A stretch of 64,000 nt of DNA from Atractiella rhizophila (lineage: Eukaryota): assembly GCA_021432655.1 (NCBI GenBank), contig MU271410.1:1-64000 (forward strand), given 5' to 3'. The notes below the pieces were generated by a model, which worked only from the letters and a program-made list of their open reading frames with translations, searched no databases and was not told the DNA's origin. Position numbers and translations under genes: made by a program. This document shows positions 1-64,000 of this stretch, one piece after another (position 1 is the first letter of the stretch; the number at the start of each line of letters is the position of its first letter).

Positions 1-3
1 ATC

Positions 4-1041
4 ATGGACGCGTCCTCCCTCTCCCAACGCAAGCACACTCCGCCACTCGAGCCCTCCCCCGAAGCCATAGCGCTCTCCTCTAATCTCTCAAAAAACACCA
101 CCCCTCACAGCGACGACGCCTCCGAGCCAGCCGAAAGAACGACACGCACGCCCCAAGTTCCCCCCGCGCTCCTCCTCCTCGCACTCACCGTCCTCCTGGG
201 CACCATCTACTCCCTCCGTCTCTACAGCTCCGACGAGACCCTCTTCCGCTCCCGCTTCCCCGGCGCTGGGTCACACCATCCCGTGGCCAACCTCCTCGTC
301 CCGCCCGACAAGCTGCCGTCTCGAAACAATCCTTTCGGATTGGTGTGGTGGCAGGATAAGACGAATCCGTTTAACGCTTACCTCGTCAAATTCTCTTGGT
401 TCTGGACCACCACCGCCTTCATCGCTCTCGTGCTTTCAAAGGCTATCACGGACCCTAAAGGTTTTGGTGTGAGAGGAAGCGCTTATGGGAGAGCTTATGC
501 GGTTGCGACGGCGGTGTGGTACTTCATGACGCAGAAACTGCCTCTCCTAGGTCCGTCCATCTTTGATCGTATCATCGTCGCAACCGGTGGAGAATGTGTG
601 CCCTCCTCCCTCTCCTCCGCTTCCATCACCATCCCTTCCGAAGAAGGTCAAACCTCCACCTCAATCCTCGATCCACACCACTGCTACTCGTACTCCCGGA
701 GAGCATGGAGGAAACACCACGCTGCCAACCTGGGTGGAAGTCGACCGTACTGGAACGGAGGACTCGATGTGTCAGGCCACGCCTTCCTCCTCACCCTCTC
801 CATCCTCTTCCTCCTCTCCGCCTTGGAGGTCACCAAGCCTTCTGCCACTTCGAACGGAAACGGGGTTGCGCGGAGAAGGAGAGAAAATGAATGGATACGC
901 ACCGCCGCTTGGACTCTCATCGGGATTTGGTGGTGGATGCTTTGGATCACGAGTGTCAATTTTCATTCGCCGGCGGAGAAGGTGTTGGGGATGTTGGTGG
1001 GCATGGCCGCATGGGGAGTGAGCTGGGGAACTGTGCGGTGA
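4..1041 (+). CDS. FIT family (Scs3/Yft2/FIT2) ER membrane protein, acyl-CoA diphosphatase / lipid droplet biogenesis
   Basis: Intronless 345-aa ORF with several hydrophobic segments. It has the FIT motifs 'NPFNAYLVKFSWFWTT', 'GLDVSGHAFLLTLS' and 'TSVNFHSPAEKVLG'. Confidence 0.88.
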   Translation: MDASSLSQRKHTPPLEPSPEAIALSSNLSKNTTPHSDDASEPAERTTRTPQVPPALLLLALTVLLGTIYSLRLYSSDETLFRSRFPGAGSHHPVANLLVPPDKLPSRNNPFGLVWWQDKTNPFNAYLVKFSWFWTTTAFIALVLSKAITDPKGFGVRGSAYGRAYAVATAVWYFMTQKLPLLGPSIFDRIIVATGGECVPSSLSSASITIPSEEGQTSTSILDPHHCYSYSRRAWRKHHAANLGGSRPYWNGGLDVSGHAFLLTLSILFLLSALEVTKPSATSNGNGVARRRRENEWIRTAAWTLIGIWWWMLWITSVNFHSPAEKVLGMLVGMAAWGVSWGTVR

Positions 1042-1198
1042 GGCGTATTGAAGAGAGAATGTCTAGTTAGGTGAGATTTCTGTTGTTTGAGTGGAAGGAG
1101 TGATAGATCTATGTACAGGCCGGAAAGTGATGGGACACCGCTGTGGGTGAAGGGGTAGATTTATGGACATGGATTGTTCTACACACAGGACTTGTAAA

Positions 1199-2095
1199 TC
1201 AAACATTGAACTATACCCGTCATACATCAGCTTCTTGTAGGGGAGATTGAAAAAGAAACGCACGGTCCCCAAATACGACTCCGCTACGATCCTCGCTCGT
1301 GCGTTCAGACTGAGTTTCATCTCCGATATCTCTCTGTCTACATCCTCCATGAACCTTTCCCAAACGCAACACTCAGTTTCATTTCACCCAACGAAAACCA
1401 CCACACGACTTAATAATGAAAGAGGATAGAGACTTACTGAATGACGAAATCGACCAATTTATTCTTCAACATCTCCTCCGTATTCCTATTCGTGATCAAA
1501 AAGCTAATATCGTAACCCTTGATCGGTCTCCTTCGCAGAATCACAAAGTTCTCCGCTCTTTGCATCATGAAACGAGTGAACCGGTTCGTGAGGATGGTCT
1601 CTATCTCGTCCGCTTGCTTGATCTTGAGGGACACTCGGGTGCTGTTGATGGACGGCTCGATGAGGACGGCCTCGAGGGGAGTACGGGTGATGAGGATGGG
1701 GGTGAGGAGGACCTCGGGGGATTTTCTGGGTGTTTGCGTTCATCATAAGTAAGCGGATTACTGTAAGGGAGGAAGGGAGGACCAACCCGGACTCGATTTC
1801 GGGTCTTCAACCACGATTAAGACAGTTGAGTTGCCTCAGTACCTCCTGGCTCAATCGGATAAGGAATAGCTCACGCATTGTGCCTTTCTGATACCTATGA
1901 GACACCAATCAACTCCATTCGAAAGAGATCATTGCGTGGATGCTGGAGTGGAGAGACTCACTTCAGATGCAAAGTTCTCGAGGTTCAGCGCCGCGGTTAG
2001 AGAGGCGCGGACGCATTGAAGGTATGTTCGTAAAGTGTTGGACTGCCATTTCCTAAGTCAGAAAGTCAAAAAGGGGAGAACAGAACACTGACCAT
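1199..2095 (-). CDS. ARPC4: Arp2/3 complex subunit 4 (p20-Arc), multi-exon
   Basis: Exons give [40 protein letters not shown]...[44 protein letters not shown] and [28 protein letters not shown]. The first coding exon is the ATG alone. Confidence 0.95.
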
Positions 2096-2231
2096 GATTG
2101 CGAAGAGCACCAACTCTTTCTCTACAGTCAAGTCACGGGACTTAGCGCAGGCAATGCTGCGAACCTTATTGCGTGTGACTGGATTGTGCTCATTCCGAGA
2201 CAACGACGAAGTCGACAGTTACGAATCCACC

Positions 2232-3352
2232 ATGGCTAGTACCTCGAGTTACACTCAGGCCCCTCCGTCCTATCAGCCCGCGAAAGCGACGGACAACCCC
2301 AACTCTCCCTTGTTGGAAAGAGGATCATTCGAAGACGAGCGGGATGTTCCAGAGGATTTCAAGATTGGTACGTCCCCTTCNNNNNNNNNNNNNNNNNNNN
2401 NNNNNNNNNNNNNNNNNNNNNNNNNNNNNNNNNNNNNNNNNNNNNNNNNNNNNNNNNNNNNNNNNNNNNNNNNNNNNNNNNNNNNNNNNNNNNNNNNNNN
2501 NNNNNNNNNNNNNNNNNNNNNNNNNNNNNNNNNNNNNNNNNNNNNNNNNNNNNNNNNNNNNNNNNNNNNNNNNNNNNNNNNNNNNNNNNNNNNNNNNNNN
2601 NNNNNNNNNNNNNNNNNNTCTACCTTGGTCTCGGCACTCTTTATCGGTCTCAAGCTTGGACCCTGGTTGGCAGAGAATCTGTGGCTCATGTTCGCTTCTG
2701 GGCTCGTCACCTTCTTGGTTTGTTTCTTTCGTCTAATCTAGGAGAACGATTCTCATATGAACTGTTTCAGTTGATATTCGCTGTCCACATTAAAGCGCAA
2801 TCACATCGTAAGTGGTCCCTCCTCCACATGTCCCCCCAATTGAGATGGGATCCAGCAACGAACATCATCCTCCTTGGAATCTGGACTATCTTCGAATCCA
2901 TCTTCGTCGGTTCCGCCGTCGTATTTCGCGACGAGAAGGTCGTCCTCCAAGCTTTCGTGATCACGACCTTGGTCTTCCTCGGCCTGACCCTCTTCACGCT
3001 CCAAAGCAAATACGACTTTTCCTCCATGGGCACCTATCTCTTCGTCCTCCTCCTCGCCGTAGTCGTCACCTCCATAGTTGGCTTCTTCGTCACATGGAGC
3101 CGCACCTTCGACATCTTCTTCGCTGGAGCCGGATGCCTCCTCTTCTGCGGTTACATACTCTACGACACGTACATGATCGCTAACCGATTCTCGCCTGATG
3201 ATTGGGTCCTCGCTGTCATGGCCTTGTACCTCGAGTACGCCCTTTCTATATTCTTTGTTTCATGTAGCCAATGCTGATGGACGATGGTTGACAGCGTCAT
3301 CAATCTCTTCTTTTTCATACTCAGACTCTTGAGCGACTTGCAGGATCGATGA
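2232..3352 (+). CDS. Bax inhibitor-1/TMBIM family membrane protein (Bxi1-like), interrupted by an assembly gap
   Basis: N-terminal PPSY motif, then 'VLQAFVITTLVFLGLTLFTLQSKYDFS', 'GYILYDTYMI...FSPDDWVLAVMALYL' and 'INLFFFILRLL'. Confidence 0.88.
2381..2618. other. Assembly gap (run of N)
   Basis: 238 N bases inside the BI-1 gene. Confidence 0.99.
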
Positions 3353-3741
3353 ATGCGTTGCACGGGTACACGAGTACGAAAGTCGGTGCGGACGAATTGC
3401 AATGGACAGCTCCCAAACTAACGGTCACTAAGGCAGGCGAAGAGTGGTTTTTATGTTCGTCAGATGTATGATTCATTGTAGAACACGAATAATAGCGCAG
3501 TCTCTTGATCAAACACTAAAACACGCACACTCATTAGTCCTCATCTGTATCCTCACATTTCCATTCCACACTTGAACCCAATCATTCTACTAAGCAATCG
3601 TTGGAGAGACATTCGATGAGAGGAAGAGATCAAAAACTACAACAATGCCGAACAATCATCAATAAAGCAGACTGATCGTCCATACATCCATGCTTCCCAT
3701 TCCCATTCCTTTTCCCACTGCGCATATGCCATCAGTCCTGA

Positions 3742-5298
3742 TCATCCGGTGAAGTGTCCTCCAAATGAATGCTTCAAATCTCCCTCCGCCAAACTCTCGC
3801 TCAAACTCGCTCCCTCTGGTGGCTCAGCGATGGTCTCCCACACTTGACTCTGAGGGTTGCGCCGAACGCCGACCTCCCATTTTGTGGGCATCTTCTGGCG
3901 CCTGTAGCGATACAGAGAGTCAGGACGGTCGGAAGCGGCAAAGAAGAAGGGATTGGAACACACCTTGGCGTACGCTGTTAGGTCGAATGTGAACTTTTCT
4001 CCTTCCTTCACACACCGTCCATGGCGTCAGATCCTATCGCGGAGAGGAGGAAAGACGAACTGTTCCGAAATTGGCTCGGATCTCCCCCTTCGTTGATAAT
4101 ATACCGACCGAGGGAAACAGCTCTCTCCGGGCTACAGAATGTACTGGCGCGGCTGTCGTATTCCGTCTTCTCATTCTGTCCTCTCTTCAATGGGGTACAG
4201 GACGAACCTATGAGAGTCCCATTCTTGGTGAAGAAAATGCTGCCTCCATTCAGGTCCCAGTGAATGCCACACCCTGAATACCCTCACGGTAAGAAAAATA
4301 GAGAGGGAAAAGGGGAACGTACCCACAATGTCGTCCTTTCCAAACCGCCCATCGAACTCTTGATCGTTCACTGTCCAAATCGGGGTCGCGTGAGTGACGA
4401 TCGATGCGTCATCTACCGTGGATTCGTTAGCAAAATGTTGAATGTACAAGTGAATAATGTGCCAGCATGGTATCCCTATGCCTACACTTCAGACTACGGA
4501 TTCAACAGAAGAGACGGGAAGACGGACGTAGTCATCAGTGAAGATGCCCCAGCCTGGCATATCTGACAACCGCGACTCTTTCTCCATCAGTCCAATCCCG
4601 ATTATCCTTTCCACATCGGAGCTTGAATCAGCGAGGACTTCATGACAGAGATGGAGTATGAAAACAACCCAGTGTCTCCGGGATTTATGACTGCCGAAAA
4701 GCATCAGATTAGAAAGTCTCGCGTAACCGAGCTTGTGGAGATAAGACGCACCTTTGATCTCAAAATACCAGCAACCTTTTGCTGGAAAAGGGAAGACGGC
4801 GCGCACACTGCCTGCCATCTAGTGGCGAGATGTAGCGTGTCAGCGTCTATTTCTGCACTGAAGAGGGAGAGCAAACCTTCGCCTGCTCATCTGGATGTCC
4901 AACAGGTCCTGCTCATTTCACTATTCAGCATATTTCTCATTCCACAGTGAGACATTTGACCTCTGTAAAGCGCTTGAAGGCCTTTGAACCGGTCAACATT
5001 GTGCCGAAGAAAGACAGAAAATCACTCGCCATCGGACGAAAGGTCAAGGTTCCCCCGACAGTTCTCCTTGCTCCAGACTTGGCGTGCTTTTGGCATCTTT
5101 CCGTTTGAAGCCTAAGAAATAGCGTAGATAAATGAGAATATTGTCTATGTGCGCGATCAGTAAATTTCGTAAGGCTTTCCAAAGGGATTGGGATCGTGAG
5201 TTGGAGAGTTGAAGCTGGATATATCGCGGTAAAACTGAACAAAGGGATGGACTCACCCTCGCAAATACTGTCTTATAACTCGGCTGATTCCTCGACAC
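3742..5298 (-). CDS. Putative SPRY/B30.2-domain protein, multi-exon, boundaries uncertain
   Basis: Minus-strand pieces 'GSVRAVFPFPAKGCWYFEIK', 'IIGIGLMEKESRLSDMPGW' and 'FGKDDIVG' resemble RanBP9/Ssh4-type SPRY motifs (YFEV, LPGW, F..GDVVG). Confidence 0.5.
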
Positions 5299-5842
5299 CT
5301 AGGCCCCTCACAGCGTAATTGTTCGATTGTTCGATGTAGAAGCGGTTTTCCAGCTCTTCCAGATTGGGATAGCCAGTTTGGTTCCGCCTTCGGTTCCGCA
5401 GGACATTGATCAACCCGCATTTTTGCTTTATCCTGCTTTATCTTTCAAACCAGTTCTAGTCGCACATGTCCGAATGAAATCGGAAAGAGGAATTGGATGT
5501 GCTGGCAGCTATTCTGTGTTATTGCACTCTCAAGTGTACCTATATGCTCCACTATCTAGTCGTGGTTACTTCACCAGCAAGGTAAACACATCGTAAGGAT
5601 GTTGTGGTCGCTCTCGCGCGAATTACACTCTATACGCAGTTTACGTCGCTTGTTTCTTGGCTAAACCAACACAACAAGGAGATCTACGCATTCCAGATGT
5701 GAAATAAACAAACAAGGCAAGTAAGGTTGCGCAAGCCAAAGTCAAAAAGCCTTGAAACTTTGCGATACCGCACGAACCTCTTCCTTGTTATTTATTTAAA
5801 AGCTGAACTGGAAACAGTCTCTTTCCTCAGTTTCTCGCTCCA

Positions 5843-7165
5843 TTGACTGGACGTGTTACTTGCACCAACACACAATCATACAGTTCCTTCTTCACCATAT
5901 ATTTCGATATAATGACGCTTCAAATCTATTCATCTACCTACACATATTCCGCTCCTGCCTACATGAAGGCGCGAAGCAAGAAGGAGCTCCGGAAACAGAA
6001 GCGACTCACCAACGACGGGTCCTCACAATCGTCTCAGCCTTCTCTCACTTTCACTTCCATGTCCACAATTAACTCTCCTTCACTTTCTGGTCTCTCAACT
6101 CCTTCCGACTCGGATACCGACATCGAGATCCAATATTCGGAAAAGGTCGACTTGGCTCCTGTACTGAACCTATTCCCAAGCCCACCTTTAGGACTACGCT
6201 CCAACTCAAATCCATCTCTTCCCGCTATTAAGCTAGACCCCACGGCGTCTTCATCGTCTATTGCGACAGTTAGGCAGAAAAATGAGCTTCGTCGATCTCC
6301 TTCACCTTTGTTACACCAGCAGACACCTTCCGAACGGTCCCCAGCCGATTCTCCCGTTTTATCACCGCACTCTTCTGACACGTTGCCCGAAGATAAGGGA
6401 GAAAGCCTTTTTGACGCTTGGTCCCACTTCATCGTTGACATCCAACCGCCTTCTCGTCATCGAGACCATGTCACACTACCAACAACTTGGATTGGTTTGT
6501 CGTCTACCTTCCCCGGGGTGGACGAATACCACGCCATGGCGCGCATCCCTTATTGCGAGAGGAAATATACGTGGTCCCTCCCTTTGAATGATGAGGAGCT
6601 GGTGAAAAGGAGAAGGGAACTCTTAGGTGAGATTCCAGCAGGCCATCCATCCCCACCGAAGGAGATGGCGTCTGGGAGGCCCATTGGCTGTCAACCGCTT
6701 CCTGATAGGAGTCCTGAAGCGGAAAATAAAGAGCAAAAGTGGTTGCTCGAATGGTTCAATCACAACACTGTCGCTTCCTCGACCGGAGGCTCCCAAAGGA
6801 CTGTTTACAACCTCATGGAGGACAGCTCCGAAACGCAGGATATCCCACATCCCAAGCGATACAGCGACGTCCTTAGCTCTCGCTCTCGTACCAGGATCTC
6901 GGACCGAAAACGACAGGTAGCAGCGTTGAAGATGCTGGAAGTGATAGAAGGGAGGACGTCGCCGGAACAAAAAGCACAAATAGCAACGAGGAACGAGGCG
7001 GACCTGGCTTGCGGTACAGATTTCGAGCATGATAAAACTCCTACGAAATCGGTATTCAGACGAAAGAAGCTCAGCTGGAAGAGGATGCCTGTTGATTCTT
7101 TAGCACTCACGGTGCGCTGTGGTTCACATTCCCGCGCCTGGCAACTAACAATGGTGCAGTATTAA
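5843..7165 (+). CDS. Hypothetical low-complexity Ser/Pro-rich protein
   Basis: 440-codon open frame with no recognised domain. True start and any 3' exon are uncertain. Confidence 0.5.
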   Translation: MTGRVTCTNTQSYSSFFTIYFDIMTLQIYSSTYTYSAPAYMKARSKKELRKQKRLTNDGSSQSSQPSLTFTSMSTINSPSLSGLSTPSDSDTDIEIQYSEKVDLAPVLNLFPSPPLGLRSNSNPSLPAIKLDPTASSSSIATVRQKNELRRSPSPLLHQQTPSERSPADSPVLSPHSSDTLPEDKGESLFDAWSHFIVDIQPPSRHRDHVTLPTTWIGLSSTFPGVDEYHAMARIPYCERKYTWSLPLNDEELVKRRRELLGEIPAGHPSPPKEMASGRPIGCQPLPDRSPEAENKEQKWLLEWFNHNTVASSTGGSQRTVYNLMEDSSETQDIPHPKRYSDVLSSRSRTRISDRKRQVAALKMLEVIEGRTSPEQKAQIATRNEADLACGTDFEHDKTPTKSVFRRKKLSWKRMPVDSLALTVRCGSHSRAWQLTMVQY

Positions 7166-8099
7166 GACCAAAGATTAAATCTCTCTATCGTTTCCCGTAC
7201 ATTCGCCTTCCTGCCGCAAAGCATCACCTAATGTTCAAACCTCTGTCCCATTTCCGTTCACCATTGTTCACGGACAACATTCCCACCGCAATCACTCCAT
7301 AATAGCATTGAATTTAAAGGCGGGACACAACTCGTAGCATCCGAGCAATAGTCAATCTATCTTCATAGCCTTCAGTTCAATCGTCGACTCTTCTTCCTCA
7401 CTTCACGCTCCAGCTCATCTTCATCATTCGACTCAACCACTCTCTTCCTCTTGGGAATCGGCACGAACACCACCATCGTTCCCAGTCCTTCCCCAACCTG
7501 CACCATAATTTCCACACGTCGAAACAATCGGCCATATCGAAACTTGGGGGTACCGAGCTCTGACGGGCATGGACGACGGCGTCGATACCAGAGAGGAAGC
7601 GAAAAAGAAGGGGACTCTGTTGGGGAGGAAGCAAGCGCGAGGGTGGCTGAAGCTTCGAATGTGTCTAAATCAGCTTTTGTTTATATGTTTTACTCGTCTT
7701 ACCCTTCTGGCTGCCAACAGTTCCCCCCAATCTTGTATGTGCTCGCGAATTTCCCCAGATCATTGTCAAGCTTCTTGTAAATAGTACCTTCCACTTAGTA
7801 TGTCCAAGCAATGAACAAGTTGAACTGTGTAGTTTGCGTTTGCTCAGGCATCTTCGTTTCGTCGAAGCAATATCTAGAAGGACGAAAGAACAAGGACCTT
7901 TTACCAATAAACAAGGAACACGGATGCCGATCACATGTGCGATTGCGCGATCAAATTCAACTTAAACAGACTAGCAGCAGCTCACCAAAGTCGATTCTTT
8001 TGTGTTCCGTATGCGCCTTTCAGGATTTGTAAAAGATACAGGTCCCAAGTAGGGATTAAACGACAAAAACAAAAAAATCTGGACAGCTTTCCGGCCTCA

Positions 8100-11000
8100 T
8101 TAATCGTCAATTACAGTTGTTGTATCAATACCAACCATCGCATCTGCTCTTCTTTTCTTCAACAGTTCGTCTTTGTCAATGAAATCTGATGCCTGAGAGG
8201 TATTGCTTCCTCTTCTCGACACAAATGGCGCCGAACCATGACGTCTCATGGTCAGGGGTTCCTCCGGCTTTTCCTCTGTCGCGATGGATAGCAATCCTTC
8301 TTCTCTTCGACGTTTTAACACGTCCTTCGGCTCGAGAAAAGATGACATGACCGAATTAGTCGGGGACGGATTTGCGGTATTGAGTGGGGTGGCGAGATTT
8401 GGGGACGGTGACGAAGATGAGCCTGAAGCAGCTCCAGACGCGCCAGGTTCGTTGATAAACGCTGCTGGAGCTAGGCCCGTTGCTACGACAGGCGCTGGAG
8501 CGCCTTCAAATGCGTTCCCCTTTATAGTTGGTCGGGTAGGGGGAGAGCCTTTCCTTCGCTGATATCTGATAGTGTTCTCGTGTAATTCCTCCTCGTCAGA
8601 AGGGGCCTGTGAGACTTGATTCGTTTTCCGAGACGAACGAAGCCTTTCCTCGTCGTTTCTCTTGAACGCTTGGTCGATATATCCCGCCAGTAACAGAATA
8701 GCATCTTCAGCCTCTGGCATAAGACTTATCATTTGAAGGAATCCGTGACTCCAGCCCTGGAAGCGTGATTCAGAAATGGCACTCATGGACACCTTCCACT
8801 TACAGAGTAAATACGTGTGACTATCAGTAAGGATTAGCCACACACTAGTGGGAACAAGGGAGAACAAACCAGCCCAATCGTCCTCGCACTGCTCAATAAT
8901 GGGGTCGTCCGGTATACGACTTGTCATCCTCAAATCACCCTGTCGATTCATTTTGGCTAGTGCTCGAGCTCTCCTCTGAGCCTTTGCTTGATGAATTTTC
9001 GCAGCCCAAAGCAGTGTATCGTCGACGACGGGATCACGTTCACCTGGTTCGCTGTTCAGCAAAATAAGGTCACTATTGAGGCAGTGACCTACCACAAATC
9101 AGGTACACAGGTGGTAGTTGTTCTAGGAGCCTCGGTTCGCCAAGGATAGGAGAGATCATGTAGTTGTTCGTCAAATCAGGGCTATTTTCCCCTACATAAC
9201 AAAGGGCCATCGTTCGCATCTGCAAAAAAATTAATCTCGGTCTAGTTAAATCGGAAAGATTCTAACCATTGTTGGGGCAATGATCCTATCGTTGAAGAAT
9301 GATGTCCTTGAAGTCATTGTCAGCCTCGTTCCAAGTGTTGTAGTCTGACGCCGAATAAGAGGCCTGCTCCCCCTCCTCGGAAACCTGATCATTTCGTCAA
9401 CGGTTCTATCCGATTGCGCATTCTGTTCCTCGTCACTGGTATCCAACTCGCTCGTCTCCACATCGCCCATGTCTGCGTCGGCATCAGTAGTCGGCTCGCT
9501 GAAGAGCTCAAATTTTGGTTTCTGTGGAGGAGTCGGCGTCTTGACGTCGTCATTAATTCCACCCGTACTCGAAGAAGATTTGTCGACCTGAGCTGAAGGC
9601 GTACGTTCTTGGGATATCGCCCGAGTGAAGTTGATCCGGCTAATGCTTTTCCGTAAGGTTCGTCCCCAGCCTCCATTATGGCCTGTGGAATTATCTCGAT
9701 CATCCACGACGGCGAGAGGGGATCTGTGTCGCATGTGATCTTTGGTGGAAAGAAGACTGCCCATATGAGTTGGTCCCTCCGCCCTTAGTGTTGCGAGATC
9801 CCGGGAGGTCATCCAGGCGTGAAAGTCGAAGTCGAGGGCTGGATATGCGTAAACGAGCCCCACAGGAAGTGGGAGACGATGCGCAGCCTCCAGTTCAAGG
9901 AGACGGTATGTCATAGCGGTAGATATGTTCGCGCCACTGTAGTCCCCGACTCAGAAAAGCAGTCAGAACATCGCTGTGGAACTTACGCTGAGTCTCCAGT
10001 CAGTACTATGTCGATTTTATTCCGACCCATTCCTATCATAGAACCTTTGGACTGCACCAAAATCTTGTACAAGTCGAGGCATTCATCGATTGCGTACGGA
10101 TATGGGTATTCTGGTGCCTACTCCGATGTTATGAGTGCGTGCGTCAAAAGACAGGGAATAGTATTCACTTTACGATAATCAACGCTGAGAACCGGTTTCT
10201 GGGTCTTGAGTGCCCACCGAAGAATACTACACAAAATTAGCATTCGAAATGGTTCAAAAGAGAGAGACCCACCGATCTTCGTGGTGTAACGGATTCATGG
10301 AGACGAATCCCCCTCCCGGAATGTCGAGGATCAAGTCTTTACATTCTACAAGGTCTAGTTCAGTTCCCGCAAAGTACAGCCAGCAAACTATTGGTTTTCT
10401 ACGACACACTGTTGAGTGACAATCTATTCTGTGGTGCAAATGAAAGAGTACCTGTAAGATGAGCCCGCTGGTCGAGGAATCACCAGCCTGCGTCGAATGT
10501 TTACAATTGGGCGGTCGTTGCGTGTGAAGAAGCGGATGAAAGGGTTGGTGGTCTTCTCCCAACTTGTATTTTGTTAGAACAATCTTGAGTGAATTGAGGG
10601 AACCAACGTTGTGCGTAGGAAGTCCTACTTTGGAGTTAGGCGAAACTACACACTGACAGCGCGGAATACTCACAACGGTGCACCTCGCGCGATGCTTTCT
10701 TAACTACATCATCAAAATTAGTTCCAGATTTTGTGGGCAAAGAAGAACATACCACTTCATCAGCAGCATTTGCATAAACCAAGAAGTAGCCCTTGTGCAG
10801 TTTCAGATGCATAATTGCCGTAAGTTGAACACTCACCGCAAAGAGGAAGGACAAAAGATCTCTCCAAAGCTTGGGCTTGATGTGCATACACGTTGCGAAA
10901 CCAGCGTCGAGGGCGGTGATGATCCAAGTCGCTCGAAAGTAACTAGGTGAATAGATTTTGGCGAGAGGCTCAGGTGCTACAGCCTGCAACTCAGCAAGAT

Positions 11001-11367
11001 ATCTCTACACAGTGTGAGTAAGAAGTCTACGATTAAGTCCAAGGATACTATCGGCGTTTCTCATTGCATAGAGACTTATTAAAGTTGAGAGAATGAGCTG
11101 CCATGGTTGATATTGTCCTACAGACAGGAAAGAGTGAGCTTTGCACAAAGCATGGAAATGGGCATAACGTACGGAGTTTGAAGTTTAAGCCTTTGAGAAA
11201 GAAAGGTCCGCGAGGATTTCCGACTCGCAACCTCCAAAACCAGAAAATGATGACGAGAAAGACCTACATCATTGAGCTCCATGAACAATCGCCTTGAAAA
11301 TGGTGCAACAACGCACCTGCGATCGCTTCCAAGAGACGCTTGGACGCCCTAAGAGGTGATCTATCAT
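8100..11367 (-). CDS. Hormone-sensitive-lipase-like alpha/beta hydrolase, multi-exon
   Basis: Starts MIDHLLGRPSVSWKRSQ. Oxyanion loop 'ILDIPGGGFVSM', 'YPYAIDECLDLY', nucleophile motif 'TGDSA|G', then 'GERDPVVDDTL' and 'GWSHGFLQM'. Confidence 0.85.
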
Positions 11368-11735
11368 GCTGCAAATAGTTTAATGGTACTGCAGCTCTAA
11401 TGTTTGGGAGATGGGAAGGCGACGATGGCGACACTCCCTTTTGTTTGCGGGTGAGAACATGTGAAATCAATGGAGCACGCTGCGTACCTGCCTGCGTACG
11501 TTATGCGTACGTTGCCATAAACATTGGATTGATTTGAAATAGATTTGAAACCTCTCCTTGCCTGTTAGATCATTTCGTTCTTCAAAGCACAACCGATAAA
11601 TAAAGACGCTGAGGGAATTTCGACGGACTTGCACTTGAATCGAACTTTGTTCAGCAAAAGGGGCTACGTGATTGATCAAGGAGAAGCTTGCTCCTTTCCA
11701 TAATCTAACCTCAATTCCAATCGAAGTCTTTCGAA

Positions 11736-13136
11736 ATGGATGATAAAATTTTATTGGTAGGGTGCGGAACGTTTGGTAGGCATCTTCAAAGATTACAAAC
11801 GAATACCCCCTCATTCCGGCTTTCAAGGACTGTCAACGGCCCTTCACCTCGCACGGAAAGGGTATCGCAACGTTGTTTGTTTGGATAAACACCCTTGTCC
11901 CTCTCCATTGAGCGCTGGAACAGATTTGAACAAAGTGTGCCTGGTGTTCTTGATAGGTTCCAAGTTGATCAGTGAGCAGATCCTGCGAACAGAATATGAG
12001 GACCGTTTATACACTGAGCTTGCGCATGAAGCACTTAATCTGTGGGATTCTGACCCCGTCTTCAAACCTCACTTTCACAAGACTGGTTGGATCTTTGGTT
12101 CTCAGGAAGGCTCCCTGTCGACTTCTTTCTCCAAAGCGATCGAGAACACAAAGCAATATGGTGACGCCTCCCTGCTCGAAGATTTGGATAGCGCCTCCCT
12201 GTCGAAGAGGTTCCCGGAGCTGTTATCAGAGGAGAAAGAAGATTGGACGCTCGTCTTCAATGGCAATGCCGGGTGGGCGAATGCGGCTGAAGCGTCCTTG
12301 AGTGTAAAGGAGGAGTGTGAGAAGCTTGGCGTGTCCTTCGTCTTCGGTTCGTCAGGAACGGTGAAAGAGCTCCTACGTTCAGATTCAGGGGATGTAATTG
12401 GATGCCGGGCTGAAGACGGAACGGAACATGTGGCCGACAAAGTTGTTTTGTCCATGGGAGGCTGGGCAAGCAATCCAAGCCTGGAGTTGGGATGGAACGG
12501 GCAGCTTGTAGCTGTGTGCGCAACGATGTGTCAGATGGTTTTGTCGAAGGAAGAAGTAGAGCGGTATAAGGATATCCCAGTCATAGACTGCAAGGGGGAG
12601 GGTTATTTCTTTCCTCCAGTTCTGCAATCGGATGGTTCTGGCGTATTGAAGGGATGTGATTTGACGGAAGGACGCCCGAACTGGGACGAGAGTGGAACTA
12701 TTTCGACGCCTCTTACGCTTGACGTTAACGAGAACCCGAGCCAAGCATTGAAGGAGAGGGATGAAGCAGGTGTTAGAAAGTTACTCAGACTTTGGGTGCC
12801 AGACTTAGCTGAGAAGGAGTTTACCAAGACCCGCGTACGTCTCTGTCAATCTAAAACATGGAATTTCAAGTTTTGGATAACTTTCTACAGATCTGTTGGG
12901 ACTCAGAAAGTTTCGACAAATCATGGATCATTAGCTCGCACCCGTCGTCTCCCAAAAGCTTGTTTCTCGCCACGGGTGGCAGCCGACACAGCTTCAAAAA
13001 CCTCACGAACGTTGGAAAATACGTCGTAGAGTGCTTAGAAGGAAAAGATAGAGAGGAATGGCGTTGGAGACCTGAAAAAGTAGTGTCGGATTGGGCAAAA
13101 GATAGAGAGGACATCAAAAGTGTACTTGGGTGGTAG
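11736..13136 (+). CDS. FAD-dependent oxidoreductase, sarcosine/pipecolate/fructosyl-amino-acid oxidase (MSOX/MTOX) family
   Basis: Rossmann start 'ILLVGCGTF|GLSTALHLARKGY', 'SAGTDLNK|ILR', 'GWANAAEA', 'R|ICWDSES' (candidate FAD-linked Cys) and 'ATGGSRHSFK'. Confidence 0.88.
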
Positions 13137-14262
13137 AAAGTAACAGTTTAGAGAAAGAGCCTGCATTCTCCCCTTCCCTCCTGTCGACAAAATGTACACT
13201 AATAATATTCGAAAAAAGCAGGCCTGTCACAAAACACAATTCCCGCCACTAGCAATCAAGAAAATATGAATATCCACCACCGTCATGAGTGACTTGACAA
13301 CTTTCCTACCCGGTGCTTACTACGATAGGCAATCAAGGGCCAGGTCGACGCTAATTTTACTGTATAACGCTCAGCCTCTCGTCGTTGCCTCGGATGCAGT
13401 ATGGGCAAAAAGTGCGCAAGCGCAAGGATCATCATCATCTTGAGAGCGGGAACGAGACGCTGACAGCCCCCATTTGTTGAAACTGTGATGCCATCGTTCA
13501 AGCCATAACAGAACCCGTTTCTAATAACACACGCGGGAGTTCGGGAAGATACATCTTCTTCAGCGCGCAGCTCGCCCTTGAGTTTGAGTGCTAGCCTCTT
13601 GCCATCGCCCTGGCCATTGCCATTTAAAGCCAATACAGACCATGATTCCATTCAAGTTGGTGAGAGAATAGACACAGTGTTTTGACGTACCCAAGATCCC
13701 CGAAGGTGCCTTCAAATACTCCTTAACCGATCGCAGCTCCCAACTCCCCCCCGTTCGAGTTTTGCACGCCATCAAGCGTTGTTCAAGCGATACTCAGAGT
13801 GGAACATTTGTCACACCTCTTATCTCTTTCCGGCGCTCCGCGGCACAATTCCGGCAGAGCTGCACTACCCATCGATTCGACGACCACCTGACCCCGCCGA
13901 AACGCCTGTCCTAGCTTTGCTTGGTTCTACCCAATCTCAGCTCAACAAAGCGACAGTAGCTCGGTGTCGAGGTCGAAAGAATCGAATCCTCTGCCGCAAT
14001 CAAACACAGTTGTTGGCGGTGGTTCTCCGGCTTGCAACCCAATGCGTCATTGCACCACTCAAGGAGCCTAATAACACCTCCACTCGACCTCCACAAGTTG
14101 CTCAGGCTCCCGTCACGCTTATTTCAAGACGAACTATCGATAGGACAGCAAATGCCTCCTTCTTTCAAGTTGCACCGTGCTAAATTACCCTCCTTCGGAA
14201 CTTCCATTGGCTCTTCTTCCGCCAATCACTCCGTAGACAAACAGAAAGAGCAGACTTTCGCA

Positions 14263-17200
14263 ATGTCTCCTCCTATTACTCCTGCTCCCCCTGTTCACGA
14301 GGAAACGAAGCAGGCAGCAGGTGCGCTCTTTCTTCGCTCGGCTCGGTGGAGAGTGATGAGGTTGCTTTTCTTGTCTTCGAAGACTCTTCGTCTTCGGCAC
14401 TCAAGGCTTTCAATCTCGTTTCTATCCTCACAACAGCCTCGCATGATGAGATTCAGACGACTCTAGAGCAGTACCCATGGGAGGATTACAAGTCTGAGTC
14501 TAAACAACCAACACCATTGATCATTGCAGTACGATGCGCCAAAAGTAGGTGCTCTGATTTCTCTGCATGCGCCGCACCTTAATCTGTTTGGGGACCCAGC
14601 ATCAATAGTCGAGCTTGTGAGCAAGCTGCAGCCTCCCGAACTCTTGAACTATGTGGACAGCAAGGGTCAGACCGCGTTACATTCTGCGTGCTCTGCAGGC
14701 CGTCTAGACGTGGTGAACCACCTCCTCTCTCTTCCCAACATTGACGACACCATCCGAGATTTGCACCACAAGATCCCCCTTGACATTTGCCGCACTCCAG
14801 CTGTTGCTCAAGCTCTTCAAATCTCCCATGCACACTTCCAAGCCAACTTTCAAACACTCCTCCGTGCCTATGTCAGCTCTCCTGCAGTCACCGGTGCTAC
14901 TCCTGCCACCGTCCCCTCGTCTTTGTCCGGATCCAATGCTCCATCGTCCGAGATGGGGACTGGGACGGGGACTGGACCAACTGGGACCATAACGGAGAAG
15001 ACGAAAGCCCAGATTGTGCCCGGAAAGTCGGTCTCGAATCAAGCAGCGAGCGATCTCTACATCTTCCTTTCTTCTCCTCGGGCCAAAGGACTCGATTTCT
15101 CGCACAAAGTGTCCGACACGACCCTCCTGCACGAAGCTGCTCGTCGGCGGGACTTGGCGCTTATCAAGCTCGCGATCTCTCGGGGCGCGGATGTCTTGGT
15201 TCGCGATCGCAGAGGGAGGTTTCCGGTGGATGTGGCGAGAGATGACAGGGTGAAGGGGGTGTTGAAACAGACTGCTAATGCGGAGGGAAAGAAGTGGGAG
15301 AAGGAGGTGAAGGAGAGGGAGAAGGAACATACGCGTATGAGTCTTTCGGTCTCTCTCAGTCCAGGTCAGAGCAGTACTGCTCTTGTCGGGAGTTCGAATA
15401 GCAGTTTGAAGGAAGGACTCAATGGTCATGCTATGGCTTTGAATGGGAATGGAATTGCTCCGCCGCCCAGTATGAAAGGTTACCTTCACAAATGGGTCAA
15501 TATGGCCACGAGGTGGAAGATGAGATGGTTCGTACTCGAAAATGGTTTGTTGATTTCTTTAATTCGCCAAGTAGTCATGTAAAGGCGGAACATAGGCCAA
15601 TTATCATACTTCAGGAGCCAAGATGAAGAAGGCAAAGCGTCGCGAGGCTCAATCAACATGGGAGTCGCTCGCGTCTACCATCCAGGAACAGACAAGATGC
15701 AATTTGAAGTATGTTCAACATTAGGGAAGTCTCCGAAGTACTTTTTGAAAGGCAACCGTGCGTCTCTCTCTTCCACTTCACTTGACCTAAATGCTAAAGA
15801 GCTTGTTCCAGATCCCCTCGAAGTCAGTCGCTGGATGGAGGCCCTCCGTCAGAACATTGAATACGCCAAAATGATGAACCCGGACGTCTCTCGCTCGCCA
15901 TCCCTGCGTTCTTCCCACCTGTCCGCTCGTGACGACGATTCCGCCGTGACTGCCGTCAGTTCTGGTGCGAGCGGCGTTGGCGTTGGAGGCGTGCACAAGG
16001 AGTCTTCTCTAAACATTTCAGACACAGCGACGCCGAATGATGATGCGGCTAGTTTGGATGAAGACACGGGAGAAGGCGAAGGCGATATCTCGGATATGGT
16101 TCAGGATGCGGAGCATTATCGGTTGCTTGGGAATGGAATGAAGACTCAGCTTGAGATTATGGATCAAGTCCTCGACGAGGCGGTTGCTAGCTGCGCGAGC
16201 GCGGTTGGGATTGTTTCAGATGGAATCGTTAATCATAACCGTGCGGAGTGGGAGAAGCAGCTTGAACTCCACAAAGCGTTGAAGCAGAGCGTTGGAAGTC
16301 TGGAGCGGTCGATCAAGGATTTAATGAGAGTCGTTGACGGACGGGAGAGGAATTGGGAGCGAAGGATGGAGAAAGAGGTGGAGAGGAAGAAGATGTGGGA
16401 AGAGAGCATGAAAGAGGTTGCGCTGGAACACAAGAAATTGGAAGATGAGCTCGCGAGGGTTACTCGGGAAGCTTCGAAGCGGAAGAAGGCCATTCGTACC
16501 GTTCGAGCCAGCATTATTGCCTCGAGTCCGACCCTGGAGCCGTCAGCCGAAGAAGGACTATCCACGCCTATCGTTTCCCCATCCCTTTCAGTTCTTCCAC
16601 CATCCCTCACGGACGAGCCAGTCGCTTCCCCTGATTTACATAGAGTTGTCACGCCAACCCCTTCCTCACCAGTCACAACTGGCCGTGCTCGCTCTGCCTC
16701 CGTTGTATCAACACGCTTTAGGTCTGCATCCAGAGTTGTCCACCCATCCGAGATCCCACGCGTGCTGGACGAAGTACTAGGCACGGACGTGGAAGAGTCT
16801 TCGGAAGACGAAGATGATTTCTTCGATGCTATTGAGACCGGATCTGTCAATCTGAAGGTTGAAACGCCCCTGCAAGAGCCGACGAAAGCGGATATGCCTG
16901 CATGGATGACTGCCAAGATCCCAGAGAGCTACAAGACGTATGAAAAGTTGCGAGAATCGTTACCTCTCAAAGATGATCAACGACCGCCTGTCAGTTTATG
17001 GGCTATTTTGAAAGGAAGTATTGGAAAGGATTTGACGAAGATCAGGTGCATTCCCTTCGTTCCTGCACAGGTTCCCAAATTGACCTGACAGTTCAACAGC
17101 TTCCCCGTGTACTTCAATGAACCCACGTCGATGCTAGAGAGGATGGCAGAAGATATGGAGTTTTCTGAGTGCCTCGATGCAGCAGCTGCTTCACAAGACT

Positions 17201-18453
17201 CGACTCTACGAATTGCATACGTTGCCGCCTTTGCCATGTCGAATTATTCAAGCACGTAAGTCTACACCTGTGTATTCTTCAAAGCGACGAGCTCAGACTA
17301 CATTGTCCTCAATAGCATCGGACGGATAGCCAAGCCATTTAATCCAATGTTGAGTGAGACGTTTGAGTATGTTCGGTTGGACAAATCGTATCGGTACATA
17401 TCTGAACAAGTTTGCCACCACCCTCCCATATCTGCTTGTATCGCAGAGTCCCCCCGCTGGCAATACTTTGTCAGTATCTTCTCCTTTATTTTAGTTTGCA
17501 TACTGATGGAAGGGCTGGTAGGGTGAGGTTGACGCAAAGAGCAAGTTCATGGGGAAGTCTTTCGAAATTCGACCAACGGGCATAGCGCACGCCAATCTGC
17601 GTTTACCGAAAGCATGGGCGCCTGATTACCCACTCTCTCCCGAAGGAACCTCTGCGCCCGGAGAAACGCTAGTCCTTGAGCATTACAGCTGGAAGAAAGT
17701 CATTACAAACATTAGGTAGGACACCAATAGACAAAGCAACAAATCTAACTGTTGTTTGCTAGTAATTTCATCATGGGCAGCCCTCAAATCGACCATTATG
17801 GCGACATGGAGGTTACAAACCATCGAACAGGGGAAAAGTGCGTATTAACATTCAAGCCTCGCGGATGGCGCGGGAAGGACGCATACGAGATTCGAGGATA
17901 CGTGGCAGATTCGCAAGGTAGAACCGTTTGGGATATTGCAGGACGGTGGAACAGCCAACTTGTTGCTCGACGTCATTCGAGTGATGCCCTTTCCCCCGAC
18001 GCCGTTGCTGAAGACTGCGAAGCAATCCTTCTGTGGAAGAACTCTCCCAAGCCTCCAGGCTCTCCATTCAACCTGACTCCATTTGCAATCACCCTCAATG
18101 GTATCGACGACGAGCTCAAGCACTGGCTTCCCCCCACCGATTGCCGTCTACGTCCTGACCAGCATGCCTTCGAATCTGGTGCATTTGAGAAAGCGAACAA
18201 CCTGAAGTCGATGTTGGAGGAACATCAGAGGGAGACGAGGCGGAAACGGGAACAGAATTTGTTGCCTCCTCATAAGCCACGTTGGTTTAAGAGGGAAAAA
18301 GAGCCAGATACGGGGGAGGGATTTTGGAAGCCACTTACAAACACAGAAGGAGATTTGGAGTACTGGATTGAGAGAGAACGGGCTGGAAAAGAACGAAAAC
18401 CTGGGGAACCAGCGAAGTGGAGGGATGTGGATCCAATTTTTGCTGATTTTTGA
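14263..18453 (+). CDS. Oxysterol-binding protein, Osh1/Osh2 type (ankyrin repeats, PH domain, FFAT motif, ORD)
   Basis: Ankyrin 'GQTALHSAC' and '[11 protein letters not shown]'. PH '[25 protein letters not shown]'. FFAT-like '[11 protein letters not shown]' (~16816-16836). ORD 'IGKDLTKI', '[12 protein letters not shown]', 'SEQVCHHPP' and '[11 protein letters not shown]'. Confidence 0.93.
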
Positions 18454-18627
18454 ACATTTGGGACTGTGATTAATCTCATTGGGATTGCTTGTAGATGAAG
18501 AGTGTTATATTTCTACATTATGTATTGCTTGTAATACGCTCTCGCGTAATCGATACCTTTGTCCTCACAAACAACAGAGCAACAGCGCCTTAGGAAATCA
18601 AAGTCACGTGAGAAATGGGCTGCCACA

Positions 18628-20324
18628 ATGACCGCAATACCTTCAAAGTCGCCAAATTTGCCAGAGCAAGTTGAAAAGATTCTCAACACTTCAAATGGAG
18701 GACAGATAACAGGGAGTTCCTCAGGTGGACTTACAGGCGCATTAGCCCACCTCTCTGACAAGTAGAGTTCTTCCTATGCTGGTATAGCTCATTTTTCTGA
18801 CGATTTGTCAGTCCTCTGTTTTCAGCGGGATTTGGACTGGTTGTGAGTACATTCTCCCAAATTTTTGCCTGTCTAACTGAGAAGCAGGGCTTAGGTGTTT
18901 TTCTGCAAGGACTCCGATATGGCATGATGCGAGGAGTGGTCATGGCTCGTAGAAGGTTGTTGGTGGCCCTTGAAGTCAGTGGGAAAGACCCAGCGTATCC
19001 ATGGGTACTTGAATGGATCTCCCACCACTCAGCAAAACAGATTTCTCAGCCCTCCTCAGGCTTGTTTTCTCGCCTCGCCTCACGCCCACACAACCTCGCA
19101 GTTGCGACAGCGTATGAAAAGAGACAAGACGGTAGCTCCTCCACCTCTTTCAGCCTGATCCCAGGGACGGGATCTCACTATTTCAAGTATGGTCCTGCGT
19201 GGTTTCAAGCAAGTTCTTTCTTTTGGCTTCTTGTACAGCATGTTGATATGTGTGCATGGTAGGCAAAACGAGAGCGTTCCAGCACACAACTAGATATTAC
19301 AACAGGAAAGCCGTGGGAGACCATCCTTCTTACCACTCTTTCTCGAGATCGAAACCTACTGCCCAAGCTGCTAGAGGAAGCTCGCATTCTTGCCTATTCT
19401 TCCTTGGTCGGCAAGCTAGTGATCTATACAGCATGGGGAGTTGATTGGAAGCCGTTTGGCAACCCTCGAACGCGAAGAATGCTTGAAAGTGTAATTCTCG
19501 ACAACGGTGTTAAGGAAAATATAGTGGAAGATGTGAGGAAATTCATGGAGAGGGAGACATGGTACCGAAAACGAGGTATGACTCCGATTGCAGTTTGGGT
19601 TCTCAACGCTCAGTTTATTTACCAGGCATTCCATACCGCCGTGGCTATTTGCTTCACGGACCTCCAGGCTCCGGAAAGACCTGCTTCATTGAAGCTCTGG
19701 CTGGTCATTTTGAGTACAACATTTGTATTCTGAACGTTTCAGAGCGAGGTTTGACAGACGACAAACTTAATCATCTTCTTTCTCGCGTTCCTGAGCGCAC
19801 ATTTGTCATATTTGAGGATGTAGATGCAGCTTTCACTGGCCGCACACAAAGCGGGTAAGCATTTGGCATTGCCCACGATCCGATTCTTAACGCACGACAT
19901 TAGAACCCCTACATCCGTCACATTCTCCGGCCTGCTTAATGTTCTCGATGGTCTGGCGTCTTCTGCGTCCCAACGCCTCCTTTTCATGACCACCAACCAT
20001 CCTGAAGTTCTCGATCCTGCTCTCATTCGGCCAGGGCGGATAGACGTCCAACTCCACCTAGGGCACGCAACTAAACATCAAGCAGGGACGCTGTTCAAAA
20101 GGTTTTACGAAGGGGCGGAGGGTATTTCGCCCGCAGAACTGGACCGGATACGGGAAGAGATTGAGCGCAGAGTCGATGAACAGGAAGTCAGCATGGCGGA
20201 GCTTCAAGGCCACTTCATTCGCAATGCCCCAAAGGAGGCGTTGGAGCATTGGGGCGATTTGATGCGTTCACATCTAGAGGGAGAAGAAAGGAAGAAGATT
20301 CAATTTGCATCTAGTCCATCATGA
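18628..20324 (+). CDS. BCS1: Mitochondrial AAA chaperone BCS1
   Basis: 'FSAGFGL', '[14 protein letters not shown]', '[19 protein letters not shown]' (Walker A), 'IFEDVDAAF', '[12 protein letters not shown]' and '[20 protein letters not shown]'. Confidence 0.93.
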
Positions 20325-20738
20325 CATCGTTACCGTAGCAAATATTGGTGGAAATGCAGACTCTTTCTTTTACAGAGATGTCGCTTTTGCGGCTCTGGCA
20401 AACCCAGAGATATAGTCAACAGTAGATGAATAAAGGACAAACCACAGCGTTCGCTTTTGACATTTGACATAGGGTTAGTTGAACCAATAGGTAAATGCCA
20501 CAAAGCTCGAAGAGTTCTGTGTGCATCGTTTCAACTTCACTGGTAGCGAATATTCCCATTTCACCTGCCTCGTCCTTCGTCATTGAGCAGCTTCCTAACA
20601 GCAACACTTCTCATATCCTCAGTCTGCCTTGTCTGTTCTAAGGATTTTATAGATCGTTTACGGAAAGTCTACATTGTGGCATCTATACCCGACCTATGGC
20701 GACTCTAGCTGCAAAATATACTCTTGGAATGTGTATCC

Positions 20739-22039
20739 CTAATGGACCCAAGGTCCGACTTCTCCATCCATGCAGCTTCCAGCAGTTCGATCTTTACATT
20801 CGCAAGTGCCACCCAAGAACGTTGGTAAGTTCTCAGCCGGGATATTTTCGAGAAGGGTCTTCTGGTAATCCGTTGACAATATGCTTACCTGCGCGACAGA
20901 GTGAGCAAAAAAACAGTTTAAATGTGAGGGACGAGGGACAGACCCGCGATGCAGTTCGAGGGTCGATCCAACCTTTAATGTATCCCCAGATGGTAGAGAA
21001 CAGGCTCGGAGCATTGATCACATACTATAAGGCCAGCCGAGTTCAACAACAGTGACTGAGACGAGTGGAACAGCTCACTGTATGATTTAGCTACCACACA
21101 AACTGAATAACTTTGTGTCCTTTCAAGAAGGCAATCGACTTACTGTTTCTGGGTAATTTGCCTATCCAATCGTTGGCACTCTACTCATTGGACGAGTCGA
21201 GAGTGCACTCACATCCGAGATGGTAATAACCTGTGAAACCACATCTTTCACTTTCCAAAACTGGAACACTGTAACTCCAGAAACGTCGATGATACCTTAG
21301 CCGGGTCATTCAGCCTTGCGCTCGGTAGAAGCAAATGAATAGAAAGCGTACTCGTAACTGTCTCAATATGCCTTACCTCATCTGGGTTTCCGCCGCTCGC
21401 TTGTGCTTGCTCCTTGAGCACCTTCGTGCATGCAGGAAACCGCTCCCGAACGTTCATTTCGTTCTGAAGATAGAGGAATTGGATTTCTTCTTGTTGACTG
21501 ACGACTTGATAGAGCTTGGCCAAGTCAATCAAGCCTAATCTATGAATGTGCACAGGATGACCTGTCTGAGCAGAAATCGTAACTTAACGGGACAATTTGA
21601 CACTAGAGAGCAGGAATACTCACTTTGTCAGTTTTGTGGAAGAACTGAGGATAAAACTTCTTCGCTGCTGAACGCGCACGCTCCCATGGGAAGTTTTTGT
21701 AGAGGTTATCAAGGTCAACAGATTTACGCCAGTCGACATGAGCCTTATACATCTCGTAAGATTTCTCGACCTGAAAATTACGAGCGCGAAGCCACCGCCT
21801 ACATAGCAAAAGCAAGTCAGTGAACAATCGTTAGTTTTTGCCTACAGAGCTGCTCACAAGAGGTCTGCATCACTCAGAGGCTTTGGCTGCCCATCTACGA
21901 CTTGTTCTGCGATCCCATTGGCAGCGAGTTTGGCCCGAAAGTCGTCCAAAGCCTTCTGCTGAGGCTCGGAAAGGTGTCCGACATATCCAGAGAGTGGATT
22001 ATCTGGGTTGAAAGAGGTACTGGCGTCTCTGGAAGCCAT
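20739..22039 (-). CDS. Sec14/CRAL-TRIO lipid transfer protein, multi-exon
   Basis: 'DADLL|RWLRARNFQVEK', 'FYPQFFHKTDK', 'RERFPACT', 'INAPSLFSTIWGYIKGWIDPRT' and 'LLENIPAENLPTFLGGTC'. Confidence 0.9.
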
Positions 22040-22172
22040 AAATGCAGCGTGTTGTGGACGTGGACGCGTGGACGGAGGGCGCGGTTCCGTTTATCGTCCA
22101 AGGAAGGTAAACGCCGAAGCGCGTTGGAGAAGTCCTTCATTTTTGAACCGCGACGTTGGAAGGGCAGAAACA

Positions 22173-23013
22173 ATGGCGTCCCTATACGGCAACAAACCCT
22201 CTACGTCTTCTGGCAAACCATTGTCCTCCGCGTCTCGTAGGCTGCCCCAAAGCTCCCATTATTCGCGTGGCGGAGGCGGAAGTAGCGGACAACAACAACA
22301 AAGTGATTTGACAGATGAGCAGAAGTTGGAGATTCAGGAAGCCTTTGACTTATTCGATACTGATAAAGATGGCTTCATTGTACGTTCTCTTCGCTTTCAC
22401 ATGTTTCGGGTGCTTGGAAATCATTTTCCATGGTGTTTCGTTACAGGGGTATCACGAGCTAAAGGTCGCGATGAGAGCTCTGGGATTCGATCTGAAGAAG
22501 TCTGAGGTGGTAAAGATTCTGCGAGAGGCAAATGCCAGTAATCCTTCTATGGATAAAAAGGCGGATGCTCAGCTATTGATGGAGAGAGAGGAGTTTGAGC
22601 GAGTCAGTAAGTGATTTAATTCCTGCTTCTCCAGCTTGGACGGACGTGCCGGGTTACTGGCGTCCAAACTTTTTGGTTTCTTTCGCATGAGGTTTTGACG
22701 CCTCTCTATATCAGTGGCCTCACGCATCCTCATGCGCGACCCAATGGAGGAAATCAAACGCGCCTTTCGCCTCTTCGACGATGACCAAACGGGAAAGATC
22801 TCACTCCGCAACCTTCGACGGGTAGCTAAAGAGCTAGGAGAGACGCTGGACGAGGAGGAACTGTAAGCCTTCTTTACTTGCTGCATCAATGTCAGTATCA
22901 ATGTTGATGTCATGGTTATGCTCAGACAAGCAATGATCGACGAGTTTGACCTTGACCAAGATGGAGAAATATCGGAGTCCGAATTCATCGCTATTATGAC
23001 TGATGATGTGTAG
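22173..23013 (+). CDS. CDC31: Centrin (Cdc31/centrin-3-like EF-hand protein)
   Basis: '[22 protein letters not shown]', '[20 protein letters not shown]', '[36 protein letters not shown]' and '[23 protein letters not shown]'. Confidence 0.92.
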
Positions 23014-23863
23014 ATGTTGGATGTGATTGCTTCGTATTTCGAACATTCTGTTGTGGAAGTGCATTTTCCGATAAGTATTCTTATGTCCTGACTCCTAGCT
23101 CTCCGTCTCACAACACGCTCGATACGGAAGAGAGAACCAACTCTGAGGGTCGTTTTAGATTATTCTGGTGCGTTGTGCTAATTCAACAACCAAGTTAAGG
23201 CAAACAAAGGAACCGTATCTCATCCGCCGATCTCAAATTCGAGCAAACAGTGCATGAGATAAAGTATAATCTTGATATCCACCGTGATGGGCAATCGTTT
23301 CCTTTGTGACCAGCACAGATTTTCTGAGGGCCAGAGCTTAGGTTCTGCAGTTGACTTGCATTTCTTTGTCCTTGCGTCGCCCGCCAAACCTATCTGACAC
23401 GCGTGGCGGTTGGTGACCTTGTTTCTGTCCAGTTCTTCAAAACCCCATGCCCATCCACGCTCTCCCTCAACATCAAAAAGAGCATCTGATTGACAGATAA
23501 TCCATTTCGAGTTTCAGGCAAGAAGGTGAACGATGCAAACGCAAGCAGTTTGTCAACTGTCCAACTTTATGGTTTTCTGCAAAACCTGGACAGTCCAGAA
23601 TTGGACAAGAAGTCCGGCAAGGAACGCGTTGGAGAACGTAAGCTGCAACTCATGCTTCTTCACGCAGACGAGAGTTGGAAGTTGAAGTTTTCTAGGTTAC
23701 TCGTCAATATATTTCGAGAGAGGCAAAACGCTTTGGACGAATCAGCCCTCCCACCCAGGATGACCTCACCCTCATTGCTTGTTGTTCACCGGAGAAGCAT
23801 TTCGTTCCCACCGCCGTCCCTTCTAATCGGAATCATACATCAAAACTATCCTACAACCCTATT

Positions 23864-24247
23864 ATGGGACGGAGACCGGCATCTTCGACCCCTTCTTCGT
23901 CCTTTTCCGACGAATCGAGCTCCTCGTACGATTCCGATGCTTCCACGACCATCGAAGAGCTAGAAACCCAGCTGGGAGATCTCAGAAAGAGGAGGTACTT
24001 TCAGTCCGTTTTCGAGGATCTGGCTTGGGAAGCTCGAGAGTGGGATTCGGAAGGAACTGCCGTTTCAGTTGACGATGGATTATACGCCTTCTCCCCTCCA
24101 TACGCATACTCTATTTCTCCAGCTTCCTCCTCATCCTATTCGACACATCAGCCTTCATTTATCCAGCCGATAAGAAGACGATCAAATGGACGTGGTTGCT
24201 CTCTGAAGTCGCCTTCGCTTTGTAGAGTTCGTCCCATTCGTTGTTAA
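23864..24247 (+). CDS. Small hypothetical Ser-rich protein
   Basis: 127-codon ORF with protein-like composition. No recognised domain. Confidence 0.3.
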   Translation: MGRRPASSTPSSSFSDESSSSYDSDASTTIEELETQLGDLRKRRYFQSVFEDLAWEAREWDSEGTAVSVDDGLYAFSPPYAYSISPASSSSYSTHQPSFIQPIRRRSNGRGCSLKSPSLCRVRPIRC

Positions 24248-24932
24248 GGCGGGACAATTGTTGAATATTTCTTGCAGCAAAGCAGACGTCTACTGACAGC
24301 TCATGTGAATCAACGCCATGAACAACTACGTCGAGCAAGGGACACCGTGGCCAAGGCCGTCTTCTGCCAAACCCATCACTTTGTCACAGCGGGCTCCATC
24401 TAACACACTTCCATCCCTTCAACTTTTTAATACGCCATCTAATTCCCACGAACGTCCACATATTAACTGTTATTTCGATTTTGCATAGTTGACAGCAATA
24501 TTTCGCAAAATATAGCATCTTGCTTCGTCGTTTGAAAGGCCAGAGGCTACATACTTAATTCCTGTTTGCAAGCAACCAGTGTTACTGTTCTACTGTGTCA
24601 TGTAGCCTTTTGCATTTACCACTTAGATTAAACTAGTGATGTCCAAAACTTTCGTTCAAATACCCCAGAGGACTGATGTGAAGAATTATCTTCATTTCAT
24701 TAAGCAAGGCATTCGTAATAGCGTATCGCAAAATTCGAAGGATATCTCAAACCACTTCCAACAAGCACACACAAACCAGACGAAACTAAGTGGGCGTAGG
24801 AATACAGACAGGAAATTGCCTGAAAACAAAGACAAATCAAGTAGCGGATTTGAATAGCGGCGCCGAAACAAACCTATGGCGCATTATCGTGCACTGACTG
24901 CCAATCCAGATGATCGGTGTTTTGAGAATTGT

Positions 24933-27900
24933 TTACTCCACATCGTATTGTAATTTCATCGTTGTAGGAAAAGGCCAAAGGGTACCTGTAAGTCCAATCA
25001 GCCAAGCGAACCCGCGGTGAGGGTGAAAACCCACCATCGTGGGAAATAAACATCCAAAATCTGCTACCCACTAGACTGTTCTCCAGTCTGATCAGTTTCC
25101 CGCTATCTCCTGGCGCTCTTCGTAAGTTCTTCAGCTTGAAAATGCTCTTGATCATTGCGGGCATCGAAATTACGACCAGCTTCGAACCGAGGCAATTGTG
25201 CATGGCGTGCCCAAACTGTTCCAGCGAGATCAGGTAAGTTTTAATGCATATGTTGTGATGTGGGAACATACCACACGATAACTCTTGGGATCACGAGTTG
25301 GAATGACCTTCTCCGGCTCAGGGTATATGTTGGGATCAAGGGAAGCGTTTGAGGTAGAAGCAAGAATCCAGTCTCCCTCTTCGATATGAATCGTCTTGTC
25401 TCCGTCTTGGACAGTCGTCGTTTTCCTGCAGACTCTGGGGATGCCAGCGACTTGCGGGTCGAGCCTCATCGCCTCCCAGATGTACCCCATGACTTCCTTG
25501 TCCGATTCAGGATCATCGCGTTTCGAGAGTTCTTGTAAGCGTTCAAATGCCTCTTTTTGTGAATCTTGCAGGTAAAAGTTGATAGTTTGCGCTGCAACTT
25601 GGCCTTGGTTTACATTGGAAGCCGTCATGATGGAGAGGCAGTTTGACACCATTCCGGCCATCGAATCTGTCATCTCAGGTTCTAGAAAGGTGTCAACTAG
25701 AGCAATAGAGCAAAGAAATACATACGTTCTTTGACAAGGCGAGTGTAAAAAGCGAGCGTGTCCTTGTGCATCCCAAAATTTGGATGTTCGGAGAAGAAAT
25801 CTTTGACATCGATGTGTGTGATCGCTTCAAATGTCTGCAGTCTCAAATCAGCACGTAGGTTAGCTAACAGCAGAAGACCGACTGTGATTCCCTTGGCTTG
25901 AAGAATCCGAGCCTGCACAATGGCTCCCAAGACCTTCGAAGACTTGATAGCAGCATCCCTGATCTTGAATCCCGCAGCCGCGTCGAAGTTTAAGAAGACG
26001 TAGATGAACATCGCAGCAAGCATGCGATACAACTCCTGAGCTGTAAACAGGCCCAGTGGGTTCTCGTCCGTCTTCACTGGTATGCCGAAGGTATGTGCAA
26101 TCCACATCGCATTTGTAACCTTGTTGCTAATCAGCGATCGCAACAACGTTCAAATGGAAGGAAACGGTTACATTCGTAACATCTCGGACGACATCAACGA
26201 CTCTTGTTTTATTTCCTGACAGACCAAAAGAAGCCTTTTCGATTCTGGTCTGGGTGGCATGTGCGTAATGCTCCTTGATATTCTTCTCGTATCCAGGAGG
26301 GAAGACAACCTTGTCCATGTACATCCTCTCCCTTCCGTGCGACTTCGGATCGTCCCAACCTATGAAGAAGCCGTAATTGCGCTTTGAAATCGCTTCCACA
26401 TTCTGCACATTCGTCAGAAACAGCGACGTAAGAGGAAGATAGACAGACCTTGGTGTAGATCACGCCGAAGTCTTGGTGGTTGTCTGGTCGCCTCGAAATG
26501 AGCATTCGTAACATTGAAGGGCAAGAGAAACCTACTCAAAATGCTCATAACCGCCTCGAATGAGTTGATACCATGCCATTCTGGCGCCTTGGTTGGCATG
26601 GAAAAGTCGTATCGATCGTCCAATTTGAGTTCCTCCATAGTTCTCTTCATTGTCGGCGGGGTTGTGAAGGGGAAGAGGGCATAAGTAGAGTTGAACCTGA
26701 AGTTGTGCGGAAGATTCCTTAGAATGAGCTGTTCGGGGGTCTTAGCATTCGTGCAGGTAGAAGGACAAAAGTACCTTGCTGGCAACTCCGCCAAAACTTC
26801 CCGTTTTGGGGTCAGTGCAGCACTCTTCGAATCCCCAACTGGTGAGCTCTGCAGCGTTGAAAGCGGTGGTGTAGAACCGATCTCCTCTCACAAGGGCCAC
26901 TGTATATTAGATTTGGTCAACGTTTCAGTCTGTCAAGCATGGAACAGACTCACCAGCGTCAGCAAGAATCGCTCTGGAGATGGTATAACCGGGACACAAT
27001 CCTGCGCCGTCTCCCGTCTCTTTCGGCTCCTCCGCCATCAGTCCGGGATAAAGTTCGATATTATCAGGATGGGTATAGAGGGCAGCCATCGCCTTAACGA
27101 TCTCTGGGTCGCGATTGAACTCCTCGAATGAAGTATAAGGCTTGAGGTTGACGAATTTTCTGAACTCGTTCAGCGTACAGACGTTCCAGTCCTTTCGTGC
27201 GGTCTCGATCGACATCACTAATCCAAAATCACTTCTTCCTCATAAATACGACGAAGGCTGAAGGGACGAACGTTCGATGACCCTCATCACCTCCGGGATT
27301 CCTCTTGCCTTGAATGCTCCAGCTGGTTCATCGATGGCCTCAACCAAAATCTGGGAAAGGACATCATCGTCGAAGCTTCCGTCCTTTCCTCTCTTTAAGC
27401 GTCCAAACTCCCAAGTTTTAGGTTCTCCACCATCGTGCAGGTCCTTCGCGCTCACCCTCCAGAACTCCTGAGGCGTAAGCTGTTCGCATTCAGTATCTGG
27501 CGTTAGATTTGGAAAGAAGCAGAAGACACTGGAAGACGAACAGTGGAGAAGTCTACATCTGGGCCGAATTTATTGCGGAACAACTCCTCAGCCCATACCA
27601 CGTCTTTTTCTGACAGCGTGGCATGCCACCTGTACAGAAGGTTGAACTCGACGGAACATACCTGGGCCAAAGGGATCATTCGGTATCTCTCTTGCAATAT
27701 GGCTGAGATAAAGCACTTACGTTTCCTCCCGCCTTCTCACCCTTCCCCCCGAGGAGCTCTTTCACTTCAGTACGAGGATCCAGCACCTTCAGTCTGTTAG
27801 TGGGAAGCTTGAAACCAGAAGTTAATGGGAAAACTGTCTCACCCAGTTGGATGCCGTCTTATTGAGGTTGAGGATAGTGCGAACGTAGTCGACGAGTACC

Positions 27901-29638
27901 ATGTTCCTAGGCATTGTAGTCAGAAACACAGAGAACAAGGAGAAAACCTCGACTTACACGAAGAAACCACAATTGACTAGCCGAGACCTATTGAATATCT
28001 CATCGTCCTGTTCCTTCCTCTTCTTTTCATCCAACGTGTTTGGATCCCGATACGTTTTGTTCTCATTGATTTTGTAGATACCTTTGTGAAATTCAGCATG
28101 AAGACTCAACGTTTGTTAGATGGATAAAAGACGCACGGTCAGCGATGTAATTATGGTTTCTGCTGAACAGGACTGCAAGGACGATCACCGCTGGCACAGC
28201 GAACCTGAACCTTTCCTCCGCAAAGACGTCGTTGTACAGTTTTCCCAGCCCATATCCCTCTTCTCCCTCAGCGATGCGAACTCTCTTCTGCTCAGCCTCA
28301 TTGTTACCATAAACGGGAGAGAGATCGAGATAGGATGAGGTTTGGTTTATGCCTCTGTTTTGAGGTGTGGTATGGAAGCAAGAGTGAATGATGAAGGTCG
28401 CGAATGCGAAGAGAAAGGATGAGATGCCGCTCTATCCGCCGTTTGTTTGTTAGGGAGATCGGAAGGAGAAGGAGGGACGAGCACGAACAGGTTGAGGAAC
28501 GAACTTATCACGCTTCAAAAGTGCATCGAAGACTAGTTGAGCATCCGGGAGATTTTGAGGCTTGGGATGAAGCGGTGGTACACTGCGCGCATACGCTGAT
28601 CACACCATACACAACAGTAGACAGGTTAGTCGTTATGAAATCAGTGGAGACGGAAACAAGACGCACGGGTTCCTGCAGCACCAAGCATAGGGAATAGAGG
28701 ATTATTGCCCCGCCCATCTGGCGTTCTCCATCGATTTTCAACCCCCATCCAATCAAGAGGAGGATGGGTCAAGTCTTTCCAGAGGATGTCTATGAAGGAC
28801 CCGGTGATGGTTTGACGTGCTTTGGAATCGTCAGGCAGCCTCGACAACATGCGAACTATCCTTTCAAGGAGAAGTTCACTATCGAGTCGCGAATACACAA
28901 GGAAGATCCAGTAAGCATGGATGTAGGATGCGATAGCAGAGACAAACCGATCATCCACCACTGCGCCGCCCAAGCTCTTCACCAAATCAACAATGTTTCG
29001 GCATCTTCAACTGCGTCACCGCGTCCCAACGAGCCGAAGACGTCAGAGAGTAGTCCTTTGGTAGGGACGATGGCTTGAGAAGGCGGCTTCGCGTCGTCGT
29101 TCGTGAGACCGTCAGGATTCTCGAGTGCGGTTTGGTCGAGGTTGAAGATCTTGATAGATAGCTCTTCAAAAGGGGTAGAAGGAAGTGAGAAGTGACAAAC
29201 CCTGGACAACCTGTTCCTGAACCCTTTGCTTACGCTCCTTCCTGCTGCAATCACTTCCCGGTCATTGACCAAGGTCCTGTCATTCGCATTCCCACTCCCG
29301 TTCCCGTTCGTCGTCCACTTCTCCCTTCTGACCATCACTACTTCCTCCCTCCTTTCCACGACTCCTCCAACGGCAGGTAGGGCAAAATTGTCGTTCGGAC
29401 CTGGCGTTGGAGGATTGACGAAGGTCTTTGTGGGACTAGCCGAACCGCTCGAGCTCTCCCTCGTCCTTCCGTTCGCCTTCGAATGATCCGACTTTTCGGG
29501 GTTGGGCAAAAAGAAGTTACTGAACTTGGACTTTGAAGGGGTGACGGCAGCTGGTGAATTTGGGCGCTGGAGCGGGAGGGATGGTGTGGTAGGTGACGAG
29601 TTGTTGAGGGTGAGTTCACGTTTCTTGTGCAGAGGCAT
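24933..29638 (-). CDS. Linoleate diol synthase / Ppo-type fatty-acid dioxygenase-cytochrome P450 fusion (oxylipin synthesis), many introns
   Basis: DOX domain: 'LTHPP', 'WRTPDGRGNNP', 'FATFIIHSCF', 'SVEFNLLYRWH' and 'DNIELYPGLMAEE...GLCPGYTISRAILADA'. CYP domain: 'NVNQGQ' (NXXQ), 'EAMRL' (ExxR) and 'FGHAMHNCLG' (heme Cys). Long disordered N-terminus. Confidence 0.92.
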
Positions 29639-30394
29639 TCTTGCGTCAAATTATATCTTCCTGTGCCTGACGTTAGCTGATAATAATAAAAATATCGCGA
29701 TTGGCCCACCCGAGCGCTGATGAGGAGAACGCGAGGGAGGAGACGAGTCGGTATTTATGTCTTCCCACGTCCGATACTTTGGAAGGCGATCCGTCCACAC
29801 CGGAAGTCCAGCCACTGGATCGTCTGTGAGCAACGTTGTTCCAAGCGCCCTCGGACGAGACGCAGTCGTACTTCGGTAACAGCAACTCAGGTCTCAGTCG
29901 CTTTCAACAGCAAAAGCAAAGCGAACGCTAAGATTGGCAGGTGCAGATGCGGAAGGTCAGCACGTACTTCCATAAGATTTGCCATGCCAGATGTGGGCGG
30001 CTTTCCAGATTTCTATCGATGTTTTCCCGAATCCCAAGCTTTCTCCTGTCATATCGGAGTTCCACTCTCTCAGCTGCTTCTGCAGCGGTTATTTAAAGTG
30101 TATTCAATACAGTTGAGGTAGGTTTGAGGGACGTGAGGGGATTATGAACGAAGGACTTGGAAAGAAAGGTGTCGTGCCAAGTTGATTTGATGTTTACAAG
30201 TTTAATGTCGCCCAAAGGACTGGCTGCAGGTTGGGCCTCAAAGTCAAATGGCACTTTTGATTTCTTTTGGTGAATTCTTGGAGGGATTGGATCGAAAGAT
30301 TGGATGGATGATTGGAACAGTAACCAAGCGAGAGCAAGCAAGATGGTGGGCAAGGATAAATTGCTTCGCAATCGGTGGATAACATCTACAACAC

Positions 30395-30980
30395 TTAGTC
30401 GAACAATCCAAAACCCTGTGTCCCACATCAAAACACGACCACGATCAGCAATCATTCCGAGTTAAGTAGAGCACATAGGCTGGAGGGCGGAGTGGGCAGG
30501 GAGGAAAACAAGACCCACCATATCGTCATCCGACTCCTCTTTCTCCTCCACTTTCTCTTCTTTCTTCTCCTCAGCCGGAGCAGCTCCACCAGCAGCAGCA
30601 CCACCGGCGGCTGGGGCAGCTCCTCCTCCACCACCGGAGGGAACGGACGCAAGCTTGGTTGAGCCTTCGGCAATCAGGTCGTTGATTGATTTGCCTTCGA
30701 GCTCGGAGAGGAGGGAGGATAGGCGGGACTCATCAGCGTCAATTCTGTTGGGCGAATCAAAGGAAGAAGACATGGTTAGATCTGTGTTCTTGGAAAGGAG
30801 AATGAAATTTGAAAGAAACTTACCCGACGGCGGAGAGGACACCTTTGATGTCGGCAGCGGAGGGAGAGGTGTTACCACCGATCGTGAGGAGGAGATAACT
30901 GCAATATACAGCAATCCATCAATCCTACGAGCCTTTTCCTGTGAGGATCACATAGAAACGCACGCTGCAAGATGCTTCAT
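30395..30980 (-). CDS. RPP2: 60S acidic ribosomal protein P2, copy 1
   Basis: [49 protein letters not shown]...[16 protein letters not shown]. Confidence 0.96.
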
Positions 30981-31149
30981 TCTGCCATTGAAGGGACTCA
31001 TCAGCATCTCGTCAGAAAAGGAACAGACGACGACTCACTTTTTGTATTTCTCGTCGAGTGTAAAATCAGTTTAACCCTTGAATCAGAACCGGGGAGACCT
31101 AACAACTTCGACGTGCAACGGAAAATTTTCAGCTGGCTCACGAGTCAGA

Positions 31150-31188
31150 TCAAAGAAAAAAACAAAAGCCACAAAACCCCAACCCTAC
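31150..31188 (+). promoter_or_regulatory. Candidate ribosomal-protein promoter element in the RPP2/RPS15 divergent promoter (copy at 35368-35406)
   Basis: TCAAAGAAAAAAACAAAAGCCACAAAACCCCAACCCTAC closely resembles the RPS2 upstream sequence at 49671-49707. Confidence 0.55.
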
Positions 31189-31269
31189 TTGCTTTTTTGG
31201 CTGAGAGACAGCATCAGAATCGAGCGAGGAGGAAGAAAACGAGCAAGGGAACTCGATAATCAAGCAAGT

Positions 31270-31984
31270 ATGGCCGACGAAGCAACCCGCAAAGCTCGTA
31301 CTTTCCGCAAATACTCCTTCCGCGGAGTCGAGGTGCGTTCTTCCTTCCCTTTTCCTCGCTCAGTACACTTCTCGCAAAGTGGGATGGGAGACTGATTTTT
31401 TTGGTGGAACGGAGAACAGCTCGACAACCTCCTAGACCTCTCCCCCGAAGCGTTCTCTGACCTCGTTCATGCTCGCGCGCGAAGGCGATTCCAGAGGGGA
31501 TTGAAGAGGCGACCAATGGGTCTGATCAAGAAACTGAGGAAGGCGAAGAAGGAGGCCCCGGCGGGTGAGAAGCCTGACGTCGTCAAGACCCACCTTGTGC
31601 GTCTCTTCTTTGTTTTGTATTCTGGGTCGGGTGAATGATGGCTGATGGTTCTTGTTGGATTGGTAGAGGGATATGATCATTGTCCCTGAGATGATCGGAA
31701 GCGTTATTGGTATCTATAACGGAAAGACCTTCGTGCGTATTTCCTTCTCATTCCGTTTTCCTGTTTCGTTAAAGTCTAATTTTATGTGCAGAATTCGGTA
31801 GAAATCAAGCCTGAAATGACTGGACACTACCTCGGCGAATTCTCCGTACGTATCGTCACCCTCACCGTCCGTCCTCATCTGAAGCGGATTTCCTTTATGT
31901 GAACAGATCACCTACAAACCCGTCAAGCACGGACGTCCTGGTATTGGAGCTACTCACTCCTCTCGATTCATTCCTCTCAAGTGA
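31270..31984 (+). CDS. RPS15: 40S ribosomal protein S15 (uS19), copy 1
   Basis: [28 protein letters not shown]...[24 protein letters not shown]...[40 protein letters not shown]. Confidence 0.96.
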
Positions 31985-32473
31985 TTGTTTGCTTGTGTTG
32001 GTTTTTTCGCTGCGATCGATGGATATATGGTATCATGACATGAAAATATGACTTGCCGTCTCTTTTTACCCCAGTTTCCTCGTATTTGTGAGCATGCACG
32101 ACCTTGCATTCGAAACAAAAGACCACGGAATTGAGTCAAACTTCTCAGTTCACGGTCAAACTGAGATGTTGGATAGACGGACGAACCTATCCATTGCCAA
32201 TAACAAAATCTGTCATGCATTTCAGGCTCAAGCATTCCTGTGTTTCTCACGGAGCGAGACGGATTGACTGCTAATATGGAAGGTCGATATAACTACGGCT
32301 TCGGACGATCCCGATCGGGAAGAAATTTTTGTGAAGCAAAGAGGTGAGACTGCTGCTGAGGCTGAGATATTGGATAGATAGTGCGATAATTGGCTTCACT
32401 GTGAGCGTGCAGCATGTTTATGCTTCTCTCCCAAGTATAACTGATATTGGAATCAGCGATAGAAAATACTACA

Positions 32474-34099
32474 ATGATCACCCTGCTTGGGCCTCCAGTT
32501 CTCTCTCCCATCCGCACCTCCACTCTTATCTCCGTCCTCGCTCTCTCCTCCCTCCAAGTGCACACCCTCTACTTTCTCCACCTATCTCCATCCGCCACTC
32601 CTCCCACTGCGGACACTCTCCCGCCACAACTCCATGACATCCTCCAGTCCCGCCCCTTCGTCCCTTCTCCTTCTCCGCCTCCGTCCGTCGAGGGGACTTC
32701 CGACGGGGTGACCGTCAGACTGTACGTATATCCGCGTCCGGGGACGATATCACCCTTCTCGTCCAAGGCGACCGACATCCTCCGCTCCTGCTCCCTTCTC
32801 CAGCGGACAGGCATCGAGCGTGTGGAGCGCGGAGAGCTCTGGGAACTCTCCTTCCCGCCCGTCAAGCCGCCGTACAAGAATTTGACTCCCGAAGAGGTGT
32901 CGAGGGACAAGGATATCGTGCGGAGGATTCACGATCGGATGATTGATTCCCTGTCCCTCTCGCCCCCGACTGAAGAGGAACTGTTCTCTAGACCGATAGC
33001 TAAACAAGTCGTTCGCCTCCCGACGAGACCTACGAGGGAGGACCTGATGAACCTGAACAAGGAGCTGGGTTTGGCGTTGAGCGACGGAGAGATCGAATAC
33101 CTGGTCGAGGAGTATGGGAAGCGGAGTGCAGAGGAAGGAGGTGGACCTACTGACGTCGAGCTCTTCACTTTTTCACAGATCAACTCGGAACATTGCAGGC
33201 ACAAGACCTTCAATTCGCACTTCCTCTCACCGCAAACACCGCACACGCTCTTCCAGATGATCCGCAACACGTCCTCCTCCTCGCCCAGCGGGTTGATATC
33301 CAGCTACTCAGACAACGCAGCTGTCTTCTCCTCTCCTCCCCTCCATCAAATACCCACCTTTCTCGCGCCGAACTACTCCACACACTCCTTCCCAAAGGAC
33401 GAACAACCGGGAATACTGATCAAAGCGGAGACACACAACCATCCCACTTCCATCTCTCCCTTCCCAGGAAGCGCCACCGGAACGGGAGGTGAGATAAGGG
33501 ACGAAGCGGCGGTCGGTCGTGGGTCTCGTCCGAAGATGGGTGTGGTGGGGTACATGGTTGGAAGTCTGAATGGGAGGGAAGACAGGCCGTCTCACGTCGC
33601 CAGTGGACGGGAGATCATGATCCACGCTCCACTCGGAGCATCAGAGTATGGCAACGAACTTGGACGTCCCACTGTCGCGGGACTGTTTAGGACTTTGGAC
33701 GTTCCTCATGACGCGGAGGAGGGAGGTAGGAGGGGATATGGAAAACCGGTCATGCTTGCGGGCGGCCATGGGTCCGTGTTACCCCCTAATATGTTCAAAC
33801 ACCCTCCTTTCAAGCCAGGGACCCTCCTGGTCGTTCTCGGAGGTGGAGGAATGCTTATTGGCCTAGGAGGTGGGAGCGGGTCTTCGTTAGGAGGAGGAGA
33901 GGGAGGAGAAGAGCTCGATTTCAAGAGTGTACAGAGGGGAAATGCAGAGATGGAAAGGAGGGCGATTGAGGTCATAGATCGTTGTAGTTGGCTCGCCCTG
34001 TCTCCTTCCTCTTCCAATCCGATCCTCTCAGTCCACGATGTAGGCGCCGCAGGGTTGTCCAATGCATTCCCCGAGCTCGTGAGGGATTCGGGAAGGTAA
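32474..34099 (+). pseudogene. ADE6: 3'-truncated copy of phosphoribosylformylglycinamidine synthase (about the first 540 codons)
   Basis: Nearly identical to 36685-38304. It stops at a TAA just past the duplication junction and lacks the second synthetase half and the glutaminase domain. Confidence 0.9.
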
Positions 34100-34614
34100 C
34101 AGCAACTCAGGTCTCAGTCGCTTTCAACAGCAAAAGCAAAGCGAACGCTAAGATTGGCAGGTGCAGATGCGGAAGGTCAGCACGTACTTCCATAAGATTT
34201 GCCATGCCAGATGTGGGCGGCTTTCCAGATTTCTATCGATGTTTTCCCGAATCCCAAGCTTTCTCCTGTCATATCGGAGTTCCACTCTCTCAGCTGCTTC
34301 TGCAGCGGTTATTTAAAGTGTATTCAATACAGTTGAGGTAGGTTTGAGGGACGTGAGGGGATTATGAACGAGGGACTTGGAAAGGAAGGTGTCGTGCCAA
34401 GTTGATTTGATGTTTACAAGTTTAATGTCGCCCAAAGGACTGGCTGCAGGTTGGGCCTCAAAGTCAAATGGCACTTTTGATTTCTTTTGGTGAATTCTTG
34501 GAGGGATTGGATCGAAAGATTGGATGGATGATTGGAACAGTAACCAAGCGAGAGCAAGCAAGATGGTGGGCAAGGATAAATTGCTTCGCAATCGGTGGAT
34601 AACATCTACAACAC

Positions 34615-35200
34615 TTAGTCGAACAATCCAAAACCCTGTGTCCCACATCAAAACACGACCACGATCAGCAATCATTCCGAGTTAAGTAGAGCACATAGGC
34701 TGGAGGGCGGAGTGGGCAGGGAGGAAAACAAGACCCACCATATCGTCATCCGACTCCTCTTTCTCCTCCACTTTCTCTTCTTTCTTCTCCTCAGCCGGAG
34801 CAGCTCCACCAGCAGCAGCACCACCGGCGGCTGGGGCAGCTCCTCCTCCACCACCGGAGGGAACGGACGCAAGCTTGGTTGAGCCTTCGGCAATCAGGTC
34901 GTTGATTGATTTGCCTTCGAGCTCGGAGAGGAGGGAGGATAGGCGGGACTCATCAGCGTCAATTCTGTTGGGCGAATCAAAGGAAGAAGACATGGTTAGA
35001 TCTGTGTTCTTGGAAAGGAGAATGAAATTTGAAAGAAACTTACCCGACGGCGGAGAGGACACCTTTGATGTCGGCAGCGGAGGGAGAGGTGTTACCACCG
35101 ATCGTGAGGAGGAGATAACTGCAATATACAGCAATCCATCAATCCTACGAGCCTTTTCCTGTGAGGATCACATAGAAACGCACGCTGCAAGATGCTTCAT
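34615..35200 (-). CDS. RPP2: 60S acidic ribosomal protein P2, copy 2
   Basis: Same exon structure and sequence as 30395-30980. Confidence 0.95.
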
Positions 35201-35487
35201 TCTGCCATTGAAGGGACTTATCAGCATTTTGGTCAGAAAAGGGACAGACGACTCACTTTTTGTATTTCTCGTCGAGTGTAAAATCAGTTTAACCCTTGAA
35301 TCAGAACCGGGGAGACCTAACAACTTCGACGTGCAACGGAAAATTTTCAGCTGGCTCACGAGTCAGATCAAAGAAAAAAACAAAAGCCACAAAACCCCAA
35401 CCCTACTTGCTTTTTTGGCTGAGAGACAGCATCAGAATCGAGCGAGGAGGAAGAAAACGAGCAAGGGAACTCGATAATCAAGCAAGT

Positions 35488-36197
35488 ATGGCCGACGAAG
35501 CAACCCGCAAAGCTCGTACTTTCCGCAAATACTCCTTCCGCGGAGTCGAGGTGCGTTCTTCCTTCCCTTTTCCTCGCTCAGTACACTTCTCGTAAAGTGG
35601 GATGGGAGACTGAATTTTTTGGTGGAACGGATAACAGCTCGACAACCTCCTAGACCTCTCCCCCGAAGCGTTCTCTGACCTCGTTCATGCTCGCGCGCGA
35701 AGGCGATTCCAGAGGGGATTGAAGAGGCGACCAATGGGTCTGATCAAGAAACTGAGGAAGGCGAAGAAGGAGGCCCCGGCGGGTGAGAAGCCTGACGTCG
35801 TCAAGACCCACCTTGTGCGTCTCTCATTCGTTTTGTATTCTGGGTAGGGTGAATGATGGCTGATGGTTCTTGTTGATTGTAGAGGGATATGATCATTGTC
35901 CCTGAGATGATCGGAAGCGTTATTGGTATCTATAACGGAAAGACCTTCGTGCGTGTTCCTTCTCATTCCGTTTTCCTGTTTCGTTAAAGTCAAATTTTGT
36001 GTGCAGAATTCGGTAGAAATCAAGCCTGAAATGACTGGACACTACCTTGGCGAATTCTCCGTACGTATCGACGCTCAGCGTCCGTCCTCATCTGAAGCGG
36101 ATTTCCTTTATGTGAACAGATCACCTACAAACCCGTCAAGCACGGACGTCCTGGTATTGGAGCTACTCACTCCTCTCGATTCATTCCTCTCAAGTGA
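35488..36197 (+). CDS. RPS15: 40S ribosomal protein S15 (uS19), copy 2
   Basis: Same peptide as copy 1. Differences lie mainly in introns. Confidence 0.95.
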
Positions 36198-36684
36198 TTG
36201 TTGCTTGTGTTGGTTTTTTCGCTGCGATCGATGGATATATGGTATCATGACATGAAAATATGACTTGCCGTCTCTTTTTACCCCAGTTTCCTCGTATTTG
36301 TGAGCATGCACGACCTTGCATTCGAAACAAAAGACCACGGAATTGAGTCAAACTTCTCAGTTCACGGTCAAACTGAGATGTTGGATAGACGGACGAACCT
36401 ATCCATTGCCAATAACAAAATCTGTCATGCATTTCAGGCTCAAGCATTCCAGTGTTTCCACAGAGTGAGACGGATTGATTGCTAATATGGAAGGTCGATA
36501 TAACTACGGCTTCGGACGATCCCGATCGGGAAGAAATTTTTGTGAAGCAAAGAGGTGAGACTGCTGCTGAGGCTGAGATATTGGATAGATAGCGCGATAA
36601 TTGGCTTCACTGTGAGCGTGTAGCATGTTTATGCTTCTCTCCCAAGTATAACTGATATTGGAATCAGCGATAGAAAATACTACA

Positions 36685-39600
36685 ATGATCACCCTGCTTG
36701 GGCCTCCCGTTCTCTCTCCCATCCGCACCTCCACTCTTATCTCCGTCCTCGCTCTCTCCTCCCTCCAAGTGCACACCCTCTACTTTCTCCACCTATCTCC
36801 ATCCGCCACTCCTCCCACTGCGGACACTCTCCCGCCACAACTCCATGACATCCTCCAGTCCCGCCCCTTCGTCCCTTCTCCTTCTCCGCCTCCGTCCGTC
36901 GAGGGGACTCCCGACGGGGTGACCGTCAGACTGTACGTATATCCGCGTCCAGGGACGATATCACCCTTCTCGTCCAAGGCGACCGACATCCTCCGCTCCT
37001 GCTCCCTTCTCCAGCAGACAGGCATCGAGCGTGTGGAGCGCGGAGAGCTCTGGGAACTCTCCTTCCCGCCCGTCAAGCCGCCGTACAAGAATTTGACCCC
37101 CGACGAGGTGTCGAGGGACAAGGATATCGTGAGGAGGATTCACGATCGGATGATCGATTCTCTGTCCCTCTCGCCCCCGACTGAGGAGGAACTGTTCTCT
37201 AGACCGATAGCTAAACAAGTCGTTCGCCTCCCGACCAGACCGACGAGAGAGGACCTGATGAACCTGAACAAGGAGCTGGGTTTGGCGTTGAGCGAGGGAG
37301 AGATCGAATACCTGGTCGAGGAATATGGGAAGCGGAGTGCAGAGGAAGGAGGTGGACCTACTGACGTCGAGCTCTTCACTTTTTCACAGATCAACTCGGA
37401 ACATTGCAGGCACAAGACCTTCAATTCGCACTTCCTCTCACCGCAAACACCGCACACGCTCTTCCAGATGATCCGCAACACGTCCTCCTCCTCGCCCAGC
37501 GGGTTGATATCCAGCTACTCAGACAACGCAGCTGTCTTCTCCTCTCCTCCCCTCCATCAAATACCCACCTTTCTCGCGCCGAACTACTCCACACACTCCT
37601 TCCCAAAGGACGAACAACCGGGAATACTGATCAAAGCGGAGACACACAACCATCCCACTTCCATCTCTCCCTTCCCAGGAAGCGCCACCGGAACTGGAGG
37701 TGAGATAAGGGACGAAGCGGCGGTTGGTCGTGGGTCTCGTCCGAAGATGGGTGTGGTGGGGTACATGGTTGGAAGTCTGAATGGGAGGGAAGACCGGCCG
37801 TCTCACGTCGCCAGTGGACGGGAGATCATGATCCACGCTCCACTCGGAGCATCAGAGTATGGCAACGAACTTGGACGGCCAACTGTCGCTGGACTGTTTA
37901 GGACTTTGGACGTTCCTCATGACGCGGAGGAGGGAGGTAGGAGGGGATATGGAAAACCGGTCATGCTTGCGGGTGGCCATGGGTCCGTGTTACCCCCTAA
38001 TATGTTCAAACATCCTCCTTTCAAACCAGGGACGCTCCTAGTCGTTCTCGGAGGTGGAGGAATGCTTATTGGCCTAGGAGGTGGGAGCGGGTCTTCATTG
38101 GGAGGAGGAGAGGGAGGAGAAGAACTCGATTTCAAGAGTGTACAGAGGGGAAATGCTGAGATGGAAAGGAGGGCGATTGAGGTCATAGATCGTTGTAGTT
38201 GGCTCGCCCTGTCTCCCTCCTCCTCCAATCCGATCCTCTCAGTCCACGATGTAGGCGCCGCAGGGTTGTCCAATGCATTCCCCGAGCTCGTGAGGGATTC
38301 GGGACTAGGAGCTAGGATCGAGTTGGGGAAGATAAGGAACGACGAGTCTGGAATGTCGCCGCTGGAAATATGGTGTAACGAAAGCCAGGAACGGTTCGTC
38401 ATCGCCCTCGATCCCTCTCCAAGCTCGGTCGCGACATTCAAGGAGATATGCGAGCGGGAGAGGTGTCCTTTCGATATCGTTGGGGAAGCGGTGGAGGAAC
38501 AAGAGATCCGATTGGTCCTTGAAGGCGGCGGGGACCTAGTGTTCGACATGGGCGTCCTCTTCGGCTCGTCCAAAGGCAAACTCGAACGTCCAATCGTCAC
38601 AACCGAAGCAGGGAGGATGCTCGACCTCTCCCTCCGCACTAAACTCACGTCTTTCCCACTCGAAACCTTACTCGAAGCCGTCCTCCGAATTCCAGCGGTA
38701 GCGTCCAAGGGATTCCTCATTACCATCTGCGATCGGACCGTCGGAGGATTGACGGTCAGAGACCAGATGGTGGGTCCGTACCAGGTCCCGGTGGCGGATG
38801 TAGGGGTGAGCAGGAGGACGTACGGCTTCGACGTCGATGCTGGGGAAGCCGTGGCTCTCGGAGACCGTCCCTCCCTCGCCCTTATCGATCCCGCATCCTC
38901 CGCGCGTATAGCGGTGGCGGAGGCGTTAACTAACATCGTCGCTGCCGACGTGAGGAACTTAGGGGACGTGAAGTTGAGCGCGAATTGGATGGCGGACGCC
39001 AAGTTTGGAAATGGGAAAGAGGCGTACGAACTCTATCGAGCGGTGGAGGCGATTGGGATGGACTTGTGTCCAAAGTTGGGAATCGCGATTCCGGTTGGAA
39101 AGGACAGTGTGAGCATGAGCATGCGGTGGAGGGACCAGGAGAGCCACAAGTCTATCACTGCACCCGTCACAGTCGTCATTTCTGCTTTTGCCGGCGTGGA
39201 GGATATCAAGAAGACCTGGACTCCGCAATTGAGGAGGGACGAGGAAGAGACCGTCCTCGTGCTAGTGGATCTTGGAAAGGGAAGGGACAGGTTGGGGGGA
39301 AGCGCGCTCGCGGAGGTACTGCATGATTTGTTGGGCGATGACGCGCCAGACGTGGGGGCGGAGGAGCTGAAAGGATTTTTCAAATCCTGTGTGCAAGTGA
39401 GAGACGAGGATTTGGTGCTCGCATACCATGATCGATCGGACGGTGGACTTATTGTTACCGTTCTGGAGATGGCATTTGCTGGAAGATTAGGCGTCGAACT
39501 ATCTCTACACGTCGACGAGGAGGAAGAAGCGGAGGCTGATCTCATCCCGAGGTTGTTCAATGAAGAAGTCGGAGCGGTGTTTCAGATCAGGAAGAAAGAT

Positions 39601-40716
39601 TGGAATCGGTTTAACGCCATCTTTGCAGCTAACGGGCTTGGAGATGATTCCCTATCCCTAGTTGGGAGGGTGATATACCCATCGGACGACATTCTCCTCA
39701 AACTTCCCAACAAGGAGATAAAGCTGGATCGAGGAGAGATGCAAACGGTATGGACGGAAGTATCATTCGACATACAAAGAGAGAGGGATAATCCCGTCAC
39801 TTCATCGGAAGAAATGGTAGGTATCAGAGACTCGAGCGACCCAGGAATTACCTACGACATCACATTCCCTCTTCCCACTCTCCCATCAGCCGCATCGCTC
39901 AACGATCGCCCAAAAGTTGCGATCCTCCGAGAACAGGGAGTCAACGGGCACATGGAGATGGCATGGGCTTTCCTTGCCGCTGGTTTCGAACCGGTAGATG
40001 TGCACATGACCGATATAATTCGTGGAGGAATCTCTTTGGAGTCCTTCAAAGGTCTGGCTGCCTGCGGTGGATTCTCTTACGGCGACACCCTTGGAGCAGG
40101 AAGAGGATGGGCCAAGTCCATCCTTTTGAACGATGGAGCAAGGAAAGAGTTTGAGCGGTTTCTGAAAGAGAGAAAGGATACCTTTGCGCTCGGAGTCTGC
40201 AATGGGTGCCAAATGTTCGGGGAGCTCAAGGACATCCTTCCCTGCGACTTGGATAACAAGGATTGCAGGTGTTGGCCGAAGTGGAAGAGGAACGCAAGCG
40301 AACGATACGAGGGTAGAGTGTGCATGGTTCGGATCGAAGATAACGCCAAATCCTTCAATAACGCCTTCTTCAACGGCATGCAGGGCTCGAAACTTCCTAT
40401 TCCCGTCGCGCATGGAGAGGGTCGAGCCTCCTTTGAAGACGATGCGATAGAATGTCCAATTCACAAATCTCAAAACCTTACCATCCTTTCTTTCACCTCC
40501 GATTCTTATCCTCACAACCCAAATGGATCTCCGAGAGGAATAGCTGGCGTAGCTTCGCCTGATGGCCGCATCACCATCATGATGCCACACCCTGAAAGGG
40601 CAGTCACTCTGGAATCAAATTCCTTTGTAGACGAGACCGCGAAGAGGTGGAGCAATGGAAGTGGCATTGGTCCGTGGTTCAGCATGTTCACTCGAGCAAG
40701 AGCTTGGGTTGGTTAG
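36685..40716 (+). CDS. ADE6: Phosphoribosylformylglycinamidine synthase (large-type PurL/FGAMS), intronless
   Basis: 'FSQINSEHCRHKTFN', 'KAETHNHPTSISPFPGSATGTGGEIRDE', 'HDVGAAGLSNA', 'PVGKDS', 'YHDRSDGG', and glutaminase motifs 'GVCNGCQ' and 'MPHPER'. Confidence 0.97.
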   Translation: MITLLGPPVLSPIRTSTLISVLALSSLQVHTLYFLHLSPSATPPTADTLPPQLHDILQSRPFVPSPSPPPSVEGTPDGVTVRLYVYPRPGTISPFSSKATDILRSCSLLQQTGIERVERGELWELSFPPVKPPYKNLTPDEVSRDKDIVRRIHDRMIDSLSLSPPTEEELFSRPIAKQVVRLPTRPTREDLMNLNKELGLALSEGEIEYLVEEYGKRSAEEGGGPTDVELFTFSQINSEHCRHKTFNSHFLSPQTPHTLFQMIRNTSSSSPSGLISSYSDNAAVFSSPPLHQIPTFLAPNYSTHSFPKDEQPGILIKAETHNHPTSISPFPGSATGTGGEIRDEAAVGRGSRPKMGVVGYMVGSLNGREDRPSHVASGREIMIHAPLGASEYGNELGRPTVAGLFRTLDVPHDAEEGGRRGYGKPVMLAGGHGSVLPPNMFKHPPFKPGTLLVVLGGGGMLIGLGGGSGSSLGGGEGGEELDFKSVQRGNAEMERRAIEVIDRCSWLALSPSSSNPILSVHDVGAAGLSNAFPELVRDSGLGARIELGKIRNDESGMSPLEIWCNESQERFVIALDPSPSSVATFKEICERERCPFDIVGEAVEEQEIRLVLEGGGDLVFDMGVLFGSSKGKLERPIVTTEAGRMLDLSLRTKLTSFPLETLLEAVLRIPAVASKGFLITICDRTVGGLTVRDQMVGPYQVPVADVGVSRRTYGFDVDAGEAVALGDRPSLALIDPASSARIAVAEALTNIVAADVRNLGDVKLSANWMADAKFGNGKEAYELYRAVEAIGMDLCPKLGIAIPVGKDSVSMSMRWRDQESHKSITAPVTVVISAFAGVEDIKKTWTPQLRRDEEETVLVLVDLGKGRDRLGGSALAEVLHDLLGDDAPDVGAEELKGFFKSCVQVRDEDLVLAYHDRSDGGLIVTVLEMAFAGRLGVELSLHVDEEEEAEADLIPRLFNEEVGAVFQIRKKDWNRFNAIFAANGLGDDSLSLVGRVIYPSDDILLKLPNKEIKLDRGEMQTVWTEVSFDIQRERDNPVTSSEEMVGIRDSSDPGITYDITFPLPTLPSAASLNDRPKVAILREQGVNGHMEMAWAFLAAGFEPVDVHMTDIIRGGISLESFKGLAACGGFSYGDTLGAGRGWAKSILLNDGARKEFERFLKERKDTFALGVCNGCQMFGELKDILPCDLDNKDCRCWPKWKRNASERYEGRVCMVRIEDNAKSFNNAFFNGMQGSKLPIPVAHGEGRASFEDDAIECPIHKSQNLTILSFTSDSYPHNPNGSPRGIAGVASPDGRITIMMPHPERAVTLESNSFVDETAKRWSNGSGIGPWFSMFTRARAWVG

Positions 40717-41081
40717 AAACTGGAAAGTGTACGTCTCATCCTGCGATTGAGAATAATTCTGAATCTCTGAACGAACAGTGCACCCACTAAATTATGATTA
40801 CAGACCGATCGTGGAATAAGTGGATGTATAGATGAAGAATGAGTGTATGTGAAAAATAGCAACCAAAATAGATGGGTATCTCGTTGTCAATGAATATTGC
40901 GCTGGAGAGAGCTCAGTGCCCCGAAGTATCGATAAAGACCTGCCTAATTCCCAAAATCTTGAACATATGACACTGAATCGTCCATGCCAACACTGATGTT
41001 AAAACGAGATGTCAACAACTGCATTTTCCAAAGCTTTTTACCACATGTCCAAGAATTATTGTCGGAAGGAATGCCAGCGTC

Positions 41082-43614
41082 TTAATGTGTTTTCTAGGCA
41101 CGACTAAGTGGGACAGCTCTTGAAAAGAAGTAGGACTTACTAATTTATGGGCGTACGAAAACCTCAGGAATTTCCTTCGAAGAACACCAACCTTCTGACC
41201 CAACCAGGAGTAACTTTATGACTTATTAGACACGCCTAAGAACGGGGGTTCAAAATGCTCACTTGAACATAAGGACGAAGACGATTGAAAAAGGTACTAT
41301 CGACCAATGTTAATAACTCGAGCATAGCGAATGAAATTCATTACTGGCGATGGCCCAAAAAAGGGTCGGGTTGTCCTGATCTCCAAGAACTCCAGGGAAA
41401 TTGTGAAAGTTCATACCTAGCGTAGACGAATCAACAATTGAGACGGAGAGAGGCGAAGTAGGCATAGAAACTTGCCGAAATAACTACAAGAACAGGTTAG
41501 AATTATCGCGTAGCTCTTGGGAGTGGACCACTCACCCAGCCCAGAAGGTCTGATAGCGCAGGAGACCTTCAGTGAGGGAAGAACAAGGGAACGAAGACGA
41601 ACCAGCGGCAAAAAAACAACTGTCACAACTGTTAAAGTCATCATGGACGTATTAGAGTTGTAGGAGATCATATTGAACGTGAAGTCGACGAGGTTGGACG
41701 CTAAGGCAGTGAAAAGTTCGATCGAACTGCCAGTGTAATGTCAGTACGTCGTCGTTAGGCATGCAAAGACACACCTCAATACACTGTCTACGTGATCAGC
41801 AACATCAGCCAAATAAATCTAAAGAAAATTTATTAGCATAAGCCTTTTCTTAAAGAATCACCTGACCTCTGCAGTACGACTAATGAAAGGCTCCTTCTTG
41901 ATTTCGCCTGAAAAGCTGTCATGCCTGCTGTCGTACATACTGTTATCCGTGTACCGTCGATGGCTGTTGTGGTGATGGTGGCTTCTTCCCGGGAGGGCAA
42001 CAGCGTCAAGTACTTGATGGTCTCTAACCCTACGAACCACAGATGCGAGGGGACTGAGCGTGCGCTTGAGGAGGAGCAGTTCTACGGTATTATCAGCCAA
42101 ATCCACCATACATGCAGAGAAACCATTGAACGTACCAGCACTGAGTACATGTAAATGCCTAACCGTTGAAGCCATGGGTTTGACGAGCACCTGACCTTCG
42201 AGGAACGTGATTCGTTTCCTGAACTCCTCCACAATCTCCAACGCATGGTCTGACACTAAATCGAGCAGGTTGTGTACAAGCATGGAGGGGTCTTCGGTGA
42301 TGCGGAGGAGGGTTTGTGACTCTCTGAGTCTGTTGAACAAACCGGTAACATATCCCGCTGCTCCCCGCTGGAAAAAGGAGATGAGAGTCCCATCGCGCAT
42401 GAGAAAGATGTTGAGTTGGGCTGAACCGACGTGAACTATATGAAAGGTCAGAAAATCATGATGGAGGTGTCAGGTGAAAAGAAAAGCGTACCTTTATAGT
42501 CTTTTGTCAAACTGTTAACTGTTCTACGGGCAATGTCACTCTTCGTTCTATTCACGCTTGCAGTCGGATCATCCGGATGAGCACCCTGAAACATTTCCTT
42601 CACCTTGCTCGTCCTGCTCGTCCTTCCTCCAGTCCCACCAGTTCCGACGCCGATTCCGTGTCCCAAACCTTCGGTATTGACTCTCTTTAGGGGAGACATC
42701 TGAACCTCAGGATCAACAGCTCCGGCGAGCGTTTTCTCTTCGTCCAGTGGCCGCTGACTCCGGCCCCCAAAGAATCCCGAGATCAGAGATCCACGACGAG
42801 AACCTAGTTCAGGAGGGAGTTGATCGTCGTTGAGAAGGGAGTGAAGCATGAGGTTGAGGAACAAGTGATTCTCGTAGAACTCAGCTTTGGGTCGTGTACT
42901 CGAACCAGTGTGCATAGTATCTTCGATCGCAAGAGGGTGAAGGTCGTACTTGAGCGCAATAGCGCGGAGAACGTCCCAACTGAGACCATTGACATTAATC
43001 CATCTAACTTTCGCCCACTTTGGTCTATCCTTTTCCAGATAGCTCAGGAATTCAGCATTGTTGAAGTTGAACTGTCTGATTCGATCCCGATCGTAATCCG
43101 CCACATCAATCACCAGCTCCTCCTTCAGATGACTGTAATCCGCCTTGCGTACGTCAATCCCTGGTTCCTGTTGATTCGTCCACACATATCCATGGGATGC
43201 AGCGGTTTGAATGTTGATAGTTTTCCGAATTGCTTCCTGGAACTTCAGCTTGGAAGCTGATGGCGGAGAGAGCAGTTGAGGTCCGCTCAGAGGTGTCCTA
43301 AGGTTGGGGGATTTTGGAGAAGCTAGCGCTTCGACCGCTGCCAATGCCGTTGTATTGAGGGAAAGGGGAGCCTTAGGCCGCGGAGGTGGTGGGTAATCGT
43401 TGGCGTCCGCGCTCGTCATACCGGTCGATTGGGGTATGGAACCACTTGGTTCTTCGCTCGAAACCGTTGGTTGTAGGATAACGGGAGACATGGTGAGGGA
43501 GGACTCGACGGCGGTCGAACCTTGAGATTCTGCTCGAGACTCTTCCATGGAAGAGTGCAGCTCCTCCTGTGAGCCGTCATGGTGCTGGGTGACTTGAATT
43601 GGTGGTATCGTCAT
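41082..43614 (-). CDS. CorA-family Mg2+ transporter, multi-exon
   Basis: 'VRWINVNGLSWDV..IALKYDLHPLAIED', 'LTVVTVVFLPL|TFWAG|YF|GMNF' (GMN signature) and two C-terminal TM segments. The 3' end was inferred by eye. Confidence 0.9.
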
Positions 43615-45539
43615 GGTTGGTTGATTCTTAGCGAGGGAATCTTGTGTGAGCGTGTCGCTTTATAACTGATGCGAAGGAAGAAACAGGGGAATTGCAACAC
43701 GCGGTGCTCCGAGATTCAAGTGAGGTCCGAAGAATTGGAAGACGGTGGAGACAGGAGACCGCTCGACACGATGAAGCTGCTTGCTTGTCGCGCAGATTAG
43801 CCATTAGCTAGATTCAACAGACATGAGCTAGACACTCACCAGGGCCCAGATGTACCAGCTGGAAGTTGGCAAGCTATAAAAGAGAGAATGGGACTGCAGG
43901 GAAGTTGGACGTTTTGGAGATGCTGAAAATAAACGGACGTTGGATGAATTGGGTACGCGTACAAGCACATGTACAGAGACCAACTCACTCCCGCACACCC
44001 GTACAATACACTGTGATTCACAGTCACCATCATTGTCTTGGCCTTCAAAGGGGAAGGTAAATCGTAATAGAGAGTGCTATAGTAGAAATGTAAAGATATC
44101 CAATATTTGGGAGTGGAAAAGGGTGCAGTCCTCTTTACTTGGTAGCTCGACTGTAACAAGTCCACAAACTTGAACTGTACTCAAAGTTTGTTGAAGAAAC
44201 TTATATTTATCATAGAAATCGATGGATTTTGTTTCGACAAATCAATTTTCCTCCTACATGGTTGGTTTTATGAACGACATGCCAACTAGCGAATCCTATT
44301 ATTACTAGTAGCTGAGGTTGTATAACCGATACAGTATCAAGTAAAGGCATCTTGAAGAGAAAGAATCGATTGTCAGAGCAACAGCAGATGATGATTGTGA
44401 CATATAACCCTTCTATTCCACCGGAACCCGGTCTTCTCGAGCTCTTCATCCTTCCTAGTCCGTTGGCACCCAGAGTTCCAACCTCACCTTCAGCCGGAAA
44501 TGATTGGGAGGGACCAGCTACGCAACACCAGTGGGAAGGCACACCGTAAGGTATAAGTACGAGTACTGAGAGCGATGATGGCATCAACTCGCACGCTCGA
44601 ACGAGTGCGAACCGCCGGCGGAGGTTCGTGCTCTCCTACTTCACTTCAGTCCGCTTCTTGATCGATGACTCCTGTCCTATCATTTACCGGCCTCACGTTT
44701 CTGGTTGACATAAGAGTGGGGAGGAAACGTCACGGTGTTGACGCGAGCCAATCGCACGGGACAATGGGACATCAAGCTCATGCTCAGAGATAGCCATGGC
44801 ATAGCGTTCACGCATTACATGATAAATAATAGGCTACCCTCTGGGATTTCATGGGGTGCAGCGAAGTCCGAGCCCAAACTGCCGTGTAGGCAAAACGGGA
44901 CGAAGTTTCAAAGTTAGGCATGTGAGTCAGCTCTTCAGAGCAGCATGCTAAACGTCCATATATAAGGCACAGGACTCTTCTATCCGCTCCACAGTCAGCA
45001 CAGATACTGCTCTACTGAGCAATCAAGGACGTTTTCATAGGCTTTGCTCGCTCGTCGATGGAGGTGACAAGAACTGCAAGGCAAGTTGACGTCTCACCAA
45101 TGTTCAGCAGCTTAACCGAAATCAAATACTAGATTACTCTCCGCCGGCTTTTGCAGGTGCACATCCTCATACTCATCAGGTCTTTGCACAACCCATCTCA
45201 CTGGCTCTCATGACGGTCGACGGTATACGGTTCAGGAATACTTGGTGCCTGAAATGCACTGGGTAGAAATTATCTCAACATGGACATCGGTACCGCTAGG
45301 AGGCACCGCTTCACGACCGTCATCAAGCAATTTTGGGTCCTGCCATTCACATTCAGTCTCCCTCCCCGAACTCATCTCTCACATATCTCCTCGCACTGTT
45401 GCACGGATCGCAGGACCACAAAGAAACGACTTCACGAACAACAATAGTATCACGAAACGATAGTTTACCCAAGCCAGCCTTGGGGTCGAAGTCGCAGTCG
45501 CAAGCTCTCATCCCTCGCTATACACTTCATTAATCAACC

Positions 45540-48193
45540 ATGTCTACGACCTCCCTTTCTTCCACATTAACCTCTACCGCCACATCCACACAAACCGCGG
45601 CTTCGAGCGCTTCGTCCCAGCCCGCCTCCTTCAAGATCATCGGTGTCCTCCTCGCAGTCGGCTCCGGTCTCTTCATTGGATCTAGTTTTGTCTTCAAAAA
45701 GAAGGGACTGCTAAGCGCGCAAGCTAAGGCAGGGACAGCGGCGGGAGAGGGCCATGCTTATCTGAAGAGTCCGATGTGCGTCCTCATTTCGTCTACCTCA
45801 TGATATTGGTGTTGAGATAACCGGATAGGTGGTGGACGGGTATGATCCTCAGTACGTGTTGCGCATGCTGTGTTGAAGGATAGAGCTAAGAGCGAAACAG
45901 TGATCGTGGGCGAGATTCTCAATTGTGCGTGCCCTCCTTTCTTCTTTCCCTTTCACCTCACCTCCGCAACACAGTCGTCGCCTACGCCTTCACCGACGCC
46001 ATCCTCGTCACTCCGCTCGGCGCACTCTCCGTAGTAATCTGCGCCATCCTCTCCTCCATCTTCCTCAAAGAGAAGCTTACCTTCTTCGGCAAAGTCAGTA
46101 CCTTCCCCGACCCTGTCCGCGTAAAAGCAGACCGCAGTCGCTAATTCAAGTTGGAACGGGAATAGATTGGTTGTTTTCTTTGTATCGTTGGTGCCGTCGT
46201 TATTGCCCTGAATGGACCGGAGGAGCAGTCAGTTACTACTATCAAAGAAGTACGGCAGAGCTCTTTTGTTCGAAGTCGGTTGTTGATAAGATTTCCGATA
46301 TGGCACAGTTTCAAGACCTTTTTCTTTCTGTCGGTACGTCCTCAAACGATCAGTTTGTGTTGGCGGGAGAGGTGAATTTGATCTGCGACAGGTTTCCTTG
46401 TCTACGCTTCCGTCGTTATCGTCGCTTCCCTGGTTATCATTTTCTTCGTTGCTCCAAAATGGGGAAAGAAGAACATGCTCGTCTATGTTCGCCTCATTCT
46501 CCGTCCTTCCCCTCAGCACTTATGCTTAGCATAGATTCTTGTCTGCTCACTCATTGGTGGACTATCGGTGTCCTGTACACAAGGCTTAGGTGTACGCTCC
46601 ACCTTTCGGTCCGGTCTGCATTGCTGATGATGACGCATACTAGGCTTCAATCTTGACTTCAATACGAGGAAACAACCAATTCAAGCACCCTTTCATCTAT
46701 TTCCTCTTGGGCTTTGTGATCGTAACATTGCGTACGTTCCTTTCTCCCTTTCGCGGCTTTAACGTTGATGAAACGCACGCCCGTGATAGTCACGGAGATA
46801 AATTATTTGAATAAAGCGCTTGAGCTATTTAACACTGCTATGGGTGTGTTGCTCTCTTTCCGTGTGACACAATTTGAAGGGCTAACTGGTAATTTATATT
46901 ATAGTTACTCCGACGTGAGCCCTGTCGATATGTTCTTTCTTGACATTCTCAGTGAAATTGGATGGGTTGCAGGTACTATGTCATATTCACCTTCTGCACC
47001 CTCGTTACCTCAGTTATTCTCTATCAAGGCTTCAAGGCTCCTGTAACAGATATCATTACTGGTCTGTCGCCTTCCCCATCTGCCAAGAACCTCGCTGAAT
47101 ATTTAATCACACAGTTGTACTTGGCTTCCTCGTCATTTGTGCCGGAATTACCCTCCTCCAACTCTCCAAGATTGACACCTCGACAATAGCCAGCAATCTA
47201 GACCGCAAATCCACCCTCCTCATCACTGCCGCCAAAGCTGAAGTGAAACCGGAGACCGATGGGAATGAGATGAACGAGAAGCTGATTGGACTTGAAGATC
47301 CCGGTGTGGACGCGATAAGAGGGAGCTTTGGAGCCATCGGTTCGATTCATCGGGCTGTCTCGCAGAGGAGGATGAGCCAGAGAATGGCGCACGCGAACTC
47401 GGACGTGAGGAAGAGGAGGGGGACGAACGACACTTCTTCTCATACTACCGTCGGACTCGAACACGTTCCCCGATTTCAGCTCTACGATAATCCCATGCCG
47501 GGGGATGCGAGTGCGAGAATATCCATGTTCACCAATGCCTCCATTCACACTCCTTCTCACGATGGTCCTCCACGGTCGAGAGCAGATACAATGCTTAGTA
47601 TCCCATCCGATTCCCCGGATCCTCAGGGTCGACAGCGAGCGCCTTCCATCAATTTCGCCCCCAAAGATGTGACACATCGCTATGCCCCAGGTATGGGCGC
47701 CATGGCTATCCACGACACGATTGAGAGGCGCACGGCTGGGAAGGACGAGAAGTTAGGAGACAAAGATTCGATAAAGGAAGAAGAGGACTACCCAGATCCT
47801 CCTTTCAGCGCTCCAACAAATTCCATTACTATAAACATGGTCGATGACGACGAATACGAGCAGCGAGCAATCAAGAGCGCCACGTTGCCGAGACAGCAGG
47901 GAACTCAAACCATAGCTCAAATGCTCAAGAGACAATTTTCAGCATCATCACCAGATTTGACGCCGGACGAGCTGCGGGAAGCAGACGCGACGAGCGAGTC
48001 AGGTCATTCATTGCGAGTGAAAGCTCTCCATGCTTTTGGTAGGAAAGGATCGACCCCGTCGAAGCGAAGGGAAAGTGAGGATCGCGAGGGATTGTTGAGC
48101 AGGACAGAGACGGAAGAGAGGACGAGTGCGGAATCAGCGAGTGATGATGATCTACCATCACCTACTGAGAAGAAGGGGAATGCTACAATATAG
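45540..48193 (+). CDS. NIPA/DUF803-family Mg2+ transporter, many small exons, long cytoplasmic tail
   Basis: '[25 protein letters not shown]', '[18 protein letters not shown]', '[31 protein letters not shown]' and '[16 protein letters not shown]'. Confidence 0.93.
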
Positions 48194-48581
48194 TAGTATT
48201 GGAAAGTAGATGGACTGTTAATTTCCTTAGTGCTTTCTTCATTTTATGTCTTGTGCTGTTGTCTCTATCATTTTGGATGGACAGTTGGTTTCAGCTCTGT
48301 CGATATCTTTCGATTCGAGATAGATTGAAATGCTCGTTCTACACTCGCAATTTTAAGGCATGAAGCGTGTACATGTCCTTCTTGTCATTCCAGCCGCTGC
48401 GAGTGAGAAGGTCGAGTTCGGTGGACGACACGGGTAAATCTGCAGGAATGTTGCTTGATGGCGACACGTTCTGTGTATGGCTCACAAGGCACTTCAGAAG
48501 GGATCATGTTTGATCAATGAAACATAGATTTTAGGGCATAGAAGCAAGTGGATGACATGCTGAAAAGGACAAAGGCAACGT

Positions 48582-49609
48582 CTACTCTTTCCTTGCCGTA
48601 AGCTAGGGCGCACCATGAAGTCAGCTTTGGTTACAGTCAAAATAAAAAGACAGACCTGAAGGTGCGAAGAGAACTCATCGTAAGGTGTTTGCGATGGAGG
48701 AATGACACTGTGAGTAAATAGATCAATTTTCAGCAATGAGGGGCGAAGTAAGAACGCACGGCCAGAGATCGGGAGTCAGGTACGAGTAGGTGGCAGTAAT
48801 GGCAGCGTAGGTAGCCTTGATAAAGTTACCCATGGTTGAGGTGTTACCTCTGCTCTGAGTGTAGACGTCCTGAATACCAGCGAGCTGAAGCATCCTCTTC
48901 GACGCTGGCGCAGCGACGATACCTGTTCCTCGGGGAGCGGGAACAAGGCGCACGAAAACGGATCCAGTCTTTCCATTGACCTTGCAAGGGACGGTATGAG
49001 GGTCTCCGAGCTTCGCACCCCAGTAACCTCTTCGAACAGGGACGACTGAGAGCTTGGCGAGAATGATAGCTCCACGAATGGCCGTTGCAACTTCCTTAGC
49101 GCACTTAACTCCCAGTCCAACGTGACCGTCAAAGTCTCCAATGGCGACAAAAGCCTTAAATCGAGTCCTCTGACCAGCTTGAGTCTGCTTCTGGACGGGC
49201 ATAATCTTCATGACTTCATCTTTGAGTTTGGGAAGGAGGAGGTCGACAATTTGGTATTCCTTGATGGGGAGGGAGAAGAGGTAGATTTCTTCAATAGATT
49301 GGATTTTTCCGTCCTTCACGAGGCGTCCAAGTTTCGTAACCGGTTGCCTTTAACACAACACACCTCTTTTCACCGTATCCTCACGGGATTAGAAGAAATG
49401 CGTACCATTCCTTCTCCTCATCCCTCTTGCCTCCTCGGCGCGGCCCTCTTTTGGGTCCTCCACCTCCTCGTCCACGTCCTACATAAATCCCCCATCAGAT
49501 GATACTCGCTTCAGAGCTGGCAGTGCTATACCTCGTGCAAATCCTATAAATCTTATGAGTTTACATAATAATAGATGGAAAGAGAGCACATACCTCCACG
49601 GTCAGCCAT
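48582..49609 (-). CDS. RPS2: 40S ribosomal protein S2 (uS5)
   Basis: RGG-rich micro-exons, then '[34 protein letters not shown]', '[15 protein letters not shown]' and '[12 protein letters not shown]'. Confidence 0.96.
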
Positions 49610-49670
49610 ATTTACCTATAGGATTGAGAAGTCGAGCGTCGAAGTCGATCACAGGAACCAACCACTAATG

Positions 49671-49707
49671 TCAAGAAAAACAAAAGCCCCAAACCACCAA
49701 ACCTTAG
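49671..49707 (+). promoter_or_regulatory. Candidate ribosomal-protein promoter element upstream of RPS2
   Basis: TCAAGAAAAACAAAAGCCCCAAACCACCAAACCTTAG, 60-100 bp upstream of the RPS2 ATG. Confidence 0.55.
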
Positions 49708-50173
49708 TGTACACTACCCGATCGCGTCTCGAGGACAGCAGTGTGGAGAATTTATTCAGTAGCGCGAGTGAGTGAGTGAGAGCGTAAAAGCTATGGCATA
49801 TATTTCAATTGTAGTCAAACAGTCAGTAAAATTTCACACGAGAACACAAGAAGGGGGAGTTCCTAGATGCTTTGGGAGAGATGGTAACAAGTGAGCACGA
49901 AGGAGACTGGGAATGCGACAGGATGGATGACGGAGAAGAAATCGAGGAAAGAAGGAAAGACAAATCAAGATGGACAAGTGAAAGGCAGAAACGATGGAAG
50001 GCATGGATGATGAGGCACTGCATAGGTATTGCTAAGTACTGATGTGTTGGTTTTCGCTTTGTGGTAAATTGAATGCTTGAATCCCAGATCTTCAAGAATA
50101 TGAGCATCTTTCGCTCTGTTGTGCCGCTGCTTCCTTCCCTAAATGAGAACAGACGTGATTTTTAACCCCATGA

Positions 50174-51774
50174 TTAGAGCTTGAAGCCCACCACCTCCTC
50201 ATCCATGGGTGCCTCTTTATGACCACCCCAATACTCTCCCCAATCCCAAGTGACTTTGACGTTCTCCACCTTAGTGGCCTCGCTATCCCTGCTGTCCATG
50301 CTGACTTTCGCCTTCGACGTCGGCACAGGATTTGAAGCCACACGTCGGTGCTGGGAGACGGGTCTAGACTTCGTCTGTGCATTGACTTGTCCAGGAGGTC
50401 GAGGTGCAGTGGTAGTCTTCTTCGCGGTCTGAGCAGGTGGCTTCTGCGTTCGCGATTGCGGTTGAGCAGCTGCGAGGAGCGGACGAGGACGCGAGATAGC
50501 AGGGCGTGCTTGAGTGACGCTACGTTGTTGACGCGATGGAGCTGGTGTCGTAGCCGCTGGCGCGGAGGATTTTGCGACTCGAGCAAGGTTTTTTGTGCCT
50601 TGGCTACGCTTCAGAGATGATTTGCGGTGGATTATGACGTCGGGAAGAGGGAAAGGAAAGAAATTTGCGAATGGGGATTCTAAACTCGCGTCAATTTCTC
50701 AACCTTGACCAAGGTAGACAGGATAGATATGACATACTTCGATTCGTGAAAGCTTCCTCGTAAGCTTCTTTGACATCTTCATCTTCAAACTTATCCCTCT
50801 CTTCTTCTTTCTCGCTCGCATGAGAGAACGGTAACCAAGCCATACCCCTCCTGAAGATACCTTCTGGCAACCTGGGCACCTCTACATCTTGTAAGATCTC
50901 CTCATACGCGATGCGCTCTTCTCTAGCATCTGTCTCCTCCTCCGTTTCCCTCCCAGGCATATGTTCTACATCCTCCTCGCCTCTCAACGCACGCTCCATA
51001 AATTCTCTCCTCGACTTCTGCTCTTCCGTCTCCTGAACACTTTCTTCCCCATTGAGATTGAGCAGACCTGGATCAAGAGGTGTGGAAAATCGGATCTTCT
51101 TTCTCTTCCCTGGGGACGGAGTCTTAAGGCTGCCTGGAGAGAAGGCGGACTGTCGAGGAAGAAGAGCGGGAGGTGGCGGTGGTGCGAGAGGAGTAGTTGA
51201 CTTCAACGACGATCTTTGCTTCTTCGCAGTGGTGTTGAGCGGCTTTGGGCGAAGAGCAGTACTAGGATTAGGCTTCCTACCAGTCTGAGGAGCAGGACCG
51301 GGAGTCTTGGGGGGAGGCGATAACGCTGAGGGAAGAAAAGCAGTCAGATTCATCTCGCTTTCGCCGAAAGTAGGACAACACCAGAGACGTTTCCTTTTTA
51401 TCGCGCCGAACACCGATATCAATCATCGGATAACGAAATAAGTCGGCTTTCATGCCCCCAAAATTTTCTGACAAGTCATGCAAGATCATGCAGCCCTTTC
51501 AAACATTACAAACCGCTACAAACCCCTCCAACACGTCTGAAAAACAAGAAAACGTACCTCTCTCTTTGCCTTTTACCCCTTTCACATTGACCGTGAGCAA
51601 AATCTTTTCCTTGCCCTCTTTCCCTTCATTCTGTTTCCCTGAATGCCCTGGGACGTCATTCAGGATGGCGCTTTTACCCGCGAGTTTTGGAAGGTGGGCA
51701 GACGATGGATTTTCCTTGTCTACGTGGATCCGACGGCGGGATTGAGCGTGTTCGATAGGTCGAGAGTGCAGCAT
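50174..51774 (-). CDS. Disordered protein with KEN box and DVEHMP motif; securin (Pds1/Cut2)-like candidate
   Basis: Exons read MLHSRP...HVDKENPSS, a basic SP/TP-rich region, acidic 'GEEDVEHMPGRE' and a C-terminal 'DEEVVGFKL*'. The gene itself is well supported. The securin call rests on motifs only. Confidence 0.5.
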
Positions 51775-54686
51775 CCTGAGCAGGGCATCTATCGCCTCGG
51801 TGGTTGAAACCGAAAAGAAAACAAGCCCAAATTGATCACCTGACCACGAAGGGACAAATCCAAAACAACACAGAATTTCTGCAGCCACTTGTCGTCGAGA
51901 GGTATCTGGGCGGTACAGTACGTTGGAGGAGTGAGCAATACCTACCGATGAGAAGTTTGGGAGTAGCGTGTGTGCTCAATTTATATTTTCTGATTCAGGA
52001 TGTCGTGGATGTTCGTTGTCCGTTCCGACGCCTTCTGGGCTTCGTCAACTTCGTCCGTCTCTGCTCCGGCTCGTTCATTAGCCAACATTAGCCTTCTAAT
52101 TATGTGCTCTGGACTGGCATAATGGCGTTTTGACCTTCTGGAAGATGCGAAGAAGAAGCGATATGATTCTTTCCCTGAAAGGCATCAACAACGTCAAACT
52201 GACTCTTGGTTTCCTAGCCAGACCACCCCCCTTTTTCGGAATCGTCGTGCAAGTATCGGGGACGTACAAACCGTCCACAATTCCAACAATGTTCGCACCA
52301 CGAAAATATGTCCCTGCGATAATGGTTTCGTGGCGTTGGAGGGATATTCGGCGCTCGTTGTTGGAGCGTTTGAGGACGATTGCTGGAGGCTTGTGGACGC
52401 GTCGCGGAGACGTTGGACGGCCGTGGGAGGAGCGTTTGGGCGGTATTGGAGAACTATTTTGGATTGATTTGTGGACGGTTTGGTGGTCGTTTTCGAAGCG
52501 TTGCGGAGGCGTTGTTTCATGATTGTGTAACGAGCGGTCTGCTGTCTGTTAAGCATTACAGTGTAATTGCAGCATCATCTTCAAAGTAGATCCCATGGTT
52601 CTTCACATGCAACTCATTGTGCAACCTCATACTATTGCATACATGATAAGGTACCACAGCCTTCGAGCCCCATCTCTTCCCCTCCTTCGCCGTCCAGCTT
52701 CATTCTTCCCATCCCCTTCCCCTGATCCTGATCGCTGATCGCTCGCTCCTACTCCTCTCCCCACTTGTTCGCCTTCGCCTTCACTCCTCACCTTCCCCCG
52801 TCCTCGTTCTTCCTCTCCCGTTCAAGTTGCACCATACGAAGTTCCCGTCTTTTGTCGCTTGATCTCGTACTCCTCATTGCTCATTGCGCTGCCTAAATAC
52901 AAACATGGTTAGTCGTTCTACAGATCAAGTCTCAGAATCTTCTCTCAAGGAGTTAGAGTCGGTTCTCTTCTTGGAAAACCAGGTAACCCCATTGAACGAG
53001 AAAGAGGCGAGCGAAATTGGTTGAGAAATTGATCTAGGTCCTCGTGTGGACTGAACCTAAGTCATTGATAAACAAGATTTTCAAACGGGTAACAAGTGGA
53101 AAGACTTAGCAGATCCATGAGAGAAAGTTCGTCGGGTGAGCGTGTCGTCCAGACGATCCGTCAAGATTAAATGAGCATTGAGAAGGACAGATGACGCGTG
53201 CCACTAACCATACAGAATGCAAAGTCAGAAGCTTGAGGAGGTCAGAGAGCGGGAAATAGTTCCAAAAATTGTAAGTCCTCAGTTCCAAGCTCTTAACTGG
53301 AAAGTGGCGCGTTTTCGGCAGCAGAACAGTTCTCCTGGATTCAATGTTGCTCAACGCAGTGAATTGACGCGACACTTGGACCCAAATCAATGCTCTGTCG
53401 AAGTCTGCACGCCACGCTAACGTAGGACCGAAAGACGCACTTTTTTTGCCCAATTCCACCTCCAATAACCAAAACAAAACATTCCCACATAACATAAGGA
53501 TTATCCCTCTCCCCATGGAAGTCGGACCGGAGTCGAAATACTCAAAATTGTCGGAAAAAAACGCGTCGAAAAATCAGGGGTCCAAAAGTGAAAAGCGCGT
53601 TCAAAGTGAAAAAAATCGTCTGTAAACCTACTCACCATATCCCTCAAGCAACAGAAGAAGTTTGACACGCGTAGGAAAGGCGATAGCTGAGGAATTGTTG
53701 AGTTTGTCGTTCGGTTCGTCGTCGTTTGAATGTGACATCATATCTCCGACCGCCTCCTTTCGCAGGCTTGTCAACTAGCGAGGGAGTCGACGAGGGAATG
53801 CAGGCATCAGGTAAGTTTTTGCTATCTGCTTGCATGGGGTGGTTGAAGGAGAGTCCTAAACTTACTGTGGACCTGGATCTGTATGGTGACAGTCGTTCAT
53901 AAGTATGAAGGGACTCTCTGGATTTCACTTCGTCCATGCAAGCTTGTCCTAGTTTTGTTGAGATGTACTTCCTAGATTGATGGCAGAAGCGTTCGTGCTA
54001 TGCTTACACCGACACAGAAAGCTCAGTGGTCCTCGCTACACCGACAGCTCTCCATTTGGAGTTAAAAGCTTGCTGGAAGGGTACACGCTTCGGTGCTGCA
54101 CCTCTCCAGCTCTTTTTGCGACGGCTTCGACCACAACTTCGGAATTTCAAACGGCTTGAATACCTTGGAGAGGTTTCCGAGGGTGCAGTATACTTTGTAG
54201 TTCAAGGTATGTATGCCATCGTGATTGAGGGATAATGGGCAATATTAGTTGCACGTCAATGGGTCGTTGCCATTGCAGCGTTCTTATGGGCCAATGGTTT
54301 GCAATGGACCGGTGATCCACGGTCAACTCCTCTGGTGCTAGCTCAAGTGCAATCCTAGGAGCAGCGGCACTGCACTGGGTGGAATACTGCTCTCAATTTC
54401 TTTGTATCCTTTTATTGTAACCTTGACTAATTTTTATGTTTACTTTGAAACAGCCTCCGCCTCTTTCTTCACATCGCTCTCTTCTCGGCTTGTTACGTTC
54501 GACACCATTCCTCTTCCTATCGGTCTGCGTACTCCATCCCTTGCCTTGCTGCTTATTCTCGCACATCATTACATAGTGGCAGCTGCCATGTCCTTGTCCT
54601 TGTCTTCCGCCCTTGCCGCCTACCGTTACCATCGAAAGCCAGCCACGGTAACACCTGTAATCACCTCCATCCTCGCAACCAAATCG

Positions 54687-54872
54687 CATGTTGCTGAGTT
54701 CTGGATCCGGGTGGTCAAGATTGCGGAAACTGTACAGAAGGAAACGGGAAAGAGCAAGTTGTTAAAGGACTTCTTGAAGACCACTGAAGGGAACGGAGAT
54801 GGCGCAAGGGTGATTAGGGAATTGAAGGAGGAAGTCGAGGCTTTCGCAACCTCTTTCCCGCTTCCTGGAATT
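54687..54872 (+). pseudogene. Orphan C-terminal fragment of serine hydroxymethyltransferase
   Basis: 'HVAEFWIRVVKIAETVQKETGKSKLLKDFLK...IRELKEEVEAFATSFPLPG' matches the eukaryotic SHMT C-terminus. No upstream SHMT exons are present in the window. Confidence 0.8.
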
Positions 54873-55368
54873 CGTGTGAGTATGGTCTGGCTTCCTCGAG
54901 GGACTATTGTTGAACATAAGAATAGAATTCGTCCACTTTCACCAGACATGAGTAGAAGTAGTAGATGTCACCGTGGATTTCGTTCAAATGTAGAAAATTG
55001 TGGTTGCAAGGGTTTCAGTCGGTGTAGGAGTTGGATGAACAATGAAATGTCACCTGTTTGTATAGTAAGAACTTCAACGTTCTGCAAAAAAATGGCATTT
55101 GTGTTCTTGCCTATTTATTTACTGTGCGACATTCGTGAGCAGAAGTTTCGTTGAAGGGAGAGGATTGATTATTATGTTTGCAACCATTTGCAGCATGAGT
55201 AAGGTGTATGATACAGCTCCCGGAAGATGGGCGAACTATTAACGAATAAATATCCATCGAACGACGAAGAGCATGCTGCATTAAAGACATCTATGAAACG
55301 TGCGTGAGAGTGGGGTTTAATCTATACCGTCAAAGTCAATTCAACGTACGCAGAGAGATAGTCGTGAC

Positions 55369-56872
55369 TTACATCTGACCCATTTTGTTTACTCGAACAG
55401 AGACTGACCATGCCCTCTCGTCTCCCATATCCACCCTGCTGCCCAAACCCTGCTCTACCACCGAATCCACCCTGTGCGTATCCTCTTTTCGCTCAATTTC
55501 CGTAACCCCGCGCTGCTGCCCGTCCCTGCTACCGTATCCACTGCCCTGTCCTCCAAAATCGCCTCCACGTCCAAATCCACTATTAGATCGAGACGAGCAT
55601 CCATTCGACGATCTTCCACCACCAGAACCACTCATGCCAAGCTTCTGCAAGAATGCGTGAGATAGCCCAGGTGCTTGCGCAGGTAATCCACGCCTCTAGC
55701 TGAAACATCTGAAGTGACGAAGACCTTGTACATTCCCTCCACGCTCTCTCTAAACATTCTCGCGACGCCAATCCGATTCTCCTGACTCTTCCTCGTAGAC
55801 GTGAGTTGACCTCGAAAACGGAAGATCTCTTCGCAGAGCCGCTGCGATCTGAGCAAATGTCTCTGTATACTTGGTGGTGGGCAAGAAGATGATTGCTTTT
55901 CTGCCTTTTGGGTTCTCGAGTTGATCCTGCGCAATGAGCCTCATGATGTGGGGGATGACATCGGTGGGAGAGTCTACGACGGTGGCGTATTGAGGAACAT
56001 GAGTGTGGGTTTTGTTCTCGTTTGACATAACAGTATTGATGAAGAGTGGTTTCGGGTTGAGAGCGGCGCGTGCGACCTCCTTGACCTCGTTCTCAAGGGT
56101 GGCGGAGAACATGAAAGTCTGTCTTTTCTGTTTCGGTGGCATCTTGAGCATGATTCGCTTGATCTCGTCCTTGAAACCCATACCCAACAACGTATCCGCC
56201 TCATCGAGAATCAATCGCTCAGACACCGCAACCGACGATTCCACCATGGGCTCGGTAATGAGGGGATCGTTCATTCGCCCAGGAGTAGCAACGACGATAT
56301 CCCTCCTTCCTGAAGTCTTTTGTTTGTACCTCCGACCAAAAGCTGTACCAGGAATCTAGGAAGATGAGAGCACAACTTGATAGCCTCGTTCGCAATTTGA
56401 GTCGCCAATTCCGTCGTGGGTGACAAATTGAGAGCTTCCGCGCTCGAGGAGAGAAATGACGGCCTCCTGAACGGGAGACATATGCTTGAAGGAGAAAAGA
56501 GCGGAGGTGAGAGCTTTGTACAACCCGGGATGGAGGGCAGACTCGACTGTCGAGCATTTTCGACCCTGTGGTGCGGCCTCAGTCTCTGGAGCAGAAGACT
56601 CTTGTGCTTCCGACTCGGCTTCGGGAGCAATGGCGAAGGTGCGGTTGAAGGAAGTGAAGGAGAAAGCGAGAGGTTGGTGACGGGTAAGAGAGAAGGCGCT
56701 GGGAACTACATCGGTAGGGTGACGGTTGAGCGAAAGAGGGAGTGAAGGGTTGGTGTCGTCGCGGATTCGAGGTGGAGGTCGGAAAGCGCCACGAAGCTAA
56801 GCTATGCTGTGCCCAATGCAGATTTAATAAAGAACAAACTGCTAGAACAGAAAAGGGCTTACAGCTACACAT
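55369..56872 (-). pseudogene. Mss116/CYT-19-like DEAD-box helicase pseudogene (frameshifts, internal deletions)
   Basis: Q motif 'FSFKHMSPVQEAV', Ia 'LSPTTELATQI', II 'ILDEADTLL', III 'FMFSATL', IV 'IIFLPT', V 'TSDVSARGVDY' and a Gly/Arg-rich tail lie in changing frames. Motif I (GxGKT) and motif VI (HRxGRxxR) are absent. Confidence 0.85.
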
Positions 56873-58028
56873 GGTGCTATTCTGCTTCATCCGAGGGGTG
56901 CTCATTTGGCTGCGAAAGTCCATTCATCGTCGCCGTTTCAAGTAATTTCGATTAGAATTCAAACTTTTACACCAAATTCAGCGTTTTCAATGAGGCGAGA
57001 GGAGGATGGAGGGTCTGGGTCTGGCCTACCAGGCAACCGTGGGAGAGGGAGGAGGAACAGTGCAGTTCCGCCCTGGGCTGCCAAAGAATTAGCAAACTGC
57101 AATAAATGAAAGGAACGGGAAGGGAACGCACACAAAATGGGTCTTAATAATAAAAAATTGATGAACCATGCTGCTTCATGCTGTCCTAGACCCAAACACA
57201 CCTCAAGCATGGCCTTCCAACCACCATTCAACCGTTGCAGCAATGTTGACAGACAGTTGTCCATTATTGGAATGGTTCCGCATTTCCCAATGATCCAGCG
57301 ACGGTTGAGAAATGCAGTCCCAATGCTGTCAAAACCATTGGCAACGCCTCAAAATGCGGGGGCATTCGCAACGATTATGCAATGCGTCACCTACGATTTC
57401 AAAATGCGATGCCAATTGCTTCCCAACCACCAGCACTCAGGTCGGGATTTTTCAAGGTTGCAGGACCATTCTCAAGGTTGGCCTTGGAGACAATCATTAT
57501 GTGAGGGATGGCTATGATTGCGGGATGATGCTGAAAAAAGGGGGTGGTCTAGCTAGGTTGTTTTCTTCGCGCCCTTGCATAGTTCTAGTAAGAGATCTCA
57601 AGTGATTCCCTTTTGCAAAGGTTGGGCATATTATTGACCTTTCGGTCCTAGCATGTTTCGTAACGTGACGGGCTGCTACAATCCTAAGGACCAATTCGAC
57701 TCCAACCTTTTCAGCCTGATGTTTGGTAGATCAGTGATAAACACTGTTGGAAGAAGCAGGGAAGAAACGAGAACCCAATGTTAGCATACGTATAAGTCTT
57801 TTGTGACAGTGTCAGGTTGGACGTCTGCAGCAGACTGAAAATCGTAGATATTCCGTGGTGGAGCGGCAACTCTTCCAGGCTTCAACCTTGAGCCCTCGAG
57901 TGCCACCGTGACGGAATATCAAGGAGAACGGTCACCGCTGTCAGCGGTTTGCACGTCAGCATGTAAATCTTTAAATCCCGTGGCCGCGAAGATAAAAGCC
58001 TGCTGATGGAGGCTGGTCCCTCAGAGAT

Positions 58029-59187
58029 ATGGCGCCGTTGAACAAAGCTCTTGTGTCCTCCTTTTGGAAAACTCTAGACAACACAACAGCAGTCTACAGG
58101 CAGACGATAGATCCCGATTGGGCGTTCGATTTTGGGAACGTTCCTCAAGGCGGCAAGTTACTTTGTGCTCTTCTGATCACCCATTAATGTTGTGTGGAAA
58201 AAGGTTACTTACTCGGCATTATTTTGAGCGCTACGATATCATTTATCAGTTCTCCTCCAGATGGCCTGGATTTCCTGCCTTCGAAAGACAAACACCCAGT
58301 TCACATAGTGGGTCATTATTTACGTCGCTCGGAGGTAGGGCAGGAAGTAGATATCGTCATCCGCATTGTTCAGACCTCGAAGACAATGCTATGGCTGAGC
58401 GGAGAGCTGTTTTGCAACGTGTGTATCCTCCCTGGAGCAATCGCCGAGCAAATGACAGGCCAAAGCGGTATAGGGAGCCCTTCAGATTGCATCCACTAGC
58501 ATCTTTGGCCCTGCTCCATCCCTGTCCTCCTTGTCCATATCCGATCCAAGACCGCCGTATCCAACCATCTCACCCCCTTTCCCGTTCGGTGTCCATCCTC
58601 AGTCACATGTGGCGGAACAATTTGGAAAGCTGCCTTGGTATGGAAACTCAGGGACATTCAAGATTAAGGAGGTTCCAACTAAATATCTGTTGAAGAGCCT
58701 GACTGATGGGTCGGAATGGGGAGCCTTCGTAGAGTTGAGTGGAGACCAAGCCACGGTACAGTCCTTGCCGTAAGTTGTACCGTTCGCCTCTCGACAGAAT
58801 GTTCAAGGAAGGTATCAGGTTCTATGTGGATATATTTAAAAATGTCGGTCCCTTTCAGAATAACAAGCTGCTGGACGCTGAAAACTTATTTAGATGGTTG
58901 CTTTAATGACGCCAGGTCAACCACCATCATGGTATCCCACAATTACGCTCAGCATAGAGTTCAAGTTTCCCATTCCTGCTGATCCACTTCGACAACTAGC
59001 CATCTTTTCGAACGGGCGAGTAGCGGTAGAAGGCAGAGCTGATCATTCCGTAGAACTCTGGGCTGTTCCCGCTGAAGTTGATGTGGATGGAGAGGAGTGG
59101 AAGAAGAAGTGCTTTTGTCTTGCGATCGGGAGGCAGATTAGTTTGACACGGGTTCCAGAAAGGAATTGGGGAGGATCAAAGATTTGA
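58029..59187 (+). CDS. Double-hotdog thioesterase-like protein (TesB-like superfamily)
   Basis: 'IDPDWAF..NVPQG|GYLLGIILSA', 'HPVHIVGHYLR', 'WYPTITLSIEFKFPIP' and 'EGRADHSVELW'. Confidence 0.75.
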
Positions 59188-59362
59188 TGACATATTCCAT
59201 ATTGGTACATGATTTATTCGGGTTCCTTTGTGCTCTGAAATTCGATAATGACCTTTCTCCGAGAGATGCCCTTCATCAGCATTGAAGAGAGTTACCCTCC
59301 CAACCTCCTAGCCTCCTGAAACCGTCATTCTGAATGGAACTGTCCAATTCAGGACTGCTGCC

Positions 59363-60876
59363 TTATTGATCGTCAGTCAACGTCACCGCAACTGAACCAC
59401 GCATGATTTCCCTTGCAGTTCTTTCCACCACGCTATGAGGAATTCCCCCTTCGTCTCTCAACGTTCCCTCAACAATTCCAGCTGGATGCGCCACGACGAC
59501 ACTGCTTGCAGAGCTACCCGTCGTGGCTGAACCAGAGATGAGAGAAGGCAAAGATCCTTTATACTTTTGGGAGAGGACCAAATTGGCGAGCGTTGTACCA
59601 GGGATGGTGCGGTGGAAGTTGCCAACGCTTATGGCTCTGACAATGAGAGAAGGAGCGGGCTTATCCGCACCGAGCGTCGATCCATCTGTGAACTTGATGG
59701 GATGCTTAGGGTTGACGCGGTCGAGCAAGACAATTTTTGGTCCTGCAGATGTCATCGGGATATGATACTACAGCGATAAGAGCCTGTTAGCGGATTGTGA
59801 CTAGGGTAGGAGCCACCCACAGTTTGGCAGATTTCTTTGCGGATACCTTCAAGTATTTGATGTAGCTCTGGTGTGGAATCCAGTTCAGCTGGCTGAAGGA
59901 TTTGCAGAGGGGGAACCGAATTCTTTGTCTGGTATATGTCAATCAAGTGGCCTATTTCTTGCCAGTCAAGGAAGATGTTCGCAAGTCCGGCATCGATGAC
60001 TGAGAACTTAAACTGTTTGACAATATCAAAACATCTCTGCAACAAGAAACTGAAAGACCTTATCATTCAGAGTATCCAACTCTCTGGATGTGACCAGCCC
60101 CATCGTCTTCTCAGCTGCTGCCTTTGCGCTCTTCAAAGGGGTCCAACACTGGATCCTAGTCCCTTTTCCAGGAACTCCGGCAATGTGAGTAGTCCAAAAA
60201 TGGTCTTCACCTGAAGAACCAGGGAGATAGACATTCCCAGATGCATGATCAATGGGAACCTGGCAAGTAAATATGGTACCGATGCCAGCTGCAAGGATGC
60301 GAATACTTTGAGTGGAAATGGCTGCATCTTCAGATTCAGTTGGTTGGACAATCCCATGGTTGACTGCGGCATGTGCAACTGCTGAGAGCATGTTTCCACA
60401 GGTTCCAGACCTTGGAATGAATCAGTTCTGTTGCAGCCAAGCAATGAACAAGATCAAACCAATCCAAATTGTCATTCCTTACTCCAACCTGACAGAAGCT
60501 AGGTACAAAAGATGAGGTTGCATCTTTGTCACGGGCTAGAGTGTGCTCACCGATATACGACGTCCCATCCGTTCTCCCCTTTTGCCCGTTGCACGTCATC
60601 GGCCCATTCCACACCTTCTAACCTTCCATACTTCCTCATACTGTCCAAACCTTCTCCCGGGGCGCTGATAACGCACGCCTTACTAAGAGAGCTTACTCCA
60701 CCTCCAAGGCCATCAATCTGGCGACCATTCGGGTCTGGAGATCCAAGACTTTGAAGCAGAACTTGGGCACGAGCGGACGGCCGCAAGGATGCGAGATGGG
60801 AGGCACGGAAAATGAGACCGCGGCTTGTTCCACCGCGGTAGAAGAAAGCTGGGATATGGTGGAGTGAAGCGACCAT
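59363..60876 (-). CDS. PrpF/DUF453-family isomerase (aconitate/methylaconitate/methylitaconate delta-isomerase-like)
   Basis: 'PAFFYRGGTSRGLIF', 'LGSPDPNGRQIDGLGGGVSSLSK', 'SGTCGNMLSAV', 'SVIDAG', 'SVGNFHRTIPGT', 'HPAG' and 'RTAREIMRGSV'. Confidence 0.9.
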
Positions 60877-62065
60877 TTCAATATTCGCTCAATCGTGTGA
60901 AGATGCAGCCTCCTCCTTCCCCACCTTTCAATCTGGGTCTTCTTTCATTAATGCACTTTGACCAGGCTTATTAGTCACCCTCGTCACTAAAGTTTAAAGT
61001 CATGTGATTCCACCCAGCTCTTTGTGATAACGCTTTCCGATATAGAATATTGGATTATGTGTGCATGGCAACAGAAGGGATATAGGCCACCGTATAGAGT
61101 CAGACACTTCGAGGAAGTCAGAATGCGGCAAGCCCAGTATTGATCGCAATTGAAAAATGAAAATCGAAATACAAATCTGCCATGTGGATTCGCTTAGAGC
61201 TCAGAGAGCAAAAAAGAAAAACTCTTTTGAAGCAAGCAATGTCAAGTGATGAACGAATATCTATCAACAAAATCGAGGAAATGGAAATGCAGAGAGTAGA
61301 TACAGGATGGTGGATTGACACTAAAAATGGCCCGTCTCTGAATACCATCAACGGGAGAATTGCATTGTATCCATGTAGGAATCAGAGTCACCATTAGCTT
61401 CCGCACTGATCAGAACTACTTGATCATATACGGCAGATAGCATTCGTCTTGCAGATACCTTTTGTCGCGGAGGAGGCCCCGAGGAGGTATCACTCATCAC
61501 TGGAGAAGCCATTTGCACAATTTGGCGGACCTCCCTCCCGTATTTTCCCTCTTCAGCTCCGAAAAAGACATGCGCACCAATACTCGGCCGCAAAAATGCA
61601 CATCCAGCATTAACACTCCCTCGTTATTCTAAGACGCCTTCCAGCCAAATTAGGCTTATTCTCCCCATTAATCGCAATCTCATCAGTTTCACTGGAACAG
61701 ATCAGCAACTCCTTCACGTTTCCCTCAGTAAAGAGCCTAGAGGTTTAACGTCGGTATTTCTTGCTAAGGCATACTGAAACCGTCGATCTTGCAGTCGGAG
61801 AGGCAGGAGAGCAATAGCTTGCCCATGACATGGTTATTTAAAGGACGTAGAATACCGACTTCACGCATGGCTGGAAGAAACTGCGATTATGAGAGGGAGC
61901 AGAACATGGAGGCTTACGAAAGTGAGACCCTGACCCTAAGTCACGCAGACATTGACTAGTTAAGCGAGCAATCTGAAGCATTGGTGCACAGGTGTGTTAC
62001 GGATTAGGTATATCAACTAGGCGTCCCTAGTATAGAAGTATGCTTTTGATGATTGTTCAAATAAA

Positions 62066-64000
62066 TTAGTAAGCTGCTCCCCTTCCAGCTGCTTTCCTTG
62101 GATCAGCGACAGCAGTGAACGTGCCATCCTGTTCAGATGACAATCAGGTCCCCCAAGTAACTGCGATGGAGGAAGAGTGCCCTTACCCAATCTCTCGTGA
62201 TGACATGGCTCGTGCTACCCTGATCGTCAGTGTACGAGATATTATGTCCTCTCCCCTTCAAGAATTCAACAGTAGCATTGTTGAATCCCGCAATACGGGG
62301 TGTTTTCCATTCCACCTGTGCCCCTGCTCTTCAATATCCTCGAAGACAGACAGAAGGAGGAAAGACAACATACATAAGTGACGTTCCCGAGCTGATCGTG
62401 CCACCTTGGCTCGTGAGCGCTTTCCCAAGCATCCTTACCCCAATCCACGAACTGGCTGATATGCTCCAGGTTCGCAGTAATGATCCTGCTTCCTCCAGCT
62501 GCGCCAGTAATATATTGCAAGGTCCCAGTTTGAAGATCCTCCACCATGCTCGCACTGATGGAACTTTGGGGTCTCTTTCCTGGACGGATGTAGTTCGCTG
62601 GAGAAGCAGCGTAGCCGAATGCGTTCGTTTGTCCCGGACTCTGTAACGGCATTCAGCGTGTTGCAAGCGAGAGAAGCGGGGAGCTGGGCAGAAGAGAGAC
62701 ATACGGAGAAATCGTCCATTTCATCGTTCAAGATAATACCATCGTCAGTCATGACTTGACTACCCCAATAAAGGTTCACAGTGGTAGTGAGAGTGACGGC
62801 GAGGCCGCTGTCGTCCACGGTTGCAATGTGGGAGGTCCCATGATCGTCAAGTACGACGTTGTTGTCTGGGTTCTGCCTCACATCTTCATAAATATGGATC
62901 AATAACAGGATTGAACCGCGCACATAGTAAACAGCAGGATGGCTCGTATTGTCAATCCTGACCCTGGCAGCTTCATAAACAGCCGGGGTAAGACTTTGCC
63001 TGCCCATCATCAGCATTAGCCCTTCGCTCCAATGTTGAGAAAAGAAGCAGACAACACACTTTTCTAACCACGACACATTCTTCGTGAACGCGGGATCTCC
63101 ATACTCCGTCCTCTGGGCATATCCCCATCTATCAGCCTCAATAATCCGATGAGTGCTCTCATTCCATCCCAGCTTTTTAGGTTCAAATCCCTCGAATATT
63201 TTGAGGGCACTCAGCACCACCGTACCACTGCTGGGTGCGATGGTGGAAGTGACCTTATGACCGCGATAGCTGATTTGGGCGGGAGAACGCTCGATAGCTG
63301 TGTAGGATTGGAGGTCGGAGAGTTGGATTATCCCGGAACGGTTTCCAGCAGCTTTGCGAGGGAGTCAGGAATGACCGATTCAGGGGAAGAAAGACAAACC
63401 ATAGACGATGTTTTCCGCAATGCTAGAGTGGTAGAAGTATGACGGGCCGTTGTTTGCTATTCTGTTGCCTCCCACGATTAAGCTGAGAAGGAACATATGA
63501 GAAGAGACACACCTCTCTAACGTGTCCGCCAAACGGTGTCGATAACAGGTGTCCCCTTCCTTCAGTAGTGTCCCATTAGGAGCGAAAGATTCAGCCCATA
63601 GTGTATCGTTGAGCAAGAACGGGTAAGTATCTATTCTCTCATCAATGCGGCGGAGAGGTAGGTCGTGATTAAAGACATACTGGCATTCAAAGCATTTGCC
63701 AAATCCACATGGACCTTAAACCCTCCCCTTGCCAATTCGACGACAGGAGTAACGATTTCCTTCCACGACAGCTTGCCAAAGCGTCCATGCAACTTCTCCC
63801 ATCCCCTCATCTCTCCTGGCACTCCTACAGCCAATCCTCCGACCGTCGAAGGCTTCGGAATGGTTGAGTTGAGATACATAGTCTCATTTCCTAGAGCAGG
63901 CATGGTCTCTCGGAAGTCGAAGGATGTATACTCGTGGCTCCAAGACGTGATTTGGCCCGTGGATGAGTAGTGTGCCTTCGGATAGCGGACCAGCATGAAT
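62066..64000 (-). CDS. Gamma-glutamyltranspeptidase (5' end outside the window)
   Basis: 'FDFRETMP', 'LAVGVPGEMRG', 'DHGTSHIATVD...LTTTVNLYWGS' (Thr nucleophile), 'ILNDEMDDFS', 'NYIRPGKRPQSS', 'GAAGGSRI' and 'AVADPRK'. Confidence 0.94.

Follow-up and report, generated by a model that had tools for sequence, protein, structure and literature searches.

Structure of the element

There are 64,000 nucleotides in the window, which is the whole stretch of Atractiella rhizophila contig MU271410.1 that was analysed, and within it positions 52213-57557 form a unit of 5,345 bp that extends from the tip of one terminal inverted repeat (TIR) to the tip of the other. This extent is indicated by an inverted-repeat search, by contig depth and by a contig joint that skips the unit. 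The left TIR (52213-52252, plus strand) carries the tip CCTAG, and the right TIR (57518-57557, minus strand) matches it at 33 of 40 positions, so that the tip-to-tip termini are CC..GG. Arms of 25 nt with 23 identities had been recognized in the first-pass annotation, and these are borne out as part of a repeat that in fact spans 40 nt.

The inverted repeat is far above chance. The pair has an E value of 1.1e-6 when 1 kb is aligned against 1 kb, its 23-mer occurs as a single pair in the 64-kb window, and two matches to this 23-mer were found in none of 100 shuffles. A comparison of the TIR 18-mer with metagenome contigs found no related sequence.

Between the TIRs and the interior are a left (52253-52650) and a right (57170-57517) subterminal region, neither of which has coding similarity. 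The left region includes a 17-nt internal inverted repeat (52267-52283 and 52466-52482) and a 21-nt tandem repeat. Patchy inverted similarity had also been described for a few hundred bp inward of the arms. The strings exist, but they are at the level of chance by local score: the best score inward of the 40 nt is 16, versus 13.1 +/- 2.0 in shuffled sequence, and was reached by 32 of 300 shuffles. The global score of the inward arms was reached by 2 of 200 shuffles.

Gene fragments in the interior

No match to transposase or Rep/Hel families was found among the 20 interior ORFs of at least 80 aa (E<=0.01), the 61 interior ORFs of at least 35 aa (E<=0.5) or the 120 window ORFs outside of the element, and there is no MURA-type transposase in the window. 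Both interior ORF sets therefore agree with the original description of an interior that has no recognisable transposase. The view that it consists of broken pieces of unrelated host genes also holds, and at least two such genes contributed to the cargo, a serine hydroxymethyltransferase (SHMT) gene with its 3' end and an MSS116-like DEAD-box helicase gene with most of its length. The flanking genes, which had been called intact, indeed yield spliced RNA-like contigs.

The broken copy of the helicase gene (55242-57169, minus strand) is recognized by a match to the DEAD domain (E 1.2e-15), its translation, tblastn matches and RNA-like contigs. Frameshifts near 56300 and 55791 are evident from direct reading of the translation, and motifs V-VI are missing while the glycine/arginine-rich tail is present. 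In addition, a deletion of ~308 nt at ~56434, which is private to the copy at 52213-57557, takes out motif I. An intron at ~55321-55372 is retained in the element and is absent from the RNA-like contigs.

Two A. rhizophila protein models, P0004 (467 aa, on a contig of 54,295) and P0125 (482 aa, on a contig of 40,540), lie on other copies. Their long tblastn matches show 89-93% identity, and the models span window positions 57169-55242. The same out-of-frame segment, 11-nt loss and missing motifs V-VI are common to P0004, P0125 and the window copy, whereas the piece containing motif I is present in both models and absent from the window copy. Because these lesions are common to copies on other contigs, the helicase piece was broken before the element multiplied. 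An intact parent of the piece was not found, and its best relative outside of the element copies is 54% identical.

The SHMT fragment (54690-55113, plus strand) is identified by profile and protein matches and by joints in RNA-like contigs. Over ~420 bp, it runs from the closing part of the penultimate exon through the final intron (~54876-54925) and final exon into the 3' UTR, as far as the poly(A) site. It matches residues 405-467 of a PDB SHMT (E 1.2e-6) and is identical to A. rhizophila protein P0124 at 55 of 61 positions. The intron is kept in the element and is spliced out of the RNA-like contigs. These contigs show loose ends left of 54696 and right of 55090, and one of them leaves the element to the left of 54696 and enters sequence coding for the preceding SHMT residues of P0124. 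Since introns are retained, the cargo was acquired as genomic DNA. A separate gene model of the SHMT family, with 223 aa, looks truncated.

The cargo beyond the helicase and SHMT pieces includes further transcribed pieces. One is an exon (53976-54206, plus strand) in RNA-like contigs, from which the introns on either side (53811-53975 and 54207-54453, both GT..AG) have been removed. Its faint likeness to cysteine-type leucine-rich repeats consists of one match, to an LRR protein (E 2.1e-4), and it is possibly a third captured gene. Another is a CT-rich stretch with an exon-like piece (52650-53100, plus strand), for which there are very abundant RNA-like contigs (run X3 depth of 12,418 across 52670-53136) with small indels at 52935, 52987, 53017 and 53091.

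Copies, empty site and putative target duplication

In DNA run X1, from a close relative, the summed contig depth, which is not equal to copy number, is elevated ~6.6-fold over the element. Depth is 1,546-3,119 in the 12 bins that span 52203-57806 and 284-513 in 18 flank bins. The increase sets in with the bin that begins at 52203, and flank values return beyond the bin that ends at 57806; both of these bins hold TIR arms. One site in X1 is covered by up to 10 different contigs. The whole unit including its cargo occurs several times in the genome, and the earlier proposal of a repeated family is upheld by the X1 depth and by the cargo copies represented by P0004 and P0125.

One X1 contig passes from position 52210 to 57558, leaving out 5,347 nt; its depth is 178 compared with ~300 in the flanks. 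The joint is seen in a single contig, aligned at a likeness cut-off of 80; its shorter side has just 28 letters, which calls for caution, and further letters may lie between the two sides. The joint falls within 3 nt of the TIR tips, wherein 2 letters fit either side, and it is an empty site in a closely related isolate. An empty site with a single 9-mer had been anticipated for a relative; the site is there, but with 2 shared letters instead of 9. The flanks of sequences with and without the insertion differ by less than 1%. The element is recently mobile, and its earlier description as old is at odds with an insertion that is present in one and absent from the other of two such similar sequences.

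These data also bear on the notion that no transposon is involved, and that the locus represents a dispersed segmental duplication or genes decaying in place beside a chance inverted repeat. As this explanation would allow, just one TIR pair was seen directly, with protein models and summed depth as the sole evidence of other copies. However, the repeat is far beyond chance, the edges of raised depth lie in the bins with TIR arms, and no more than 3 nt separate the empty-site joint from the tips. Moreover, the lesions common to the cargo copies indicate the copying of an already broken unit. We consider it exceedingly improbable that there is no transposon at this locus.

There is only one perfect direct repeat flanking the TIRs, as seen at one copy. 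This is the dinucleotide TT, located at 52211-52212 outside the left tip and at 57558-57559 outside the right tip, and the flank table and the joint mark these as two putative copies of a 2-bp target site duplication (TSD). We infer that insertion duplicated just 2 bp. The reading towards which we lean is that TT was duplicated and that CCTAG is the element's own tip. It is improbable that there was no duplication at insertion.

Perhaps the same transposon has other ends, wherein TA was duplicated within a palindromic CCTAGG target and the element occupies 52217-57553. In that case, the 'empty' X1 allele would be the scar of an excision in which joining at a TT microhomology removed 8 bp. At both ends, TA is flanked by C and G and then by C and G again, and a TIR delimited in this manner would start with A or G, as in most PIF/Harbinger families (PMC4482050). 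These ends would fit PHISTA of rust fungi, Nuwa-type C|TNA|G targets or a Tc1/pogo-like element, and PHISTA elements with TA duplications are described for Pucciniomycotina, near the Nuwa lineage with its C|TNA|G target (PMC12730594, PMC4482050). However, two events (insertion and imprecise excision) are needed compared with one for TT duplication, and the predicted CCTAGG is absent from the empty-site contig. We regard these ends as rather unlikely.

Pack-MULEs have TSDs of ~9-11 bp and long TIRs, usually of at least 100 bp, which they have in common with an autonomous element coding for a MURA-type transposase, whereas hAT and Zisupton (KDZ) elements have 8-bp TSDs, or 7 bp in Kyakuja and hAT7. 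Both groups had been put forward in the first-pass annotation, with a Pack-MULE-like (Mutator) element as the main proposal, and would involve a decayed 8-9-bp duplication (CTTGGTTTC / GTTGTTTTC). The 9-mers match at 7/9 as had been written, which is rare among window pairs at the same spacing (118/58,393), and a cargo of gene fragments is a hallmark of Pack-MULEs. However, 7/9 is reached by 10 of 230 T-rich pairs, and the flanking 8-mers match at 3/8 or 5/8, depending on tip placement. The empty site would keep 9 letters if one target remained or 18 if two copies did, but the coordinates leave 14 letters between the outer flanks, and the empty-site contig thus contradicts a 9-bp duplication. 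An insertion that is polymorphic among sequences less than 1% apart should, furthermore, have kept a perfect duplication. The 2 letters shared at the joint count against the 8-bp alternative as well as the 9-bp one, and a TIR of just 40 nt, beyond which the inward similarity is not significant, is not the long TIR of a Pack-MULE. Most MULEs are described as having long TIRs (PMC3310237). Membership in Mutator or hAT/Zisupton by way of a decayed duplication is therefore very doubtful.

Helitron1 elements have 5'-TC and CTRR-3' ends, insert between A and T and generate no TSD. Two opposed Helitron 3' ends (CTAG) had been offered as another alternative, and a Helitron2/Helentron inserted in a T-run can be considered as well. 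The insertion site is T-rich and the 2 extra T nucleotides could be the element's own. Helitron2 starts with T and inserts after T-runs in some species (PMC3627910), and fungal Helitrons capture gene fragments (PMC4289320). However, the repeats of Helitron2 are described as asymmetric and 8-15 nt in length, with the 3' repeat lying upstream of a hairpin, 20-30 nt in from the 3' end (PMC3627910), or 20-40 nt in Fusarium (PMC5148889). The present repeat measures 40 nt, and each arm comes to within 0-2 nt of the termini that the empty-site joint defines. Against Helitron1, both the 5'-TC and the A|T target are lacking, and the insertion point lies in a T-run that leads into G and has no A on its 5' side. 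Finally, both ends are lost together at a single precise joint, an outcome not expected of two independent elements. A Helitron origin is scarcely credible.

Identity and relation to known transposons

It is probable that 52213-57557 is one copy of a Pack-type (transduplicating) non-autonomous cut-and-paste DNA transposon. The TIRs, the interior with cargo and no transposase, and the other copies support what had originally been proposed in general terms, a non-autonomous TIR transposon with several host gene fragments. Presumably, the 40-nt ends are recognised by a transposase whose gene lies elsewhere and which mobilises the element in trans. The cargo was probably acquired via repair or re-mobilisation events, as proposed for plant Pack-CACTA and Pack-TYPE elements.

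PHIS elements (Harbinger/ISL2EU/PHISTA) have a 0-, 2- or 3-bp TSD, an AT-rich or palindromic target and an IS5-type DDE transposase. A 2-bp duplication would point to this superfamily or to a CMCT-type one (Mirage/Plavaka), rather than to Mutator or hAT. For PHIS, the length of the duplication fits and TA within CCTAGG is a possible reading. The CMCT clade (EnSpm/Mirage/Plavaka) has 2-5-bp TSDs and termini that are mostly 5'-CA..TG-3' (PMC12730594); here the length also fits, but the termini are CC..GG. Fungal lineages with 2-bp TSDs include PlavakaA/B in the CMCT clade and ISL2EU and PHISTA in PHIS (PMC12730594). The element resembles these in duplication length, and PHISTA shares its subphylum, Pucciniomycotina. 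However, the termini given for these lineages are TGT..ACA, CATCA..TGATG or CA..TG (PMC12730594) and the tip here is CCTAG. Similarly, ISL2EU duplicates AT and PHISTA TA, whereas this element duplicates TT on the simplest reading.

Pack-TYPE elements, as collected by packFinder, are non-autonomous TIR elements that are non-singleton and have a coding-gene match but no transposase match (PMC8903248). The element has TIRs, coding-gene matches without a transposase match, and cargo copies on other contigs. A TSD of superfamily-typical length is a further Pack-TYPE trait, and the window copy has a 2-bp repeat, TT or, with the tips set further inward, TA. It is like the plant Pack-TYPE groups (Pack-MULE, Pack-CACTA, Pack-PIF, Pack-hAT and Pack-Mariner) in that its cargo is derived from multiple genes, is genomic with introns and is transcribed. 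It differs in its fungal host, the word 'fungi' occurring 0 times in PMC8903248, and its 2-bp duplication and CCTAG tip match none of the plant groups in that paper.

A fungal precedent for amplification of a host gene inside a transposon is the hAT transduplication of histone H3 in Dothideomycetes (Pyrenophora and Pseudocercospora), where the gene is enclosed by the termini and multiplies along with the element (PMC6710886; PMC3538342). That system is described as having a single retrocopied gene, a transposase domain, 18-20-bp TIRs and an 8-bp TSD, whereas there are several intron-bearing fragments here, with no transposase and no 8-bp TSD. Helitron capture in basidiomycetes (HELPO) and Fusarium (FoHeli) likewise yields expressed host gene fragments (PMC4289320, PMC5148889). 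However, these are rolling-circle elements with asymmetric short repeats, hairpins and no TSD, and the end structure of the present element does not fit.

In the literature consulted, multi-fragment capture by non-autonomous TIR transposons is worked out in plants (PMC8903248), and the fungal cases that we found are the hAT elements with one retrocopied histone gene and the Helitrons. We tentatively suggest, as a possibility short of an even chance, that the element represents a basidiomycete Pack-type family whose activity is current or very recent and which belongs to an undescribed TIR lineage (40-nt ends, CCTAG tip and 2-bp duplication) that captures exon-bearing DNA of several host genes and both multiplies and transcribes it. 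If so, Pack-type exon shuffling, so far mainly a plant phenomenon, operates in fungi too. With an available empty site and copies that either have or lack particular deletions, a multi-fragment, intron-bearing, transcribed Pack-type family whose presence varies between close isolates would lend itself to studying DNA acquisition in a fungus. For genome annotation, at least three gene models ('helicases' of 143, 467 and 482 aa) sit on transposon cargo.

Termini of the element and its empty site

The element occupies positions 52213-57557 of the window, with 5,345 bp between the tips of its terminal inverted repeats (TIRs). The two TIR arms (pair I1) are located at 52213-52252 and 57518-57557, and 33 of their 40 nucleotides are complementary. 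The first-pass annotation had proposed a 25-nt inverted repeat, which is confirmed by the outer 25 nucleotides (23/25), and the true repeat is longer. The arms are recognised by BLAST with an E-value of 1.1e-6 when 1 kb is compared with 1 kb and of 3.1e-4 against the whole window. Within the 64-kb window a 23-letter piece of the TIR occurs in this pair only, and two matches appear in 0 of 100 dinucleotide-preserving shuffles. Patchy similarity had also been described as continuing inward from the arms. The strings exist, yet they do not rise above chance in shuffle tests: with the 40-nt arms excluded, the next 420 nucleotides give a best local score of 16, compared with 13.1 +/- 2.0 for shuffles, which is reached by 32 of 300 shuffled pairs, and the score of a global alignment inward of the arms is reached in 2 of 200 shuffles. 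A k-mer search for subterminal repeats yields weak shared 6-mers and nothing more.

There are 10 metagenome loci that carry an 18-letter TIR pattern (G+C content 0.41-0.72), and similarity beyond the pattern is found in none of the 10. Their single BLAST match is 24 nt long, and all are regarded as chance matches. The left subterminal region includes a 17-nt inverted repeat (94%) whose arms, at 52267-52283 and 52466-52482, are separated by 182 nt, and positions 52358-52399 form a 21-nt tandem repeat. Proteins might bind the element at these repeats, or the repeats may have arisen by chance. Searches of 51500-58300 for Rfam families, tRNA genes and tandem repeats return 0 families, 0 tRNA genes and 8 short tandem rows.

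The first-pass annotation had recommended looking for an empty site in related DNA, and one is found in X1, a sequencing run from a close relative that behaves as DNA in that its contigs have no intron joints. In one X1 contig, position 52210 is linked to 57558, with 5,347 nt skipped, and two letters at the joint fit either side. The joint is at most 3 nt from the left tip and directly behind the right tip. Its depth is 178, compared with about 300 in the flanks. This empty site is represented by a single contig, the shorter side of which has 28 letters; the likeness threshold was 80, and extra letters may lie between the two sides. X1 and the window disagree at 40 of the 4,828 flank positions listed, and sites at 51700-51756 carry another letter in about half of the depth. 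Thus, X1 may hold two alleles, of which one may be filled and the other empty.

Read literally, the joint implies a gain of 52213-57557 together with two T nucleotides, and TT is the sole perfect direct repeat adjoining the tips. The two flanking 9-mers do agree at 7 of 9 positions, as had been claimed, but the target site duplication (TSD) of about 9 bp that was read from them is not supported by the joint. A 7/9 match is observed for 118 of 58,393 pairs of 9-mers at equal spacing, and for 10 of 230 pairs in which both are T-rich, as they are here. Moreover, there are 14 letters between the outer flanks in the empty-site contig (counted from coordinates), where 9 would be expected for a single 9-bp target and 18 for two copies of it. 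This count, together with the finding that only TT is repeated, leaves both the 9-bp reading (MULE), and with it the proposed Pack-MULE-like element, and the 8-bp reading (hAT, Zisupton) without support. One other explanation is that a TA dinucleotide was duplicated inside a CCTAGG target that includes the outermost letters of what we call the TIR, and that the empty allele is an excision scar from which 8 bp were lost at the TT microhomology. The palindromic nature of CTAG means that these outer letters could indeed be target sequence, and yet this scheme requires one more event and is considered less likely than the simple gain of the element with two T nucleotides.

Multiplicity of the element

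The summed depth of X1 contigs is 284-513 in the 18 flank bins and 1,546-3,119 in the 12 bins covering 52203-57806, and the ratio of the element median to the flank median is about 6.6. Summed contig depth is not equivalent to copy number, and is taken here only as a sign that the complete unit exists in several diverged copies. The raised depth begins and ends in bins containing the repeat arms, and a single variable site is covered by as many as 10 different X1 contigs. Among the 658 X1 pieces, 222 are at least 99% alike, 274 are 95-99% alike, 106 are 90-95% alike and 56 are lower. The element thus belongs to a repeated family, cargo included. A separate X1 contig (depth 151) follows the left TIR for its first 16 nt, continues with 12 letters of different sequence and resumes at position 52800 (52228->52800). 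It represents either a family member or the allele of the X1 isolate at this locus that is devoid of the left subterminal 570 nt.

Broken host genes carried as cargo

The interior reading frames of the element have no transposase match, in agreement with the first-pass annotation, and no Rep/helicase match. Among the 20 open reading frames (ORFs) of at least 80 amino acids in 50000-60000, searched at E<=0.01, those inside the element match DEAD-box proteins only. The 61 ORFs of at least 35 amino acids inside the element, searched at E<=0.5, yield nothing beyond noise below the threshold and one partial match to Helicase_C (E 0.017). The 120 ORFs of at least 110 amino acids in the rest of the window correspond to ordinary genes only, and include no transposase remnants. 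The element had also been said to contain broken pieces of host genes, and fragments of a helicase gene and of a serine hydroxymethyltransferase (SHMT) gene are recognised within it.

At approximately 57169-55242, the minus strand carries the helicase piece, a copy of an MSS116-like DEAD-box helicase gene that is broken (DEAD domain E 1.2e-15). When it is read in three frames, the frame changes near 56300 and again near 55791. Two segments are missing: motif I (P-loop), expected between the Q motif and the PTRELA-like motif, and motifs V-VI, expected after the 'SARGVDY' stretch and before the glycine/arginine-rich tail. The closest named proteins are those of Atractiella rhizophila (Pucciniomycotina, Atractiellomycetes). 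P0001 (143 amino acids, on a contig of 70,499) is the model annotated on this remnant in the window itself. Models of two other copies are P0004 (467 amino acids, KAH8918909.1) and P0125 (482 amino acids, KAH8916972.1), which are located on separate contigs of 54,295 and 40,540, respectively. P0004 aligns to 57169-55753, with long matches that are 89-93% identical, and P0125 aligns to 56923-55242. The out-of-frame stretch near 56300 is common to P0004 and the window copy, and both the shifted reading at 55791 and the loss of motifs V-VI are common to P0125 and the window copy. These shared lesions indicate that the unit was broken before it was copied. The motif I segment is present in P0004 and in P0125, which makes the deletion of about 308 nt at approximately 56434 private to the window copy. 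At this position, a contig of run X5 has 308 extra letters and an X1 contig continues with unlike sequence.

A search for an intact helicase parent among proteins of 110-2000 amino acids finds nothing above 54% identity other than P0001 and P0004. Likewise, the best 120 of 206 relatives include no intact MSS116-like helicase of A. rhizophila, and the next match after P0001 and P0004 is 54% identical. In a tree of 75 DEAD-box proteins, the two cargo models are placed on a branch with a length of 2.22 changes per column; midpoint rooting leaves both outside all other proteins. The cargo models contain out-of-frame stretches, and thus this tree is uninformative with regard to cargo placement. The three annotated A. 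rhizophila 'helicases' P0001, P0004 and P0125 are all models of transposon cargo with such stretches.

The SHMT piece, at approximately 54690-55113 on the plus strand, is the 3' end of the gene and corresponds to residues 405-467 of rabbit SHMT (E 1.2e-6). It is identical at 55 of 61 positions to the C-terminal part of P0124, an A. rhizophila protein of the SHMT family. Once the intron behind the penultimate SHMT exon is removed, the frame reaches a stop codon, and the final 10 residues agree with the P0124 C-terminus at 7 positions. A contig of run X3 leaves the element to the left of 54696 and enters letters that code for the preceding P0124 residues, which indicates that the piece starts inside an exon. 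P0124 (KAH8929827.1, on another contig) has only 223 amino acids and is missing much of the SHMT fold. Either the real gene may be poorly modelled or P0124 may be another partial copy.

X3, and in part X4 and X5, behave as RNA. These runs skip short CT..AC intervals of the flanking minus-strand genes (e.g. 50679->50738 and 51325->51558), the depth of X3 spans 5.7 to 36,279, and one loose end of X3 terminates in a run of A. The very high X3 depth over a ribosomal protein gene is a further reason to regard X3 as RNA. This gene, of the Ribosomal_S5 (Pfam) family, lies at 48726-49349 on the minus strand, with X3 depth up to 36,279. X4 and X5 contribute small shares in scattered pieces, for which stretches without cover are uninformative. 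The RNA-like runs skip two intervals of about 50 nt each, one behind the penultimate SHMT exon (54873->54929, 5 letters between) and one on the helicase side (55321->55379, 7 letters between); both are present in the DNA of the element. The contigs may derive from parent genes or from other copies of the element, and the introns are in the element DNA either way. Thus, the cargo was acquired as DNA and not as processed RNA.

A possible third captured piece is an exon at 53976-54206 that is flanked by two GT..AG introns, both of which are spliced out in RNA-like contigs. Its 84 amino acids have one match among 1.84 billion representatives, a leucine-rich repeat protein (E 2.1e-4). The resemblance to cysteine-type leucine-rich repeats is faint and too weak for the gene to be named. 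The piece at 52650-53100 is represented by very abundant RNA-like contigs (X3 depth 12,418) with small indels. A candidate chimeric ORF that would join the exons around the two RNA-supported introns to the SHMT tail encounters a stop at the first exon junction, and a long chimeric protein is therefore not proposed. With this ORF interrupted and the helicase copies broken, there is no sign of a present host function for the cargo.

Classification, precedents and other features of the window

Opposed Helitron-type ends had been raised as another possible origin of the termini, and the Helitron readings fail. Helitron1 elements have TC..CTRR ends and insert between A and T, which is not the pattern here. 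The repeats of Helitron2 elements are described as 8-15 nt long, with the 3' repeat 20-30 nt inside the end and upstream of a hairpin (PMC3627910) or, in Fusarium, 20-40 nt inside the end (PMC5148889). The repeats here are 40 nt long and both arms are terminal, so the element is not considered a Helitron2. The single joint, which removes both ends at once, also argues against two separate elements.

Lineages with short duplications are described for PlavakaA (2 bp, termini TGT..ACA), PlavakaB (2-3 bp, termini CATCA..TGATG), ISL2EU (AT) and PHISTA in rust fungi (TA) (PMC12730594, PMC4482050). When compared by these text descriptions, the CCTAG tip of the element equals none of the termini they report for 2-bp lineages (PMC12730594, PMC4482050). 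Since there is no transposase in the element, its superfamily cannot be named. It qualifies as a Pack-TYPE element under the working definition given in PMC8903248, in that it has TIRs, is not a singleton, has gene matches and has no transposase match. The defining features of Pack-MULEs, where testable, are absent.

The ends, the cargo, the multiplicity, the empty site and the lack of a transposase are observed. The unit would probably be moved by the transposase of an autonomous relative, which would bind the 40-nt ends. The element would have settled in a spacer of roughly 700 bp between two divergently oriented genes, one on the minus strand with its end near 51975 and one on the plus strand from approximately 58007. 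Perhaps the cargo was gained through repair or re-mobilisation events, as suggested for the Pack-CACTA and Pack-TYPE elements of plants (PMC8903248).

Fungal precedents include hAT elements of Dothideomycetes that contain a histone H3 retrocopy (PMC6710886) and capture by Helitrons in Pleurotus (PMC4289320) and Fusarium (PMC5148889). A word search of the literature brought up no basidiomycete TIR element of Pack type with several captured fragments, which is not proof of absence, and no paper searched mentions Atractiella rhizophila together with transposable elements.

Elsewhere in the window, there is a head-to-tail tandem duplication of 4.2 kb (29875-34093 and 34095-38304, 98.4% identity). 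In each copy, the gene for a 60S acidic ribosomal protein is accompanied by the N-terminal part of a formylglycinamide ribonucleotide amidotransferase gene, which is cut off at 552 amino acids in the first copy and is full length at 1,354 amino acids in the second. This arrangement could be a real recent duplication, or the assembler could have set two alleles one behind the other. Positions 2381-2618 are an assembly gap of 238 N.
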